Below the pieces are notes generated by a model. It saw only the letters and a list, made by a program, of their open reading frames with translations, did no database searches and had not been told where the DNA came from. Positions 1 through 64,000 of a stretch of 64,000 nt of DNA are shown one piece after another. The DNA is from Thermoplasmata archaeon (GTDB lineage: Archaea > Thermoplasmatota > Thermoplasmata > GCA-020350865). Numbering within the stretch: position 1 is the stretch's first letter; every line of letters starts with the position of its first letter. The stretch covers positions 767,216-831,215 of the forward strand of contig CP070751.1 of assembly GCA_020348445.1 (NCBI GenBank). The letters run 5' to 3'. The translations under genes were made by a program, and so were the position numbers.

Positions 1-5
1 TGGGG

Positions 6-212
6 GGCGATAATTTACATGACAAGGCTTATCTATTCGGGTGATTGTTCGATATCGATAATCCTTTTATGTAAATCATCATTGATTGTAAAAGATGGGA
101 GGCGATAATTTACACGACAAGGCTTATCTATTCGGGTGATTGTTCGATATCGATAATCCTTTTATGTAAATCATCTAAAAATGTAAAAGCCAGGAGGCGA
201 TAATTTACATGA
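6..212. repeat. 95-bp tandem repeat: two full units plus a partial third overlapping the start of the GT4 gene
   Basis: GGCGATAATTTACA(T/C)GA starts at 6, 101 and 196. Segments 6-80 and 101-175 are identical except T20/C115. The array may extend left of the window. Confidence 0.95.
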
Positions 213-1330
213 AAATTGCTCAAGTTGCACCATATTTTTACCCCCATATTGGAGGGGTGGAATCCCATGTTTTAACACTATCCGAGAGGCTGGTTAAAAA
301 TGGTCATGATGTTACTGTTTACACTTCTAACTTCGAAAATCTCAAAGAAGAGGATTACTTCGGCGGTATAAAAATCATCAGGGCCAAACAAATTGCCAGT
401 ATTTTTGCAACCCCGATTACTCCAAAGTTAAAGAAAATCCTTGCTCAAAAAGACCACGATGTTGTGCATGCCCATACTCCTCCCCCTCTCACCGCCTATT
501 ATGCTGCTAAGGCCGCAAAACGTTCCAAATTCCCCTTCGTTGTAACATACCACTGTGATCTGGAGTTACCGAAACTCATAGGAAAGATAGCAACTGCGAT
601 CTATCAAAGAACAATGAGCAGGTACACCTTTAAACGGGCAGACAGGATAATCGTCCACACCAAGACTTATGGTGCAACCTCAAGAACTCTGTGGAAGTTC
701 GATGAGACCGTTATTCCAAGTGCCGTGAATCCCGACCGCTTCAGCAGGGATTTGGATTTCTCAAAGATAGAAAAAAGACATGGACTTGCGAAGAAGAGAG
801 TGGTGCTTTTCGTGGGAAGGTTGGTTGCACATAAGGGTCTTGATTATCTCATCGATTCTGCTCGGTTCACCCCAAAAGATGTGCGGTACATTATTGTTGG
901 CAGTGGGCCTTATCTGGACAAATTGAGGAAAAGAGCAAGATCTCGGAGAGTGGAAAAAAAGGTGATCTTCACTGGAAGGGTACCTTTCGATGATATACCG
1001 AGGTACTTTGCGGCCTGTGATGTTTTTGTCCTTCCTTCCATATCCCGTCTAGAGGCCTTCGGCCTTGTCATTCTTGAGGCAATGGCATCCTCCAAACCAG
1101 TAATAGTCTCCAATATACCAGGTGTGACCGAGCTTGTCAACGAAGGTGAGGAGGGTTTGCATACCGAGCCAATGAATGCCGAGGATCTCGCCAAAAAAAT
1201 AAATTTGCTACTTTTGGATGAAAATCTACGAAAGCGAATGGGGGAATCAGGCAGAAGAAAGGTGGAGAGGGAGTTTGCCTGGGACAAGGTGGTAAAACAG
1301 ATAGAAGAAGTCTATAACGATGTGGTTTAA
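209..1330 (+). CDS. Glycosyltransferase family 4 (GT-B)
   Basis: MKIAQVAPYFYPHIGGVE N-terminus, LFVGRL and EAFGLVILEAMASSKPVI motifs; GGAGG SD at 193-197. Confidence 0.95.
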   Translation: MKIAQVAPYFYPHIGGVESHVLTLSERLVKNGHDVTVYTSNFENLKEEDYFGGIKIIRAKQIASIFATPITPKLKKILAQKDHDVVHAHTPPPLTAYYAAKAAKRSKFPFVVTYHCDLELPKLIGKIATAIYQRTMSRYTFKRADRIIVHTKTYGATSRTLWKFDETVIPSAVNPDRFSRDLDFSKIEKRHGLAKKRVVLFVGRLVAHKGLDYLIDSARFTPKDVRYIIVGSGPYLDKLRKRARSRRVEKKVIFTGRVPFDDIPRYFAACDVFVLPSISRLEAFGLVILEAMASSKPVIVSNIPGVTELVNEGEEGLHTEPMNAEDLAKKINLLLLDENLRKRMGESGRRKVEREFAWDKVVKQIEEVYNDVV

Positions 1331-1334
1331 AGGA

Positions 1335-1766
1335 TCATTTTACTATCTCGAGTTTTATTTTTCCCCCCCGGGCATCGTAGGCCTGCCAACTTCTAGGATT
1401 GTACGGTTTACCGACGATTATGTGGGTGTTTCCAAACTTCGAAAAGAAGTACAGGTCGGCACCAGAAGGAGAGAAATTTCCCGAGGGGTGGCTGTGTACT
1501 ATACCCACAACACTCAAGGTTATGTCGGGGGGCTGCATATGGGTGTGCAGTATCGCCATACCGCTTCCCGAAAGGGTTCCAGGCAGAAGGTTGATCTCTT
1601 CTATTATTCCTTTTTTTGCGATAAGCGTGGCCGCGAACTCATTGGGATAGCTTTCCTTGGATACCTCCAATATTAAATTTAATGTCTCTTCTTTAATCCC
1701 CCAAATCCTCCTTTTTTCTTCTGTTTTAGGGGGGATTTTCTTTTTATCCTTTTTGAAAAGATACAT
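1335..1766 (-). CDS. JAB/MPN (Mov34, JAMM) domain metalloprotease
   Basis: YPNE plus HSHPSGNFSPSGAD (E...HxH-x7-S-x2-D) JAMM motif. Confidence 0.9.
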   Translation of the reverse strand: MYLFKKDKKKIPPKTEEKRRIWGIKEETLNLILEVSKESYPNEFAATLIAKKGIIEEINLLPGTLSGSGMAILHTHMQPPDITLSVVGIVHSHPSGNFSPSGADLYFFSKFGNTHIIVGKPYNPRSWQAYDARGGKIKLEIVK

Positions 1767-1806
1767 TTTTTACCCTCAGATCCTATCACATTCGATTAAT
1801 ACAGAA

Positions 1807-2613
1807 CTATGGAATTAACTTATCTGCCACCCTTTTATAGAAATCCGTTGAAAAACGCACGAGCTCGGCAGGTTTCTCAGAGGCCGTGAAAATTATCACC
1901 GCCTCGCTTTGCACTTGTGTTTCAAATTGACCATCAAGAACCAAGATACAGGGTCTCTCAGGTTCAAGAAGTCTGATTTTGATCTCACTTTCTATGGGAA
2001 CGACATAAGGTCTTGCTGATAGTTTGAAAGGTGCGATTGGGGCGATGACGAAGGCGTTTACGCGGGGATCAATCAAGGGGCTTCCTACACTCATGGCGTA
2101 ACATGTGGAGCCAGTGGGAGTGGCAACTATGATTCCATCGGCCCTGATATCGGCAACAAAATTATCATCCACGAGTATCTCGAAATGCCGCATCTTTGCA
2201 ACATGCGCGGTATGGATGACGGCCTCGTTCATGCAATCATAAAGCCTGTTCCCATTCAATACAGTTTTTAGTCTGGTTCTTTTATCGATGATGTACTCCC
2301 CCTTCAATATCTTCTCTAAACTCTCCATGGCATTTTCAGGAGCGGCCTCGGTAAGAAATCCCAGAACACCTGCATTTATAGAAAACACCCTGGCGTTCGT
2401 TGACTGCAGCGCCCCTAGGACCGTGCCATCCCCGCCTATTGTGATCAGAATGTCTGGATTCATCTCTTTCAATGGCTGCCCCAAAATCCCAAGCTTGGTC
2501 GCAAGGTTCTCTTCCACTATGACCTCTGCCTTGTCTTTTAAAAAGTCGATTACCTCCTTGGCTAATTCTGTGGTTTTTTCTATATTTGGGTTGGACATCA
2601 CACCAAACTTCAT
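1807..2613 (-). CDS. ppnK: NAD(+) kinase
   Basis: GGDGT, NE(A), ADG..ATPTGSTCYAMSVG motifs. Confidence 0.95.
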   Translation of the reverse strand: MKFGVMSNPNIEKTTELAKEVIDFLKDKAEVIVEENLATKLGILGQPLKEMNPDILITIGGDGTVLGALQSTNARVFSINAGVLGFLTEAAPENAMESLEKILKGEYIIDKRTRLKTVLNGNRLYDCMNEAVIHTAHVAKMRHFEILVDDNFVADIRADGIIVATPTGSTCYAMSVGSPLIDPRVNAFVIAPIAPFKLSARPYVVPIESEIKIRLLEPERPCILVLDGQFETQVQSEAVIIFTASEKPAELVRFSTDFYKRVADKLIP

Positions 2614-2650
2614 CTACCACCCTCCAAATAGCATTTTTTATCCTGTGAAC

Positions 2651-3445
2651 TTACACAACCACATTCCTCAGGATCTCCAAGGCCCTTATATCACCTACTG
2701 CTATGACGTTCGTGCGTGACTTTAAATCGAAGGGCATATCCAATATATCGTATGTATCATTAAAAACTTCCCCTCCCGCTTCCCTTAGTATCAGGGTGCT
2801 TGCAGCAATGTCTGTTACACGCATACTGTATTTGCTTGGTGAATAATTCTGATAGTAAACATCGAAGGCTCCGCTTGCAACAAGGCACATCTCCAAGGAT
2901 GCGCACCCCAAGGCCCTACCCCTTCTTGGGATTTTTGCGACGTTGTGGGTTTGCGGTGTTGCCCGTTCCCCAATATACAGCGAGAACATGGAATCCATAT
3001 CTGGATATTGTTTTGTCTTGATTGGACTTTCATTTAAGAAGGCACCCGAACCTTTCTCTGCCCAGAATGTATCCCCTGTGACAAGGTTCCTGACAAGACC
3101 CAATTCCACGTTAGAGAGCCGTGATTTACCCAAGGCAAGAGATAGGGCATAAAATGGTATGCCTCTTATGGCATTGTGCGTGCCGTCTATGGGATCCATG
3201 ACAAGAATTTTCTCGGCATTATTGTCTATAAATCCCGCTTCCTCGCTTAGGATGTTGAACTTCTTTTCTTTTTTTGCGAGAACGTCAAGGCATACCTGCT
3301 CTGCTGCATCATCAATAAACTTCGTAGGTGTCCCATCGGCACCAATGCCCAGATCCTCGCCAAGATCCATTCGCTTCATCTTGCTCTTAACTGTATTTTC
3401 GACTTCGTTAGCAATTTCATAGAATAGGGCCTTCACATTCCTCAC
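2651..3445 (-). CDS. Inositol monophosphatase / FBPase family (possible NADP phosphatase)
   Basis: SEE, DPIDGT and DIAA metal-binding motifs; directly upstream of the NAD kinase. Confidence 0.93.
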   Translation of the reverse strand: MRNVKALFYEIANEVENTVKSKMKRMDLGEDLGIGADGTPTKFIDDAAEQVCLDVLAKKEKKFNILSEEAGFIDNNAEKILVMDPIDGTHNAIRGIPFYALSLALGKSRLSNVELGLVRNLVTGDTFWAEKGSGAFLNESPIKTKQYPDMDSMFSLYIGERATPQTHNVAKIPRRGRALGCASLEMCLVASGAFDVYYQNYSPSKYSMRVTDIAASTLILREAGGEVFNDTYDILDMPFDLKSRTNVIAVGDIRALEILRNVVV

Positions 3446-3503
3446 TTCAAAATAAGTATGATGTAATCTGATTTTATAGTTGCGGTTTCGCTTTAATACT
3501 TAA

Positions 3504-6500
3504 TTACCTCAACGTACCTGAAACACCACATCTGGGACACTGTACTCTTAAAGGCCTGATTCCAGCTTCAACCTCGAATACAGCTTGGCAATCTGGGCAG
3601 CTTATGGTTTCAAGAGTCGGAAATATCATCCCTTTATATCCAGCGGGTAGGGCAGATATCGGGAGAACCTCTTTTTGCGCCTGCTCCTGTTGGCCCGTCT
3701 TTTTAAGAACCAACGTGGCGACTATTATGGCACAAATCACCAATATTATGATAATCAGAAGTAAATATGGCAATTCCGATTCTTCCCCTCCTTTTTCCAC
3801 CTCTATTGTTAGGGTCAAATATCCGACCTCCACCCCATCGTCTGAGGTCGCAAAAATCGTGGTCCTGTACTCCCCGGACTTGGCATCCTTCGGTATATCC
3901 ATATTTACCGTTATTATCCTCGATTTACCCATGGGAACCTGGGGATTATCAACTGAGAAAGAAGCCCGCCAGTCATTTGGAAGCTCGTCGAATAATATGT
4001 TCAAATCCTCGTCGAAATTCCCACTATTTTGGAGTTTTACTGTAAAGACCAGTTCCTCACCGCTTGTAACCTTCAGTTCTCCGCTCTCCAAGGAAATTTC
4101 TATGTCGTGGACTCGAGCCACACTGGCGTTGAGCTGGATCAAATAAGAATCGCCACGGGAGATAGAGGGTACACCCGTTACTGTAATCACATCAGCTGTG
4201 TAAGCAACAGCTGATTCAGGCAAGGTCAGGACAATCATGATATCTTTACTTCCCCCGAAAGCATCCAGCATACCGCAATCAGGAATGCCGCTCCCATCTG
4301 TATCTTCAAGAGGATCTTTGCCGTCGGCCTGAAATATCGCGAGCGGGAAGTTGAGGAACGACGATGCTGTAATATCTATTGTGGTTCGGTAATTGAAGTG
4401 GTTGGTCACACTCAGAAGATAAGAAACATGTGAATCTGGATCACCAATCTTTGAATTCGAATCAGAACCTATAACTATATCACCGGAAATCTCGACGATG
4501 CAGGTGAGTACGATGGTTTCCACGCTGCCGTTTGGCAAGGAAGAGGCAAAGGTTATGGTGGCCTTTTCCTCGTAAAACGCATTTGCATCATCTGGCACCT
4601 CTATTTGAGCAACGATGGTGGCAACGCCGTTTAATGGATCCAGTTTTCCAGTATCAGGGTCCCCGTCTGAATCGGTGTCAGATAACTTAATTATGCCGTG
4701 GGAATCGAATAGGGAAACCTGCCAGCCGGAAGTTGAATAGGCCGTGATATCGAGGGTATCTTCTTGGTTCTGCTCGTTTCCTACAGTTATAACATAGCTT
4801 GCCGTCTCGCTGTTTTTCGCGAATTTTTCTGGCGCATCTACATCAATGTCCAGTCCACCTGAGAGGGCGATTTGGGTTCTTATGGTGAACTCCGCAAAAC
4901 TGCCTGTTGAAATTGCGGTGATGTCAAAGTCCTTGTACTTGTAGGCCAGTAAATTAAACGGCGGTGTTATTTTGAAGGAAATGACCTTATCGGAAAAAGC
5001 GTTCAATGAAATGGTATTGGAGCTGAGAAACGGAATCCAGTTATCCCAATTACCTGTGGTGGGCTCTATGTCCAAGTTCACATTCACGTTCGTGTTGCCA
5101 AGATTTTTTAATGTAACTGAGTGGCTTGCAGGAACCCCTGGCTCTGTCTCTTTTACAGGTTGTGAAGAGGTAACATCTATGCTAAAATATTCTGTAACCA
5201 CGCTGGTTGTGGATGTGGTTGCCCAAAATGCCACGTCACCTACAGAGGTGGCTTTAACGTCTATTTTTATGCTATCACCAGGAAGACCGTCGGACGGTGC
5301 AGTTACAAAGAGAGTTATATCTTTCTCTGAAAAAGCATCCAAATCTATTGACGTTATATTCAAATAAAACTGCCAGTCATCAGAATTTCCAGATACAATG
5401 TACTGTGTGCTGAATGAGAAGGTGTCTGGCCCATTGCCCTGATTGGAAACGGTGATGATGTGATTGTTGCTTTCAGAAGGGATGAAATATAATGACTCAC
5501 CTTGTGTCACAAGATCCACTCCATACCACTGGGTAACGTTTACTGTAAGTGGTAGGGTATCAATGGCCTTGATTTCACCCTCAGCAATCAATGAACCTGT
5601 AACAGTGATAAAATAGTAACCCTGCTCGGCAGAAACCGGCGTTATTGTAAGGGTGACCATGTCAAAGTCACCGGGCAGCAAATCGAAGTTATTCTGATCG
5701 AAAGATACAAGCCAGTCTTCTATATTTATTCCTGTAAAAGATAACTCAAACGTGCCCAAAGCGTTCCCAGTATTTCTAACGTAAATCCTGAAAAACGCTG
5801 ATTCGTCTTTACCCACATGTTCTTCGTCCTTATTTACGCTCAAATTCATAAGATACTGGTTTTTCATGCCAAATATCTCCACATCATCCACCCACCAGCC
5901 ATTGTCTGTGAGCACCACTCCGGATTCGAGGGTAAACCTGATTTGAATCTGTTCGCCAACATAATTTGAGATGTCGATGAGTACCAAGTCCCAGGTCATC
6001 CATGTCCCGCGAAATGAATCCAGGGTCTCCCAGCCCGTTCCACCAGGATTTATCTCAACATATCCCCAATCTGATTGAAGAGGGAAATCATCGATACTGT
6101 ACTGGTGGTAGAATCTCAGATACGCCGATGTTGTGTCATTAAGATCAATTACGGGGGAGGTCAAATACTGATCTGCCAAGACTGTGTACTGATTTGTTAC
6201 ATCTTCCCCGCACCACCAGGATGTATCGGGACTGTGGCTCTCAGAATCTGTTTGATGCCAAAGCGGTGGCCTAACCGGCGATGAGGCAGAAACATCCCAA
6301 TCTCCCACACCACTTTCTATATCATCGTAGAAAAACCTGTAATATACATGAATTAGGGAGCCCTTTACATCGTTGGCTGGAGCCTCGTCATTGGCCAAAA
6401 GGGATGATATCTTTATGGTGTAGTAACCACTCAATTCCAGATTCAACTGCCATATAAGGGACTCGTTCTTCCAACTGTCAATAGATACACCTTGCTTGGT

Positions 6501-9500
6501 TTCGCTGTGTATGGTAAAACCATAGGCATTATTTAATTCAAGTATCACATCAAAACCACTCTGGTCACTTCTACCGTGATTCATTACCTTGGCCACTATA
6601 TCAACGGTATCTCCAACAAATGATTCAGAAGGATTGGTAATGGATAATATACCAACATCGTTGTAGATGGGCATTATCCAGGTAATGAGATTTTTAAGCA
6701 TGGCTTTTAAATCCTCATCTTCGGTCCAATCGAGACAATTTCTGTTTCCGTTCCAGTATATTACCTTTGCACCTTGGGGAAGCTCAGTTGCTATGATCTT
6801 GTCGTATCCGTCTGAAAGCTCGGCTATGGTTTTGGCACCCTCTGCGTCATCTGCTTCGGCCATATCATGGTCCGTCTCGGAAAGAGAAAATAAGTTGCCT
6901 GTGGAAAACTGGCCATACCCTCCTTCCATCATCGGATGCGAGCCGTCCAAAACCACGAACATATTTTCATTGGAATTGTCCCCGAAAGCAGAGGATCTCA
7001 CGATATCGGCAAGATTAGCATCATCTGGACTACCAAGGGAATCGTACCCAGTGACCAAAAGAACTCCACCCAATGTAAGGTAATCCTCCAATACCTGGTA
7101 CTCGGTATCGCTTATTGCCCTTTCGTCGTTGTAAAATATTACTAACTGATATTTTAAAAGGAGGGTGATATTGCTTGTGAACTTATTTGCGATATTGTTG
7201 TTAAGAATGTCATGGGATTTTCCCAGGCCATCAACTATAGGAGCAATTATTTGTAGTTGATCCACATCCGATATCAGCCCGATGCGCCCTAATTTGGCAC
7301 CTGTGGCCACAGTTATTTTACCAATGACTCTATTGTTGTTGATATTGTACTCGTCTGTTAATGGAGATGATATAATTTCCAATAAATAGTCCCCTTCCAA
7401 AGAAGGGGCAGTCCATAAAAAACTAACCAAAGTGAAGTCACCACTGTTGAGACTGGATATCGTTTTGGTAGCTTCTTGATTTCCGTTCACATTCAATTTT
7501 ATAATCAAACCTGTCTCGTCCGAACTTCCGATATTAGATACAGTGGCATTAACATGAGTCTGTTGATTGGGTCTGACATAATTGGGTACTATCATATCTG
7601 AAACGTAGATATCGTGCTCAACAGTAACACCGCTTGCAACCACAGCAAAGTTCTGATCCACATCTGGAGTATCTGGATTTCCATCCATGGCGATATTTTG
7701 AGCAATTACCTCTATGGTCCAAACCCCGGATGTTGGATTTTCGATAAAGACATTCTCCACATTGTTGAGCGTATCCGAACTTCCACCAGAAGAAGACCAT
7801 TTTGATGTAAGAAGACCCGCATTTCCCCAATAGACCTCATTATTTGGATCTGTGACTCTTAGGTTGAGGTTGTTCACCAAATGCTGTGATGAGGAAGTGG
7901 TCCCGGGAACATCGGTCCATACAAGAGATATCTTCAATGGATCGTTTCCTGTGGGTATGATATTGTAAGTCACCCTCCCACCTGTTTCAAGGCTTTCATC
8001 CTCATCAACTATGAAATGATTCTGGCCTATATCATATACATTACCCACATCCACAAGACCCCAGCCCTGCTGATATCTGTCAGCCTGGGAAAAGTCATAT
8101 TGATATGCATCTGCAATTAATATCGCCTTTACTGTTGCCGCATGGGGCATGGCCTGGGATGGATTGTTACCAAAATAGTTTTCCATGTACATCTGATAGA
8201 CAAGACCTGCGGATCCTGCAGCAATCGGAGTTGCACCGCTTGTTCCCCCCATATCATTAAAATAATTGCCAGTGGCATAACCGTTCTCACCATCACCGTC
8301 CACACTGTCTGTGGTATATATCCAATCAAATACCCCTGCAAGATCTGGTTTGACCCTTCCATCCGAGGCCGGACCCTGACTTGGTGTGGAATACTGACCG
8401 TAGTTGACCCATTCGTCATTAGTCCTATCTGCATCATTATAGTGGAATACTGCTCCCACACAGATCACATTCTTCGCCACAGAATCCTGGCTACATGATT
8501 CTGAATAGACTCCATAATTGCTGTTGCCAGCACCGTAAAGCATCACGACATCATAATCAAATACTATCTGGTCATTTTCTCTTGAAAAAGATGTATAGGT
8601 GCTATCCAGATAGCCCGAAAACCAGCTGTTGCTCTGAAACACTCCCTCCCAGTTATTGACTAAATTATCAATGGATGTGGTTCGGCCAACACCCCAGTCG
8701 GCGAAAACACCTGCACCTTGTGGCAGCATTCCCTCTGCTATATCATTATTTGCACCAGAGGAGAATACTATTCCGAAGGTGCATGTCCCATGCGCGTCGT
8801 CAACTGGATTTCCATCTGTTCCGATAATCTGGCCCTCAAAATCGGGATGATCCTCGTCAAATCCGTTGTCCTTTACCTCGCCCACTATGCCTGTTCCATT
8901 GAAACCATTTATATGAAGGGTTTCTGCTCCTGTAAAATCCCTTACATTGTCCATGAGTGCTGACGGAGGGGAATACTCATCTATCCATTCCACCTCAGGT
9001 ATGAAGGCGATGTTTCTAATCATGGATGCATCTATTCTCACCCTGATTATATTGTTTTCCTCTCCATCTTCAGTTATTGTTCCGCCCAAAGTCCTTAATT
9101 TATCCCTTGCAGAAATCAGGTTCACTTCTTTGTTTTCAAAGACCCATACATTGAGCTCAATGTCTCCTTCTTTTTCAGAAAGGCCCTTCTGGATTTTATA
9201 CACTGGATGATAAATTCCAGTCCATCTGATAAAAGGGAGAGTTTCAAGATTTTTCTTCGCATCCTCCTCCAAATATACAAGATAAGTGTAATTGGGAATA
9301 TATCCCAAAACAATGGCCCCAGACGTTCTGATATCATCCAACCAGCCAGGCTGTATAGGACCTTTACATTGAATAAGAAAATAACTGTTTTCAGAATTGT
9401 AGATCCAGTCTTTAGCAAGGTATGGTTCATCAAGTAAAGGATCAAATGAAGCCACGTTAAGATGGATATGCATCGGAGAATTTATGTCGGGAATCTGAGT

Positions 9501-9782
9501 TGTGTGAATTCCTTCAAGATTATCTGAACTGAGTAATATTTGATCTGAGTTCGTATTTTGAACCTTTTTATTTACTGAGTGATCTGGTAAGCATGATAAT
9601 GTCCCATAATCCTGATGATCAAATTTTAAAATCTCCATTTCTTTTTCGTCCTCCAGTCTCCCACTTTCGGAGGATGCCATTGCATTTGGTATGGGGCTTA
9701 AAATCAAAGCCATGATTAATGTAATGATAATTATTTTTTGATAAGATATACTGTATTTGATTTTCAAATTTGTTTTTGTCAT
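3504..9782 (-). CDS. Giant membrane-anchored S8 (subtilisin-like) serine peptidase with CARDB/NEW3-like repeats, C-terminal TM helix and cytoplasmic Zn ribbon
   Basis: Catalytic triad GEVKDNG / HGTCTFG / GTSGATP; N-terminal signal; TM LPYLLLIIIILVICAIIVATLVL; CPDC...CPRC tail. Start placed at ATG 9782 after GAGGT SD (ORF track starts at 9791). Confidence 0.92.
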   Translation of the reverse strand: MTKTNLKIKYSISYQKIIIITLIMALILSPIPNAMASSESGRLEDEKEMEILKFDHQDYGTLSCLPDHSVNKKVQNTNSDQILLSSDNLEGIHTTQIPDINSPMHIHLNVASFDPLLDEPYLAKDWIYNSENSYFLIQCKGPIQPGWLDDIRTSGAIVLGYIPNYTYLVYLEEDAKKNLETLPFIRWTGIYHPVYKIQKGLSEKEGDIELNVWVFENKEVNLISARDKLRTLGGTITEDGEENNIIRVRIDASMIRNIAFIPEVEWIDEYSPPSALMDNVRDFTGAETLHINGFNGTGIVGEVKDNGFDEDHPDFEGQIIGTDGNPVDDAHGTCTFGIVFSSGANNDIAEGMLPQGAGVFADWGVGRTTSIDNLVNNWEGVFQSNSWFSGYLDSTYTSFSRENDQIVFDYDVVMLYGAGNSNYGVYSESCSQDSVAKNVICVGAVFHYNDADRTNDEWVNYGQYSTPSQGPASDGRVKPDLAGVFDWIYTTDSVDGDGENGYATGNYFNDMGGTSGATPIAAGSAGLVYQMYMENYFGNNPSQAMPHAATVKAILIADAYQYDFSQADRYQQGWGLVDVGNVYDIGQNHFIVDEDESLETGGRVTYNIIPTGNDPLKISLVWTDVPGTTSSSQHLVNNLNLRVTDPNNEVYWGNAGLLTSKWSSSGGSSDTLNNVENVFIENPTSGVWTIEVIAQNIAMDGNPDTPDVDQNFAVVASGVTVEHDIYVSDMIVPNYVRPNQQTHVNATVSNIGSSDETGLIIKLNVNGNQEATKTISSLNSGDFTLVSFLWTAPSLEGDYLLEIISSPLTDEYNINNNRVIGKITVATGAKLGRIGLISDVDQLQIIAPIVDGLGKSHDILNNNIANKFTSNITLLLKYQLVIFYNDERAISDTEYQVLEDYLTLGGVLLVTGYDSLGSPDDANLADIVRSSAFGDNSNENMFVVLDGSHPMMEGGYGQFSTGNLFSLSETDHDMAEADDAEGAKTIAELSDGYDKIIATELPQGAKVIYWNGNRNCLDWTEDEDLKAMLKNLITWIMPIYNDVGILSITNPSESFVGDTVDIVAKVMNHGRSDQSGFDVILELNNAYGFTIHSETKQGVSIDSWKNESLIWQLNLELSGYYTIKISSLLANDEAPANDVKGSLIHVYYRFFYDDIESGVGDWDVSASSPVRPPLWHQTDSESHSPDTSWWCGEDVTNQYTVLADQYLTSPVIDLNDTTSAYLRFYHQYSIDDFPLQSDWGYVEINPGGTGWETLDSFRGTWMTWDLVLIDISNYVGEQIQIRFTLESGVVLTDNGWWVDDVEIFGMKNQYLMNLSVNKDEEHVGKDESAFFRIYVRNTGNALGTFELSFTGINIEDWLVSFDQNNFDLLPGDFDMVTLTITPVSAEQGYYFITVTGSLIAEGEIKAIDTLPLTVNVTQWYGVDLVTQGESLYFIPSESNNHIITVSNQGNGPDTFSFSTQYIVSGNSDDWQFYLNITSIDLDAFSEKDITLFVTAPSDGLPGDSIKIDVKATSVGDVAFWATTSTTSVVTEYFSIDVTSSQPVKETEPGVPASHSVTLKNLGNTNVNVNLDIEPTTGNWDNWIPFLSSNTISLNAFSDKVISFKITPPFNLLAYKYKDFDITAISTGSFAEFTIRTQIALSGGLDIDVDAPEKFAKNSETASYVITVGNEQNQEDTLDITAYSTSGWQVSLFDSHGIIKLSDTDSDGDPDTGKLDPLNGVATIVAQIEVPDDANAFYEEKATITFASSLPNGSVETIVLTCIVEISGDIVIGSDSNSKIGDPDSHVSYLLSVTNHFNYRTTIDITASSFLNFPLAIFQADGKDPLEDTDGSGIPDCGMLDAFGGSKDIMIVLTLPESAVAYTADVITVTGVPSISRGDSYLIQLNASVARVHDIEISLESGELKVTSGEELVFTVKLQNSGNFDEDLNILFDELPNDWRASFSVDNPQVPMGKSRIITVNMDIPKDAKSGEYRTTIFATSDDGVEVGYLTLTIEVEKGGEESELPYLLLIIIILVICAIIVATLVLKKTGQQEQAQKEVLPISALPAGYKGMIFPTLETISCPDCQAVFEVEAGIRPLRVQCPRCGVSGTLR

Positions 9783-9931
9783 TAACCTCACTCGTCTGTG
9801 ATGATGTTCCCTTGGTATGGGATTAGGGGTAGCATTGTATTAATTTTATTGGTTAACATGTAAATTGGGCACCTATATAAATATATGTGGGTAAGCACCA
9901 CTCTTTACCAGAATACCCTCCAAGTAGTATA

Positions 9932-10990
9932 TCATTTTTTATCTTCTGGCTTTTTTGTATCTTTCTTGTTCTTCTTTTTCGAACCTTTATCCTTAGTGCG
10001 ATAGTACTTTAAAGGATGCGTCATCCACTCCTTTTTACACAGGCTGTCTTCGTTAAAACAGATGCCATAGCTTTTCATTGTACTGCATTCTGGTGGAGTA
10101 TATTCTGTGCCTGATATCTTTCCTGTTATGTGTTCTATCTGATAGCGGGTTTTACTTTCGTCGAAATCAGGAGATGACGCGAACAACTGGAGGATCTCAT
10201 CAGGGGACATGCCTAACGAATGCAGAAAAGCTGTTAATGCGAACCTCCCGCTGTGAGGTAGGTTTTCCCCGGCCTGGACCTTTGCAATAAGCTGTTGTAT
10301 GCAAGGTGGTAATTTTGTTACCCTGAGCTTTCCGAAATCCTCGGCTTTGAAGGTGTTTTTTCTCTCCTCTACGATCTTTGTGATTTCTGTGATGTGCCCT
10401 TTCAGATCCTTTAATATTTCGTTGGTGACTTCAGCGGGCAATTCCCTTTCTATGCGCATCTGTAGTGCCTGCTGAATCACCCTGGCCAATCGAGTTTTAT
10501 CGAGGATGATATAACCCTTATGCAGATTTTGATTTGCGATTTTCCATGGTTTACTTCGCATTTGTGAGGTGTTTCTCAGATAGTGGGTAAAGTGGATTTT
10601 ACAGGCTCCATCCTCCTGCTTCACGTCCAAATCGAGCTCCATAGCCACGTTAACCACAAAATCAAAATCCTCGTTCTGGAGCCTCAAATTGGCTGTTTTT
10701 GCCTCTGCCAAGGCGTAGCGTTTGGTCAAATAAGAATCATTCACACAGGACACCAAGATTCTTGCTGCTATGTATGAGAGCAACTCAACTAGGCAATCTG
10801 CATCAGAAATGAGGCTGCGATCATTTATCCTGCCTTCAGATAATGCCTCAAGCACCCTCTCCTTTCCAGATACCCTCGTGCGCTCGTAAGCCAAGTCGTG
10901 TAACAATTCCTCTAATGAAGGCCCCATTTTTTTAAGATACACGGATGATTCCGAAAGAAATGGATAATTTGCCATTTGCGATAATTCCAT
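9932..10990 (-). CDS. priL: DNA primase large subunit PriL
   Basis: YPFL N-terminus; LPPCI...NLPHSGRF...SPDFDESKTRYQIEH...YTPPEC...C...C...HPLKYY Fe-S domain. Confidence 0.96.
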   Translation of the reverse strand: MELSQMANYPFLSESSVYLKKMGPSLEELLHDLAYERTRVSGKERVLEALSEGRINDRSLISDADCLVELLSYIAARILVSCVNDSYLTKRYALAEAKTANLRLQNEDFDFVVNVAMELDLDVKQEDGACKIHFTHYLRNTSQMRSKPWKIANQNLHKGYIILDKTRLARVIQQALQMRIERELPAEVTNEILKDLKGHITEITKIVEERKNTFKAEDFGKLRVTKLPPCIQQLIAKVQAGENLPHSGRFALTAFLHSLGMSPDEILQLFASSPDFDESKTRYQIEHITGKISGTEYTPPECSTMKSYGICFNEDSLCKKEWMTHPLKYYRTKDKGSKKKNKKDTKKPEDKK

Positions 10991-11049
10991 GAGATCGAGT
11001 TATGAACATGTGGAATATAAAAGATTTCGATATAAGATCTTAAGGAGCG

Positions 11050-12108
11050 TTAAATCTCAGTCTCTTTCGGCTCCTTATTCCCCTTGTTTTCCCTATCTTC
11101 ATCATCCTCGGGGGATTCTTTCTCCTCTTCCTTTACCTTGGGCCTTGGCGGAAATGTGAATATAGACACCACGGCTCCAATGCCTAGCCCGATGTAATTT
11201 ATGGCCAATAAAGTTAATGCCACTGCACTTCCGATATCGCCTGCGATACCGAACAGATTCTCTAATAAAAGGATAAATGTGACCTCTTTTGGACCTACAG
11301 GCAAAAATAGAAATGTTCTTGCCACCCAGGATGTAGCATTTACCACAAGAAGATAGAAAATAAATGGTGGTGAAGCCACGTCAAAAGCCAAAAGGAGGGT
11401 GTATGTTACCACTGCCTCGATTACCCAACCCAATACAGTAAGAACGGCATTTACGGCAAGTAAGGCCTTTCTCTTGTGGAATTTGATTATCGCACCTTTG
11501 AACTTGGAAATGGAGATTGAGATTTTTAATGACAGCCTCGTGAGAAACTTGCCCCTCTTCTCAAACAACTTTTCGATGAAAACAGCCAGCCTGTCAAAGA
11601 ACTGTGGTTTGAAAAGCAGAAAATAAGCGATAGCAAGAATTGCTATCAATATTATTATGAAGATCAGGTTCTCCTGTCCTGGTATGAACAGTATTATACA
11701 TATACCTGCCATGGCCACCAAGAAGGTAATGTCAGATATCCTCTCGATCACCACAGCTGCCATTGTGTCCCTTGCTTTTATGCCCAGCTTGGTTTTCGCA
11801 ATCGCGGCCCTTGTGATCTCACCGGTACCAATTGGCGCGAAGAGGTTCATGGCCTGGCCAATTAGATATACCCTTGAAGAATTGGTAAAATTCGCTTCTT
11901 TTTGCAATAGCCACCATCTTACAAGTTTTATGGATAAAATGGAAAGCATCAATAGAATCGAGAGCGTAAGAAGATAAGGATCGGCTTTCAACATCACTTC
12001 TATGACATTCTCGGCTCCTATGAAATAGAGCATTAAGGCTATTATAACTATACCGATTACGAACATCAAGGCATTGATAGCCAGATTTGTCGCCCTTTTT
12101 CTCTCCAT
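11050..12108 (-). CDS. UPF0104 / lysylphosphatidylglycerol-synthase TM-domain flippase-like membrane protein
   Basis: RWWLL, P.GTGEITRA and ER..D motifs; multiple TM helices. Confidence 0.85.
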   Translation of the reverse strand: MERKRATNLAINALMFVIGIVIIALMLYFIGAENVIEVMLKADPYLLTLSILLMLSILSIKLVRWWLLQKEANFTNSSRVYLIGQAMNLFAPIGTGEITRAAIAKTKLGIKARDTMAAVVIERISDITFLVAMAGICIILFIPGQENLIFIIILIAILAIAYFLLFKPQFFDRLAVFIEKLFEKRGKFLTRLSLKISISISKFKGAIIKFHKRKALLAVNAVLTVLGWVIEAVVTYTLLLAFDVASPPFIFYLLVVNATSWVARTFLFLPVGPKEVTFILLLENLFGIAGDIGSAVALTLLAINYIGLGIGAVVSIFTFPPRPKVKEEEKESPEDDEDRENKGNKEPKETEI

Positions 12109-12156
12109 AAAATCACGATACTACCTGTCATATTGTCCTCGCTAAAGTAGTAAAAT

Positions 12157-13245
12157 CTAAGATAAGGTCTCAGCAATGATTTGGCATATATAATCGATCT
12201 CATGGTCCTTTAATGATGTAGCAGACGGAAGTGAAACACCTCTTTTTGCAATATCCTCCGCAACTTCGAGCTTTTCATCACTATAATCGATATAAGGAGG
12301 TTGGGTATGCATGGGGTAGAAAAACGGCCTTGTATCTATCTCCTTTTCTCGCAGGCGGAATGTGAAATCGTCTCTTTGGATATTGTCAACAAGTATAGAA
12401 TATAGCCAGTAAACATTCTTTGCCCAATCCATTTCTGGTGGAAGCGTAATATTTGATATCCCTTCCAACTTTTCATTGTATTTCTTGGCATTTTCTCTTT
12501 TTATCTGGATGTATTCTTCGATCTTCTCAACCTGGGCCAGACCCACAGCAGCCTGCATGTTGGTCATACGATAGTTGTAACCCATATACGGGTGCCAGTA
12601 TCTTTTTTCCTTGGACATTGCATGATCCCGAAGCATCATGGCTTTGTTCATGATCTCCTCATCATTTGTTGTAATCATACCCCCTTCGCCGCAGGTGATG
12701 ATCTTATTCCCATAAAAGCTGAAACAACCAACATGGCCGATTCCACCGACCTTTCTTTTCCGATACTCTGCACCATGAGCCTCAGCAGCATCCTCTATCA
12801 CGACCAGCGAATGATCCTCTGCAAGGTCCATTATAGGGTCCATATCCACAGGGTGCCCGTAGAGATGAACTGGAACTATTGCCTTGGTTTTTTCTGTGAT
12901 CTTTTCTTTAACTTTTTCTGGATCCATATTCCAGGTGCGCGGTTCTGAGTCCACGAAGACTGGCTTGGCTCCTGTGTAGGCTACACAATTTGCTGTTGCG
13001 ATAAAAGAGAGCGTAGGAATTATAACCTCATCGTCCTTGCCTATTCCGAAAGTGGCAAGTGCCAAATGCAGTGCAGTAGTACCACTTGATGTTGCGATTC
13101 CATATTTTGTTTCTGTGAATTTACTGAATTCCTCTTCGAATTTTTTTATGTACTTGCCTATGGAGGATATCCACCCTGAGCTGACACAATCGGTGACATA
13201 CTTAAGCTCATTTCCATTGAGTTTGGGCTCGGCAATAGGTATCAT
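12157..13245 (-). CDS. DegT/DnrJ/EryC1/StrS PLP sugar aminotransferase, perosamine-synthase-like
   Basis: GWISSIG, SSGTTALHLAL, EDAAEAHG, SFYGNKIITCGEGG (PLP Lys) and GYNYRM. Confidence 0.93.
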   Translation of the reverse strand: MIPIAEPKLNGNELKYVTDCVSSGWISSIGKYIKKFEEEFSKFTETKYGIATSSGTTALHLALATFGIGKDDEVIIPTLSFIATANCVAYTGAKPVFVDSEPRTWNMDPEKVKEKITEKTKAIVPVHLYGHPVDMDPIMDLAEDHSLVVIEDAAEAHGAEYRKRKVGGIGHVGCFSFYGNKIITCGEGGMITTNDEEIMNKAMMLRDHAMSKEKRYWHPYMGYNYRMTNMQAAVGLAQVEKIEEYIQIKRENAKKYNEKLEGISNITLPPEMDWAKNVYWLYSILVDNIQRDDFTFRLREKEIDTRPFFYPMHTQPPYIDYSDEKLEVAEDIAKRGVSLPSATSLKDHEIDYICQIIAETLS

Positions 13246-14250
13246 TCATAACCCCTTGTGCCATATTTCATCTTCGGAGGCTATCTTTTTCTCCCAAGGC
13301 CACTTGCTATCGTTTTCCTTGTACCAATTTATTGTACGCTTCAATCCTTCCACGATGTCGATTTTGGGATCCCAACCTATGAGCCTGTGAGCCTTGAAGT
13401 AATTACATTGCAACCTTTCAACATCCAGTGGGCGTAACCTCACATCCTCGACTTCGATTTCTATTGAATCGTGACCCATGAGCTCTGCTATGATATGTGC
13501 CAGTTCCTCCACTGACCAATCCTTGCCAAAGCCCAGGTTCACGACCTCCCCTACGGCGGAATCGCATTTCATAATAGCCACAGCACCCTTTGCAGAATCA
13601 TCAATGTATGTCAAATCCCTTCTTGCTTTGATATTGCCCAGCTTTAGTTTGTTCGTGCTCGACAATTGTGTGATGAGCTCTGGTATGATATATGGATGGG
13701 TTTCCCTTGGGCCATATGTGTTGAACTGTCTCATGATGATAATAGGTATATTTTGTTCATGGTAAAGGGTATAGCATAATCTATCGGCAGCCAGCTTACT
13801 TACCGCATATGTGGAGCATGGAATAGTTGGATGGTGCTCATCCATGGGAACATACTGGGCTGTTCCGTAAACCTCGGAAGATGAATACTGAAGAATCCTT
13901 TTGACCCCTGCCTCCTTTGAGGAAAGCATTACATTTAATGCGCCATTTGCATTGACCTCGAAGAAGTTCTTTGGCCTATCATAGCAGTGGGGGATATAGG
14001 GTTCAGCTGCCAGGTTGAATACACAATCGATTTTATGCTCCTTAAGATGATTCACAATTTTCGTATCGCGGATGTCTCCCTCAATCATTGTAATGTCGTC
14101 CTTGAGCTCCTGGATATTTGAGAGATCCCCGCTAAGATAGTTATCATAAATAACGACGCTTGAGCCCTCTTTGAGTAGTTCTCGAACCAAAGCCGAGCCA
14201 ATGAAACCAGCGCCGCCTGTGACAAATACGTTCCTGCCAGATAATTCCAA
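13246..14250 (-). CDS. NDP-sugar 4,6-dehydratase / epimerase (extended SDR)
   Basis: TGGAGFIG, SSSEVYGTAQYVP, YAVSK and FNTYGPR; abuts the aminotransferase start. Confidence 0.92.
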   Translation of the reverse strand: MELSGRNVFVTGGAGFIGSALVRELLKEGSSVVIYDNYLSGDLSNIQELKDDITMIEGDIRDTKIVNHLKEHKIDCVFNLAAEPYIPHCYDRPKNFFEVNANGALNVMLSSKEAGVKRILQYSSSEVYGTAQYVPMDEHHPTIPCSTYAVSKLAADRLCYTLYHEQNIPIIIMRQFNTYGPRETHPYIIPELITQLSSTNKLKLGNIKARRDLTYIDDSAKGAVAIMKCDSAVGEVVNLGFGKDWSVEELAHIIAELMGHDSIEIEVEDVRLRPLDVERLQCNYFKAHRLIGWDPKIDIVEGLKRTINWYKENDSKWPWEKKIASEDEIWHKGL

Positions 14251-14455
14251 ATTCTACACCTTCCCCGCTGATATATCTTAATCTTATTTAAATAAATCGT
14301 TTTAAAGGAACTAAAAGAAGAGAATTATCTAAAAGCGATAAGGTAATTCTATATTCGGGATATATTGCCGAATGCACAATAACTTCTATCATTTTTCATA
14401 TGCAGTTTGTTGCCTTTAAAAATGAATTTCATAGTGCAATCTTATCGAAAAAGGT

Positions 14456-17400
14456 CTATACCCCTATAAAAATGAATTTCGTGATACTTGTTGTGGAGAT
14501 TTGATAACCATCCGTCATCTTCAAAGTGGTATCAAATGCCCCCGCTGGCATTATCGTGGAGTGCCAGTACCACCGCTGCTTACTATCATTGTGATAGTTT
14601 ATGCCGACAGTGAACGGTATATTATCGCAGTACCAATCTGCAGTTTGATTGTCATTCAGTTTCAGTGGTATCCCAATTGTATCATATCCAGATAGGTACT
14701 CCTCTGTCCAAATTCCCACGCTGTACGTGGAGGATCCCCTAATGCCGCTTGCGTTAAAGGGGACAACCAAATAATACAACCTTGTCCCAGCTATGTGCGC
14801 CCCTATACCCGTTATGGTGGTTGTGTTGGTTCCATAGTTAATAATAGGGCACGCAAGAAAGTAATCTTCATCAATAGTTTTAAAAAATCCATCTCTCTTG
14901 TACGAAAAATACACCTCATACCATCCATCGGTCATACTCACAGGTTTCTGCCAGGATAGGTTCACATCACCATTTGATTTAACTATTACCTTGAGACCTT
15001 TGGCCTCGGTGTACGAATCAAAACCCTGAAATCCTTTGCTGTCCTTGTGTGATATCATGGCACCAGGCATACCAGTGAAGGTGTACACCGTCTCGATATT
15101 GAATAAAACCTCATAACATTCGCCCAATTTCATCTGTGTATCATTGGTAACACCTGCTCCATGTCTCATCCAGATATGCGAAGTTGGATTCATCCATTTG
15201 ATGTATATTGCGTTCATGCCTTTTAGGAAGAGGTCAGCCGTGGCTGACACTGTCTCCAATGGCTCAAGCGGTAAGGAAAACGTTGATACGCCTTGTGGGA
15301 ATGACTTGGTCCATTTCCCAACTGTTCTGCTTGTTGTGCTCGTTTTACCAAAAATATTCACCGCTTTCATTGTGTAATAATACTGCTCTTCATAGTTATC
15401 ATTGCCAAAAAGTGCAGCATTGGTATCATTCCACATCGTCCTAAGGGGTATTGGGCCAGGCTCACCGGATTCATTATCGCGGGAAGTATTAATCCAAGGA
15501 GTGGAAAAATCAAAATCAATCTGTGATGTAGAACGATATATCAAATAATGGTCAATACCAAGGGTTGAGGGCAAATCCCAATAAAGTATGACATCTCTTT
15601 TATCCTGGCTTACATTTATGTAAAGGGTAGGGGGAGCAATACCGATTACTGTGACATTAGTTTTATATACAGTTGCTCCACCATCATCATCCTCCACTGT
15701 AAGATTTATTGTATACACGCCCTCAGTATCATATATGTGTTGCACTAAATCAGATGTATTGAATGGGGAGTCCCCCCAGGGACTTGGATATGGATCTGGT
15801 CCTATGCCGTCGTTATAGTGGATCGTTGTGGTATTTGTCGTCCCATCCCCCCAACTCCAAGTAAAGGTCAAATCATCACTACCAGAATCTGTGGCATTCG
15901 CGACAAAGGAAAAGGGAAAACCTTCTTCTACATTAAATGGCCCAAATGGCTCGATTGTAGGTGCTAGATTATTTACAGTTACCTGCATGGTATCTGCATC
16001 TGATAAACCCTTACCATCTGTCACAGTTAAAGTGACTGTGTAAATCCCATCATCACCGTAAACATGGGTGGGTGTTGGGCCTGTTGCATCGGTGTCGTTT
16101 GTATTGTTACCGTCACCATTCGAGTCTACATTTGCATCTAAGTCCCAAGAATAAGAAGTAATGATCGGCTTTTTCTCTCCTTTTGCCACCCAATATACGG
16201 CATTTACTAGAATTTGGCATTCTTTTAAGGAGGGTAATCCGAGAAAGGTACCATCCTCACTAGCCACTGTGTGACCTATTACATCCAGGGCAACTCTCCC
16301 TTGACCATACTCTTCTGTTGTAAGATAAAAATTAATTAATCCGGGTAACGGTAACGTATCATGCTCTATTACAATATCAGCTGTTGTAACATAACTTTGG
16401 TCTGTATGAGTATAATGGAACCAAGGTGGAGGATAAGGAGTCTTTGGTATCAAATCACCTACATTTCCTATTTCAAAAAGGTTATGAAGAATCTCATGGT
16501 CCATGATAATCTCGGCATTTGGTATATCGAGGCCGACCACACTAGTAGAATTTAAATCGCAATCGACTCCTGCAGGCACTTCTATATTAGGTCCATAGTC
16601 CCAAGTATATTCAAGAGAATCGTGGGTCCATACGATGCCCCCACCATTAAAAACATATTCTTCTAACTCTTTTGTTCTGGCTATTGGAACACTGTTCATT
16701 TCAAATCCATTGTTTAATCCAAATACAATAGCATCATAAGATGAAAGATCATTTGGAGTTCCTGTATTAAATCCAAAAAGACCAACCTGAGTAACCGAGA
16801 AATTATCTGTTGAGCCAGTGTAATCGATCATCATTTGTAACTCATCGTGCTGCCCAACTGAAACATGTAAAACATTTATAATTCCAGATGAGCCCCTTCC
16901 TATGAACTGGACTTCATCACCTTCAAATACAACCTGATCCTCCCCCGCGTCGGCAACTGGGCGTATAACCCAAACCTGTAGAGCAACACCGTTTTTTGCA
17001 CAGGTTATGTTTTCCGAGGAAATTGTTATGGTGATATTGTCCCATTCGATATATGGGATAGAGGAGGGAATTGTGATTGCAATCCAAATATAAACAGATG
17101 ACCCGCTGGGAGTGTATATTTTCGTGATCTCAAATGTTCTTGTCTCATCAAGGATAACAACGTCATATCCATTGAGAGTAGAGTTGAATAATAGAACAGC
17201 ATCATCCACTGTTTGTCTATTTGTTATGGTCAAATTGAAATATTTTGTATCTCCAAGACTGCCATATTTGATAATCCCTCTAGCACTCAGAGTAACGATT
17301 TCTACTGTCGGCGTACAATCAAAGAACCAACCCGCTTTAATCGAGGTTGTATCATCGAATCCATCACTTGTTCCATTTCCATTGGGTACTCTAGACATGG

Positions 17401-19135
17401 TCTTTCCCTGTATATGCTGGGAACTCCAACCCGCCATGTCGAGTAAATCGCCGGTGTTTTTGTAAAGATAGATGTTGTCACCAGAGGATTCTAAAGCATC
17501 AAAGAAGGTTGTGTTCATTTCATATGTAAGATAGAAATATGGTTCGCTTGACATTAGCACTATGCCATCTGGAATTATGTATACAGTATCGCCGACGATC
17601 TTATATCCAGAGATGTCGAGTGATCCTCCTTTGAGATAGAGCTCAACAAAACCCTCAACCTGTGTATTGGGATTGAACATGATCTCGTTTAATATCAATA
17701 TCGAGCTCGAGTTTATAAACCGGACATTGTTTTTATTACCCCAAGTTGGACCAGATGAGGCGTTTCTAAGCCAATCGTCCGAGTAACATATCAAATTATC
17801 ATCAAATCGCCTTGCCACTGATTCGCCCTTCAAAGGATCAGGCGCAGTTCCTTCCTGCCCGAATGCAATCTCATCCACTAAGGCACCGTCTTTGTATAAA
17901 CCAATTGTATCCCCTTCCTTACCTATAGTTCCCCCTGTTACACTGAAAATTCCATATTCGTAAGTAGGAATCGGATCTTTGTTCCATGATCCTGTTAACC
18001 ATGAAGAACCGCCATCCACTGTGAAGCTAAAAGTAGCAACATTTGTGGGTTCAAGTCCATCATTATATACCTCGATTTGCGGTAAAGATGAGTCTGAATC
18101 TGAAAACTCAGTGATACGGTAACCATTTGCAGCTGTTTTATAGTAATATCGCGCATCCTTTATTGCAGTGATCATTTCATCGTAGGTACTGTTTATTGCT
18201 ATCACCAAAGTAAAGGTCCAAGATGATCCGATAGGTATCGTAACACTGTTCCATCCTATAGTTGAAGTTCGATTTCCTGGTGAGCCTCCCTCGACGCTGT
18301 TGGGAGCACGAATTCTGTCGTACAACCATGTCTCGTTTTCCCAATATGTCTTGTATTCATTATAATCAGCAGGGTGATAATCCCTTGAAAAGTAATGTGT
18401 GATGGGATCCGATGCTATGGCTGAGCCAAATCCTAGGCAAGTTCCCGTGCCACCGTCATCCTGAGCCCAGTAGACATTCTCAGTTGTGTTGAAACCGTCG
18501 GTGTCATCTCCTGAGTCCCCGCCCAAACCATATCCCGCCCCCTCTTGGGAGATGTCCACCTCCAAACCAAGGCAAAAATCGGTAATATCAGCAACAGGAC
18601 TTTTTATGTTGATCACCCTCCATTGAAGTATCGCCCAGTCCTTATCCTTGACAGTCCATGCTGATTGATTGATTAGAATGTCGTTGGCATCCTGGCTCGT
18701 CCCTATATTTTTGAATGTAGCTATGCTTTTTTGGGAGTTTCCATCATCTATGATGGTGTCAATTGGAGAAATAATCCCAAAGTCATCTTGACCCCAGTAA
18801 TCATTTGAAGCGAGGGCATAACAATCAGCGATATCAATTGATCCGGAGGTATGATCGTAATTGGCCTGATCAACAACCAATCCAATATACCCCCAACCGC
18901 CGTTACCAACGGTATGTAAGTTACCTCCACTGGGCCATTGTAGGGGTCGTAGGATCCTTCCAAAATCTGATAGCATATTGACCTTGAGTTCTCCTACATC
19001 ATGGTTCACGGTTGTAGCTTGGGCACTGGGTAAATATGTATATGCATCGATAATAAGCATACTAAAAATTAGGATTACGAGGGTTGTTAAAGAGAAAAAT
19101 CTCTTGTATTTACATTTCTTTTTTCTCCTAAACAT
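14456..19135 (-). CDS. Large secreted surface protein with lamin-tail-like, PKD and duplicated Fn3-like C-terminal modules
   Basis: Signal peptide; LILNEIMFN (LTD-like); PVADAGEDQ, YSWDLD...HVYGDDGIYTVTLTVTD and FTWSWGDG (PKD). ATG 19135 follows GAGGAGG SD. Confidence 0.82.
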   Translation of the reverse strand: MFRRKKKCKYKRFFSLTTLVILIFSMLIIDAYTYLPSAQATTVNHDVGELKVNMLSDFGRILRPLQWPSGGNLHTVGNGGWGYIGLVVDQANYDHTSGSIDIADCYALASNDYWGQDDFGIISPIDTIIDDGNSQKSIATFKNIGTSQDANDILINQSAWTVKDKDWAILQWRVINIKSPVADITDFCLGLEVDISQEGAGYGLGGDSGDDTDGFNTTENVYWAQDDGGTGTCLGFGSAIASDPITHYFSRDYHPADYNEYKTYWENETWLYDRIRAPNSVEGGSPGNRTSTIGWNSVTIPIGSSWTFTLVIAINSTYDEMITAIKDARYYYKTAANGYRITEFSDSDSSLPQIEVYNDGLEPTNVATFSFTVDGGSSWLTGSWNKDPIPTYEYGIFSVTGGTIGKEGDTIGLYKDGALVDEIAFGQEGTAPDPLKGESVARRFDDNLICYSDDWLRNASSGPTWGNKNNVRFINSSSILILNEIMFNPNTQVEGFVELYLKGGSLDISGYKIVGDTVYIIPDGIVLMSSEPYFYLTYEMNTTFFDALESSGDNIYLYKNTGDLLDMAGWSSQHIQGKTMSRVPNGNGTSDGFDDTTSIKAGWFFDCTPTVEIVTLSARGIIKYGSLGDTKYFNLTITNRQTVDDAVLLFNSTLNGYDVVILDETRTFEITKIYTPSGSSVYIWIAITIPSSIPYIEWDNITITISSENITCAKNGVALQVWVIRPVADAGEDQVVFEGDEVQFIGRGSSGIINVLHVSVGQHDELQMMIDYTGSTDNFSVTQVGLFGFNTGTPNDLSSYDAIVFGLNNGFEMNSVPIARTKELEEYVFNGGGIVWTHDSLEYTWDYGPNIEVPAGVDCDLNSTSVVGLDIPNAEIIMDHEILHNLFEIGNVGDLIPKTPYPPPWFHYTHTDQSYVTTADIVIEHDTLPLPGLINFYLTTEEYGQGRVALDVIGHTVASEDGTFLGLPSLKECQILVNAVYWVAKGEKKPIITSYSWDLDANVDSNGDGNNTNDTDATGPTPTHVYGDDGIYTVTLTVTDGKGLSDADTMQVTVNNLAPTIEPFGPFNVEEGFPFSFVANATDSGSDDLTFTWSWGDGTTNTTTIHYNDGIGPDPYPSPWGDSPFNTSDLVQHIYDTEGVYTINLTVEDDDGGATVYKTNVTVIGIAPPTLYINVSQDKRDVILYWDLPSTLGIDHYLIYRSTSQIDFDFSTPWINTSRDNESGEPGPIPLRTMWNDTNAALFGNDNYEEQYYYTMKAVNIFGKTSTTSRTVGKWTKSFPQGVSTFSLPLEPLETVSATADLFLKGMNAIYIKWMNPTSHIWMRHGAGVTNDTQMKLGECYEVLFNIETVYTFTGMPGAMISHKDSKGFQGFDSYTEAKGLKVIVKSNGDVNLSWQKPVSMTDGWYEVYFSYKRDGFFKTIDEDYFLACPIINYGTNTTTITGIGAHIAGTRLYYLVVPFNASGIRGSSTYSVGIWTEEYLSGYDTIGIPLKLNDNQTADWYCDNIPFTVGINYHNDSKQRWYWHSTIMPAGAFDTTLKMTDGYQISTTSITKFIFIGV

Positions 19136-19404
19136 GTATTTCCCTCCTCTCATTAACGGGATGCACACGAGCCTGAAATAGTATTTTGCTAATCAAATAT
19201 ATTAATAGCAATTTTTCGACTATTTCCTCTCAAAGGAAATATATATAAAACAGGTATAAATCCTTTTTGTTGTAATAATTGATATTTTGCTTGATCTGAA
19301 TTGAATGAAAATCCAGAGTTTTTAAACAGAATTTGTATATGAAAATATTAAATTTAAATACTAAAAGATGAATCAGGCACTATAGTGCTTTACAGGGGAT
19401 CGCC

Positions 19405-20205
19405 ATGGCCCTTTTCAAATTCGACCTGTTCGATGATCAATACCTCATTAAGGGATTCAAAGGTGAGCACCACTTCGAAGAGGTTCAAATAACTCCCAAG
19501 GACAAGCGGCTCCTACGAATTATTAAGATTTGCTTGGGAATATACAGCGCCTTTATCCGTTTCCGCATTAGAATGGCCCCAAATCGCATGGAGCGCGCCT
19601 GTCGCACCTATTCCCGTGGACCGCGAGGATTTCTGTTGCGCGCAATTTATTATAAGACTAAACTGAGACATTTGGGGCAGAACACTCTAATCGACACAGA
19701 CGTGAAAATCTGGAATCCGCAGAATGTCAGTATAGGAAGTTACAGCCATATAGATCTGGGTGCCGTGATCGAAGGGGGACCTCTGGGAAAGGGTAGAGTG
19801 GATATTGGGAACCATACACACATTGCTGCCAATAGCTTGCTCTCAGGTCGCGGGGGGTTATATATCGGAGACAACGTGGCAGTCGCTGCTGGTTGCCGGA
19901 TTTTCACAGCTTCTAACTTTCATACCGATCCTGATGGACGGTACTGCTACATGTCCGCTGTTTCGAAGCAGGAGCATCAGTATGTCGTGGAAAAGCCAAT
20001 ACATATAAAAAAAGAGGTGTTAATAGGGGCTAACTCAGTCATCCTTCCCGATATAACCGTTGGTGAGGGGTCAGTTGTTGGGGCCCTTTCCCTTGTCACG
20101 CAGGATATTCCTCCATACTCAATCGCCATGGGGTATCCGGCAAGAGTCATCATGAAACGGCCCAAAGGAGAACTGCGCTCCGTCAAAAAAACCTCAAAGA
20201 AGTGA
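19405..20205 (+). CDS. Left-handed beta-helix (hexapeptide repeat) acyltransferase
   Basis: Hexapeptide repeats (VSIGSY, VDIGNH, LYIGDN, VLIGAN, TVGEGSVVGA) and AMGYPARVI end motif. Confidence 0.9.
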   Translation: MALFKFDLFDDQYLIKGFKGEHHFEEVQITPKDKRLLRIIKICLGIYSAFIRFRIRMAPNRMERACRTYSRGPRGFLLRAIYYKTKLRHLGQNTLIDTDVKIWNPQNVSIGSYSHIDLGAVIEGGPLGKGRVDIGNHTHIAANSLLSGRGGLYIGDNVAVAAGCRIFTASNFHTDPDGRYCYMSAVSKQEHQYVVEKPIHIKKEVLIGANSVILPDITVGEGSVVGALSLVTQDIPPYSIAMGYPARVIMKRPKGELRSVKKTSKK

Positions 20206-20249
20206 TAAAATAAATCAAAGTCCAAATAGAAATATGATCTGTGATTCTA

Positions 20250-20600
20250 ATGGAAATCGGCGTTGATTGTGTTAATATTGATAGATTTGAAAAAGAAAAC
20301 CTGTCTAGTGAAGCCCTATTGAAGAAGATATTCACAGAAAAGGAAATACTATATTGCGAAAAAAAGACAAAATCTTCTCAGCATTATGCAGTGAGATTCG
20401 CAGGAAAAGAGGCGGTAATGAAGGCTCTTAATCAATATAATATCAAAATCCCCACGAACAAAATAGAGATACTTAACAATGAAAAGGGAATTCCATATGT
20501 CAGAATTCTCGATAATAATTTGAATGATTTAGATGTTAAAATAAGTCTAAGCCATTCCAAGGATATCGCAATTGCCATGGCCATTATATACAAGAAATAA
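20250..20600 (+). CDS. acpS: Holo-ACP synthase (4'-phosphopantetheinyl transferase)
   Basis: IGVD, IFTEKE..YC, RFAGKEAVMKAL, G.P and SLSHS motifs. ATG at 20250 (ORF track uses GTG 20241). Confidence 0.95.
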   Translation: MEIGVDCVNIDRFEKENLSSEALLKKIFTEKEILYCEKKTKSSQHYAVRFAGKEAVMKALNQYNIKIPTNKIEILNNEKGIPYVRILDNNLNDLDVKISLSHSKDIAIAMAIIYKK

Positions 20601-20849
20601 AAGGTGCTTGATGGTCCAGATTTATATTCAACTTTTTAAGAACATGTTCAAGCTCTTTAATCTTTATTGATATTTGGTTTCCCACTTAATCTGTTAAAAT
20701 ACAGCTGAATATGCCGATAATTCCATTAAATACGATATTTTTATAATATTGCTATTGTTGGTAATCGTTAATATAAAATATAAGTAATCAATATATCATC
20801 CTCTCAAATGAAGATATGATATTTAACAATGTGGGCGGAGTCGATAACC

Positions 20850-21098
20850 ATGGAAAATCAAATGAACAGAATTAAAGAAATATTCTGCGAAATAGTAGGA
20901 GTCGATGAATCAGAAGTTGATGATAACACATCTTATCAATCGCTTGAGCCTTGGGATTCTCTGAAACATCTGGCAATTGTATCTAGATTGGAAGAAGAAT
21001 TTGATATCGACATTGAGATGGATGATATCATTGCTATGGAGACTTTCAAAAAAATTAAGGAATTGGTGGGAAAATATCTGGATAAAGAGGGCGATTAA
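20850..21098 (+). CDS. Acyl carrier protein
   Basis: Small acidic protein with WDSL phosphopantetheine serine and LEEEFDI motif; GGCGGAG SD before ATG 20850. Confidence 0.92.
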   Translation: MENQMNRIKEIFCEIVGVDESEVDDNTSYQSLEPWDSLKHLAIVSRLEEEFDIDIEMDDIIAMETFKKIKELVGKYLDKEGD

Positions 21099-22600
21099 TG
21101 AACGTTGTGGATTACTTCTTAGAAAACAGTCAAAAACTCGATAAGATGTGTGTTGCTGGCACAAAAGAAACTATTACCTACAAAGAATTGTGGGAGAGGG
21201 TCAATTACCTTGCTTCATATATCCACGATAAATTTGGTCGCGAAAAGGAGATACTTCTTTTGTCTGATAATAACCTTTTTTTCATATTAAGTTACCTGGC
21301 CATTATGAAAAGTGGAAATATCGTTGTCTTGGTTGAGAGTAGAATAACTGAGAAGCAACTGGTAAGTATCATAAAAAGGTGTTCATTGAGTGCTATTTTC
21401 ACTCAGGAGATATACAAAAAGAAAGTGGCTGCCTACGAAAATGTATTTACAGAGACATTATTAGAATCGTTACCAGAAAAAGGCCATGATATAGAATCAG
21501 AGATTAAAGATGATGATATAGCGGTGATCATTTTTACCTCAGGAAGCACGGGAGAGAAAAAAGGAGTCATATTAACCCATAAAAACATCAGGGCCAACAC
21601 CGAATCGATAATCGAATATCAGGAACTTACTGATAAAGACAGGATCGAGGTGGCACTTCCCTTCTTCTACTGTTTCGGTGCCTCCCTTCTTCATACACAT
21701 CTTAGGGTTGGAGGCAGCATGGTTTTAAATAAAAGTATCTTTTTGGGTTCTGTTATCAAAGAAATCAATGAATACAAGTGTACTGGATTTGCAGGAGTGC
21801 CAGCCACATATCAAATCCTTATCAGCAGAGCAAATTTTTTAGAGCAGAAGTTACCAAGCATCAGATATTTTGCCCAGGCGGGAGGTAAGCTTCCCAATAA
21901 GTTCATTGCCATGATAACCGAGGCTTTTTCTGATAAATCCTTTTTCGTCATGTATGGTGCAACTGAGGCCACAGCCCGATTGTCCTACCTTGAACCGCAT
22001 CTTGTCAAGAAAAAGTTGGGTTCCATAGGCAAGGGGATACCAGGAGTAACACTAGAGGTCCTCAACGAAAATGATGTCCAAATAAAACCTGGCGAAGTGG
22101 GAGAGATAACAGCCATTGGTGAGAATATAATGAAGGGATATTATAAGGATACAGAAGAGACAAATAGGATCCTCAAAAACAGGAGATATTATACTGGGGA
22201 TTTGGCAACAGTAGATGATGATGGTTTTATTTATGTTGTAGGACGATCAAAAAATATTATCAAATCTGCTGGTTACAGAATATCCCCCAATGAGATCGAG
22301 GATGTTATTCTCGAATTAGAGGGCGTGTCCGCTTGTGTCGTATTGGGCCTGCCTGATGAAATTATGGGTGAAGCCGTGGTGGCAGTGGTGGAGACAAAAG
22401 AGCCTAATGAAAAATTTAAGGATGAGATAATATCTGAATGCAATCGTATACTACCTTCATATAAAGTTCCGAAAAATATAGTGTTTATCAAGAACATGCC
22501 CCTAAATTCATCCAGGAAAATAGATAGGTTCCAGATAAAAGAGATGATGATGTCGGTCTATAAGAATGGAGAAATTCCCCTGGAGTTGAAAGTGAAATGA
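21098..22600 (+). CDS. Adenylate-forming acyl-CoA/acyl-ACP ligase (ANL family)
   Basis: IIFTSGSTGEKKG, YGATEA, YTGD, GR.KNIIK.AGYRI and C-terminal catalytic K (SRKIDR); start overlaps the ACP stop. Confidence 0.93.
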   Translation: MNVVDYFLENSQKLDKMCVAGTKETITYKELWERVNYLASYIHDKFGREKEILLLSDNNLFFILSYLAIMKSGNIVVLVESRITEKQLVSIIKRCSLSAIFTQEIYKKKVAAYENVFTETLLESLPEKGHDIESEIKDDDIAVIIFTSGSTGEKKGVILTHKNIRANTESIIEYQELTDKDRIEVALPFFYCFGASLLHTHLRVGGSMVLNKSIFLGSVIKEINEYKCTGFAGVPATYQILISRANFLEQKLPSIRYFAQAGGKLPNKFIAMITEAFSDKSFFVMYGATEATARLSYLEPHLVKKKLGSIGKGIPGVTLEVLNENDVQIKPGEVGEITAIGENIMKGYYKDTEETNRILKNRRYYTGDLATVDDDGFIYVVGRSKNIIKSAGYRISPNEIEDVILELEGVSACVVLGLPDEIMGEAVVAVVETKEPNEKFKDEIISECNRILPSYKVPKNIVFIKNMPLNSSRKIDRFQIKEMMMSVYKNGEIPLELKVK

Positions 22601-23724
22601 CTCAAGAGGGCAACTTAGACAATAATCCCGATATATCCTTGGAAGACCTGATAAAGCTGAAGCAATATTCGCTAACTGACGATGAAAAAAACAAAATACT
22701 GTTAAAAATCATAAAGAAACAGCTAGTTCATGCAAAAAACAACAATAGACATATAAGTAATTTTTTTGAAAAACAGAATATCGATATTGGCAGTATAACC
22801 AGTATAGATGATGTGCCGCCATTACCTATCCAGATGTTTAAATATTTTGATTTGGCAACCTGCCCAAAAGATCAAATAGTCAAAATACTAAAATCCAGTG
22901 GAACAACAACAAATCTTCCAAGCAAGGTTCCCCTAAATAAAAATACCACCCTCAATCAGGTTAAAGCCCTTAACTCCATACTGTCCGATTATATTGGGAA
23001 AAAGAGGAGGATATTTCTGGTAATAGACCATGAAGGGATAAATGATCCAACTCTAGAGCTCTCTGCAAGAACAGCAGGAGTGAGGGGCTTGAGTATTTAT
23101 TCTAAAAAGATACACTATCTATTAAAAGAAGAAAACGGTAAATTGATATTGAATCTCCCCGTGATAAACGAGCTTCTAGATGGTTATGAAGATGAGGAGG
23201 TGTACGTTTTTGGTTTTACCTATATAATCTGGTCCACTTTTTATGAGCAAATAATCAAGAAGAATATCAGATTTAAGTTTAAGGATGTGAAGATATTTCA
23301 CAGCGGTGGATGGAAAAAATTGGTAGAGCAACAGGTGTCAAAGGAATTCTTTTCCAAAGAGATTGCCAAAATATTTGGTACAGATATGAAAAATGTATAC
23401 GATTTCTATGGGATGGCCGAGCAAAATGGTATCATATTTGTTGATTGTGAATATGCAAATAAACACATTCCAAATTTCTCGCAGGTAATAGTAAGAGATA
23501 TTCAAACCCTCAAACCATGTAAAATAAATGAACCCGGTATAATCGAGGTAATGAGTATTTTATCAGATAGCTACTACAGTCAAGCAATATTGACTGAAGA
23601 TATCGGATATCTTATCGGGATCGACGATTGCGCATGTGGCAGAAAGGGAAGGTATTTCAGATTTAAATCAAGGGTGGAAAGAGCTGAGATCAGGGGTTGT
23701 GGCGACACTTTCAGGGAGAAGTAA
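22597..23724 (+). CDS. LuxE-like acyl-protein synthetase
   Basis: FK, SSGTT, DFYGMAEQ, ILTEDIG and RVERAEIRGCGD (conserved C-terminal Cys). Confidence 0.9.
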   Translation: MTQEGNLDNNPDISLEDLIKLKQYSLTDDEKNKILLKIIKKQLVHAKNNNRHISNFFEKQNIDIGSITSIDDVPPLPIQMFKYFDLATCPKDQIVKILKSSGTTTNLPSKVPLNKNTTLNQVKALNSILSDYIGKKRRIFLVIDHEGINDPTLELSARTAGVRGLSIYSKKIHYLLKEENGKLILNLPVINELLDGYEDEEVYVFGFTYIIWSTFYEQIIKKNIRFKFKDVKIFHSGGWKKLVEQQVSKEFFSKEIAKIFGTDMKNVYDFYGMAEQNGIIFVDCEYANKHIPNFSQVIVRDIQTLKPCKINEPGIIEVMSILSDSYYSQAILTEDIGYLIGIDDCACGRKGRYFRFKSRVERAEIRGCGDTFREK

Positions 23725-23725
23725 T

Positions 23726-25027
23726 ATGATAAAATGCTATCTTCTAGATGGAAAATTCCAGGAAAATACATATGATGATTTTACCACGATTTCAGAGAGT
23801 GTGAATGCAAACAGAAAAAAAATATATCATCTCAAACTCGACGTAATAATAGAGCTCTTAACAAAATTAGGAAGGAAAATAATTACAGATGGAACCATCA
23901 ACACCGTGGAGGGAGTCGGCTACATTACCCTTTGGCTGAGAAAAGATAATTTAAAGAAGATATGCAGATTAAACTATTTGGACCAGACATATTATGAAGA
24001 TTTCAAAGAGACGGAAAGTAAATTTGAATTGTGTGCCCAACCAAGAGGGATTGTGTGTCACTGGGTGGCAAGTAACGTGCCCACATTATCCTTCTTCTCA
24101 TTGATACAATCTATATTATCAAAAAATGGCAGCATCGTTAAGGCTCCAGAGGAAAATATCGATATAATTTTGACCATATTAAAACACCTCAACGAGATAG
24201 AGGTCGAACATGACGGGATGACTTATTCTGGAAAAGATATTGTAAGTTCTGTTTCCATAGTATCTTTTGATGGGGGGAACTTCACTGACAGCAAAAACTT
24301 CTCCCAAGTTGCAGATTGTAAGATCATCTGGGGAGGGGCTGAGGCGATTTCGAGTGTTACGGCATTACCTCAAAAAGAGCACTGTGAAATAATATCCTTT
24401 GGACCCAAATATTCATTTGGAGTTTTTGACAGGGAATTTATCGAAAGCAATTACTTTGAAAAGGCGCTGGCAAATACTGCTACAGATATTGCTATATTTA
24501 ACCAGATGGCCTGCTCTTCTCCCCAGGTTCTGTTCTTTGAAAAAAGTAGATATTCAATCCAAGAAATTGCCCAGAAAATGAAATCCTATTTTGAAGAACT
24601 TCCAGAAAAATATCTCAAACAGTACATACCTCAGGGGACAGCCTCAAATATTATCAACATCAGAGGCATGTACCTATTGGAAGATGATAAAGGGATCCTT
24701 AAATCTGATGATCTTAGTTGGACTATTTTGATTGATAGCGAACTCAGACTCGAAGAGCCTGTTCAGGGAAAGTGTATTTTTATTAAAGAGATTGACGATA
24801 TTGATGATGTTCTGGACCTGATCACACGCAAAATCCAGGCCATGACAGTATGTATTATAAATCCCGATAAGAGAAGAGAGTTTGCTAAAAATGCCACATA
24901 TAGAGGAGTTGATAGGATAGTCGTCCCAGGTAAGATCCATGATTTTGATCTGCCGTGGGATGGGATCTTGCCATTAAACAGGTTGGTAAGATGGGTTATA
25001 TTAAAGAATGGAATAGGAAGTGAATAA
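23726..25027 (+). CDS. LuxC-like acyl-CoA/acyl-protein reductase
   Basis: PRGIVCHWVASNVP, IIWGG, FGPKYS, FNQMACSSPQ (catalytic Cys) and HDF..PWDG. ATG at 23726, 1 nt after the LuxE stop. Confidence 0.9.
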   Translation: MIKCYLLDGKFQENTYDDFTTISESVNANRKKIYHLKLDVIIELLTKLGRKIITDGTINTVEGVGYITLWLRKDNLKKICRLNYLDQTYYEDFKETESKFELCAQPRGIVCHWVASNVPTLSFFSLIQSILSKNGSIVKAPEENIDIILTILKHLNEIEVEHDGMTYSGKDIVSSVSIVSFDGGNFTDSKNFSQVADCKIIWGGAEAISSVTALPQKEHCEIISFGPKYSFGVFDREFIESNYFEKALANTATDIAIFNQMACSSPQVLFFEKSRYSIQEIAQKMKSYFEELPEKYLKQYIPQGTASNIINIRGMYLLEDDKGILKSDDLSWTILIDSELRLEEPVQGKCIFIKEIDDIDDVLDLITRKIQAMTVCIINPDKRREFAKNATYRGVDRIVVPGKIHDFDLPWDGILPLNRLVRWVILKNGIGSE

Positions 25028-25769
25028 AATGCTCAAGGACAAAGTGATACTTGTAACTGGAGGGAGCAGGGGTATAGGCAGGGCTACGGCCCTGCTTTTG
25101 GCTGAAAATGGGGCAAAAGTAATTGTAAACTACAATAAAAGCGAAAAAGATGCTGAGGAAGTTGTTACTTTAATAAACGAAAAAGAGGGTGAGGCGATAA
25201 AAATAAAGGCTGATGTCTCCAATGAAAATGAAGTCAAAGAGATGTTTTCTCAGATAAGAAACAGATTTGGTAAAATTGATATCTTGATAAACAATGCCGG
25301 GATAGTACAAAACAATCTATTGCTGATGACAAAGACCGAGGAATTCGACAGAATAGTCGATACAAACTGCAAGGGTGTTTTCCTCTGTATGCGTTTCGCT
25401 GCAAAGATGATGATGAAAAAACGATCAGGTAAGATCATAAATATTTCATCAATTGTTGGGAGATACGGAAACAGTGGGCAGGTTGTGTACTCGGGCAGCA
25501 AAGCATTTATAATTGGGCTGACAAAATCTGCAGCTAAGGAACTGGGTATGTATGGTATTACTGTTAACGCTGTTGCCCCAGGTTTAATCGAAACTGATAT
25601 GATCAAAGGTCTAAAGGAAGAGATTATACAGAATCTGTTGAATAATATACATTTGGGTCGGATGGGCACCCCCGAAGATGTGGCAAAAGTGATATTATCC
25701 CTATGCTCAGATTTAGGTGATTATGTCAGTGGTCAGGTAATTGGAGTAGACGGTTGCCAGATAATGTAA
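25020..25769 (+). CDS. fabG: FabG-like 3-oxoacyl-ACP reductase (classical SDR)
   Basis: TGGSRGIG, NNAG, YSGSK and VNAVAPG..ETDM. Confidence 0.88.
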   Translation: MNKMLKDKVILVTGGSRGIGRATALLLAENGAKVIVNYNKSEKDAEEVVTLINEKEGEAIKIKADVSNENEVKEMFSQIRNRFGKIDILINNAGIVQNNLLLMTKTEEFDRIVDTNCKGVFLCMRFAAKMMMKKRSGKIINISSIVGRYGNSGQVVYSGSKAFIIGLTKSAAKELGMYGITVNAVAPGLIETDMIKGLKEEIIQNLLNNIHLGRMGTPEDVAKVILSLCSDLGDYVSGQVIGVDGCQIM

Positions 25770-25853
25770 ATGTTTAACCTGTTGTTTAAAAAATTCATGA
25801 TTTATAGAAGCTGCGTTAAAATATAGATTTATTTCGGAACAAGGAGAAAGAAG

Positions 25854-26459
25854 ATGACAAAGTATTTCGAAGCGCCCGAATGGGATGATTTCTGGGATTC
25901 TTCCAAAAAAAAACAAAGGGGTTTTAAAAGACTAGCTGATATTTTTAGGGATCATTTCGATGAGCAATACATAAGAACCTTAGAAAAAATCTCACCTGAT
26001 CCAATTGGGAAAATTCTTGAGGTGGGTTGCGGAACAGCATATTGTTCACAAAAGTTAAGCAGTGCTGAAGTCGATAGTTATGCAATAGATTATTCAGAAA
26101 AAGCCAAAATATATTGGAGAAACAATTCTGTGCACTATTTTATCGGGGATGGCTTTTTTCTTCCGTTCAAATCGAACAGCTTTGATGTTGTTTGGAATGC
26201 TGGTGTTCTTGAGCATTTTACAAATCCCCAAGAATTGTTAAGGGAAATGATTAGGGTATGTAAACCCGGGGGTATAGTATGTGTTTTTGTACCTTATATT
26301 TTTGATTTTACGGCCCATCTAAAGCTTTATGGAGAAGAGAACATTTATACAGGCAGAAAATTGAAGCATGAGTTAAGAGAACTGCAAAAGGTAAATGTAA
26401 AAGTTCTTTATTCATGTGGTGCCATGATGATATGTGGATGGGGAGAAAAGAGAAAATGA
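25854..26459 (+). CDS. Class I SAM-dependent methyltransferase
   Basis: ILEVGCGT motif I; LPFKSNSFDVVWNAGVLEH. Confidence 0.9.
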   Translation: MTKYFEAPEWDDFWDSSKKKQRGFKRLADIFRDHFDEQYIRTLEKISPDPIGKILEVGCGTAYCSQKLSSAEVDSYAIDYSEKAKIYWRNNSVHYFIGDGFFLPFKSNSFDVVWNAGVLEHFTNPQELLREMIRVCKPGGIVCVFVPYIFDFTAHLKLYGEENIYTGRKLKHELRELQKVNVKVLYSCGAMMICGWGEKRK

Positions 26460-26490
26460 ATCCATGATGCCCGAGAGTGCCTATGCAGCC

Positions 26491-27195
26491 TTATAAATTT
26501 TCGAATCTCAATTTTAACACTGTAAGGCAGTACCTCTTTCCCCATCTAAAAAGATTGTATTCCTCAGGGGCGGTCTTTGTTTCACCTGCTGTTCTGTATT
26601 TATAAACAAAGGGTACTTCCTTGATGCGATAGCCCTTTTTCTTAGCCGCATATAAGAAACCTATACAGTAATTGCCGTAACCTCCCCACTCATCAAGGAT
26701 CTGGATGTCACGAAATATCTCCTTTCGAACGGCTAGAAAACCTCCTGTATAATCCCTTATTTCAGAACCCAAGAAAATCCTCGCAAATAGATTTATCATC
26801 TTGCTAAGAAAAACCCTTGCCTTTGAAGCTTCCATCTTGCCTCCTTCGGTGTGCCTGGACCCCAATGCAATATCCGATTCCCCAAGGGCGGATATCATAT
26901 CAGGTATCTTTTTTGGAGGATGTGAAAAATCTGTATCCATCACCACAATTACATCCCCCTTGGCTGTCTCTATTCCTCTTTTGATTGCAGAAGCCAAACC
27001 TCTTTCGTCAATTCTTCTTACTAGGATTATTCTCTCATCGTCCATTTTCTCGACGATATTCCAAGTGCCATCGGGAGAATTGTCATCCACTACAACGATT
27101 TCAACTTCATCTTGTAGACTTTTTAATACAGCGTGAATTAAACTTTCAATGTTCTCTTTTTCATTATATGTAGGCATTATAACCGATATTTTCAT
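26491..27195 (-). CDS. Polyprenol-phosphate mannose synthase-like GT2
   Basis: ISVIMPTYNEKENI, VDDNSPDGT, MDTDFSHPP and G.R motifs. ATG 27195 follows GGAG SD. Confidence 0.92.
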   Translation of the reverse strand: MKISVIMPTYNEKENIESLIHAVLKSLQDEVEIVVVDDNSPDGTWNIVEKMDDERIILVRRIDERGLASAIKRGIETAKGDVIVVMDTDFSHPPKKIPDMISALGESDIALGSRHTEGGKMEASKARVFLSKMINLFARIFLGSEIRDYTGGFLAVRKEIFRDIQILDEWGGYGNYCIGFLYAAKKKGYRIKEVPFVYKYRTAGETKTAPEEYNLFRWGKRYCLTVLKLRFENL

Positions 27196-27218
27196 GGATT
27201 CAATCTCCATCAACACCA

Positions 27219-29039
27219 TTATCTAGTCTGGTTCAATTCTGTAATTTGATAAATATCACTGAATTCATCATAATATACGGTTCGATAGTTGTACATTGCA
27301 TTAAATCTAGCAATATTCTCATGATGACTTTGCAATCTTGTATCGTGTGTCTGTGCATATTTTGGAGTTCCCACTTTGACATATGAATCCCTAAACCAAA
27401 ACTCCAGGATATAAATAGAAATCCCGTTTTCAAATGAACTGTTTATATAATCTGAAACGTTTGGGTCACGTATTACATCAATGATCTTTATCGTCTCAAT
27501 ATCAGAATAATAGCCGTAAAAGAACTTCATTGGCTCATCTGTTAGCATTATGGAGTTTTTTACATCAATATTTTTTGTTGTATCATGTATATAATCTATC
27601 CTTAGATCTTTATTAACATGGGCATCATAAAAAACAATACCATTGTTTACAAGCAAAATTACTACAATAACCCCCGTCATTGGGATGATATATCTTTTCA
27701 TTTTTTTAGGGATGTTTTGTTTTAGAAACAACAATTTTATTTCTTCTGTGTTTATTAAACTGAGACCTATGCAAATGGACAACCAAACCGGTGTTAAAAG
27801 ATAAACCCATGCATTTCTATCACCACCACCATAGAAAAATCCTTGGAGAAAAAAAGGGACCATCATGATATAAACAGAACGCACTATTTTGTTACCTCTT
27901 GCAGAGATCAATATGAACGCCATGATCAGAAATACTATTGCACCTAAAAATAATGTAGTCCCATAATAAATAGGGTCGCTTGATATGAACATAAGAAGAG
28001 TTGTGAAAACACCACCTGCCATCTCCCGGATTTGAATAATGACCGAAAAATTTTCTGGATCTGAAAGACTGAAATATTCACTATCAGGCCTGTGAACGTA
28101 TGTAAATAAACCTATAAACTCTTCTAAACTCTCTACTTTTAATATATATGCTACACTCCCAAAAACTATCACACAAATTATGATCGTACCTAATAAATAG
28201 AAGATAAATTTTATACTTTTAAGAAATTTTAGACCTTCATATCTCCAGATTATGAACAAGGAAGCGATAAACAAAAGAGCGAAAAAAATATGTGCTGCCA
28301 GGGTTAAGCCCATAAAGATACCGGTTACAAGTCCTTTTTGCCATGGTTTTAAAGCTTCAAACCATTTAATAGACTTCATTTCTCCAACGTACGCAAAGAG
28401 AAATAACAAGTATAAAGTCATCATTAAAAATCCAAGGTGCTTGTCTTCTGCCATTTCACAGTTTTCCCAAAAAGCAAAGGAGAACGCCAGTCCAAGGGAA
28501 CATATTAAAGAATACTTTCTATTCCCAACAAATTTATTGCAGATAAGAAAGAACACTGCTATTGTTAAGGAACCCAATATTGAGTTCAATATTGCAAAGC
28601 TGAGCAAATAATCCTTGCCTATCAGAGGTAACATGGGATATGTGAATACAATGGCCAGAGGTGTTGTTAAGGGATGAGCTGGACGAAAGATGTCACGATT
28701 GCTCACCTCGTTTCCTTCAAAATAATTCTTTAACATTAAACCGTACTCAACTGTATCAGATGTGAAATAGAAATCCCATACAACAAGGTTAATATAGAAT
28801 ATCAATAAAATTAAAAATAATAAAAAGGCCTGAATCCGTATATCCCGCAGCAACTTACCTATTTTTGGATATCTCCTATCTATGGGGGCCATAATCTTAT
28901 TAAAAAATCCATTTTCTTCTGATGCTCCCTTACCTTCGTCTTCAGTGGATGATTCTTCATCTTCTTTCGAGCCCATGTTTTCATTATCTGAATCCTCTTG
29001 GGATTCCAGTTCTGGTGATTCGTTGTTATCAGAACTCAC
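27219..29039 (-). CDS. Multi-pass GT-C-like (DUF2723-type) membrane glycosyltransferase
   Basis: SDTVEY...HPL luminal loop, LNSILG, FWE...E and about 11 TM helices; adjacent to the Pol-P sugar synthase. Confidence 0.65.
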   Translation of the reverse strand: MSSDNNESPELESQEDSDNENMGSKEDEESSTEDEGKGASEENGFFNKIMAPIDRRYPKIGKLLRDIRIQAFLLFLILLIFYINLVVWDFYFTSDTVEYGLMLKNYFEGNEVSNRDIFRPAHPLTTPLAIVFTYPMLPLIGKDYLLSFAILNSILGSLTIAVFFLICNKFVGNRKYSLICSLGLAFSFAFWENCEMAEDKHLGFLMMTLYLLFLFAYVGEMKSIKWFEALKPWQKGLVTGIFMGLTLAAHIFFALLFIASLFIIWRYEGLKFLKSIKFIFYLLGTIIICVIVFGSVAYILKVESLEEFIGLFTYVHRPDSEYFSLSDPENFSVIIQIREMAGGVFTTLLMFISSDPIYYGTTLFLGAIVFLIMAFILISARGNKIVRSVYIMMVPFFLQGFFYGGGDRNAWVYLLTPVWLSICIGLSLINTEEIKLLFLKQNIPKKMKRYIIPMTGVIVVILLVNNGIVFYDAHVNKDLRIDYIHDTTKNIDVKNSIMLTDEPMKFFYGYYSDIETIKIIDVIRDPNVSDYINSSFENGISIYILEFWFRDSYVKVGTPKYAQTHDTRLQSHHENIARFNAMYNYRTVYYDEFSDIYQITELNQTR

Positions 29040-29041
29040 GT

Positions 29042-29977
29042 CTAGCTTTCCCCCAATAGTCTCAATAATATTGCTTTCTGGGCATGAAGGCGGTTTTCCG
29101 CCTGATCGAACACGACAGAACGATCACCATCCATGATCTCGTCTGTAATCTCCTGCCCCCGATGGGCAGGAAGACAATGCATGATGATGCAATCTGGCTT
29201 TGCTTGCGAAACCAACTGAGAATTGACTTGATAGGGGGCGAAGATATTTAAACGCTTCTTTATCTCATCCTCATCACCCATTGATACCCATACATCCGTG
29301 TATACGATGTCAGCGTTTCTAACCGCTTCAGAGGGATTTGAGGCAATATGGAGATGGGATCCTTTTTCTAATGCTATTTTAGAAGCTTCTTCAAATATGC
29401 TCTGGTTTGGCATGTAACCAGATGGGCAACCCACATTCATGTTCATACCCACCAATGCTGAGCCTAGAAGTAGGGAATTGCATACATTATTACCGTCACC
29501 TACATAGGCGATATTCAATCCTACAAAATCCCCTTTGTGTTCTTTTATTGTGAGGAGATCAGCCAGTATTTGACACGGATGCTCCAAATCATCGAGGCCG
29601 TTTATCACTGGAACTGAGGCGTTTTTTGCGAGCTCTACCATAAATTCATGTTTAAAGGCCCTGTACATTATTATGTCAACATATCTTGAGAGGACTTTCG
29701 CGGTATCGGCGATGGTTTCCCCCCTTCCAATCTGTAAATCCTTTGGGCTCAGATAGAGTGCATGTCCTCCTAGCTGCACCATGCCAACCTCGAAGCTCAC
29801 CCTGGTGCGGGTGCTGGGTTTTTCAAATATCATCCCCAGTGTCTTATTTTTCAATGGTATGTGAGCTTCTCCTTTTTCCATTCGTAACTTTATATCTGAA
29901 GCCATCCTGAGAATCTCATCTATATCACCCTTAACATCCATTACTGAAATCAGGTCTCGTTTCATAGAAAGCACCAC
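29042..29977 (-). CDS. argF: Ornithine carbamoyltransferase
   Basis: STRT, HPCQ, DVWVSMG and HCLP motifs. Confidence 0.97.
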   Translation of the reverse strand: MVLSMKRDLISVMDVKGDIDEILRMASDIKLRMEKGEAHIPLKNKTLGMIFEKPSTRTRVSFEVGMVQLGGHALYLSPKDLQIGRGETIADTAKVLSRYVDIIMYRAFKHEFMVELAKNASVPVINGLDDLEHPCQILADLLTIKEHKGDFVGLNIAYVGDGNNVCNSLLLGSALVGMNMNVGCPSGYMPNQSIFEEASKIALEKGSHLHIASNPSEAVRNADIVYTDVWVSMGDEDEIKKRLNIFAPYQVNSQLVSQAKPDCIIMHCLPAHRGQEITDEIMDGDRSVVFDQAENRLHAQKAILLRLLGES

Positions 29978-30063
29978 AGCCTGAATATCCCTTTATATGT
30001 AAAACTTTTTGTTAGGGCAATTTCCTGATTTCCCTTCATTTTCCCTCTAAATTAATGATTATT

Positions 30064-30147
30064 GGGTGGGCGGAGGGGGTTTTAGGCGGTGAGCCTCATT
30101 ATCTCTAAGTTTTTTAGGGTGGGTGGAGGGGGTTTTGGATGGTGGGC
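30064..30147. repeat. Two 31-bp G-rich direct repeats (30064-30094, 30117-30147)
   Basis: GGGTGGGYGGAGGGGGTTTTRGRYGGTGRGC; 26 of 31 positions identical. Confidence 0.9.
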
Positions 30148-30186
30148 ATAAAAATTTATAAAAACAAATGGGGCAGGAACCGAGAT

Positions 30187-30293
30187 GTGTCCAAGCTTAA
30201 GATATAATTATATAATAAGTATAACTTGGACACAGAGCCTTTTTGCGTGTTCGAGCTTAAGACAAAATTGACTTACAATTATAACTCGAACAT
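30187..30293. repeat. Two tandem 47-bp imperfect palindromes (30187-30233, 30247-30293)
   Basis: GTGTCCAAG-CTTAAGA-N17-TATAA-CTTGGACAC and GTGTTCGAG-CTTAAGA-N17-TATAA-CTCGAACAT; 60-bp period. Confidence 0.9.
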
Positions 30294-30336
30294 TAAGGTC
30301 CCGGGCCTCGAATTAAATTAAAAATAAATCTAAGAG

Positions 30337-30540
30337 GGCCGGGACCGAGATTTGAACTCGGGTCGAGGGATGTCTGCGACCTTATGCAATAACATAATTT
30401 CAAAGGCTGAGCATCCGAAGGATGCGAGGAAACCTGGCGTTGCGAAGCAACGCAAGTGCCGTTTACGGCACCGGTTTCCGCCGGCGCTTTTTCAAAGGGC
30501 CGCCACAGTCCCATAGGATACCAGGCTACCCCACCCCGGC
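30337..30540 (-). tRNA. tRNA-His(GUG) with 131-nt intron (30372-30502) at canonical position 37/38
   Basis: The spliced sequence GCCGGGGTGGGGTAGCCTGGTATCCTATGGGACTGTGG|ATCCCTCGACCCGAGTTCAAATCTCGGTCCCGGCC folds as a cloverleaf. BHB present: CTGT/GCAG central helix with 3-nt bulges GGC and ACA. G-1 encoded at 30541, C73 discriminator, no encoded CCA. Confidence 0.95.
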
Positions 30541-30566
30541 CATGGCGCACAAAATATGCCTATGAA

Positions 30567-30575
30567 ATATTTAAG
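30567..30575 (-). promoter_or_regulatory. TATA box of tRNA-His
   Basis: CTTAAATAT on the minus strand about 26 nt upstream of the tRNA, preceded by a purine-rich BRE-like sequence. Confidence 0.55.
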
Positions 30576-30594
30576 TCTTGTTCTTAAAATGTCC

Positions 30595-31233
30595 CTATGC
30601 TGCACTTCCTTTTTTCTTGCTTCTTTTAAATACCGACGGTAAATGGACCATATAAGAGCCGTCTTTTTGGACTATGATGGGGCTTTTTTCCAAGAGCTTC
30701 TTCACATCGATTTCAAAAACTCCTTCCTCATCCACTGAGATGACCGCCACTCTTTCCTCCTTTTTTGCCTCCTCTTTTACAGGGGATTTTTTAGGTTTCA
30801 CGGCTTTTTCTGGGGATTTTTTGGCCTCGGCTTTTGTCTTGAACTTGAATTTCTTGGTTTTTCCTTCAGCCGGGAAGAACAGGTCCTCGACGCTCTTTAC
30901 CATATCATCTCCAACCTTAACAGACCCTGAGACCTCTACCTTCTTCTTTTTTACTCCGCTCTCTTCATCATCCAATACAATGAATTGGACCCACTCCTCC
31001 TTTTTCGAGAGCCCTTCCTTGATATCAACGTGAATGTCCTCACTGGTGAGCATCTCCTGGATGAGATGCTTGATATCCTTGTTGGCCTGCTCTTTCAGCT
31101 TGTCTCTTTCCTCGTCTGACATCCGTTTTTCAGTATAGAAGAATCTGGTGCCTTGGCATTCTGGACAACCCCTGAGAATCTCTGGGGAGCCATCTGCAAA
31201 AACCGAGCCGCATTTTAGGCATTGATGTGGCAT
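30595..31233 (-). CDS. arvC: Zn-ribbon protein OapC/ArvC (DUF2072 family)
   Basis: MPHQCLKCG...ILRGCPECQGTRFFY N-terminus and GVFEIDVKKLL...QKDGSYMVHLP C-terminus; third gene of the GTPase operon. Confidence 0.85.
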   Translation of the reverse strand: MPHQCLKCGSVFADGSPEILRGCPECQGTRFFYTEKRMSDEERDKLKEQANKDIKHLIQEMLTSEDIHVDIKEGLSKKEEWVQFIVLDDEESGVKKKKVEVSGSVKVGDDMVKSVEDLFFPAEGKTKKFKFKTKAEAKKSPEKAVKPKKSPVKEEAKKEERVAVISVDEEGVFEIDVKKLLEKSPIIVQKDGSYMVHLPSVFKRSKKKGSAA

Positions 31234-31790
31234 TATTTACCCTCTTTATTTTCTTCTTCTTTTGAAGGTGTTTCATCTGTTTTGGATTCTGGTGATTCAG
31301 CATTTGTGCCTGTGGATTGTTGATCCTTTGGTTGCACCGCAGCTTGTCCTGAATTTGTGTTGCTTACACTTTTTGGTGGTGGCGGAATTTCCCTCTTTTG
31401 ACCTTTGGCCTTTTCTCCTACAATTGTCTCTTTTGTTAGAATCATGGCCTGGATCATATTGCCGTCTTTATGCACAGTTTTGAGAAGGGCAGCAGGCCCT
31501 ATGACACTCATTCTCGGGGGCTGTTTTCTTCGCAGCAGCTTGGAAAGCCAGCTCCCCTTTCTTACATCCTCTTGAGAGTAGCTCTGCATCTCTATTCCAA
31601 TGAACGTGTCCTGGTCGATATTGGACATGGTTGTTTTGATAAGCTCTGCCTCCTCTTCAGCAGTCAATCCCTGTTCCAGGACCAATACATTGCCCTTTTT
31701 GACCTCGTGCAAGATGAACCTTATCTTGTCCCTGCTGCTCAGGTTGGTGAGCCTTTCGATGGATATGAGATTGATATTGATGCCAGCCAT
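31233..31790 (-). CDS. arvB: OapB/ArvB (DUF2073 family)
   Basis: KIRFIL..VK.G.VLVLE.GL..EEEA.LI..TM..I..D.FIGIE and MSVIGPA; ATG 31790 after GGTGAGG SD. Confidence 0.85.
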   Translation of the reverse strand: MAGININLISIERLTNLSSRDKIRFILHEVKKGNVLVLEQGLTAEEEAELIKTTMSNIDQDTFIGIEMQSYSQEDVRKGSWLSKLLRRKQPPRMSVIGPAALLKTVHKDGNMIQAMILTKETIVGEKAKGQKREIPPPPKSVSNTNSGQAAVQPKDQQSTGTNAESPESKTDETPSKEEENKEGK

Positions 31791-31794
31791 TACC

Positions 31795-32460
31795 TCACCT
31801 AAAATGTTTAACCATTCTCTTGTACAATTTCTCGATATTGTGGCCATCTAACGCACTTATCGGGATCACCGGATGCTGTGGGAACGCGTTTTTGATGGTT
31901 GCTGGAGATGAGTCCTTGCGGTCTATCTTGTTGGCAGCTATTAAAACAGGCAGCTTTCGTGCCTCCAAATTACCGAGAATCGTGATGTTAATCTGGTTGA
32001 ATGGATCAATTGCTGAATCCATAACAAGGAGGACACCATCCACATCATCCAGCCATTTTATTGCCTCTATTACACCACCTGTGGCCTCCTTTGCCCTTCT
32101 TCTTCCCTCCTCAACTGTCATTCCATATTTTTCTACGAACTCATGAAAATCTATCTTGGTGGCGATACCTGGTGTGTCCACCACATCCAAAGTCAGGGCC
32201 GAGCCGTCGGCCTTGATAACTATATCTGAGCTCACCCTTGCCTTTCTGGTTTCATGAGGAATCTCTGAAACTGCGCCCATGACCTCGCCTGTCCAATCTC
32301 TGACAATGCGGTTGGCCAGCGTGGTCTTGCCCGCATTGGGCGGGCCGTAAATCCCGATTCTGATATGGTTCTTACCAAAGACCTTTTTTAGCCACTTTCC
32401 AAATGATAGCTTCCTGATTCTATCGACAAAACCCACGCCTTTACCTCCAAAGCATCCCAT
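31795..32460 (-). CDS. arvA: Small Era-like GTPase OapA/ArvA
   Basis: G1 GPPNAGKTT, G2 HETR, G3 DTPG, G4 NKID, G5 ISA; operon with DUF2073 and Zn-ribbon genes. The true start may be slightly downstream of 32460. Confidence 0.88.
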   Translation of the reverse strand: MGCFGGKGVGFVDRIRKLSFGKWLKKVFGKNHIRIGIYGPPNAGKTTLANRIVRDWTGEVMGAVSEIPHETRKARVSSDIVIKADGSALTLDVVDTPGIATKIDFHEFVEKYGMTVEEGRRRAKEATGGVIEAIKWLDDVDGVLLVMDSAIDPFNQINITILGNLEARKLPVLIAANKIDRKDSSPATIKNAFPQHPVIPISALDGHNIEKLYKRMVKHFR

Positions 32461-32585
32461 TTGAGTTACGCAAGGGAAATAGAGTTGTTTATATAAAATC
32501 CTTTTCTTGATTTTAGGCGAGATTCACTACCATAGGAATAAATATAAAAACCACGATTCAATATCTTAGAAACTCAGCATATCTA

Positions 32586-33344
32586 TTGGTGGCCAAAATG
32601 ACCACAGGCAAAAACGACAAGGTGATCACAGATAGAGCACCGTGCGGCCTCTCTTGTGCTAGATGCGAATCTTTTTTGGCAGAAAAATGCTCTGGCTGTT
32701 ACCTTGAGAACTCAAGAAGAAAGGACATGTGCGCTGTGGTGGTTGGTGAACCATTCGAAGAGAGCAAGAAGCTCATTTTATGCATGAGGGAAAAAAAGAA
32801 AGACATGTGTAATGATTGTGAGGAGTTCGAGGTTTGCGAAATCTATGATGCCCTCCTTCTGAAATGCCCCTTTAAAAGGCCGATATATGATCTGAAACCT
32901 GGTTATGGTTACCTGGTCAAGGAGAAAAAGCCTGAGCTCGGCTTCAAGATATTCGGTGATATGGTTAGGCACGGCTCAAATGGCCTGTGTCTTTCGAGGC
33001 AGCATCCCAAGAACCTGCCATTTAAACAGGGAAAGGGGACTTTAAAAACCTACTGGCTCACCAGTTTTGAAGGGGAAGGCAATCTTCAGCCCACGAATCT
33101 CGGGATATTAAGTGACATCATAATCAGGTTCATGGAAGAGGGTAGTGACACCGTGATACTCATTGATGGTGTCGAGCTTCTCATCACCCAGAACGATTTC
33201 CCCAATGTCTTGAGGATGATAAACCACATTATCGAGGTTGTCATGCAGAAGGATACCAGGTTCATCATCACCCTCGACGAGCGGACATTGGAAAAAAAGG
33301 AAATGGCGCTTTTGGAGAGGAATATGGAGATAATTGAGCGATAG
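32586..33344 (+). CDS. Cys-rich (DUF3795-like) N-terminal domain fused to DUF835 (degenerate KaiC-like) domain
   Basis: APCGLSCARC...CSGC...C..C..C N-terminus; GLCLSRQHP, WLT, P.NL, ILIDGVELL and LLER at the C-terminus. Confidence 0.8.
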   Translation: MVAKMTTGKNDKVITDRAPCGLSCARCESFLAEKCSGCYLENSRRKDMCAVVVGEPFEESKKLILCMREKKKDMCNDCEEFEVCEIYDALLLKCPFKRPIYDLKPGYGYLVKEKKPELGFKIFGDMVRHGSNGLCLSRQHPKNLPFKQGKGTLKTYWLTSFEGEGNLQPTNLGILSDIIIRFMEEGSDTVILIDGVELLITQNDFPNVLRMINHIIEVVMQKDTRFIITLDERTLEKKEMALLERNMEIIER

Positions 33345-33469
33345 GATTTTTTTTATTTACAAAATCATTTACCTCAACATTTAAATAGTATACAAAACGG
33401 GTTACCTCTTAATATATATAATATAGATGGCATAGAGTAACTGCTGCAAATATCGTATTTGAAAGAAGG

Positions 33470-36400
33470 GTGATGGAAATGACGCAGAAGGCCATCGCAG
33501 TTGGGATTGTGAGCCTGTTTGTGATTGGTGGATTAGTTGGGATATTGACGATAATTCCGGACGAAGTTAAGGCGCCGGGGCCGACTTATGTGAGTGGATT
33601 GATAACTGAGAATACTACTTGGACGGCGGATGATAGTCCATATATCGTTACAGGGAATATTTTAGTAGAACAAAATATAACTCTGTTTATTGAACCTGGT
33701 ATAGTAGTAAGGTTTGATGGTTTTTTTTATTTCCAAATTGAAGGGAGACTAGTCGCCGAAGGGAATAAAGATAATATGATCACATTTACATCAAATAATA
33801 CAACACCTGCGCCTGGTGATTGGGATCGAATTCGATTTACGGATAATGCTGATAATAATTCCTCTTTAAATTATTGTGAGATTGAATATTCTGATTGGGG
33901 GATATTCGTAGATATGGCCTCTACTCTTTCTGCTTCAAAAATTTCAATTACACACAATTATATTTCGTATAATTATAATTCAGGTATTTATTTTTCTTAT
34001 CGATGCCCTTCTACTGTTGATACTATAAAAATTACTCACAATTATATTGCTTTCAATTCTATTAGAGGTCTTGGGTTTAGCTTGTATGATGTAGTAGATT
34101 CGACAACAAAAATAAATGTTGAGTATAATACAATAACTTCTAATGGAGATTTTGGGGGGATTAGAATTCAAAATCTAGCATTTGATGGCGATACAAATAT
34201 TTCCTTCCGTAATAATAATATTTACAATAACACTCTTTATGATGTCGTGAATGTTGAGCAAGATTATTATGATGAGATAGATTTTACCTATAACTGGTGG
34301 GGGACTACAGATACCGATCTAATAAACCAGAGTATTTACGATTATTATGACGATTTTAATAATCAAAAAATCATATATGAACCTTTTTTAACCTCCTTTG
34401 TATCCGAGGATGGATCCGGCCTCCAAGAAGGCGCCCCATGGCCGATGTTCCGGGGAAATGTCAGGCATACAGGGCTTAGCCCTTATGATACGAGTGGGAA
34501 TACTGGGGAGTTGAAATGGAGCTTTTCCACCGTCAGGTCAATTGAGTCGTCACCCGCAATAGGTTCTGACGGAACGATTTATGTAGGCGGTGCTAATACA
34601 ATGGGTGTTGAAGGTTATCTGTATGCGATCTACCCAAATGGCATTGAAAAATGGAGCTTCGACACAGGAGATTGGGTGTACTCATCGCCCGCTATTGGTT
34701 CCGACGGTACGATTTATGTAGGCTCATTTGGCACAATCGGAGGATATCTGTATTCAATCAATCCAAATGGGACAGAGAAATGGAGTTTCATCGCGGGTAA
34801 CCAAGATGTAGTCTCATCACCAGCCATTGGTTCTGATGGTACAATCTACATAGGCTCTGAAGATGGTTATATGTATGCGATTAATCCAAATGGTACCGAG
34901 AAATGGAAATTCTTAACCGGAGGTATGGTGACATCGTCACCTGCAATCAACTCCGATGGGACCATTTATATTGGCTCGTATGACGATATAGTGTACGCTG
35001 TTTATCCAAATGGCACAAAGAAATGGAGTTTTATAACTGGAGCAAATATTGGAAAGTCGTCACCCGCAATCGACTCCGATGGGACGATTTATGTCGGCTC
35101 TCACGACCATAAGCTGTATGCAATAAATCCGAATGGAACTGAAAAATGGAGCTTTATGACTGGTGATTGGGTTGATTCATCTCCAGCAATTGGTCCTGAT
35201 GGGACGATTTATGTAGGTTCTTATGACGATAACATGTACGCCATTTATCCAAATGGCACAGAAAAATGGAGCTTTACGACTGGGGCAAATATTGAAGAGT
35301 CGTCGCCTGCAATAGGTTCGGACGGTACAATTTATATAGGATCTTGCGATAAAAAGATGTATGCAATATATCCGAATGGTAGTGAGAAATGGAGCTTCAT
35401 GACTGGTAAATATGTGATATCATCACCATCAATTGATACTGATGGTACGGTTTATATCGGCTCTTGGGACGGAAAACTGTATGCATTAGGTAAAATACCT
35501 TCTCAACCACCAAACCCTCCTTTGACACCTTCAGGTCCAACCTCTGGCGAAACCAGTGCTCCATATTCATTTTCAACATCTTCAACCGACCCAGACGGCG
35601 ATCAAATTAAATACGGTTGGGATTGGGATGGGGATGGAACTGTTGATGAGTGGTCCAGTCTAGTGGATTCGGGAACTGAAGATAACCGCTCACATAGTTG
35701 GCCTACTCCTGATATCTATAATATTAAAGTTAAGGCAATGGATGAATTTGGAGAAGAATCTGACTGGTCAGATGTTCTAATAGTAACCATCACAAGTGAG
35801 GAATTAGACACCGATGGCGATGGAACCCCAGACTCCGAAGATACAGACGATGACAATGATGGTCACAATGATGATGTGGATATATTCCCGCTAGATCCCA
35901 CGGAATGGCTTGACACGGATGGAGATGGAATCGGGAACAACGCTGATTTGGACGATGACAATGATAGCTATACAGATGAGAATGACCTATTCCCACTAGA
36001 TCCCTCTGAATGGATGGACACTGATTCCGATGGAGTCGGAAACAACGCCGATTTAGATGACGATGGTGACGGTTACACCGATGACCTCGACTTATTCCCC
36101 CTGGATCCGACAGAATGGCAGGATACAGATGGAGATGGAATCGGGAACAATGCAGATTCGGATGATGACAATGACGGCCACAATGACTCTGAAGATTATT
36201 ATCCTCTGGATCCCACCAGATGGGCGGCCCCTGAATCTGATATTACAATCTCCAGTATAACATTGTCAAAATATGGGCCCTCCAATGGAGAGACCGTTAC
36301 TATTTATGTCGAGGTTCAAAACTCAGGAGATGACGATTGCAGTGTAATTGTGAAAATTTACGACGGTGATCCGTCCAGTGGAGGGACTCAGATCGGTAGC

Positions 36401-37477
36401 GATCATACTGTTACAGCTCCGTCAGGTGGTCAAATTACAGTTTCTCGAGATTGGGTAACAACTGCCGGAAGTCATATTATATACGCAGAAGTAGAAGACA
36501 TTGAAACTGGTGAGAAAATAACTGATCATTTATCAGTGGAAGTTGGGGAAAATATCCAGTCTGTTCTTGTGCTTTCCACAGGGGATATCAACATCTATAG
36601 GTTCGAACCAGGTCAAGAGCGCACGATATCTGTTGAGGTCACATGCTACAGGCAAACTGTATACAATGTTCGTCTTGTGGTCCTGGACCATCAAAACCTG
36701 ACAATTGACACGACTATAACACCACTAATGAACATGACTGGCGGCGAGACCATCAAATTCTATCTGAGAATAAAGGCGCCTAAGCTTCCGAAAGGTGTAG
36801 AAAAACTCGAAAAAGACATACTTATCCAGGCAGTTGGAGACAACGGAATATTCAGCAATGCAGAGGAGCTGGACATAGTGGTGAGCAAAAGTGCAATAAG
36901 CCTATTTGATCCGTTCTTTGTCGTGGGGGCAGTGGCTACCGGGTCCTTGGCCACAATCGGGGCCGCGGCTGCCGCATCAAGAAGAAACGAGAATTGGAAA
37001 TACCTGCTGTTATTGACTTTTGCAGTACCCCTTTACACGAGGATCCACGGCAAGAAAACCCTGGACAATTTCGTAAGAGGTCAGGTGTTCGGTCATATCC
37101 AGTCAAAACCGGGAACGCATTTTAATGAGATAAGAAAAACCCTGAGACTGGGGAACGGGAATCTCGCATATCATTTGAGAAAGCTGGAAAAGGAAGGATT
37201 CATCAATTCAGTAAGAGATAAGAGGTACAGAAGATTCTATCCAGTAGGGGTGGAGGTGCCAGAGGAGGACGGGATTAAACTTAGCAAGACCCAGGATAGC
37301 ATCCTCGATTATATTGAACAGCACCCAAAGACCAGCCAAAAAGAAATTGCCGAGGCACTAAAGGAATCCCAACAAACTGTCAGCTATAACATAAATGTCC
37401 TGGTTAGGGAAGGTTTCCTCAAAGAGGAAAAGATAAAGGGAACAAAAAGATACGAAATTTTGGATGAAAATACATAA
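33470..37477 (+). CDS. Surface protein: beta-helix, 8-blade PQQ-like propeller, PKD-like, TSP3-like repeats, CARDB, TM helix and cytoplasmic tandem winged-HTH
   Basis: Eight [12 protein letters not shown](V/I)GS repeats; four 35-aa DTDGDG repeats; TM; [10 protein letters not shown]...PG.H...I...L...NG.LAYHL..LE.EG (COG3398-like) plus a second HTH. Confidence 0.85.
34545..35490 (+). repeat. Intragenic ~40-aa beta-propeller repeats (8 copies)
   Basis: Repeated SSPAI(G/D/N)[24 protein letters not shown]; boundaries approximate. Confidence 0.85.
35809..36225 (+). repeat. Intragenic thrombospondin type-3-like Ca-binding repeats (4 x 35 aa)
   Basis: DTDGDG(I/V)[20 protein letters not shown] repeated; boundaries approximate. 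Confidence 0.85.
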
Positions 37478-37641
37478 TCTCACACATTCCCTGTAAATAT
37501 CCCCTCAGACTCCCGAATCCAAAATCATTAAATTAATGAAGACAATATTGTTTTTTAGTATGGAAATAGAGTATAATGGTCATTCCTGAAGAAATGAATG
37601 GCTTGAGAGTGGTGCCTTAAAGGTAAATTAAGAAACTGAGG

Positions 37642-40287
37642 ATGACAATAATGAAAAGATGTTCACACCAAAAAAGGTATGTTAAGACATCTGGAGTATT
37701 TGTGTTCGTATCCATGATGACTCTCTCGGCAATTTTCTGGTTCGGGATCGGGGGAACGGTAGAAGGGGAAAGAAGTTATGTTGATGATGTACTAAATCTC
37801 CCATTTGACGAAGGCTGGGGAATTACTGCCTTTGACAACAGCAGGTACGGAAATCACGGGACGATAAGTGGGGCCGCCTGGGAAGATGGCTTTTTGGGAT
37901 ACGGACTAAAATTTGATGGAGTGGATGATTACATAGATTTTGGAGATATTGATTCACTGGATGGAATTACTGACCTGACCATTTGTGCATGGATAAAAAG
38001 TGACAACAATTATGGATCAAATCACTTTATTATTAGTAAAAATAAAACCGGTCAATTAACTTTTGATTTTCTTGTTGACAGTGCAACAAAAACCCTGAGA
38101 TTGGCCTGTTCAGATGATGGTAGCTCGGTATACGATTATTATGGCAATACCATTTTTTCGGACAATGATTGGCATCATGTTGCTATAACATTCGAAGCAA
38201 ATAAGAATGTAACATTTTACATCGATGGTGAAATGGATAAGCAAAATCCAACAACTCTATCAAGTCTATTTTCAGGAAATGCCAGGGTGTTAATCGGTAC
38301 AAACGATGTTCTAGTTGGATCCGAATCTACAAATGGTCTAATAGACGAGGTCTATGTATTTATTAGAGCCTTTAGTGCACAAGATGTTCTGGAACTCTAT
38401 CACTCCTATGACCTAGTTCTAGAACTGCTTTTTGATGAGAATACCGGAACACAAGCCTACGATAGTAGCGGATTCGACAATCACGGGACGATCTATGGAG
38501 CGAGTTGGACAGAAGGGAAGATTGATAAGGCTCTATATTTCGACGGTGTGGATGATTATGTGGAGGTGGCTCATTCAGATAGCTTGGATATTACAAATGA
38601 GATAACATATGAAGCATGGGTGAAAATCCATGAATTTCGGGCCGATAATTACCAAACTCTTGCCTGGAAAGAAGAAATATGGTCATTTCAAATTACTCCC
38701 GATAAAAAAGTATATTTCGATCTGTATATAGATGGGGATTGGGCATTAGGTTTCCCAAATGCCGACTTTGGGACATTAGAATTAACAACAAATGAATGGT
38801 ACCATATTGCATTGACATACAATAGAACAGAGATGAGGATATACATAAACGGGGAATTAGACGGTTCACATTCGATAAACGGCAATATAAACACGTCATC
38901 AAACCCTGTGACCATTGGAAGGGTTCTTGGAAGACCTGAATCTCCAAATAGGAAATTAAACGGCACCTTGGACCAAGTCCGCATCTACAACACGTCCCTA
39001 AGCCCAGAAGAAATACTGAAGCACTATGCACCTCCATTTCTTGAAATTTGGACAGACAAAAATACCTACTACCCTGGCGATTTAGTAACAATATCCGCGC
39101 AGTACGCAAATGGAAGTGCCCCCGATGTGACTTTTGATGTTCAGTATCCTGACATGACGAGGTTGACAAAGAAAACAGAATCATTTGACAACAGTTTAGC
39201 GAACACTATCTTAACACTCCCCTCAGACTCACCTTCAGGAACTTATACGATCTCTGCCTTTACATTTGACGCCTCAGCTCAAACAACTTTCAAGGTCATC
39301 ATAATCCCAGATATAGAGCAAAGTCCATTAAATATCTCGTCTTCAGATATTACATCCTCAAAACTCAACACAGCAAATAATGAGCAGATTACCCTTTATG
39401 CAATGGTCCACAACACAGGAAATACATCGATTCCCGTCAACGTGATCTTCTATGAAGGCGACCCAGACATAGACGGAGTCTTGCTGGGTAGCGACTATAT
39501 AACTGTCCCTATCGAAGGTTCCCAGCCAGCCAAAATCACATATATGGCAGCGGATGGCACCCACACAATCTTCGTTGTTGTCCAGACAAATGGATTCCCT
39601 AATGCCTCGGCATCCAGGAACTTGACCTTTGGGCAAAATGTCCAGTCCATTCTGGTCCTGTCCACGGGTGATACCAATATCTTTAAATTTGAGCCGGGTC
39701 AGGAACAAATAATCACAGTTGAGGTCACATGCTACCTTCAGACCGTGACCAACGTCCACCTCGTGGTTTTGGACGACCAGAACGTCACTATAAATGCCTC
39801 CATAATCCCAGCCAGGACCATGATGGATGGCGAGACTGTCCAATTCGATCTGAGAATCAAGGCACCTGGGCTTCCTGAAGGTGTAAAAAAGCTTGAAAAA
39901 GTCATAGTTATACAAGCAGTTGGAGAAGGCGGTATCTTCAGCAATGCAGAGAAGTTGGATATAGTAGTTACCAAAAGCACAACCAGCTCCCAGGACCCAA
40001 CCCTAATCATAGTAGCGGTAGTCTTAGTAATAATAGCTGTCTTGGGTGCAGTGGCAGTGGCAAAAAGAAGAAATAAACACCAAATAAAATTGAGCAGGAC
40101 ACAAGAGAACATTCTCGATTATATCAAGGAGCATCCCAAATCAAGTCAAGAGGATACAGCCGAAGCATTAAAGGAATCACAGCAAGCAGTAAACAACGAT
40201 ATCGATTTCCTGGTCAGGGAAGGATTTCTTTCCGAGGAGGAGGATTCTGGTATAAAGAGATACGAAATTTTAAATGAGAATGCATAA
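37642..40287 (+). CDS. Surface protein: two LamG-like jelly-roll domains, Ig-like/CARDB, TM helix and a single cytoplasmic winged-HTH
   Basis: Two L.FDE..G..A.D.S...NHGTI.GA.W..G...AL.FDGVDDY...WHHVA.T repeats; C-terminal ~250 aa homologous to the preceding gene. Confidence 0.85.
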   Translation: MTIMKRCSHQKRYVKTSGVFVFVSMMTLSAIFWFGIGGTVEGERSYVDDVLNLPFDEGWGITAFDNSRYGNHGTISGAAWEDGFLGYGLKFDGVDDYIDFGDIDSLDGITDLTICAWIKSDNNYGSNHFIISKNKTGQLTFDFLVDSATKTLRLACSDDGSSVYDYYGNTIFSDNDWHHVAITFEANKNVTFYIDGEMDKQNPTTLSSLFSGNARVLIGTNDVLVGSESTNGLIDEVYVFIRAFSAQDVLELYHSYDLVLELLFDENTGTQAYDSSGFDNHGTIYGASWTEGKIDKALYFDGVDDYVEVAHSDSLDITNEITYEAWVKIHEFRADNYQTLAWKEEIWSFQITPDKKVYFDLYIDGDWALGFPNADFGTLELTTNEWYHIALTYNRTEMRIYINGELDGSHSINGNINTSSNPVTIGRVLGRPESPNRKLNGTLDQVRIYNTSLSPEEILKHYAPPFLEIWTDKNTYYPGDLVTISAQYANGSAPDVTFDVQYPDMTRLTKKTESFDNSLANTILTLPSDSPSGTYTISAFTFDASAQTTFKVIIIPDIEQSPLNISSSDITSSKLNTANNEQITLYAMVHNTGNTSIPVNVIFYEGDPDIDGVLLGSDYITVPIEGSQPAKITYMAADGTHTIFVVVQTNGFPNASASRNLTFGQNVQSILVLSTGDTNIFKFEPGQEQIITVEVTCYLQTVTNVHLVVLDDQNVTINASIIPARTMMDGETVQFDLRIKAPGLPEGVKKLEKVIVIQAVGEGGIFSNAEKLDIVVTKSTTSSQDPTLIIVAVVLVIIAVLGAVAVAKRRNKHQIKLSRTQENILDYIKEHPKSSQEDTAEALKESQQAVNNDIDFLVREGFLSEEEDSGIKRYEILNENA

Positions 40288-40383
40288 ACTTTTTTATGCA
40301 CAATAATTATCCCACCCCGACATTCAAATCCAAAATCATTAAATTCATGAATGCGATATGGATTTTTGGGGTGGAATGTAATT

Positions 40384-41709
40384 ATGTTGGACATTCCTGA
40401 AGGAACCAAAATCGGAAAGGCCATGAAAGGTGGAGAGAACACTCTTGAGATGGTAATGGACCTTTTGAGAAAGAAGACCTTCAGCGGGTATGTCATGGTT
40501 AAACTGGAGAAGGGAGGAGAGAACATAACCTCCTATATGATCATCAAGGATTCAAAACCAGAGCTTGGTGTTAGAGAGGTCATAAAAAAGGGTAAGAAGG
40601 ACGCAAAGAAACTTGTTAGAAAGGTGTATGCTGGTGAGAATACAATCAATGATGTAAAGGAGGATTCCCAGGAAGAAAATGCATCCATCGAGGTGCATTC
40701 GGGCATGGATATCGATGACATAATTGACAGGTACGGCAAGCAGAAAAAGGAAAGAACAGAAGGCGAGGAAGAAAGAAAGGATACAAGGAGAATCGGATTG
40801 TTTTGGGGAGGAAAGGCAGCTGAGGAAAACATGGAAAGAGAGATTCTTTCTGAGAAGTTGAATGATTGGGAAACAGAAGGATACGATGTATCCGAGCTTA
40901 AGAAGATATTGTCCGCAGATCTAACAGAAGTTAAAGCCGCATTCGAAAAATTTGAAGAGGAAATATCTACCCTGGAAGAAATGAAATCAGAACTTGATTT
41001 CTTATCCTTGGCAGGCTTTGAGAAGGAGGTTGCGGGCCTAAAGGAGAAATTGAAGGATCCCAGCCAGATACCGAATATAAGGGCCGAAATCGAGGCTTTG
41101 CAAAAAAGAAAAGACGAGATCAAAGGAGAGGTGGAGAAAAAACTCTGTCCAGTCTGTGGCGACCTGTTAAATTCGGATGGAAAGTGCCCGAAATGCAGTA
41201 CCCGTATCGTTAAAAAAGAAGAAAAGGAGGAAAAGCCAAAGGGCATGGAGCCTCAAAGCGGGCACTGCTATATAATAGAAGAGGAGAAGCTAAGAAGAAG
41301 CCTGGGGCTGTTTAAGGATACCTTGAATAGAGGATACATAGGTTTCTGCATTACAAGGACCAATCCCAAGCATTTGAAGATACTTAGGGATCTTAAGGAC
41401 GCCACCATAATATGGCTCACCGACAAGGAAAGCACCACAGGTCCAACTATCCCACCCATCCTCGAAAGAATCATCTATGAAATAGGTGATTTCCTGAAGA
41501 AAGAAGAGCAGGCGTGCGTAATTCTCGATGGTATAGAATATCTTGTGAGCAACAACAGTTTTGACGCAGTGCTGAGATTTATCAGGAGAATCATTGATGA
41601 TGTATCGGATAGCAAAAGTATCCTATTGGTGGCTGTGGGCCCACACACCCTAAAAGAGCAGGAATTAAAGATCCTAGAGAGAGAGATGGAAAAGATCACC
41701 TTTGACTAG
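40384..41709 (+). CDS. Multidomain DUF835 protein with coiled-coil and Zn ribbon
   Basis: CPVCG...CPKC; C-terminal GFCITRTNP..L, WLT, ILDGIEYLV.NN.F..V and LKILERE. ATG 40384 (ORF track starts at 40351). Confidence 0.8.
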   Translation: MLDIPEGTKIGKAMKGGENTLEMVMDLLRKKTFSGYVMVKLEKGGENITSYMIIKDSKPELGVREVIKKGKKDAKKLVRKVYAGENTINDVKEDSQEENASIEVHSGMDIDDIIDRYGKQKKERTEGEEERKDTRRIGLFWGGKAAEENMEREILSEKLNDWETEGYDVSELKKILSADLTEVKAAFEKFEEEISTLEEMKSELDFLSLAGFEKEVAGLKEKLKDPSQIPNIRAEIEALQKRKDEIKGEVEKKLCPVCGDLLNSDGKCPKCSTRIVKKEEKEEKPKGMEPQSGHCYIIEEEKLRRSLGLFKDTLNRGYIGFCITRTNPKHLKILRDLKDATIIWLTDKESTTGPTIPPILERIIYEIGDFLKKEEQACVILDGIEYLVSNNSFDAVLRFIRRIIDDVSDSKSILLVAVGPHTLKEQELKILEREMEKITFD

Positions 41710-41736
41710 AATCCAAAAACGTCTAAAACACATTCA

Positions 41737-43359
41737 TCACATGTATTGGGCCATCTCAGATTGATACTGTTTTATCGCATCAAGGGCATCGAGATAATTA
41801 TTGAGTTTCAAGGCGGTACTGGCCTCCTTGAGGAGTTTGATGCTCGGCCTGATGTCCACTCCCTGCATTTTCGCCTTGTAAAGCACAGGTTTAGAATTGG
41901 ATATAATATCGGCCAGCTGCTTTGGTAATTCCCTTAGGAAGTCCTCTTTGGCATCTGAGAGCAATTCTTCGGCTCTGTTCAGCTCGTTCTTTTTTATGGC
42001 GACCCTTGCCTGCGTCAAAAGCGCTTTGGCTCCCTTGACATTGACTCTAACCTGTTCTCCGCTCTTGATCAGCTCGATTAGGGCTTTCAGTTTTTCAGCA
42101 ACATCCTTCCCTTTCTCAGTCTGCTCCTTCTTTTTAATTGCGGATTTTAATTTTGTTACAGATTTTTCAGTTTCTTCTGCGGCACTTCTAGCAAGCTGAA
42201 CTGCTTCGACGAATGAACCCTCTTTAACCAGTGATTCCACCTTGACCACCATATCTTCAAGCTGTCTCACGTCTCCACCCGCTTTATTTAGAGCATTGAT
42301 TTTCACTTGGGTGGTTTGCACCGAATCTAGAACATGCTGGTTAATCACCTTCTCTATGGTCTTTTTGCTCTCCTTAACCAGTGTGATAGCCCTCTTAAAA
42401 TCTCTTTTCTTGCCCGCGGTAATGGCCTGATCTATCAGTTTTCTCCCCTCAAATACATTTATCTCAAATTGTCTTGCGGTAGCCAGAAGGGGTTTTACCT
42501 CTGAAACACAAGTTGTTAATTCTCTATGCAGGGATCTATCGTCCCTGGCTGGCGCGGCAGTAGGTTTCTCTAAAGCGGCCTGAGCTGGTTGCGCTTCTTC
42601 CCTTTCCATTATTCTTTCTTTTTTCCTTTTTATACCCAGTTTGAACCTTTTCTTTTCCTTTAATGCGGGAGCCTCTTCTTCCCTTTCCTCGATAACTGAT
42701 GGTCGTGCTGGTTCAACCGTCGCTTTTGTTGGAGCTTCTTCCACATAAGCTTCCTGTCCTACCCCTGCCTGGGACCCCATTGATGGTGTTTCTTCTACAG
42801 GTGTGGTCTCCTGTGCGTAAGCCACCTCCCCTTCTGGCGTTGGTGCTGCTCTATCATCTACACCTTCAGCCTGCTCCACCCCTGCCTCCTCTTGGGCCTC
42901 TGAAGCGGCTTCCCCCTCTTCCTCCCCAGCGAAAATTGCTCCGCAACCTGTGCAGGATTTCGCATCCTCACTGACAAGGGTGTTGCATAAAGGACATTCA
43001 AACATCACGGTTCCTGTCGCAGGAGCCTCCCCGCCTTCTTCCACTGCTTCTGATCCTGTTGTCTCTTGCACTTCTCCCTCTGGTGATGAACCCGTTTTAT
43101 CCACGGCAGCCATGATCTCCTCGAAAAGTTCATGTTCTTTTTTTTCGTCCTTCTCTCCTATTTTTCCCAGCAACTTCTCCAACGATTCCTCATATTCAGG
43201 TATATCTACATCTTGAATATCCTCATCACCAGTTTTAACCCCAAAAACAGTTAAATCTGCCTTACATTCGGGACATTTTTTTGCATCGCTGTCCACAGGA
43301 GAATCGCATATGGGACAAAGCGCGCTCTTTTTTGTCTCGTCCTCAGGCAAAACCTGCAC
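41737..43359 (-). CDS. Double zinc-ribbon protein with acidic linker and helical repeat C-terminus
   Basis: CPIC...CPEC and CPLC...CTGC; E/A-rich linker. Confidence 0.75.
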   Translation of the reverse strand: MQVLPEDETKKSALCPICDSPVDSDAKKCPECKADLTVFGVKTGDEDIQDVDIPEYEESLEKLLGKIGEKDEKKEHELFEEIMAAVDKTGSSPEGEVQETTGSEAVEEGGEAPATGTVMFECPLCNTLVSEDAKSCTGCGAIFAGEEEGEAASEAQEEAGVEQAEGVDDRAAPTPEGEVAYAQETTPVEETPSMGSQAGVGQEAYVEEAPTKATVEPARPSVIEEREEEAPALKEKKRFKLGIKRKKERIMEREEAQPAQAALEKPTAAPARDDRSLHRELTTCVSEVKPLLATARQFEINVFEGRKLIDQAITAGKKRDFKRAITLVKESKKTIEKVINQHVLDSVQTTQVKINALNKAGGDVRQLEDMVVKVESLVKEGSFVEAVQLARSAAEETEKSVTKLKSAIKKKEQTEKGKDVAEKLKALIELIKSGEQVRVNVKGAKALLTQARVAIKKNELNRAEELLSDAKEDFLRELPKQLADIISNSKPVLYKAKMQGVDIRPSIKLLKEASTALKLNNYLDALDAIKQYQSEMAQYM

Positions 43360-43548
43360 CTCTTTTTTTCATACAGATAGGGCATCAGCTATAGGGATGC
43401 TTCCGATTTTGATACCATTTATGGGTAATGTAGATTAAAGCAACCTATTATATTTTTCTATTATGAAACCCAAGAAGGTAATATAGCCTTGTATCAATAA
43501 AGTTTTTGGGTCATAATTTTAAATTTTACAGGATTTTATTCACTGGCC

Positions 43549-44454
43549 TTATGGTAGCTCTATCTCGTATTCTAAAAAGTCCGCAGCAACAAAGGAGTAT
43601 TTAAAAATTCTTCTGGCCTCGTTTTCAAGTATTAGGCCGTCTTCATATCTAGGACTGATATGGGTTAAAAAGAGCACCTTTGCATTCGATTGGGATGCGA
43701 CAGTTGCAGCTTGTGCTGCCGTGGAATGGCCATATTTATGAGCCTTCTCATCTAAATCCTTGCTCAAAGTAGCATCATGAATTAATACATCACAATTCCT
43801 AGCAAGCTCGATTACAGCAGAGCTCGGTCTAGTATCACCAGAGTATACGATCTTCCTTCCCTTTCGAGGTGGGCCCATTACATCCTCGGGTTTAATTATT
43901 CTATCCCCCACTTGTACAGTCTGATCATTTTGGAGCTCTCTAAATTGAGGCCCCTCTGGTACACCTAGGGTTATTGCCTTTTCAGGATGAAACTTGCCTT
44001 TGCGTTGATGCTCCTTCACACAAAATGCAAGTCCTGGGATGTCATGGTCTGTGACTCTAACTTGTATGTCATATTTATCCAGTGTTACCTGATCGCTATC
44101 ATTCAGATCATGAGTCGATATTTTGAAGGTGGGATTGAAGTATCCCAAGGATAGAATCCCTTTTACTATGTGTGTCGTGCCCGAAGGACCATAAATGTTC
44201 AAGTCCCGGGTCCTATCATTTAGATACATGCTCTGAATAAGTCCAGGTAGTCCTAGAAAATGATCGCCATGAAAGTGGGATATGAGTATCTTGTCAACAT
44301 GCATGAAATTCAGGCTGGATACGATCAATTGTCGCTGTGTGCCCTCTGCACAGTCGAAGAGAATTATCTCGCCGTTCATCTTCAACGCAACAGAAGAGAG
44401 ATTTCTCTCTTTCGATGGCCAACTCCCACCAGAACCAAGGAATACCAGTTTCAT
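43549..44454 (-). CDS. rnz: Ribonuclease Z
   Basis: FLGSGG..P, FDCAEGTQRQ, SHFHGDH, YSGDT, HDAT, HST and THISPRY. Confidence 0.96.
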   Translation of the reverse strand: MKLVFLGSGGSWPSKERNLSSVALKMNGEIILFDCAEGTQRQLIVSSLNFMHVDKILISHFHGDHFLGLPGLIQSMYLNDRTRDLNIYGPSGTTHIVKGILSLGYFNPTFKISTHDLNDSDQVTLDKYDIQVRVTDHDIPGLAFCVKEHQRKGKFHPEKAITLGVPEGPQFRELQNDQTVQVGDRIIKPEDVMGPPRKGRKIVYSGDTRPSSAVIELARNCDVLIHDATLSKDLDEKAHKYGHSTAAQAATVASQSNAKVLFLTHISPRYEDGLILENEARRIFKYSFVAADFLEYEIELP

Positions 44455-44501
44455 GTTTGGCTAATATTTATTTTATGGTATATGCTTTTTGATGGCAAGG
44501 A

Positions 44502-44912
44502 TTACCTCTTTTCATAGATAGATTGGGATTTTCCTCTCTTTTTACAGAGCCTGCACTGGTAGTACCACCTCACATTGGATAGCCGAACCTTTACCATGAG
44601 ATGGCCGTACTTGCCGCACAGACCATCGCCCTTAAATCTTCTGGGCTCCCCTGATATTTCTTGGGTCTTGGTACCTTCCTCTTCCCTCTTCTTTATAAAT
44701 TCCAAATACCAAAGGGAATTTTTAACATTTTCAGATCGGGATAATTCCCTTTCTGCTGCGCTCCATGTGCCCTGTTCGAATAGTCTTTTAACCCTCGCAA
44801 GCAGTTTCTTTGCTTCATCTAAATCTTTTACCCCCTTGCTCTCGGAGTATAAGATAGAATCTTCAAGAAGGGATATCTCTTCCCTTAATTTGTCCCCCCT
44901 TTTTATAGCCAT
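44502..44912 (-). CDS. Hypothetical protein with possible C-terminal Zn finger
   Basis: 136-aa ORF between co-oriented genes; C..Y.H...C..C tail. Confidence 0.55.
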   Translation of the reverse strand: MAIKRGDKLREEISLLEDSILYSESKGVKDLDEAKKLLARVKRLFEQGTWSAAERELSRSENVKNSLWYLEFIKKREEEGTKTQEISGEPRRFKGDGLCGKYGHLMVKVRLSNVRWYYQCRLCKKRGKSQSIYEKR

Positions 44913-44953
44913 TTATACCACTTGATCCCAGTAATATAATCACAATTCAATTA

Positions 44954-46624
44954 TCAAACATAAATAATGTAAATATCTGAGCCGTCTCCCCCTGTTGAGT
45001 AGACAACATCTTTCTCTTTTAAGGTTGTTTCGAAGACATTTTCTGATATTTTTACGGGCTCCATGGGCGACATCTGGGCTCCTGCGCCAGTCCACTTGTC
45101 TTCCACAAATAGCAACGTGCCATTTTCAAGAGGTCTGCTGTACTTCAGTAGCCAGGGCAAGGTTTTATCGGTGTCTAAATCAAAATATGGACCCATGATG
45201 TCATTCAATCTCTCATCTGTGCTTATATGATGGTCTGCACCGTTTTGACTTATCCATTTCATGGCCTCAAACTCGTGTTCATAGGTGGCGTCTTGAACCC
45301 CATAGAATTCCTGACCGTTGTACGCCAAAGGTACAGTGCTGAGACATAATGCTAAAAAGGCAACTGAAAATGTTACTTTAAGTTTAAGCTGGTGTTTTTC
45401 AATGTTACCTCCACCTGTTAGCCTCTTTACCGACTTGTTGATCAGGTACCCTGCCCCTATACCCGCACAAATAGCTAGACCGAAATCGATGTAATCATAG
45501 CTTCTGTAAACCAGTATAAATGTAAAGGCATCAAATCCTTTCAGCATTGCAAAGGTTATCACAAGAAATGGAGCAAGGGTTATGGAGACTATAAAGGGTT
45601 TATGCTCTGTTTTTCTTGTGGCTATAATGTTTAATCCCATAAAACCCAATAAACATAAAATCAGGTATGGAATAAGATATACCAAAAGCGATGTTGTGGT
45701 CCGTATCGTGCCTATAAAAATCGTTTCATTATGATTTGCCAACAATAAAGCGATCCCGGCAATTAAAAATATCAATGGTTTGTTGAACAAAATTTTGCTC
45801 TTTTTTTTTCTTTTCTTTGGTACGGAAAAAGAGATACACAATATAATTCCGAGTATAAAAACAGAGGCGAATAATGCGATATCATTTAAGCTTGATACCT
45901 TCTTGTAAAATGTCAAATCTATTAATTCATAGTAGAGAACCGCGAATATGAATATGAAAGGACCTGTTAGCACATCCAATATAAAACGTTTGAATTGAAA
46001 GGCTCCTTGATACCAATGCAATCCATGAATTGTGAACACTAGAAGGGAAATCATGACAAAAGAAATCCAGATAGTGAGATGATGTGTCAGGGCCAAAATT
46101 ATAAAGATAACAGCGGCTAAGGCCCTTTTTTTGGGATCGTCACGACCATAAAATAGATAAACACCCAGTATTAAGAGGACTATGGCTACGGTTTCCTTCA
46201 TGACAGCCGCGCCAAGATATACGTAGAAACCATTTAAGGCCAGGGCAAGCCCTGCAAAAAATGAAACCAGCTCGTTTCCCGTGATCCTATAAGCGATGAG
46301 GTACAATATCACGATGGCAATGGACGATATGAACGGAATCACATATTGAGTTACTTCAATTGGTGTCCTGCCAAAAATCAATGCAAATTCAGAAATAAGT
46401 AAGGATATCACTGGCATTTTGGCATTGTATTTTATAAAATCAGAAGTATCATCAGAATAGGAATTCGACCAATGGCCTGAATCTATTATATCCTCAGATA
46501 TTCTGATAAGAGGAAAACCATCTATATTGAATGGAAGACTCGAATAAAGTAAAGGTACAAACCTCACTGCCAAGCCGATGATAAAAAGTGCGGATATTGC
46601 GAGAAAATGCCGATTCAGTCTCAT
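44954..46624 (-). CDS. Multi-pass membrane protein, possibly GT-C fold
   Basis: About 13 TM helices, DG in the first luminal loop and a soluble C-terminal domain; in an operon with the ABC permeases. Confidence 0.65.
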   Translation of the reverse strand: MRLNRHFLAISALFIIGLAVRFVPLLYSSLPFNIDGFPLIRISEDIIDSGHWSNSYSDDTSDFIKYNAKMPVISLLISEFALIFGRTPIEVTQYVIPFISSIAIVILYLIAYRITGNELVSFFAGLALALNGFYVYLGAAVMKETVAIVLLILGVYLFYGRDDPKKRALAAVIFIILALTHHLTIWISFVMISLLVFTIHGLHWYQGAFQFKRFILDVLTGPFIFIFAVLYYELIDLTFYKKVSSLNDIALFASVFILGIILCISFSVPKKRKKKSKILFNKPLIFLIAGIALLLANHNETIFIGTIRTTTSLLVYLIPYLILCLLGFMGLNIIATRKTEHKPFIVSITLAPFLVITFAMLKGFDAFTFILVYRSYDYIDFGLAICAGIGAGYLINKSVKRLTGGGNIEKHQLKLKVTFSVAFLALCLSTVPLAYNGQEFYGVQDATYEHEFEAMKWISQNGADHHISTDERLNDIMGPYFDLDTDKTLPWLLKYSRPLENGTLLFVEDKWTGAGAQMSPMEPVKISENVFETTLKEKDVVYSTGGDGSDIYIIYV

Positions 46625-46627
46625 GTC

Positions 46628-47872
46628 TCAAACACCTATTGCCTCTGCCAAAGTCTCTGCTTCGGCAACTTCCTCCTTGTCTTCGATCTCCCGCATTAAC
46701 TTGCTGGGCCTCTCTGTCAGTATTATCGAACTTACAAAAAGGCCGGATGTGCACCCTATTATTATCGCTATAAAGAACGTAATTATGAAAAGAAAAAGCT
46801 CTATTGTGGGTTGTATCGTTACACCAAAAGCCACGATGAGACCCATATTATTTACAATCTCGGCTGAAATGAATCCTATTACAACACCAATTCCCGAGGC
46901 GATTATTGAAATTACAAGCAGTTCTTTTAGTAGTAAAATGTAAATCGTTTTCTTATCAGCGCCAATTGCCGCTAAGATCCCGATATCCTTCCTTCTTTCA
47001 AATACGGCCCTTGCTAGTATGGCTGTTATTCCAATAAATGTAAGTATTGCATTTAATGCTATAAAGCCAAGAACTACTATGTTAATGGTGCCTACGCCTC
47101 TTTGAACAAAAGTGCTCACAAAACTTTGATTTGACTCGCTGAATTTCTCTGGATCTGAATATTTGGCCCCCAATTCCCTGGCAATTCTTTCTTCATAAGT
47201 TTCCTCGTGATTTACTGGAACAGGTGTACCGTCTTTTTTAGTGACGATAACATTGTAATCATTCTCTGTCAAGTAGTCAATAAGTCGATTTTCATCATCA
47301 GTTTTTATTCGTATCATGAGGACATCATATTCACCTATACTCATCAGTTTTCTTGCATAGTTGAGTGATATCAATATTTGATTATCTGAGGACGTTTTAC
47401 TTGAGAATATACCGGAGACTGTCAACTCTAGTATTGCAGGCGTTGTGGACCCTGTTATTGTTACTCCATGTCCGATTTGTATTCCCAATCTTTCAGATAA
47501 TTCGTCACCGATAAGCATGAAATTATTCTCGTAGTCACCTTCTACGACGTGGGCATTTTCTATTGATAAAAACTTCTCTGGCTCCACTCCTCTAACGATT
47601 ACTGGCTCATGCCCACCATTCTTTCTGTTGATTACATAGGAGAATGCGTAAATCTCGGGACTGGCTACATCCACAATACCTTCATCCTCGAGCTCGAAGG
47701 CTAAACTGGTAAGGACAGGAGTGGTAGTATTTACCTGTGAAATTGTCACAACATTCTCACCCTTGAATATTGAGTTGGGGCTGGATTTTATACCCATGAG
47801 AATCGGAACTGATGCGCTGAAAAGCATTATACAGAGGATCATCCCGATTATATTCTTCTTATGTATAAGCAA
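46628..47872 (-). CDS. FtsX/MacB-like ABC transporter permease
   Basis: ERRKDIGILAAIGA motif; large periplasmic-type loop. Confidence 0.88.
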   Translation of the reverse strand: MLIHKKNIIGMILCIMLFSASVPILMGIKSSPNSIFKGENVVTISQVNTTTPVLTSLAFELEDEGIVDVASPEIYAFSYVINRKNGGHEPVIVRGVEPEKFLSIENAHVVEGDYENNFMLIGDELSERLGIQIGHGVTITGSTTPAILELTVSGIFSSKTSSDNQILISLNYARKLMSIGEYDVLMIRIKTDDENRLIDYLTENDYNVIVTKKDGTPVPVNHEETYEERIARELGAKYSDPEKFSESNQSFVSTFVQRGVGTINIVVLGFIALNAILTFIGITAILARAVFERRKDIGILAAIGADKKTIYILLLKELLVISIIASGIGVVIGFISAEIVNNMGLIVAFGVTIQPTIELFLFIITFFIAIIIGCTSGLFVSSIILTERPSKLMREIEDKEEVAEAETLAEAIGV

Positions 47873-48943
47873 TTAAAGCACCTCTCTTGATGTCCTGATC
47901 GTTGTTTTGGATGCTTTATATGCCGGAAGGATACCACCTATTAAACCCGCAAAAATACCAATTGCCAAGGGTAAACTGACGATATAAAGTGTAACCTGTG
48001 GTACCAAAACAGAGGAAAAGCCAAGCAATTGGCTCAATGCCACTATTGCATTTGCTGCTACTATTCCCAATGCAAGTCCCAAAACCGCCCCTACCCCACA
48101 TATAAATACCGCCTGGAATAGAAATACATAGATAACGGTTTTTGGAGAAGCGCCGAGATATTTGATTATTTTTATGTCTGGCACACGATACTGGGTCTCT
48201 ATTCTCATGATGTTATAAATAAGTATGATAATTATCACAGTGGAGGAGATTACAACTCCCCATAGATTGCCCTCTATTTGAGAAAAACCCAATTCGAAAA
48301 AGTCCACGATCCCAACTGATTGTACCGCTGTATAACCATTCTCCTTTAAATATTCTAATGCCTCAGGGTTATCCTTTGGAATGACAATAAATGAATATTT
48401 ATCTTCAAGTGTAGGATTCAGGATTCTGATGGTATCTTCTGAGGCCAAGATCCAGTTGTCTGGAAAGAATGCTGAGGTGTATGGATCGTAATCATTGGAA
48501 ACATTCAATATTATTGGTGATTGTGTAAATGCAGTTGTAATATTCAGGAATGGGACATTTTTGATCTCAAATCCGCTACCAGGTAATACTTTATCTCGTA
48601 GAATCTTACTTCCAAAATCGAAAATACTGGTTGGATCCTCTAATGCCAACACCCGTGTTTCTATACCTGTAACATTGCCCACCACCAATAAACAGGCTGC
48701 ATATCTACCCGGAATATCCTCGATAATATCAGAATCTAACTCACTTTCGCTTAAAGTGTAGCCATCGTATACGATAAGAAATCCCTTATCAAACAAAGCT
48801 GCCGTGTCTTTAGTGCCTTCATGCAATCCTGTAACCATAGACATTGTTCCTACTATGTACATTACACATAGTGCTATACCTATAATCGTCGCAAATATTC
48901 TTTTGTTTATTTTAAGGACCATCTTCGCGAGGATATTACGCAA
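47873..48943 (-). CDS. FtsX/MacB-like ABC transporter permease
   Basis: DIKIIKYLGASP and LPAYKAS C-terminal motifs. Confidence 0.85.
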   Translation of the reverse strand: MRNILAKMVLKINKRIFATIIGIALCVMYIVGTMSMVTGLHEGTKDTAALFDKGFLIVYDGYTLSESELDSDIIEDIPGRYAACLLVVGNVTGIETRVLALEDPTSIFDFGSKILRDKVLPGSGFEIKNVPFLNITTAFTQSPIILNVSNDYDPYTSAFFPDNWILASEDTIRILNPTLEDKYSFIVIPKDNPEALEYLKENGYTAVQSVGIVDFFELGFSQIEGNLWGVVISSTVIIIILIYNIMRIETQYRVPDIKIIKYLGASPKTVIYVFLFQAVFICGVGAVLGLALGIVAANAIVALSQLLGFSSVLVPQVTLYIVSLPLAIGIFAGLIGGILPAYKASKTTIRTSREVL

Positions 48944-49185
48944 TTCCTACACCCTCTAACGCCAATATTCTACATGATAACTATATGTTCATATCTACTT
49001 TTTTGTATATACGATGCCTCAATAGACAATTGCACATATAGTATTGTCGCTCCTATATGGAATTCCATTTCGTTAATATATTTTAGTTATTCATCACAAA
49101 TAAACCTTGAAATATCCCCAGTAACCACAATTATATCGGGAAAATCAATATCTATATATATTATGATTACGTATCGTAGAGGCGG

Positions 49186-49857
49186 ATGCATGCATTTACC
49201 GTCAAAATAAAGGACCTTTGGAAAACCTATGACGGTCAAAGACAGGTACTGAAGGGCGTTAACCTGACTGTTGAACCAGAGGAAACGATATTAATTCGAG
49301 GTAGGTCCGGGAGCGGAAAGACCACTTTATTGAGCATCATCGGATGCATTGATGCACCTACGAAAGGGAGTATATTCCTCAACGGTTACGATGCTGCAAA
49401 GCTGAGCCAAAAGGAATTGGCGAAAATCAGATTACACAGAATCGGCATTGTCTTCCAATCTCATAACCTGATTCATGACCTGACAGTCTTTGACAATGTT
49501 CTCTTACCTTTGAGGATAGGGAAGAGCAAGGATGGTATAAAGAGGGTTAATAGGTTGCTTGAGACTTTTGATATTCTAGAATTGGCAAACAAGAAACCCT
49601 CGGAAATCAGTGGTGGTGAGAGACAACGTGTGGCGATCGCCAGGGCTTTGGCGAACAATCCTTCGATTTTACTTGCAGATGAGCCTGCTAGCTCTCTAGA
49701 CTTGGATAACTGTAAAATAGTGACCCAAGCTTTTAAAAAGGCGAATCGAGAATTTGGAACCACAGTTATCATTGCTTCTCATGATTTGGATCTCAACAAT
49801 CATGTTCACAGAAAATATTTTTTAAAGGATGGACAGATTTTTGAAAATTCTCATTAG
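49186..49857 (+). CDS. ABC transporter ATP-binding protein (LolD/MacB-like)
   Basis: GRSGSGKTT, ISGGERQRVAIARAL, ADEP and ASHD; divergent from the permeases. Confidence 0.95.
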   Translation: MHAFTVKIKDLWKTYDGQRQVLKGVNLTVEPEETILIRGRSGSGKTTLLSIIGCIDAPTKGSIFLNGYDAAKLSQKELAKIRLHRIGIVFQSHNLIHDLTVFDNVLLPLRIGKSKDGIKRVNRLLETFDILELANKKPSEISGGERQRVAIARALANNPSILLADEPASSLDLDNCKIVTQAFKKANREFGTTVIIASHDLDLNNHVHRKYFLKDGQIFENSH

Positions 49858-49971
49858 AACCTATTATCAACTTATAGTGGATTTTTGTTATATTGTCAAT
49901 AGATGCCATGGGAAGTGTTAAGAGGAAGATGATTTATTCACCATAAAATCTTGTGAATAGGAGGTTCAAGA

Positions 49972-50850
49972 ATCAACTTAAGTAAAAAAATTACTACTAT
50001 ACTTCAGAAAACCATTGGCATTGATCTGGCTCTCGTTTTAATTTGTGCTACTCTACTCTTAATATTCGCTCTCACTCTCCCAGATGGAAATATACTAAGA
50101 GTTTTATTTGGTCTTCCATTTCTTCTTTTCTTGCCTGGCTATTCATTGGTCAGTACGTTATGGGTAAGAAAAGATGAGCTCGATGGGCTTGAAAGAACCG
50201 CCTTAAGCCTGGGTCTAAGTATCGTTATCATGCCTTTGGCAGGTCTTGGTCTCAACTACACTCCTTGGGGAATAACTCTCACATCTGTGGTTATTACTTT
50301 ATATGCTTTGATCATCATTATGGTCGGTATCGCGTGGCTGAGGAGATCGAAATTAAATTCAGAGGAGCGTTTCGTTTTAAAAATGGGATTCTTTTTTGAT
50401 CCTTTGAAAGAAATGTCCTCTACAGACAAATTAATGGCCATAATTGTTGGGATAGTCATTATTATTGGTACAGGATTGTTGTTGTATATAGGAACACATC
50501 CTCCGGTAGAACAATATACAGAACTTTATATTCTAGATGAGAATGGGGCCACTGAAAACTACCCCACACGCCTTGAGGTAAACGAGGATGCTTCGATCAT
50601 CATAGGTGTGGTATGCCATGAACATAAAAATACAACTTACAGTACCGTGGTTAGATTGGTTCCAGAGAGTGGGATGAATAGAACTCTGGCAAAATTTAAC
50701 TTTTCCCTTGATAATGAAGAAAAATGGCAAAGACCTTTCGATTTCAACGTGAGTGAGAGTGGAAGATTCATGCTTTTAATCGAGCTCTTCAAGGAGGGTA
50801 ATTCATCACCTTACGCTTCTAACCATTTATGGATTGAGGTCACAGATTAA
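49972..50850 (+). CDS. DUF1616 family membrane protein
   Basis: LRVLFGLPFLLFLPGY, ER.ALS.GLS, LNYTPWGI and YTELYIL. The frame is open from 49957, with no ATG/GTG/TTG before 50131; a start at ATC 49972 is inferred from the SD. Confidence 0.75.
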   Translation: MNLSKKITTILQKTIGIDLALVLICATLLLIFALTLPDGNILRVLFGLPFLLFLPGYSLVSTLWVRKDELDGLERTALSLGLSIVIMPLAGLGLNYTPWGITLTSVVITLYALIIIMVGIAWLRRSKLNSEERFVLKMGFFFDPLKEMSSTDKLMAIIVGIVIIIGTGLLLYIGTHPPVEQYTELYILDENGATENYPTRLEVNEDASIIIGVVCHEHKNTTYSTVVRLVPESGMNRTLAKFNFSLDNEEKWQRPFDFNVSESGRFMLLIELFKEGNSSPYASNHLWIEVTD

Positions 50851-50955
50851 ATTTGAATATCCTGTTCTAACTCAATCGATAAAGGAAGAAAAGATAATAA
50901 AGCATATGGTCATAAGGGTTTCCAATTAATAAAGTTATATTTGTAAGGTGATATC

Positions 50956-51921
50956 ATGGCAAACTCTGAGAGAGTACTTATAACCGGTATAACTGGATTT
51001 GTTGGCAGCCATCTGGCTGAGATGTTTTTGGCTAGGGGAATGGAAGTTCACGGTACAAAACGCTGGAGAAGCAAAATTGAAAATATCGTGCATATAATGG
51101 ATCAGCTGCATCTAAAGGAAGCTGACCTGCGTGATGGACATTCCCTTTTTGAGGTTGTCAAGGAGGTTAAGCCCCATTACATATTTCATTTGGCTGCCCA
51201 GTCATTTGTCCCAACCTCTTGGAGAGCCCCGGCTGATACAATGGAAACAAATGCCGTGGGAACATTGAACCTCCTTGAGGCTGTTCGCAAGGTGGGCATC
51301 GATCCCGCCATTCACATCGCAGGTTCCAGCGAAGAATATGGATTGGTATATCCTGATGAGGTTCCAATAAAGGAAACAAATCCCCTGAGGCCCTTGAGTC
51401 CATACGGAGTTTCAAAGGTTGCTACAGATAAGCTGGGTTTTCAATATCACAGATCCTATGGTATGAGAATAGTGGTTACCAGATCTTTCAATCATACTGG
51501 ACCTCGGAGGGGAGAGGTGTTCGTTACCTCGAACTTTGCAAAGCAGATAGTGGAGATTGAGAAGGGACTCCGCAAACCTGTAATCAGGGTGGGCAACTTG
51601 GATGCAAAGCGGGATTTCTCAGATGTAAGGGATGTTGTGAGGGGTTACTGGCTTTCCCTTGAAAAGGGTGAATTTGGGGATTGTTATAACATTTGCTCGG
51701 GTACAACAAGGGTCATTAAAGATGTTCTTGATATTCATTTGAAAAATAGCGAGGTAAAAGATATCAAAATCGAAGAGGATCCTTTACGTATGAGGCCCTC
51801 TGATGTGGAGATACTCCATGGGGACTGTAGCAAGCTGATGAAACAAACAGGGTGGAATCCAGAGATCCCATTCGAGAAGACGATGAGCGATTTGATGGAT
51901 TATTGGAGGGGGAGATTATAG
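50956..51921 (+). CDS. gmd: GDP-mannose 4,6-dehydratase
   Basis: ITGITGFVGSHL, HLAAQSFVP.SW, SSEEYG, SPYGVSK, FNHTGPRRG..FV and GNLDAKRDF. Confidence 0.9.
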   Translation: MANSERVLITGITGFVGSHLAEMFLARGMEVHGTKRWRSKIENIVHIMDQLHLKEADLRDGHSLFEVVKEVKPHYIFHLAAQSFVPTSWRAPADTMETNAVGTLNLLEAVRKVGIDPAIHIAGSSEEYGLVYPDEVPIKETNPLRPLSPYGVSKVATDKLGFQYHRSYGMRIVVTRSFNHTGPRRGEVFVTSNFAKQIVEIEKGLRKPVIRVGNLDAKRDFSDVRDVVRGYWLSLEKGEFGDCYNICSGTTRVIKDVLDIHLKNSEVKDIKIEEDPLRMRPSDVEILHGDCSKLMKQTGWNPEIPFEKTMSDLMDYWRGRL

Positions 51922-52110
51922 GTTATATATAATACAATTATATTAGCACATATCTGTCTCATTTTAAAATTAAAATAGAAATCAATAAAACTTCCTTTAT
52001 TATATAAAAAAGTCCTATTTTTAATAATGTAGTTCTTATTTAACGTGAATATAAAAAGATAACGTTTATTAATACACACTAAGTTTTCCCATATTAATGG
52101 TGAAAGTATA

Positions 52111-53217
52111 ATGGATTTGAAAGTATGTATAGTGAGTCCATTTTATCCTAATCCTGCAGATGTAAAAGGCGCACATATAGGCGGGGTTGAAAGGGTTGTT
52201 CAAGGTTTATCTCATTCATTAACAAAACTAGGTGTAAAAGTCACAGTAGTGGCTTCATTTTTGGAGAATAGAAAGGAATATGATAAAGATGTAGAGATAA
52301 TAAGAATTAAAAGAAGACTTACTTTATTCAGAACACCGATTTTTCCATGGCCTAAGGTAATCGATAACGGTTTTGATATAGTGCATACATTTGCAACGTA
52401 CCCTCTTTTATCCGATAAAGTTGTAACTGTCTGTAATCAAAAGAAGGTCCCCTCTGTGTTGACTTATCAATTTGATGGAGTAATACCCGGGATATTTGGT
52501 AATTTTCTCGCGAAGGTATATTACTCTACCCTTGCAAAGAAAATGATACAATACACAATAATTATAGCCACGACGTATTCGTACGCCAAACATTCAGTTT
52601 TTTTAAGGAAAGTTCCTGACCATAAGCTGAGAATAATTCCTAATGGGATGGATATCGATAAATTTAATCCTCAGGTGCAATACAAGAGTGTATTAGACAA
52701 ATACTCCCTAGATGAGGGATATGCTTTATTTGTAGGTAGACTTGTATCCTATAAAGGATTACACGTTTTATTTGAGGCAATGAAAAACTCATCTATGAAG
52801 CTGGTGATAGCAGGTGAGGGGCCACTAGAAAAAAAGCTTAAAAAATATCAAGTAGGAAAGTTCTTAGGACATGTTCCTGATAAAGATTTGCCAGCTTTAT
52901 ATAGAGGAGCGGGTGTAACATTACTACCCTCAATTAACTCCAATGAAGCTTTTGGAATGTGCCTCCTTGAATCGATGGCTTGTGGCAAGCCTGTTGTGAG
53001 TTCAGATTTGCCTGGTGTTAGAGAGATTGCTAAATTTGGCGGCATAACGGTTCCCATTGGCGATTCAGAGGCGTTATACCATGGAATTGAAAATGTATTG
53101 AAACAGAATTATGAACCCTTAGAACTTCATAATCGGATTAAGAATAACTTCTCCTGGGATATTATTGCAAAAAAGAACATTATGATATATGAAGAAGCTC
53201 ACGATAAAATGCACTAA
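52111..53217 (+). CDS. Glycosyltransferase family 4
   Basis: GGVE, LFVGRLVSYKG and EAFGMCLLESMACGKP. Confidence 0.93.
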   Translation: MDLKVCIVSPFYPNPADVKGAHIGGVERVVQGLSHSLTKLGVKVTVVASFLENRKEYDKDVEIIRIKRRLTLFRTPIFPWPKVIDNGFDIVHTFATYPLLSDKVVTVCNQKKVPSVLTYQFDGVIPGIFGNFLAKVYYSTLAKKMIQYTIIIATTYSYAKHSVFLRKVPDHKLRIIPNGMDIDKFNPQVQYKSVLDKYSLDEGYALFVGRLVSYKGLHVLFEAMKNSSMKLVIAGEGPLEKKLKKYQVGKFLGHVPDKDLPALYRGAGVTLLPSINSNEAFGMCLLESMACGKPVVSSDLPGVREIAKFGGITVPIGDSEALYHGIENVLKQNYEPLELHNRIKNNFSWDIIAKKNIMIYEEAHDKMH

Positions 53218-53284
53218 TATGAGTTACAGAATTTAATGAAAGAGAATTGAAGGAATACACCTGTATATAATATATAGGTTTATC

Positions 53285-54490
53285 TTATTCTACAGACTCA
53301 AGGACTTTTATTGTATTTTGTGCTGTTCTAAACCAGTTGAAGTTATTGACCATATGTGTTCTAGCATTTTGAGATAATTGTGCTTTCAGGATTCTATTTT
53401 CACTTAACTCGACTATTTTATCAGCAATTACTTGAAGGTTATTATCTAAAATATACCCGGTTTTTCCATTTCTTATCGTTTCCTCAGGCCCGCCACACCC
53501 TTTGAGTGCTATTGCTGGTTTGCCACAACTCATGGCTTCTACAACAACATTCCCGAAAGGTTCATGAAGTGGTGGATGATACAATAGATCGCATGCTGCG
53601 TAATATTTCCCCATATAGGACATCGGTATCCAACCTGTAAATATAACATTCTTCAAACAGTTTTCTTTTTTAAAATTTGTTTTCATCTTTTCTAAAGCAC
53701 CTTTTCCTTCATAAGTCTCGGACCCAACAATTACGAATTTAATATCATTTTTTTTCCTGATAACTCTAGGGACTATTTCCATCAGAGAATCGATGCCTTT
53801 TCTTTTTGTCAATCTTCCAACAAATAGCACGACAAAGTCATTATCAGTGATTTCATACTTTTTCCTTACTTCTTTACCATTAATATTTGGATTAAAACGG
53901 ACTGTATTTACACCATTATATATAACATGAATCTTATTAGGATTTACACCATAAACATCGACTATCCTTTGCTTCATCCATTTACTGGTTGTAATTATGA
54001 TTTTCGCTTTTTTTATCATTTTCCTATCAACATGGGCGAAAAATCTGAAGATGCCATATTTGTACATAACTCTTTGACGGAAACTATAATCAGGGTAGTA
54101 ATCTCTCCTTAAATCCTCATATATATTATGAATCTTTACGACCATCGGTTTGCTAAGTTTATCTGAGAATATTGCAGGAACGTAGCCGTATGGGGAGTGG
54201 AGATGAATGTAATCACAATTACTACTTTTATCAAGTTCTTTTAATTTTCGATAAGCATTCCACGAATAAGATAGGAAATCTGTACCTTTCATCCTATGCC
54301 ATTTAACTCGATGAATAGTTAGGTTATCATTTGCTTTATAACTCCTATTTAAATCTTTTACTTGTCCACAAATTACATGGGTATCACGTTTTAATTCTGA
54401 GATAGCATTTGCTAGTTCATAAACATGATTTGCTAATCCACCCTCCTCAAGTGGGGGGTATTCTAGGTTTACAAGACAAATTGACTTCAT
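53285..54490 (-). CDS. Glycosyltransferase family 4
   Basis: EYPP..EGG, LFVGRL..RKG and EPFGNVVVEAMSCGKP; probable ATG at 54490. Confidence 0.92.
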   Translation of the reverse strand: MKSICLVNLEYPPLEEGGLANHVYELANAISELKRDTHVICGQVKDLNRSYKANDNLTIHRVKWHRMKGTDFLSYSWNAYRKLKELDKSSNCDYIHLHSPYGYVPAIFSDKLSKPMVVKIHNIYEDLRRDYYPDYSFRQRVMYKYGIFRFFAHVDRKMIKKAKIIITTSKWMKQRIVDVYGVNPNKIHVIYNGVNTVRFNPNINGKEVRKKYEITDNDFVVLFVGRLTKRKGIDSLMEIVPRVIRKKNDIKFVIVGSETYEGKGALEKMKTNFKKENCLKNVIFTGWIPMSYMGKYYAACDLLYHPPLHEPFGNVVVEAMSCGKPAIALKGCGGPEETIRNGKTGYILDNNLQVIADKIVELSENRILKAQLSQNARTHMVNNFNWFRTAQNTIKVLESVE

Positions 54491-54524
54491 TTTCTGCACA
54501 TCTGCTGATATAGATGTCTGCTCT

Positions 54525-56339
54525 CTAGGGTGATTTATTATAGACGGCAATTCCTCGGTTTCCGCTATCATAAATTTTATCAAGATATGGACAGTTATTA
54601 AAATTATTTACTCTTTGTTGAGAAATCGGTTTAGTTGGACCTTGAACAGATGCTCTGAAGTAGCTATCTACACTATAACCTGTTATTATGAAATACCAAT
54701 TCCTTTCTGAGGTTATATTGTCTATCATACTTACCGCCGAGGTAGTATTGTCGTTGTAATATATTATCGTTGCTTCCTCAGCATTTGCCGAACTGTGTGT
54801 GTGATATAGATCATAAAAAAACAATCCACTTACTATTTTTTTATCAGAAAAAATAGCATTTCCATTTGTTATATAAGAACTACACCACTCTAATCCATTT
54901 TTCTCCCCATGCGTATATCTGTCTGGGGATCGATAATCTGGCTCAAATATTTGAAAAGTAGCAAAAAGCACGATTAATAATATTATGCTAATCGTAAGTA
55001 TTTGTCCTATCTTGAGTTTTACTGGTACTCTTTTAGGGACGTCATTATACATAACTCCAATGAGCAAGATTGATGTTAATGAGAGTATCATCCATATACG
55101 ACCGAATAGAAACATCTTTCCTAGAAACATAATAGCTACCAGTGTTGCTGAGTATAGAAGAGATCCCATGAATAAAAAGATGTAAGGAATTTCAAGTAAC
55201 TTTCTCTGCTTAATATTAATCAAAGAGCATATAAATACATATAAACCTAGTGGTAGGAGTATTAGATAACCAGCATTTATTAAGAAACGGAGATGTAATG
55301 GCGGTCCGTATCCTATTGTGTATTCCGAGCTGAAGTTGGTGTCTTTCCAAAAAAGTAAATTGAGAGAGGAGATATCCGACATATTCCAAATCAAGTAAAT
55401 TATTTGAAGTAGTATAAAAGTAAAAAAACCAATCATAAGAATTGTTTTAAAATTACGGGTCTCTCCCTTCTCATATAATAATTTTATAAGCTTAAAAATA
55501 AAAGTTGGACGATAATATAACAGAGCGTAAACTATACATAGAGGAATTAAAAATAGAATTAGTAGAATAATTAACGGGTCGATGGGAAATGGAAAGATAA
55601 TACGAATCGTGGCTCTTACTATAACAAACGATGTTGTTTTGATAATTAGTAAACCTGCTAATATGAATAATGTCAACCCAATGTGTAATCTTATTTTTTC
55701 ATTGATTAAAAGCGGAAAATACCAAAAAAAAAGTAACATCGGAAATACAAATGATTCGTAAGGATTAATAAAAAAAAGGCAGATTAGAGGTATCCACGAT
55801 AGATAAATGAATAAATGATTTTTTATTGCTATCCCTTTTCCCGTGAGAAAAATTACAAAAAGGAATAAAGTAATTGCGATTGATCTATATATCACTAGTG
55901 GAAAAGAAAATATTGGGAGCAAAATGAACAAAATTGGCAATAAAATTAGCACAAGAGAGTTGTTTTGGTGTTCTTTGTTAAATTGTCTTATTATTAAATA
56001 GAACAGAATCATATTAAGCGGGATTAATATAGGAAAGAATTGATAAAGACTCAAAATTGAGATACCTGTTACTTGAGAGATTATTGCATTAATTATCGCA
56101 GGAGTTGGATAATTATAAAGCGCCGTAATTTTGCTATCTACAGGTGTGTTTATGATGGGATTATTTGAATCGGGAACACGATTATAATCCAATATTATCT
56201 TTGAGAGGGATATATCGTAATTCCATGGATCATAATAAAGGGCGGTATATGATAAGTATTTTATGATAATAAAGATAAATATTAAGACAAAAAGATAAAG
56301 CATTATTTTCTTAATTTCAATTTTCAGCATTTTTATCAC
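54525..56339 (-). CDS. Multi-pass membrane protein (GT-C-like or polymerase-like)
   Basis: About 13 TM helices, DP...Y..P luminal loop and a C-terminal soluble domain, inside the glycan locus. Confidence 0.65.
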   Translation of the reverse strand: MIKMLKIEIKKIMLYLFVLIFIFIIIKYLSYTALYYDPWNYDISLSKIILDYNRVPDSNNPIINTPVDSKITALYNYPTPAIINAIISQVTGISILSLYQFFPILIPLNMILFYLIIRQFNKEHQNNSLVLILLPILFILLPIFSFPLVIYRSIAITLFLFVIFLTGKGIAIKNHLFIYLSWIPLICLFFINPYESFVFPMLLFFWYFPLLINEKIRLHIGLTLFILAGLLIIKTTSFVIVRATIRIIFPFPIDPLIILLILFLIPLCIVYALLYYRPTFIFKLIKLLYEKGETRNFKTILMIGFFTFILLQIIYLIWNMSDISSLNLLFWKDTNFSSEYTIGYGPPLHLRFLINAGYLILLPLGLYVFICSLINIKQRKLLEIPYIFLFMGSLLYSATLVAIMFLGKMFLFGRIWMILSLTSILLIGVMYNDVPKRVPVKLKIGQILTISIILLIVLFATFQIFEPDYRSPDRYTHGEKNGLEWCSSYITNGNAIFSDKKIVSGLFFYDLYHTHSSANAEEATIIYYNDNTTSAVSMIDNITSERNWYFIITGYSVDSYFRASVQGPTKPISQQRVNNFNNCPYLDKIYDSGNRGIAVYNKSP

Positions 56340-56517
56340 GCACTATGATTTAAAGATTTTACCTAAATTAGCATTAATCCATGCGACTATAGATCATACA
56401 TATTATAATATTTTCCTTACCCGGTGATGGCTTTTATGCAACAACATTTCTATATCTAAATCTTCTGTTTCCTGTCATTCCTCTTTTCAAAGTAATTTAT
56501 GGTTTCAAATAATACTG

Positions 56518-57678
56518 TTATACTCCTACCATTTCCTCATAAATTCCTAATAATTTTTTTGCACTTATTTCCCATGAAAAATTTTTCTCAATATGTTTTC
56601 GTGCCTTGTTGCCCATTCGACATCGTAAGTCACTATCTGATAATTTGGTTATAGCCCTAGCGATTTCGTTAGTGTTTTGCAGCGGCAACAGAATCCCTGT
56701 TTTATCATTCACTACAATCTCATTTATCGGCGGGATATTTGTAGATATTACAGGTGTACTACAAGCCATGGACTCTATAAGAGGAATTCCAAATCCTTCA
56801 TATAATGTTGGAAGGACAAATACATCTGCATTATTATAGTGCCAGATTAAGTCTTCCTCACTTATTCTGTTCGTTATCCAAGTAATCTCTCTTTCAACGC
56901 CTAATCTACCAGCTAAAGAACGTAACGAAGCCTCTTCAATCCCTCTTCCTATTATAGTGAGGTGTGTTTTGATATCACATAGCGGTAGAGCTTGGATTAG
57001 ATACTTTAATCCTTTTCGTTGAATGAGCGGGCCAATATACAATAAGTGTAAGCAATCGCTATTTTTATTATGAGAATTTGGTTGTGATCGAAATTTCTTT
57101 CCATCTACACCGGGGTAGATGACATCTATTTGGGATCCTGATACCCCCATTTGTCGTACAACCTCGCTCTTAGTTTTATTACTTATGGCGACAATTCTAT
57201 CAGAATGTCGCATAGTATGTTTATCAAAAGCATGAAGAATGTTCCAATGCACATATTTGAATAGAAAATTTTTCAGTCCAACTGATTTAATTGCTTTCAT
57301 CTCACCCTTAGCTGTTCCAAGTGCAGTGGTTACCATAACGAACTTCTTCTTTTTTCTGAGAGGGATGACAAACCATCCTTCACCACCTTGGACATGAATG
57401 ACATCGTATTTTTCTTTTTTAAGTAAATGTCTTGCATTAATTCCCTGGAAAATTATGGGGAATATCGATGGCAATCTGGGGGCAGGAACCCTATAAATAT
57501 TTACTCCGTTGAACTTTTCTCTTTCGGAAAATTTATGCCAATTTATTGTGATGACATCAAGGTTTATACCCAAATTAACCAAATATTTTGAGAGTTCAGT
57601 GACAAATCGGCACATTCCTGGAGCATGATAGCATGGGTGATAAACGCTGGATATCATAGCTACTCTCACAATATTCAC
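56518..57678 (-). CDS. Glycosyltransferase family 4
   Basis: RKGL and EGFGIPLIESMACSTP. Confidence 0.93.
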   Translation of the reverse strand: MNIVRVAMISSVYHPCYHAPGMCRFVTELSKYLVNLGINLDVITINWHKFSEREKFNGVNIYRVPAPRLPSIFPIIFQGINARHLLKKEKYDVIHVQGGEGWFVIPLRKKKKFVMVTTALGTAKGEMKAIKSVGLKNFLFKYVHWNILHAFDKHTMRHSDRIVAISNKTKSEVVRQMGVSGSQIDVIYPGVDGKKFRSQPNSHNKNSDCLHLLYIGPLIQRKGLKYLIQALPLCDIKTHLTIIGRGIEEASLRSLAGRLGVEREITWITNRISEEDLIWHYNNADVFVLPTLYEGFGIPLIESMACSTPVISTNIPPINEIVVNDKTGILLPLQNTNEIARAITKLSDSDLRCRMGNKARKHIEKNFSWEISAKKLLGIYEEMVGV

Positions 57679-58874
57679 CCGTGTTTCTCCATGGCTTCAT
57701 GATAAAGTTTGATATACTCCTTTGCTACAGCATTCCAACTAAACACTTTCTCTGCTCTTCTTCGGGCATTTTGGCCCATTTCCTTTCTCAAACCGTCATC
57801 TTTTAGTTGCTCAATAACCTGAGATAACGCTTTATTATCTCCTTCTGGAAACAGGAAACCTGTATCAGGTGTTATCACTTCATTTATTCCAGGGATATCG
57901 CTACCAACTACTGGTTTTCCGCAAGCCATTGCTTCTACCAACACTAATCCAAACGCCTCAGGTTCTGGCTCATAATTTCCGTAACAATCATTATGTACTG
58001 AGGATAGCACAGTTATATCACAGAGATTGAAATAATACGGCAAATCATCTTCAGTTACCCGCCCAACAAATACCGTTTTTTCGTTGCTTATTTTTTTCAA
58101 CAGTGATTCATATATAGGGTCTCCTCTACCAACAATAAGCAATTTGCAATCATCAAAGTGATTTATCGCGCGTATCAGTACATCTACCCCTTTATGAGGT
58201 AATAAACGTCCCACAAAAAGGACTATAAAGTCACTACCCTTTATACCGAGTCTTTCTCGTAGTTGATCAAGATGGTCTTTATCCTTTATATGTGCAAATT
58301 CATGCACTACTACTCCGCCAGGAATAATCCTTAATTTCTCCTCAGGTATTTTCAGATCGTTGATATAAAACTTCCAACTACTCTTAGATAATTGTGTAAT
58401 AAAATCAGCATGCTTAAGCAATTTAGATATAATCCTAAAGTATATATGATGTTTAAATGTGCGACCAACGCCACCTAAATGACTTACTATTATTGGTAGA
58501 TTTTGTAATTTACTCGTGTAAAGGGATGAGTAAGTGCTAAAATGCCAAAAAGTCTCAGCATGGATTATATCAAAATCGTTTTTTAATAATTCAATAGGTA
58601 GTGTAGGCATAATAGGATCGTCATCAAGAAAAGGCATAAAAAAAGCATTGAACCTCTTAATGGAGAGTATGCTATCTTTTCTAGAAGTTTGGGCTTTGAT
58701 TGGTGGTTTAGAGGTATATACCGTGACACCATTATTCAGTTTCACCAGTTCTAAGGATAAATTCAATGCATAGGTCTCTGCCCCACCACATACTTTATTT
58801 CTTGATATTTTGTAAGGTGCGCCAGTGTAATCGTAGTAGGGCGGGAAATAGGGAGTTACTTGTAATATGTTCAT
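57675..58874 (-). CDS. Glycosyltransferase family 4
   Basis: GGAE, LFVGRLLPHKG and EAFGLVLVEAMACGKP. Confidence 0.93.
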   Translation of the reverse strand: MNILQVTPYFPPYYDYTGAPYKISRNKVCGGAETYALNLSLELVKLNNGVTVYTSKPPIKAQTSRKDSILSIKRFNAFFMPFLDDDPIMPTLPIELLKNDFDIIHAETFWHFSTYSSLYTSKLQNLPIIVSHLGGVGRTFKHHIYFRIISKLLKHADFITQLSKSSWKFYINDLKIPEEKLRIIPGGVVVHEFAHIKDKDHLDQLRERLGIKGSDFIVLFVGRLLPHKGVDVLIRAINHFDDCKLLIVGRGDPIYESLLKKISNEKTVFVGRVTEDDLPYYFNLCDITVLSSVHNDCYGNYEPEPEAFGLVLVEAMACGKPVVGSDIPGINEVITPDTGFLFPEGDNKALSQVIEQLKDDGLRKEMGQNARRRAEKVFSWNAVAKEYIKLYHEAMEKHG

Positions 58875-58934
58875 TTATTATACCTCGATTAACATATCCC
58901 ATATACAATATCACTCTTAATAAATAACGGCTCA

Positions 58935-60260
58935 CTACATATTGTCTTTTCCATAATCATTCCTTCCTCGATGGCCTCTAACGATTGTACAGCATTCTCT
59001 CAATATACCAGTTACCTCTGCATTGATCCATTTTTTCATTAGATATATATCCACCAATATGATAATTGTGAATGCTATAACGCTGGCTATTGCCGCACCG
59101 ACTACTCCATATATTGGGATAAAAATTATGTTTAACACAATATTTATTATTGCAGTGCTCCACGTTAATTTTGCATCCATATCTGGTCGGCCTATTCCAT
59201 TAAATATGCTACCACTCATCGAGCCAAATGGTTTTATTAAACCCCATAATGCTAATATTTGCAAAACAATCACCGCATCAAGATATTTTGTTTCATATAA
59301 GATAAATAAGCACTCCCTTGCAAAAATTATAAAAATAAGTGAAAGAGGAATGCTGAGTAATAAAGAGTACGCTACTGATCTCTCGTAGATTTCTTTTAAC
59401 TTTTTTCGATCCTTAAGGGAATTCGCTTTTGATGCCGCCGGGAACGCTATCATATGTACAGCAGAAAGAATGATATTAGTAATATTTGAGATGACCCATG
59501 CTGCATTATATATCGCCACTGTTGTAGGACTGATAAAGTAACTCAACATTAGTGTGTCTATTCTCATATAAAGCATAGAACCAAAACCCGCAGTAACAGA
59601 GTATTTCCCAAAATGAGATAATTTACTAATCCACGCTTTATCCAATCTATTTTCAAATTTCAGAAGGTCTCTTGAAAAATAAAAACCAACAAATCCAGCA
59701 ATCCCATAGGATAATGATATAACAATAAGGACATTCATTGCAGTATCTAAAATCTTTGCATAATAAAAACAGGAAATTAACAAAATAATAGAAATTAAAC
59801 TTACACTATCTATATAAAATATTTTTTTTACTTCGTACTTTGATTGCAATACTTGTTTGAAGTAGTTGTTAATAGAAGAGACTATGATAAGAACCGGTAA
59901 AAATTGTAAAAGGGATACAAGATCGGGTATTCGTAATAGATTTGCTAGGAAAGGTGATATAATCACTATTATTGAAGACGTTATCAGAGACATAACAATT
60001 TTTAAAAAAAAGGAGTTTGTGATTACTTTCCTAAATTCTTCTCCTTCTTTTTCTGCAGCATACTTTATAAGTGCATTACCTATCCCAATATCACTAAAAA
60101 GACTGGCGAACCAAAATATGGTGAGTGAGATCATTAACAAACCATATTCTTCTTTTTGAAGGACCCTTGCTGATAATAGAACATATACAAAGCCGAATAA
60201 TGCAAATGTAAGCCTGGATGACAACGCATAAATCCCTTTTTTTGGCACATTTTCAATCAT
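58935..60260 (-). CDS. Wzx/MurJ-like oligosaccharide flippase (MOP superfamily)
   Basis: R.L..EEYG, D.LML..F......AIYNAA and LN...IP.YG..GAAIA. Confidence 0.9.
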   Translation of the reverse strand: MIENVPKKGIYALSSRLTFALFGFVYVLLSARVLQKEEYGLLMISLTIFWFASLFSDIGIGNALIKYAAEKEGEEFRKVITNSFFLKIVMSLITSSIIVIISPFLANLLRIPDLVSLLQFLPVLIIVSSINNYFKQVLQSKYEVKKIFYIDSVSLISIILLISCFYYAKILDTAMNVLIVISLSYGIAGFVGFYFSRDLLKFENRLDKAWISKLSHFGKYSVTAGFGSMLYMRIDTLMLSYFISPTTVAIYNAAWVISNITNIILSAVHMIAFPAASKANSLKDRKKLKEIYERSVAYSLLLSIPLSLIFIIFARECLFILYETKYLDAVIVLQILALWGLIKPFGSMSGSIFNGIGRPDMDAKLTWSTAIINIVLNIIFIPIYGVVGAAIASVIAFTIIILVDIYLMKKWINAEVTGILRECCTIVRGHRGRNDYGKDNM

Positions 60261-60993
60261 TTCATCATCCTTTCATTATCTTACGAAATCGATATTCATC
60301 CTAAATCAAATACATATCCACATATATACATTCGCAAGACATAATCAATTACTATTCCAGAAATATCTAATTCCAAAATAATAACGATAAAGTGACTCAT
60401 AGTAAATACTAAATCGAGTAGGAAATTCCTTCAATTGCATCAGTACTCTAAGACAAAGTCTGCCATTTTTCAAGATTCTCTCACCTCGTACCTCTCCTAT
60501 TAAGCTAAATTAATGTTGTTAATGTTCTTAATAATATCCTATTTTGGGTAAATGGTAAAGATTTACTTAATATTTTACAATAATTTACCTGGGACGATTT
60601 TAACAACTTTTTAACCTTTCAAAATCAAGCAATATCCTCTTCCGAAGAGTGATGGGGGGGGTGTTTTGAGTTGTAATTTCTTAAATGGCTAATTTTTTTT
60701 GTATCTGTATTGAAATTGATGATTTTTTTAATTTTAAAAAATATATATCTCAACTTTCACATTCATGATCCAATTTCGAGATAAATACCTCTTTTATACG
60801 GTATATTCTTGATCATCCTAAAACTTATTATATCTTAGTGTATTATCTAGAAAAGCCAATAAATTGTAATTGAAATAAACTTAAAAAGTCGAAATATATT
60901 ATACAGTTCCATCTATCTTAAAATATATGAATCTACTTTCGATAGAGAATTAAACCATTAACCAAGAAAATTTGGTCGATTAGAGGACAATAT

Positions 60994-62124
60994 ATGAAAA
61001 TATGTTTTGTGACACCAACGTTTTATCCAACCATAGGGGGGGCAGAGAATATGATTTTTGAAGTCGCCTCTCGTTTAGTTGATATTGACCATGAAGTCAC
61101 TATTATATCAAGAGGATTTGCGGGCATGAAAAAAGTTGAAAACTATAATGGAATACAAGTTCAACGAGTGTTAACAATTAATAATCCTCTAGGTATAGTT
61201 CCTCTTCAATTCTCTTTATTCAACAAATTAGGAAGAGTTATAAAAAAATATGAGCTTGTACATGAATTCTACCCCTTTCATATGGGACTCTCTACCGTGG
61301 TAAGAAAAAAGATAGCCAAGAAACCTTTAGTTTTAACTTTAGTAGGAAGTGATACATATGATCCAATAAAACCAATTCCCAAAATCTTCAATCCTTATCT
61401 GTCATGGGTAATGAATAACGCTGATGCGGTTACAGCAATATGTGGTGAGTTAACAGAACATGCGAAAGCGCAGGGTAGTAAAAAAAGGATAACCATAATT
61501 CCCGCGGGTGTAGATTTAAGAAAGTTTAATCCCAATGTAAAAGGCGATATTATTAGAAAGGACTTGAATATCAAAGAAGGAGAAATAATGGTTTTATCCG
61601 TTCAAAGATTACATCCCAGGAAGAAATTACAATGCCTACTTAAAACAGCAAGAATGGTAAATCAAAATCATTCTCAAGTAAAATTTGTTATTGTTGGGGA
61701 AGGGCCTGAACGCGAAAATCTAATTCAGATGGCTAAAAGCCTAGATTTAGAGAACAATGTGATTTTTACTGGCTTAGTACCAGAAACGCAACTCCCCAAA
61801 TATTACGCAGCATGTGACATTTTTGCATTACACAGCTTATATGAAGGTTTTGGAATGGTTTTGGTTGAGGCCATGGCAACTGGTAAACCAGTGGTTTCAA
61901 CAAATGTTGGAGCAATACCAGAGGTTGTTGACCATGGGAAAACAGGATTGTTAGTTCCACCTTTGAATGAAATGGCATTAGGAGAAAATATAATACGTTT
62001 AATTGAAGACAAAGAACTCAGAAAGAAAATGGGGAGAAATGGACTAATTAGGACACAACAAAAGTATAATTGGGATAATATAGTTAAGGAATATCTCGAC
62101 ATATATAAAAAACTGGTTAATTGA
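60994..62124 (+). CDS. Glycosyltransferase family 4
   Basis: P.IGGAE and EGFGMVLVEAMATGKP. Confidence 0.93.
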   Translation: MKICFVTPTFYPTIGGAENMIFEVASRLVDIDHEVTIISRGFAGMKKVENYNGIQVQRVLTINNPLGIVPLQFSLFNKLGRVIKKYELVHEFYPFHMGLSTVVRKKIAKKPLVLTLVGSDTYDPIKPIPKIFNPYLSWVMNNADAVTAICGELTEHAKAQGSKKRITIIPAGVDLRKFNPNVKGDIIRKDLNIKEGEIMVLSVQRLHPRKKLQCLLKTARMVNQNHSQVKFVIVGEGPERENLIQMAKSLDLENNVIFTGLVPETQLPKYYAACDIFALHSLYEGFGMVLVEAMATGKPVVSTNVGAIPEVVDHGKTGLLVPPLNEMALGENIIRLIEDKELRKKMGRNGLIRTQQKYNWDNIVKEYLDIYKKLVN

Positions 62125-63593
62125 TTGGTAGGTGTATAAAAAAGGATACGGGAACTGACATGATACCCTCGGACAATTCCCGCCCGAAGCAGAGTTATGA
62201 TCTTTTTCACCTTCCAGATTTCACTAGAAAAATCATATTCTTCTTTTATTGCGTCATACTAGGCTTCACCGTAATATTTGGAGTGTATATTTTAACATAT
62301 TTTTTACTCATCTTTCTATTTCTCATCCTTGTTTCTTGTCTAGGGGGATCAAAAATAATTGAAAAGATACTATCCATGCCAAGGTGGAAAAAGGTTGTAT
62401 TAATTTTCGTGTTTACATTATTGTTGCGCTTGGTTATGCTCATTCAGACACAGCAAATAGGCCGAGATCTTGATGCATACATTTGGAGAAGCGAGAGGAT
62501 GCTTCAAGGTGATATCCCTTATCGTGATTTTTATGGTGGAAATAAGCCACCACTTTACGAGCTATTGGTTTTTTTAATTGGATACCTTTTTGGCCCTGGA
62601 CCCCTACCGTTCCGAGCCGTATTTTCTGTGTTTGATGCGCTAATTCCTGTTGTGTTATTTTGTATTTGTGTCAATGTATACAATGAACGATTTGCTTTAA
62701 TTTCTAGTCTAAGTTATTCATTATTCCCTATCAGCATTATATGTATAGGCCTTTCTGGGCACTATGAATCTGTGGTTGTCCTTTTCAGTTTAATGTCGAT
62801 TTTATTTTTACCAAAGAAAAGATTTAAGCTATCAGGTTTGTCATTGGGAATTTCATTTGCGCTTAAATTATATCCAATTGTGCTTTTACCATTCTTTTTA
62901 ACAGTTATTAAATCTTGGAAGATGAGAATATCTTATACGATCCTTTTTCTTTTACCAATGCTGGTATCATTAGGAACATTATATTTGATATCCCCCTCTG
63001 CTTTCTTTAAATATCTTGTGGAAGAATCAGAATGGGGAGGAAAAACTGCAATTTCAAGTGTAATAGAGATGATGGTAAATACCTCGGAAATTTTTTCTAT
63101 TAAAATATCATGGCTTGTATTGGCCTTTTTTGGATTTCTTATACTTTTACTGTTTATTGATTGGTCATCTCCAAAACGTGAAATGAATCTTATAAAATGG
63201 TTCAAAATTATAATATTTATTTTTATATTCTATTACGGATTTTATATAATCTTTGGTGTAATTTATTATAAAAATCCCCTTTATATGGCTTTAATCCCGT
63301 TAGTCATATATTTTACTCTTGCGGTCCTTCTCCTCCATAAATGTCTCCCTAAAATAATACCTAAATCATTGACCAAACCAAACTCTGAAGCGTTATTCAT
63401 TGTATCTACATTTGCCATTATGCTATTCATATTCGGTCTACCAAATTATTCTCCATGGTATTTTATTTGGTATCTACCCTTTCTATTGATGATTAGAACC
63501 AATAAAATTAAATATCTTCTACTTTGGATCTTGCCCTGGCATGGGATTGGCGAACATATGAGGCTATTGCCTGGTATGAAACCCGTCGATTAA
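62121..63593 (+). CDS. GT87 / DUF2029-like GT-C membrane glycosyltransferase
   Basis: DLDAY, PYRDFY..KPP, GHYE, K.YP and PWYF.W motifs. Confidence 0.8.
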   Translation: MIGRCIKKDTGTDMIPSDNSRPKQSYDLFHLPDFTRKIIFFFYCVILGFTVIFGVYILTYFLLIFLFLILVSCLGGSKIIEKILSMPRWKKVVLIFVFTLLLRLVMLIQTQQIGRDLDAYIWRSERMLQGDIPYRDFYGGNKPPLYELLVFLIGYLFGPGPLPFRAVFSVFDALIPVVLFCICVNVYNERFALISSLSYSLFPISIICIGLSGHYESVVVLFSLMSILFLPKKRFKLSGLSLGISFALKLYPIVLLPFFLTVIKSWKMRISYTILFLLPMLVSLGTLYLISPSAFFKYLVEESEWGGKTAISSVIEMMVNTSEIFSIKISWLVLAFFGFLILLLFIDWSSPKREMNLIKWFKIIIFIFIFYYGFYIIFGVIYYKNPLYMALIPLVIYFTLAVLLLHKCLPKIIPKSLTKPNSEALFIVSTFAIMLFIFGLPNYSPWYFIWYLPFLLMIRTNKIKYLLLWILPWHGIGEHMRLLPGMKPVD

Positions 63594-63824
63594 TAGATTT
63601 TATCAACAATCCTTAAGAAAATTGAAACACAGTGAAAATATACCAATCTTCAAGGTCGTGACTAATAATGTATACACATTCAGATCTAGGCACAATATTA
63701 ATCTTCAGAGCAGAGTTCGAAAAAATCGTTCTCTTTACAATAAAGAATTTTAATAGAAGGGTGTAAGATGTGAGCTGTCCCAACACTTATGACAAAATAT
63801 ACTGGCTGATTTTCCCTAAACAAC

Positions 63825-63833
63825 TTTTATATA
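63825..63833 (+). promoter_or_regulatory. TATA box of SRP RNA gene
   Basis: TTTTATATA about 25 nt upstream of the SRP-like sequence. Confidence 0.55.
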
Positions 63834-63856
63834 CTAGCATCGTCTTAACAAAACCT

Positions 63857-64000
63857 GCTAGACTCGGCCGGGGTGTTCGGCGTACCCTTATACACCAAAA
63901 CCGTCGTTAGTGGGGGCGACACTCGGAGGCGGCGTAACCAGCTCGCAATCGAGCCAAATGCTGTCAATGAGATTTCGTCCCTCGGGGTCGGAGGTGGCAA
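63857..64000 (+). ncRNA. ffs: Archaeal SRP (7S) RNA, 5' part, truncated by the window end
   Basis: GGCCGGGGTGTTCGGCGTACCC...CCAAAACCGTCG..GGGGGC resembles the archaeal Alu domain, including loop-loop complementarity CGGCG/CGTCG; GC-rich, non-coding, TATA upstream. The 5' end is approximate. Confidence 0.82.

Follow-up and report, generated by a model that had tools for sequence, protein, structure and literature searches.

Eight co-oriented plus-strand genes, all with Pfam matches above the curated cut-offs, occupy positions 19405-26459 of the window, the 64,000-nucleotide stretch of DNA analysed here from a sediment-dwelling archaeon (Table 1). The first-pass annotation had listed them as an LbH acyltransferase, AcpS, an acyl carrier protein (ACP), an adenylate-forming ligase, LuxE, LuxC, a short-chain dehydrogenase (SDR) and a methyltransferase, and this gene run is confirmed, with the key residues intact. 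Its placement in a glycosylation locus also holds, as the window contains a DegT aminotransferase, two 4,6-dehydratases, a GT2, several GT4s and a flippase.

Table 1. Features of the cassette and its surroundings, in positions of the window
Feature	Position	Strand	Match or remark
DegT aminotransferase	12157-13245	-	perosamine-synthetase-like
NAD-dependent 4,6-dehydratase	13246-14250	-	
LbH (hexapeptide-repeat) acyltransferase, AntD-like	19405..20205	+	Pfam Hexapep
AcpS-type 4'-phosphopantetheinyl transferase	20241..20600	+	Pfam ACPS 57 bits; TIGR00556 79 bits, above cut-off
AT-rich spacer, AcpS/ACP	20601..20828	.	26% GC, 228 nt
Acyl carrier protein, W-D-S-L motif	20829..21098	+	Pfam PP-binding
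Adenylate-forming ligase	21098..22600	+	Pfam AMP-binding and AMP-binding_C
LuxE-family acyl-protein synthetase	22597..23724	+	Pfam LuxE 191 bits
LuxC-family thioester reductase	23726..25027	+	Pfam LuxC 213 bits
FabG-like short-chain dehydrogenase	25020..25769	+	Pfam adh_short / adh_short_C2, 231 bits
Class I SAM methyltransferase	25854..26459	+	native, outside cassette
GT2, polyprenyl-phosphate sugar synthase-like	26491-27219	-	native
GT-C/ArnT-like membrane protein	27219-29039	-	native; 606 aa

The description of the run as tightly coupled applies from ACP through SDR, where adjoining genes overlap by 1, 4 or 8 nt or, in one case, stand 1 nt apart, so that they are translationally coupled. 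LbH and AcpS are 35 nt apart. The run as a whole is not uniformly tight, given the AcpS-ACP spacer, which measures about 30 nt in other loci, and the 84 nt between SDR and methyltransferase. The AT-rich spacer may be an internal promoter region.

The carrier-protein part of the cassette is self-contained. In genome-wide searches (5.16 Mb), AcpS is the sole PF01648 match and the ACP the sole PP-binding match, and the searches turned up neither fatty-acid synthase genes (no FabD, no true ketosynthase) nor LuxD. Four other archaeal carriers, too, have no PP-binding gene besides the cassette ACP. The W-D-S-L serine motif of the ACP, pointed out at first pass, is conserved in an alignment of 15 homologues. 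The ligase reaches no NCBIfam equivalog, and its substrate is not readable from a ranking in which the best matches include long-chain fatty-acid ligases, none at cut-off. Its best PDB matches are a carrier-loading NRPS A domain, followed by oxalate-, OSB- and malonyl-CoA ligases. It has Cys where A domains have the alpha-amino-binding Asp, which makes it look unlike an enzyme that activates amino acids; its proposed task is to charge holo-ACP with a carboxylic acid.

Both cysteines singled out by the first-pass annotation hold up in alignment with solved relatives. LuxE aligns with 7XC6_E (E 6e-20), and the cysteine of its C-terminal R-G-C-G motif falls on Cys364 of the Photobacterium phosphoreum LuxE-LuxC reference (PMC9157457). 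LuxC, which starts at the ATG at 23726 and not at the GTG at 23636, aligns with 7XC6_A (E 6e-16); its Q-M-A-C cysteine, invariant in 18 homologues, falls on the catalytic Cys296 of P. phosphoreum LuxC, a numbering checked through the adjoining F297 in PMC9157457. Being fatty-acid reductase components by family, LuxC and LuxE could act with the ligase and ACP on long-chain fatty acids, as in luminous bacteria. The product would be a fatty aldehyde, a fatty alcohol or an anchor of the N-fatty-acyl 'liposugar' kind. The ligase score of 308 bits against an NCBIfam long-chain fatty-acid CoA ligase subfamily, below its cut-off, and the lipid component suggested for the Aeromonas module described below (PMC7874193, PMC4875605) lean the same way. 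Nevertheless, such a lipid role is unlikely: the NCBIfam equivalogs are missed by far (LuxC 104 bits vs a cut-off of 750, LuxE 79 vs 550), LuxD, FabD and a true ketosynthase were not found in the genome, and what the homologous V. cholerae locus has been linked with is a C4 hydroxy-acid rather than a lipid (PMC3441752). Moreover, the cleft-entry residues F297 and H442 of P. phosphoreum LuxC are replaced by Ser and Trp, invariant in the homologue alignment. In the LuxC tree the protein belongs to a nearly all-archaeal clade with 100% support. Compared with the luminous-bacteria LuxC-LuxE pair (7XC6), the same two families and both thioester-carrying cysteines are found here, but similarity is distant, LuxD and luciferase are missing, and the cassette has three further components in an ACP, an SDR and a second adenylating enzyme.

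The SDR carries the TGxxxGIG and YxxxK motifs and follows LuxC in 23 of the 27 archaeal-type loci scored. It is proposed to reduce an ACP-tethered aldehyde (or 3-oxo group) to an alcohol. Since it passes the cut-off of the NCBIfam FabG subfamily NF009466 (247 vs 222 bits) and almost reaches TIGR01830, it might instead be a true 3-oxoacyl-ACP reductase, converting for example acetoacetyl-ACP to 3-hydroxybutanoyl-ACP, with LuxE and LuxC serving another step; the crystallisation of AntD with 3-hydroxybutyryl-CoA (3VBJ title) would fit. We consider this quite improbable, as it finds no use for LuxE and LuxC, which are strictly co-inherited, and as Asgard and V. cholerae loci have an iron alcohol dehydrogenase (Fe-ADH), which is no 3-oxoacyl-ACP reductase, in place of the SDR. 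In all seven Asgard loci the Fe-ADH lies between ligase and LuxE, and this non-homologous replacement speaks for a need to reduce an aldehyde to an alcohol. As a separate observation, 3-hydroxybutanoyl is a common N-acyl group in bacterial glycans.

The proposed role of LbH is transfer of the finished acyl group to an amino sugar. Beyond an extra helical/hydrophobic N-terminal part of ~85 aa, residues 85-254 match the AntD series best in the PDB (3VBK/3VBI/3VBN, E 1e-18, ~30% identity; entries confirmed by PDB titles and PMC6031040). Bacillus cereus AntD (3VBI-3VBP), the best solved relative, is a dTDP-4-amino-4,6-dideoxyglucose N-acyltransferase that moves a hydroxyacyl group to a 4-amino-4,6-dideoxyhexose; it differs in its acyl-CoA donor and in lacking the N-terminal extension. 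A search of 5.8 billion proteins gave only three close homologues of LbH (66-70% identity). The gene has a GC of 0.48 vs 0.33-0.40 for the six-gene core and no orthologue in the same-genus genomes searched, and it differs from the LbH type beside other archaeal cassettes. Its base composition and rarity suggest that it probably has an origin separate from the core.

The DegT aminotransferase and adjoining 4,6-dehydratase are the probable source of an NDP-4-amino-4,6-dideoxyhexose acceptor. The best PDB match of DegT is the perosamine synthetase 3BN1 (E 9e-110), and the pair falls short of the NCBIfam LegC-family (406 bits, cut-off 420) and LegB (271 bits, cut-off 475) cut-offs. The acceptor type put forward earlier thus has comparative support, with DegT most like GDP-perosamine synthase and LbH most like AntD. 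The pair sits 5 kb off on the opposite strand, behind a 4.7-kb surface-protein gene, and also occurs in the cassette-free same-genus genome G003.

The eighth gene does not belong to the unit in which it had been included, leaving a cassette of seven genes. Methyltransferase orthologues (52-59% identical) adjoin GT2 in two same-genus genomes without the cassette (G004 and G003), and the gene is not conserved beside the cassette in other loci; membership in the cassette was therefore rejected, and the gene is assigned by these comparisons to a native methyltransferase/GT2/GT-C/flippase-like module. The cassette itself is absent from all kin searched, namely four same-genus genomes and one same-order genome, and its flanks are directly adjacent in G004. 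It was thus probably acquired horizontally. A bacterial chimera, raised earlier as a possible artefact, is rejected, as two samples, identical or near-identical in sequence, both show the cassette joined to native genes. Absence from kin might also indicate recently acquired passenger DNA, silent or decaying in its host, but the seven intact reading frames with their catalytic residues and coupled start/stop codons, together with the recurrence in two samples, make this very unlikely.

The unit is not singular: a synteny search finds it, with a sporadic distribution, in dozens of archaea, some of them cultured, such as Methanosphaerula subterraneus and Methanogenium marinum. About 25 archaeal genomes from several phyla, cultured methanogens among them, have the collinear order AcpS-ACP-ligase-LuxE-LuxC-SDR. 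Archaeal cassettes carry their own PPTase gene, which in 20 archaeal-type loci is of the AcpS type and collinear with that for ACP and in six of seven Asgard loci is Sfp-like. Within 10 kb, 16 of the 27 archaeal-type loci have LbH genes, 11 have GT4 genes and seven have DegT genes; four Asgard loci also have DegT at that distance. In 22 Clostridium loci, ACP-ligase-LuxE-LuxC instead stands beside a sigma-54 activator, a 4-hydroxybutyryl-CoA-dehydratase-family gene and a CoA-transferase, and no PPTase gene was found beside these cassettes, nor LbH, DegT or GT genes near them. The core chemistry is thus not intrinsically tied to sugars, and it could turn a carboxylic acid into an alcohol for catabolism or a soluble product, the glycan locus being incidental. 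We give this little credence here, as archaeal cassettes repeatedly adjoin LbH, DegT, GT4 and nucleotidyltransferase genes and the present one is inserted inside a glycosylation module.

In V. cholerae O1, we take wbeK of the wbeK-wbeO genes (rfbK-O, VC0248-VC0252) to encode an ACP and wbeO an acetyltransferase; to our knowledge the tetronate pathway has never been reconstituted. The locus further encodes a ligase (VC0249), an Fe-ADH (VC0250) and a LuxC/LuxE protein (VC0251), and genetic evidence connects it with the tetronate that N-acylates perosamine (PMC3441752, PMC9915646). Judged by gene content and order rather than direct sequence comparison, the cassette is, as proposed at first pass, a self-contained archaeal counterpart. 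It differs in having separate LuxE and LuxC genes, an SDR after LuxC in place of the Fe-ADH, its own AcpS gene and an archaeal host. The wbeL-M-N gene order is that of the Asgard Fe-ADH cassettes. The module is not new in composition: an uncharacterised ACP/3-oxoacyl-ACP reductase/AMP-ligase/LuxE/LuxC module lies in flagellin glycosylation islands of Aeromonas group II and Enterobacteriaceae, with a GT2 adjoining luxC in Aeromonas (PMC7874193, PMC4875605). By composition, not sequence, this is the closest described bacterial counterpart, sharing five gene types including the FabG-type one, but it lacks a gene for a PPTase and occurs in linkage with genes for pseudaminic acid and flagellin, and the authors who described it guessed a lipid. 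Unlike the Aeromonas GT2, the one here is native and convergently oriented. A unit of this kind is known but unsolved in bacteria; the one described here includes its own ACP and activating enzyme.

With moderate confidence, we read the cassette from its sequence as a horizontally acquired, self-sufficient carrier-protein pathway tailoring a surface glycan. Its intact domains count in favour, as do the sole ACP and PPTase, the lack of FabD, ketosynthase and LuxD, the AntD-like LbH, the perosamine-synthase-like DegT, the ligase without the amino-acid-binding Asp, the collinear archaeal loci and the absence from kin. Against it count the use of acyl-CoA rather than acyl-ACP by AntD, the distant, opposite-strand DegT/dehydratase pair shared with a cassette-free relative, the GC and type of LbH, the non-glycan Clostridium context and the long-chain ligase matches. 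Comparison bears out the cassette's own AcpS and the SDR in the Fe-ADH position, both proposed earlier; all chemical steps, the substrate and the acceptor are ones that we infer. AcpS would convert the cassette apo-ACP to holo-ACP in a host with no other ACP or PPTase. The ligase would adenylate a short carboxylic acid and load it onto ACP; the most plausible candidates are C3-C5 dicarboxylic or hydroxy-dicarboxylic acids, malate for example. The free distal carboxyl would be adenylated by LuxE, pass to the LuxE C-terminal cysteine and then to the LuxC cysteine, and be reduced by LuxC with NAD(P)H to the aldehyde, from which the SDR would form an omega-hydroxyacyl-ACP. LbH would then move the hydroxyacyl group to the amino group of the sugar made by the nearby dehydratase and aminotransferase. 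The most likely product would be a small hydroxy-acyl group on a perosamine-type amino sugar of the surface glycan. The modified sugar would be used by the glycosylation machinery, possibly, though speculatively, by the flanking native GT2 and GT-C proteins. Both genes are conserved in same-genus genomes; their best NCBIfam matches are Dol-P hexose transferase, ArnC and AglJ, all below cut-offs, and the GT-C membrane protein is ArnT/PMT_2-like in the ESM Atlas (feature score 0.99, TM 0.65-0.74).

All eight reading frames that the first-pass annotation assigned to an acyl assembly line are present by Pfam and NCBIfam, namely an LbH acyltransferase, AcpS, an acyl carrier protein (ACP), an adenylate-forming ligase, LuxE, LuxC, a FabG-like short-chain dehydrogenase (SDR), and a class I methyltransferase. 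The first seven constitute the cassette considered here, and the six from AcpS to SDR its core. The description of these genes as a tightly coupled run holds for ACP through SDR, which are translationally coupled (the start codon of the ligase overlaps the stop codon of the adjacent ACP gene), and fails at two junctions, as 228 nt at 26% GC separate AcpS from ACP and 84 nt separate the SDR from the methyltransferase. The W-D-S-L serine motif is found in the ACP, and the start of LuxC is in line with all its homologues. LuxE and LuxC are two separate genes; by alignment, the LuxC cysteine corresponds to catalytic Cys296 and the C-terminal LuxE cysteine to Cys364 of Photobacterium phosphoreum 7XC6, with the residue numbering verified against PMC9157457. 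The SDR exceeds the NCBIfam cut-off of a FabG subfamily. The best relative of the ligase is a carrier-loading A domain, followed by oxalate-, OSB-, and malonyl-CoA ligases. An amino-acid-loading (DltA- or NRPS-like) enzyme was set aside because the Asp that binds the alpha-amino group in A domains is missing. A sigma-70 promoter and terminator scan scored no higher than shuffled sequence, and a scan of this type is unsuited to archaea.

Coordinates of the cassette and neighbouring features in the window
Feature	Position	Strand	Remark
Flippase-like LPG_synthase_TM protein	11050-12108		Native module
DegT aminotransferase-family gene	12157-13245	-	Amino-sugar gene
4,6-Dehydratase	13246-14250	-	Amino-sugar gene
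PKD/LTD-domain surface protein	14456-19168		1570 aa
Cassette, LbH acyltransferase to SDR	19405-25769	+	Seven genes
LbH N-terminal extension	19405-19660	+	About 85 aa
LuxC start codon	23726	+	ATG
Block lacking in G004, DegT to SDR	12157-25769		
Class I methyltransferase	25854-26459		Native module
Dol-P/ArnC/AglJ-like GT2	26491-27219	-	Native module
ArnT/PMT-like GT-C	27219-29039	-	Native module, 606 aa

The window lies within one 5.16-Mb contig, and archaeal genes (primase large subunit, OapB/OapC, DUF835, and DUF1616) are found within 10 kb on either side. An independent 13.5-kb short-read contig covers 16865-30000 with zero differences, and in a second sediment sample each of the two cassette borders is crossed by contigs of uniform depth. 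Together, the archaeal flanks and these two sets of contigs refute a bacterial chimera, and the earlier attribution to an archaeal host stands. A mangrove metagenome likewise contains short contigs that match portions of the cassette and the flanking DNA identically, at a low fraction (0.10) of sampled words; mangrove sediment may be a further habitat of the host organism or of a closely related strain.

Searches for LuxC, LuxE, and ACP came up empty in four genomes of the same genus, including a closed one of 3.2 Mb, and in one genome of the same order; at the DNA level, 19405-26000 has zero matches in the four congeneric genomes. Of these four, G004 has the gene order OTCase, GT-C-like, GT2, methyltransferase, flippase-like, and PriL, and is devoid of the whole block of DegT, dehydratase, PKD protein, and LbH to SDR. 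Another, G003, has no cassette; it possesses the DegT/dehydratase pair, while its methyltransferase, GT2, and GT-C lie on a different contig. Because both genomes keep the methyltransferase beside GT2 without a cassette, its proposed membership of the assembly line is not borne out, and it is regarded as a native gene outside the cassette. The cassette is inserted inside a native module comprising a polyprenyl-phosphate-sugar-synthase-like GT2, an ArnT/PMT-like GT-C, and a flippase-like protein. The four genes of this module are adjacent in G004, and in the window their middle is split by the cassette and the amino-sugar genes; their arrangement resembles three-component polyprenyl-phosphate-sugar glycosylation systems of the Arn/Gtr type. 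No direct or inverted repeats were found at the cassette borders. The GC content of the core (0.33-0.40) is weak evidence for transfer, since the native methyltransferase, GT2, and GT-C genes are likewise low in GC.

The LbH acyltransferase is homologous to AntD (E 1e-18 to 3VBK, 3VBI, and 3VBN in a sequence search of the PDB), its best match of known structure. This likeness is carried by the sequence match rather than by the AlphaFold model (pLDDT 70), for which the Foldseek matches are weak, with AntD first at E 0.03. AntD N-acylates dTDP-4-amino-4,6-dideoxyglucose with a hydroxyacyl group (PMC6031040); the sugar acceptor and the thioester donor of the LbH enzyme are predicted. GC content and rarity suggest that the LbH gene may be of separate origin from the core. 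Its N-terminal extension, predicted to be helical with a hydrophobic stretch, is shared with only three other proteins of 5.8 billion, and might serve to anchor the enzyme in the membrane or to dock a carrier protein. The DegT enzyme has its closest likeness in GDP-perosamine synthase (perosamine synthetase 3BN1, E 9e-110), and the 4,6-dehydratase beside it is LegB- or RmlB-like. The pair lies 5 kb from the cassette on the opposite strand and is a candidate counterpart of the synthesis of perosamine, a 4-amino-4,6-dideoxyhexose, that is linked to the V. cholerae cassette; its sugar product is predicted from similarity. Between the amino-sugar genes and the cassette stands the PKD/LTD surface protein, which is not at the corresponding position in G004 and has many partial DNA matches elsewhere in same-genus genomes, indicating a large paralogous family.

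The unit is an archaeal, AcpS-bearing version of a known, biochemically unsolved bacterial kind. Comparison with the cholera and Aeromonas systems is at the level of gene content and order as published. With the tetronate genes wbeK-O of Vibrio cholerae O1, VC0248-VC0252, the window has in common an adjacent ACP and ligase, LuxE/LuxC with catalytic cysteines, and an LbH acyltransferase. WbeN is a fusion of LuxE and LuxC domains, whereas the two are separate in the window; wbeK-O has an iron-containing alcohol dehydrogenase (Fe-ADH) at the junction of ligase and LuxE/LuxC, whereas the window has an SDR after LuxC. An Fe-ADH was not found by an HMM from Asgard Fe-ADHs over window 9-31 kb or by Pfam scans of window ORFs, and the FabG-like SDR stands in its stead. 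The earlier view of an archaeal counterpart with its own AcpS and an SDR replacing the Fe-ADH was thus upheld at the level of gene types. In V. cholerae, VC0249-VC0251 encode ligase, Fe-ADH, and LuxC/LuxE (PMC3441752, PMC9915646), and this gene order recurs in archaeal cassettes of the Asgard type.

An uncharacterised ACP/FabG/ligase/LuxE/LuxC module is also carried by the flagellin glycosylation islands of Aeromonas group II and enterobacteria (PMC7874193, PMC4875605). All five gene types are found together in the window, and the SDR-type composition is equal. However, the island module sits between pse genes near flagellin and maf genes, unlike the cassette; Pfam scans of window ORFs returned no NeuB/Pse synthase, Maf, or flagellin genes. 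The fatty acid reductase LuxCDE of bioluminescence was rejected, as LuxC and LuxE both fall far under the NCBIfam equivalog cut-offs (104 bits vs 750 for LuxC, 79 vs 550 for LuxE) and the genome has no LuxD (no PF02273 match). Shewanella sfmABCDE was also rejected as the same module, since it encodes NeuB, a TPP enzyme, a ketoreductase, a methyltransferase, and an ATP-grasp protein. Our literature search retrieved no paper tying LuxC/LuxE to archaea. Aeromonas piscicola AH-3, whose island has the five-gene module, bears a 376.14-Da pseudaminic-acid derivative and an unknown 102-Da moiety (PMC7874193). Arithmetically, an acyl group of formula C4H6O3 (dihydroxybutanoyl, equal in mass to tetronyl) adds up to 102.03 Da, and exchanging an acetyl (42.01) of Pse5Ac7Ac (316.13) for it gives 376.15; this match is a lead only, and other isomers, O-methylglyceroyl for instance, would match just as well.

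The carrier-protein system is self-contained. The 5.16-Mb genome has one PP-binding gene and one phosphopantetheinyl transferase (PPTase) gene, both within the cassette, and the cassette ACP is likewise the sole PP-binding gene in four other archaeal carriers. A type II fatty acid synthase was rejected, as beside ACP and AcpS the genome has no malonyl-CoA:ACP transacylase FabD (no PF00698 match) and only two weak, thiolase-like matches to the ketosynthase family PF00109 (25 and 20 bits), a family that also matches in every archaeal control genome. This self-containment fits published accounts, which report that nearly all archaea are devoid of ACP and its synthase and attribute the few exceptions to transfer (PMC3533463; bioRxiv 10.1101/2024.07.05.601840), in agreement with the initial premise that archaea generally lack ACP-based acyl chemistry. 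In the present genome, the sole ACP and sole PPTase lie inside one mobile, putatively glycan-tailoring cassette, as in cultured methanogens and Promethearchaeum, and the cassette offers a concrete, testable explanation for sporadic archaeal ACPs.

The unit is widespread in public sequence data, including cultured species, and is neither rare nor a new kind of system. LuxC homologues at 50-83% identity are numerous, and every named one is archaeal. A scan with one genome per species returned 79 loci, and three architectures were defined among related loci by tblastn and clustering, several loci being on truncated contigs. The order AcpS-ACP-ligase-LuxE-LuxC-SDR occurs in Methanomicrobiales, Methanomassiliicoccales, Methanohalophilus, Altiarchaeia, Woesearchaeota, Nanohaloarchaea, and two bacterial-labelled MAGs. 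Asgard archaea, including Promethearchaeum syntrophicum and Lokiarchaeum ossiferum, have ACP-ligase-Fe-ADH-LuxE-LuxC with an Sfp-like PPTase, a MaoC-like gene, and LbH genes. The third, ACP-ligase-LuxE-LuxC, is found in 22 Clostridium genomes in a non-glycan context, with no PPTase found beside it. LbH, DegT, GT4, and nucleotidyltransferase genes recur next to the archaeal cassettes and not next to the Clostridium ones. The latter (L038-L064, L072), without AcpS or SDR, are followed by sigma-54 activator, 4-hydroxybutyryl-CoA-dehydratase/HpaB-family, NifU-like, and acetyl-CoA hydrolase/transferase-family genes, possibly a C4-acid context for the same core.

A LuxC tree built by a quick method places the window protein, with 100% support, in a clade whose 27 rows are almost all archaeal. 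The two bacterial-labelled MAGs (L017, a KSB1 bacterium, and L016, a 'bacterium') have archaeal-type cassettes including AcpS and are nested in the archaeal LuxC clade, through either archaea-to-bacteria transfer or mis-binned contigs. This LuxC type occurs in 2 of 401 sampled genomes of the window's own phylum, 7 of 401 of the phylum of Methanosphaerula, and 7 of 301 of Asgard archaea, a patchy pattern that fits lateral spread and implies no direction between domains. A tblastn search of LuxC against plasmids gave zero matches. Fused LuxE-LuxC proteins exist among the longer forms, with no V. cholerae WbeN identified among them. A 929-aa open frame in a genome of the same class (L001 in G051) has distant LuxE and LuxC parts (21-23% identity) and is a fused form of a different subfamily.

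The cassette is best explained by a carrier-protein reduction pathway, each chemical step of which we infer from the genes. An acid, for which malate, malonate, succinate or another are candidates, would be tethered to ACP, and LuxE would activate its free carboxyl. Reduction by LuxC would then turn the activated carboxyl into an aldehyde, from which the SDR or Fe-ADH would form an alcohol by a further reduction, after which the LbH enzyme would move the hydroxyacyl group from ACP or CoA onto the amino sugar. This tethered-acid model is favoured because ACP, ligase, LuxE, and LuxC are strictly co-inherited and two unrelated alcohol-forming dehydrogenases alternate. The same scheme has long been proposed for the tetronate of V. 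cholerae, a 2,4-dihydroxybutanoyl group on the amino sugar; in that species the O1 pathway shapes the protective antigen and phage receptor. To our knowledge, it has never been reconstituted there, nor has its counterpart in Aeromonas or enterobacterial flagellin glycosylation. A broader proposal, to which we give somewhat less than an even chance, is that archaea, in which carrier-protein acyl chemistry is otherwise lacking, have time and again taken up an entire ACP system along with its PPTase, solely for decorating surface glycans with a tetronate-type reduced hydroxy-acid. If true, solving the pathway in a cultured methanogen would yield the first holo-ACP-dependent pathway known in archaea and explain the chemistry, long unsolved, of both the cholera O1 and the Aeromonas flagellin module. 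Archaeal carriers in culture, namely Methanosphaerula subterraneus, Methanogenium marinum, Methanohalophilus profundi, Methanospirillum purgamenti, and, for the Fe-ADH type, Promethearchaeum syntrophicum, are tractable hosts for the pathway of V. cholerae O1, Aeromonas, and enterobacterial flagellin glycosylation. Downstream of the cassette in Methanoregula and Methanospirillum (L025, L027, L028, L030, L061, L069, L076) lie a tandem pair of SDR genes and a transketolase-like (TPP) pair of split genes, pointing to an acyl group of greater complexity.

What the first reader, a model, noticed from the sequence alone, without database searches (positions are those of the whole stretch)
30372..30502. 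131-nt tRNA-His intron packed with GAA-triloop palindromes, possibly a mini-element inserted into a 39-nt intron
Seen: an intact BHB at 37/38. The intron contains perfect palindromes GCATCC-GAA-GGATGC, GCGTTGC-GAA-GCAACGC and GTGCCG-TTTA-CGGCAC, plus a GGAAACC/GGTTTCC pairing, and has no C/D boxes. A 9-bp direct repeat TTTCAAAGG (30398-30406 and 30490-30498) brackets the structured core. Removing the core plus one repeat (92 nt) leaves a 39-nt intron with a clean TTATG/CATAA stem. Established: most archaeal tRNA introns are short, the well-known long euryarchaeal one (tRNA-Trp) encodes a C/D guide, and GCGAAGC-type GNA triloops are very stable ssDNA hairpins. Inference: either a non-autonomous palindromic element hiding in a spliced intron, or a new functional circular intron RNA.
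Basis: partly seen in the sequence, partly recalled or inferred. Interest (0 to 1): 0.72.

Follow-up and report, generated by a model that had tools for sequence, protein, structure and literature searches.

The report
Mobile structured module in tRNA-His intron
The histidine tRNA gene of this uncultured archaeon is split by a 131-base intron whose folded 98-base core is one copy of a repeat found in several tRNA introns and intergenic sites of its genus; its first hairpin also recurs in tRNA introns and genes of distant archaea, which gives a concrete lead on how archaeal tRNA introns grow and spread.

Summary
A real tRNA-His(GUG) gene lies on the minus strand. Its 131-nt intron (30372-30502) sits at position 37/38 and has a workable bulge-helix-bulge splice motif, four hairpins and no C/D boxes.

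- **It is a repeat, not a one-off.** A 98-nt module (hairpins H0, H1, H2, H3 plus a closing helix) recurs in introns of tRNA-His, Thr(UGU), Thr(CGU) and Arg(UCG). It also occurs as free intergenic copies. It is present in all five genomes of this Methanomassiliicoccales-labelled genus and was found nowhere else in the class sample.
- **The stems covary.** Modules can stand in tandem.
- **The 9-nt "direct repeat" is the start of a second, partial module.**
- **H0 is widespread.** H0 plus its CGGAAA tail is a conserved mini-element in many archaeal phyla. It sits in tRNA introns at three positions, beside tRNA ends, and in frame inside ORFs.

Best reading: a mobile hairpin module that colonises spliced introns. 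A function for the excised RNA is not excluded, because the module is far better conserved than its flanks. The scan had noted similar intron-dwelling hairpin repeats in DPANN genomes before, but I could not show that they are the same family.

The parts
30336..30541 (-). tRNA-His(GUG) gene including G-1 (30541). The 5' exon is 30503-30541 and the 3' exon is 30336-30371.
   Evidence: ARAGORN -i; cloverleaf read by eye. The locus is syntenic and the exons are conserved in five genomes.
30567..30574 (-). TATA-like box 26-33 nt upstream of G-1.
   Evidence: Read. The same box is conserved upstream of the four orthologues. Its function is inferred.
30372..30502 (-). 131-nt intron at canonical position 37/38.
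   Evidence: Fold z = -4.6.
30374..30381 (-). 3' side of the splice motif. 30374-77 pairs with anticodon-loop nt 32-35 (30505-08). 30378-81 pairs with intron nt 2-5 (30498-30501). The last two intron bases plus A38 form the 3' bulge.
   Evidence: Read by eye; constrained fold at -57.2 kcal/mol. This 3' end differs between host tRNAs and matches each anticodon loop.
30482..30502 (-). Hairpin H0. It has a variable outer stem, a C-C mismatch, a CUUU/AAAG inner stem and a variable triloop. Its 5' strand is also the 5' strand of the inner helix of the splice motif.
   Evidence: Two covarying outer pairs. The same hairpin followed by CGGAAA occurs in 62 archaeal pattern matches, all with a complementary outer stem.
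30405..30502 (-). The 98-nt repeated module: H0, CGGAAAC, H1, H2, the closing-helix 3' strand, H3 and CUCAG.
   Evidence: Covariance models R1 and R2 score 109-115 bits here and find 15-16 members in five genomes. 94.6% of cells are paired and 10 pairs change on both sides; 0 of 500 shuffles reach this.
30428..30479 (-). Closing helix P1 (30473-79 with 30428-34), which encloses H1 and H2.
   Evidence: 80% of cells are paired. G000 and G001 differ by a compensatory C-G to A-U change. The helix is weak in the Arg copies.
30456..30471 (-). Hairpin H1 (6 bp, URAA loop).
   Evidence: 100% paired; 3 of 6 pairs change on both sides.
30437..30453 (-). Hairpin H2 (7 bp, UUC loop). Its apex UGC-UUC-GCA also forms the tail of the pan-archaeal mini-element.
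   Evidence: 100% paired; 3 of 7 pairs change on both sides. Apex shared with loci L046, L053, L108, L119 and L141.
30411..30425 (-). Hairpin H3 (6 bp). The stem sequence is nearly invariant in the tRNA-borne copies and is replaced by other 4-bp stems in the free copies.
30378..30406 (-). Variable 3' tail. It holds a partial second H0 (30398-30406, the second copy of the 9-nt repeat), a small AU hairpin, and the inner-helix 3' strand.
   Evidence: This part is not alignable between G000 and G001, although the module in the same intron is 94% identical.

Best explanation
**What it is.** The 131-nt insert is a genuine protein-spliced intron of the host's tRNA-His. Most of it is one copy of a 98-nt hairpin-built module that duplicates, decays and moves at the DNA level among pre-existing splice-competent tRNA introns and intergenic sites of this genus.

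**How it is removed.** The gene is transcribed from its TATA box. The anticodon stem, a 4-bp helix (nt 32-35 with the intron's 3' end) and two 3-nt bulges form the splice motif. Hairpin H0 starts at intron nt 1-2 and supplies, or competes for, the helix next to the 5' bulge. The genome's single two-repeat EndA cuts, and RtcB joins the exons and probably circularises the intron. All of these steps are inferred.

**How it spreads.** Spread and turnover are most simply explained by recombination or gene conversion between H0 repeats. That would give tandem arrays, a partial second H0 (the 9-nt repeat), and alleles with and without the core. An intron is a safe site because splicing removes the insert.

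**Origin.** The module is an elaborated form of a 35-45-nt mini-element (H0, CGGAAA and a GCUUCGC apex) that is scattered patchily through many archaeal phyla.
For: **Splicing**
- The gene and the splice motif are real.
- EndA and RtcB are encoded in the genome.

**Multi-copy family**
- The same module lies in His, Thr(UGU), Thr(CGU) and Arg(UCG) introns and in intergenic DNA of all five genus genomes.
- It was found in none of 146 other genomes of the class.
- The two G000 intergenic copies share only the module with each other and lie between ORFs.

**Turnover at orthologous sites**
- tRNA-His carries the full module in G000 and G001, only H0 plus CGGAAA in G002, only H0 in G004, and no intron in G003.
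- Thr(CGU) is intronless in G000 but carries the module in G001 and G003. In G000, Thr(UGU) has AT-rich filler where the core would be.
- The Thr(CGU) modules of G001 and G003 are only 66% identical and each groups with a different module lineage.

**Form of the copies**
- Tandem and partial modules occur.
- Intron 3' ends are specific to the host tRNA while the 5' module is shared. This favours the module entering existing introns over transposition of whole introns.

**Mini-element**
- All 62 pattern matches in archaeal assemblies have a complementary outer stem of 3 bp or more, against 4 of about 60 in bacterial assemblies.
- It lies in tRNA introns, at tRNA ends and inside ORFs.
- In the class sample it is confined to this genus, with 0 of 396 other genomes matching, which suggests horizontal spread.
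Against: - No transposase, terminal inverted repeats or consistent target duplication were found.
- Copy number is low, at 3-6 per genome.
- The His modules of G000 and G001 are 94% identical, although the flanking proteins are 55-76% identical and the intron tail cannot be aligned. That implies purifying selection and fits a useful RNA at least as well as a selfish repeat.
- Unpaired segments (AAAGCG, CGGAAA, CUCRG) are invariant.
- All tRNA-borne copies have the same orientation and sit at 37/38.
- The direction of change (gain or loss of the core) is unresolved.
- G.U and A.C mismatches are equal at 10 each, so the strand that folds is unknown.
- Splicing and circularisation were not observed.
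Confidence: 0.55

Rival explanations
1. The module is a functional small RNA that is hosted in tRNA introns and also encoded as free-standing genes, much as box C/D sRNAs are. Splicing releases it, probably as a nuclease-resistant circle, and it acts in trans through its invariant single-stranded segments or as a protein scaffold.
For: - The module is 94% identical between species whose neighbouring proteins are 55-76% identical, while the rest of the same intron is unalignable.
- Stems change by compensation while junction sequences stay fixed.
- An orthologous free copy is kept in G001 and G002 at 87% identity.
- All tRNA-borne copies are in the sense orientation.
- RtcB is present.
Against: - The module is dispensable at each site, being absent from tRNA-His in three of five species.
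- There is no Rfam match and there are no C/D or H/ACA boxes.
- There is no excess of G.U over A.C mismatches.
- The related mini-element sits inside ORFs and in DNA contexts where an sRNA makes little sense.
- There are no expression data.
Confidence: 0.25
2. This is the first reader's version: a classical non-autonomous transposon (MITE) inserted into an older 39-nt intron and created a 9-bp target-site duplication.
For: - An exact 9-nt direct repeat brackets 92 nt. Removing those 92 nt leaves a foldable 39-nt intron.
- Short introns exist in relatives.
Against: - The repeat is the conserved 5' half of H0, present at the start of every module in every host.
- The second copy is missing from the free copies and from several tRNA copies.
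- There are no terminal inverted repeats.
- The short alleles of G002 and G004 are not the predicted 39-nt form.
Confidence: 0.08
3. The hairpins act in cis as a folding or splicing aid. H0 provides a pre-formed helix next to the 5' bulge, so that a plain two-repeat EndA can handle the intron. The remaining hairpins keep the long intron from mispairing with the tRNA body.
For: - H0 begins at intron nt 1-2 in His and Arg. The same is true in most tRNA-borne mini-elements that I inspected by eye (L066, L072, L077, L094).
- The fold with H0 next to the splice core is 3.7 kcal/mol better than the strict motif.
Against: - Short introns of the same genome are spliced without any of this.
- Free intergenic copies and copies inside ORFs have no splice site.
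- In Thr introns H0 starts at nt 5.
Confidence: 0.1

Closest known systems
Transposed tRNA-intron families of Thermoproteales (Fujishima et al. 2010, as summarised in PMC4090602 and in bioRxiv 10.64898/2026.10.13.758758)
   Same: - Near-identical intron sequence occurs in different tRNA genes of one genome and of related genomes.
- The introns depend on the bulge-helix-bulge motif.
- The mechanism of spread is unknown.
   Different: - Here the shared part is a discrete 98-nt covarying multi-hairpin module, not the whole intron.
- The intron 3' ends are host specific.
- Modules occur in tandem and as free intergenic copies.
- All genus copies sit at 37/38.
- The lineage is Thermoplasmata with a two-repeat EndA.
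- The first hairpin is shared across phyla.
Box C/D sRNA in the euryarchaeal pre-tRNA-Trp intron (cited in PMC4090602; details from my own knowledge)
   Same: It is a long euryarchaeal intron carrying a structured RNA of a kind that also exists as free genes.
   Different: There are no C, D, C' or D' boxes, no K-turn and no guide region. No function is known.
Rickettsia palindromic elements (from my own knowledge; not found in the paper searches)
   Same: For the mini-element only: it is a small palindromic repeat found in frame inside protein-coding genes as well as in RNA genes and intergenic DNA, and it keeps the frames open.
   Different: - It is archaeal and far shorter (35-45 nt).
- It is often located exactly at tRNA splice sites.
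- There is no sequence relation.
REP / IS200-IS605-type hairpin elements and the d(GCGAAGC) mini-hairpin (from my own knowledge)
   Same: - They are imperfect hairpins with conserved flanking bases.
   Different: - No associated Y1 transposase was found.
- There is no conserved target tetranucleotide.
- The evidence does not say which strand, or whether DNA or RNA, is the folding species.

Membership tests
Archaeal bulge-helix-bulge tRNA intron (EndA/RtcB spliced) | Removing the insert restores a complete tRNA cloverleaf. | tested here: met
   ARAGORN -i gives His(gtg) with a 131-nt intron. G-1, C73, the GUG anticodon and the T-loop were read. G003 has the same gene without an intron.
Archaeal bulge-helix-bulge tRNA intron (EndA/RtcB spliced) | Two 3-nt bulges are separated by a 4-bp helix, with flanking helices. 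| tested here: met
   The helix is CUGU/GCAG and the bulges are GG|C and AC|A. The flanking helices are the anticodon stem and a 4-bp inner helix. This fold is not the minimum-energy fold: -57.2 against -65.0 kcal/mol.
Archaeal bulge-helix-bulge tRNA intron (EndA/RtcB spliced) | The splicing endonuclease and ligase are encoded in the genome. | tested here: met
   One ORF carries two PF01974 repeats. RtcB matches at 599 bits.
Archaeal bulge-helix-bulge tRNA intron (EndA/RtcB spliced) | The intron is excised, and circularised, in vivo. | not testable with these tools
   No transcriptome was available.
Transposed / proliferating tRNA-intron family | Homologous intron sequence occurs in different tRNA species. 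| tested here: met
   His, Thr(UGU), Thr(CGU) and Arg(UCG) copies are 74-94% identical over the module.
Transposed / proliferating tRNA-intron family | Presence and absence differ at orthologous sites, or different lineages occupy one site. | tested here: met
Transposed / proliferating tRNA-intron family | The whole intron, including both splice borders, is the unit that moves. | tested here: not met
   The 3' ends and tails are host specific. Only the 5' module is shared.
Box C/D sRNA intron (tRNA-Trp type) | C (RUGAUGA) and D (CUGA) boxes and a K-turn are present. | tested here: not met
   Neither motif is in the intron RNA. There is no credible Rfam snoRNA match to the intron.
MITE | Terminal inverted repeats and a target-site duplication are present at every copy. 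| tested here: not met
   No terminal inverted repeats were found. The 9-nt repeat is internal module sequence and is absent from free copies.
Any Rfam 15 family | The score reaches the family's gathering threshold. | tested here: not met
   best E 0.5-1.6; mini-element loci: only tRNA, 5S and SSU matches.
Fold-back triple-helix repeats noted earlier in this scan (DPANN) | The third purine tract varies together with the hairpin tracts. | tested here: inconclusive
   U-run length against tail A-run length gives rho 0.19, p 0.18 over 52 distinct copies. The covarying outer stem lies between the would-be strands. A sequence look-up found no shared windows.

The most novel reading that the evidence does not exclude
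The H0-CGGAAA-GCUUCGC hairpin is the signature of a pan-archaeal, horizontally spreading mini-insertion. It creates or seeds protein-spliced introns at the D-loop, position 37/38 and T-loop position 59/60. It also lands in frame in protein genes. The Thermoplasmata module is its elaborated, possibly domesticated, descendant, released as a circular RNA. That would be the first sequence-defined vehicle for archaeal tRNA intron gain.
Probability: 0.3. Interest if true: 0.85.

Novelty: new variant of a known kind. Interest (0 to 1): 0.66.

Why it matters
How archaeal tRNA introns arise and move is an open question. The 2014 review (PMC4090602) calls the mechanism unknown, and a 2026 census of Asgard introns found no general route of arrival.

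This locus offers a tractable system:
- A recognisable covarying module with filled, partly filled and empty alleles at orthologous tRNA sites within one genus.
- Tandem and free copies of the same module.
- A short conserved hairpin that links it to introns and insertions in many other archaeal phyla.

The locus also shows that standard tRNA finders miss such genes. That affects tRNA inventories of metagenome-assembled genomes.

Tried and rejected
- **Standard finders.** ARAGORN default and Rfam gathering found no tRNA in the window. Rfam in E-value mode on the locus and on nine mini-element loci gave no family for the module or for H0.
- **Metagenome scan.** A scan with the H3 palindrome pattern returned 119 rows and no true module.
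- **Viral contigs.** There were seven matches, three or four of them with a proper stem. This was uninformative.
- **Triple-helix design.** This idea came from earlier scan notes and was not supported.
- **Strand of folding.** Asymmetry of G.U against A.C mismatches gave 10 against 10, so no answer.
- **Splice motifs at other sites.** I looked by eye for a bulge-helix-bulge motif around the free copies and the ORF-borne mini-elements and found none convincing.
- **Larger RNA gene.** Flanks of the two G000 free copies were compared for a larger shared RNA gene. Only the module is shared.
- **Literature.** Searches for the motif, for in-frame palindromic elements in archaea and for mRNA introns found nothing matching.
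- **Earlier scan findings.** Sequence look-ups found no look-alike windows.
- **Species tree.** I did not build one, so the direction of gain and loss is unresolved.

Full report
**1. The observation**

The minus strand of 30336-30541 encodes tRNA-His(GUG). It has G-1, a G1-C72 acceptor stem, the anticodon at 30504-06 and a standard T-arm. ARAGORN with introns allowed reports His(gtg) with a 131-nt intron. Its default mode and the Rfam gathering thresholds report nothing in the whole window.

The intron is 30372-30502, between G37 and A38. The splice motif is present:
- Nucleotides 32-35 pair with 30374-77.
- The two 3-nt bulges carry the splice sites.
- Intron nt 2-5 pair with 30378-81.

All palindromes and the 9-nt repeat are at the stated coordinates. 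The intron alone folds at -54.2 kcal/mol against -38.0 +/- 3.5 for shuffles (z = -4.6).

A constrained strict-motif fold costs -57.2 kcal/mol. A fold with hairpin H0 next to the 5' bulge costs -60.9. The unconstrained optimum is -65.0 and absorbs the 5' bulge. The motif is therefore feasible but not the thermodynamic optimum.

A TATA-like box lies 26-33 nt upstream and is conserved in relatives. The genome encodes one EndA with two catalytic repeats and an RtcB ligase.

**2. The intron core is a repeated, covarying module**

BLAST of the intron against its own 5.16-Mb genome finds a second copy at 76% identity. That copy lies in the 37/38 intron of a gene that ARAGORN misses. After removal of a D-loop insert of about 30 nt and this intron, the gene is called tRNA-Arg(UCG).

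All four other genomes of the genus have copies. One of these genomes is CP070739.1, labelled Methanomassiliicoccales. The hosts are His (G001), Thr(UGU) (G001, G002, G003), Thr(CGU) (G001, G003) and Arg(UCG) (G004).

The shared unit is 98 nt and consists of:
- H0, with a variable outer stem, a C-C mismatch, a CUUU/AAAG stem and a variable triloop;
- the CGGAAAC segment;
- hairpins H1 and H2, enclosed by closing helix P1;
- hairpin H3 and the CUCRG segment.

On eight copies, 94.6% of cells pair and 10 pairs show changes on both sides. No shuffle out of 500 reaches this, and slid controls give 0-2 such pairs.

Covariance models R1 and R2 recover 15-16 members, including more divergent free copies in which H1, H2 and H3 have other sequences but the same layout. 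In G000 a signature scan finds four copies: the His intron, the Arg intron and two intergenic copies. The intergenic copies lie between ORFs and share nothing but the module.

The module was found in none of 146 other genomes sampled from the class.

**3. The 9-nt repeat and the "short intron"**

The repeat is the 5' half of H0. In G002 and G003 the Thr(UGU) intron holds two modules in tandem. In several other introns a truncated second H0 follows H3. Free copies lack it. The repeat therefore reflects module periodicity, not a target duplication.

The tRNA-His locus is syntenic in all five genomes, and the intron differs between them:

| Genome | tRNA-His intron |
|---|---|
| G000 | 131 nt, full module |
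| G001 | 120 nt, full module |
| G002 | about 50 nt, H0 plus CGGAAA plus a tail |
| G004 | about 51 nt, a bare H0 hairpin with a large loop |
| G003 | no intron |

Other tRNAs show the same turnover:
- G000's Thr(CGU) has no intron, while G001 and G003 have module introns.
- G000's Thr(UGU) intron keeps the borders of G001's but has AT-rich filler in place of the core.
- The Thr(CGU) modules of G001 and G003 are only 66% identical. G001's is closest to the Thr(UGU) type at 87%, and G003's is closest to a free copy of its own genome at 78%. Different module lineages therefore occupy the same site.

The last 6-10 nt of each intron match the host's own anticodon loop. The module, not the whole intron, is what is shared.

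My inference is that modules enter or leave existing introns by recombination or conversion between H0 repeats. That would also produce tandem arrays and the flanking half-H0.

**4. Selection**

The His modules of G000 and G001 are 94% identical. The two flanking proteins are 55% and 76% identical, and the intron tail is unalignable. The differences include a compensatory change in P1. The module is therefore under constraint, or was homogenised recently.

G.U and A.C mismatches in the stems are equal at 10 each. The data do not say which strand folds, or whether it folds as RNA or as DNA. The H2 and H3 loops are mostly UUC in the RNA, which is GAA on the antisense strand. The complement of the H2 apex is the very stable GCGAAGC DNA hairpin (my own knowledge). 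This keeps a single-stranded-DNA reading alive.

**5. A wider family**

I scanned one genome per prokaryotic species with a pattern made only of H0 and CGGAAA.
- All 62 matches in archaeal assemblies have an outer stem of 3 bp or more, which was not part of the pattern. Only 4 of about 60 matches in bacterial assemblies do, which is the chance rate.
- The archaeal hosts include Woese-, Aenigm-, Nano-, Pace-, Undin- and Altiarchaeota, ANME-1, Methanosarcinales, Bathyarchaeia, Nitrosotalea, a Thermococcaceae MAG and several Thermoplasmata-labelled MAGs.
- Many copies continue with the GCUUCGC apex of H2.

The contexts are varied:
- tRNA introns at 37/38. In L072, Rfam calls a 111-nt tRNA across the element.
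- T-loop position 59/60 (L094, L077).
- Apparently the D-loop (L135).
- Two to six nt after tRNA 3' ends.
- Intergenic DNA.
- Long ORFs, in the sense orientation.

In ANME-1 IS200-type tnpA genes, three different sites are filled in one copy and empty in another. Inserts of 42, 42 and 39 nt each replace one codon, and the frame stays open. I saw no splice motif at these sites.

Within the class sample, the strict motif occurs only in this genus: 4 of 5 genus genomes, 0 of 396 others, and 0 for the reversed control. This patchy distribution suggests horizontal spread. G002's 50-nt tRNA-His intron is exactly this mini form.

**6. Comparison and verdict**

The closest described phenomenon is the set of transposed intron families of Thermoproteales (PMC4090602; 10.64898/2026.10.13.758758). 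This case differs from it:
- The mobile unit is a discrete covarying module rather than the whole intron.
- There are tandem and free copies.
- The host is Thermoplasmata with a two-repeat EndA.
- One hairpin is shared across phyla.

It is not a C/D-box intron, not a classical MITE, and not in Rfam.

Earlier notes of this scan describe hairpin repeats living in tRNA introns and at tRNA ends of DPANN archaea. I could not link them by sequence. Their triple-helix design is not supported for H0.

I rate the mobile-module reading at about 0.55 and a functional excised RNA at about 0.25. The two are not mutually exclusive.

Noticed in passing
G000:C1:4640570-4643566 (outside the window): About 24 tRNA genes are packed into 3 kb. 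They include a second, intronless tRNA-His(GUG) whose AT-rich sequence is unlike the host's. The array looks like one carried by a virus or other mobile element.
   Followed up: no
window 30187-30293; L022 and L024 (orthologous loci): A twin-hairpin element lies just downstream of tRNA-His. In G003 and G004 it is followed by a second copy of the last ~15 nt of the tRNA, like an insertion flanked by a duplicated gene end. Another first-reader note covers it.
   Followed up: partly
G000:C1:4029909-4030156 (L002:1430-1677): tRNA-Arg(UCG) has two introns: a D-loop insert of about 30 nt and a 37/38 module intron of about 140 nt. ARAGORN does not see the gene until both are removed.
   Followed up: yes
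L046:1700-1800, L053:3830-3920, L079 (ANME-1 contigs): The 39-42-nt H0 mini-element is inserted in frame at three different sites of IS200-type tnpA genes, and empty-site homologues exist. Each insert replaces exactly one codon, and one gene carries two inserts yet stays open.
   Followed up: partly
L141, L161, L049 (Methanosarcinales, ANME-1, Bathyarchaeia): The same mini-element lies in the sense orientation and in frame inside a CobN-like C-terminus, a PaREP1-like helix and a membrane protein (my reading of the translations only). All three reading frames of the element are used in different genes.
   Followed up: partly
L073:5030-5110, L103:3075-3150: The mini-element starts a ~110-nt insert that is flanked by two copies of a tRNA gene end, in the antisense orientation.
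   Followed up: no
G000:C1:4784167-4784382: tRNA-Trp(CCA) has a 142-nt intron that contains UGA-rich box-like motifs. It is possibly the usual euryarchaeal C/D guide intron.
   Followed up: no
G000 as a whole: The genome is a single 5.16-Mb contig. Its genus relatives are 2.3-3.7 Mb and other members of the class are 1-2.6 Mb. Marker-based completeness is only 82% even though the assembly is closed.
   Followed up: no
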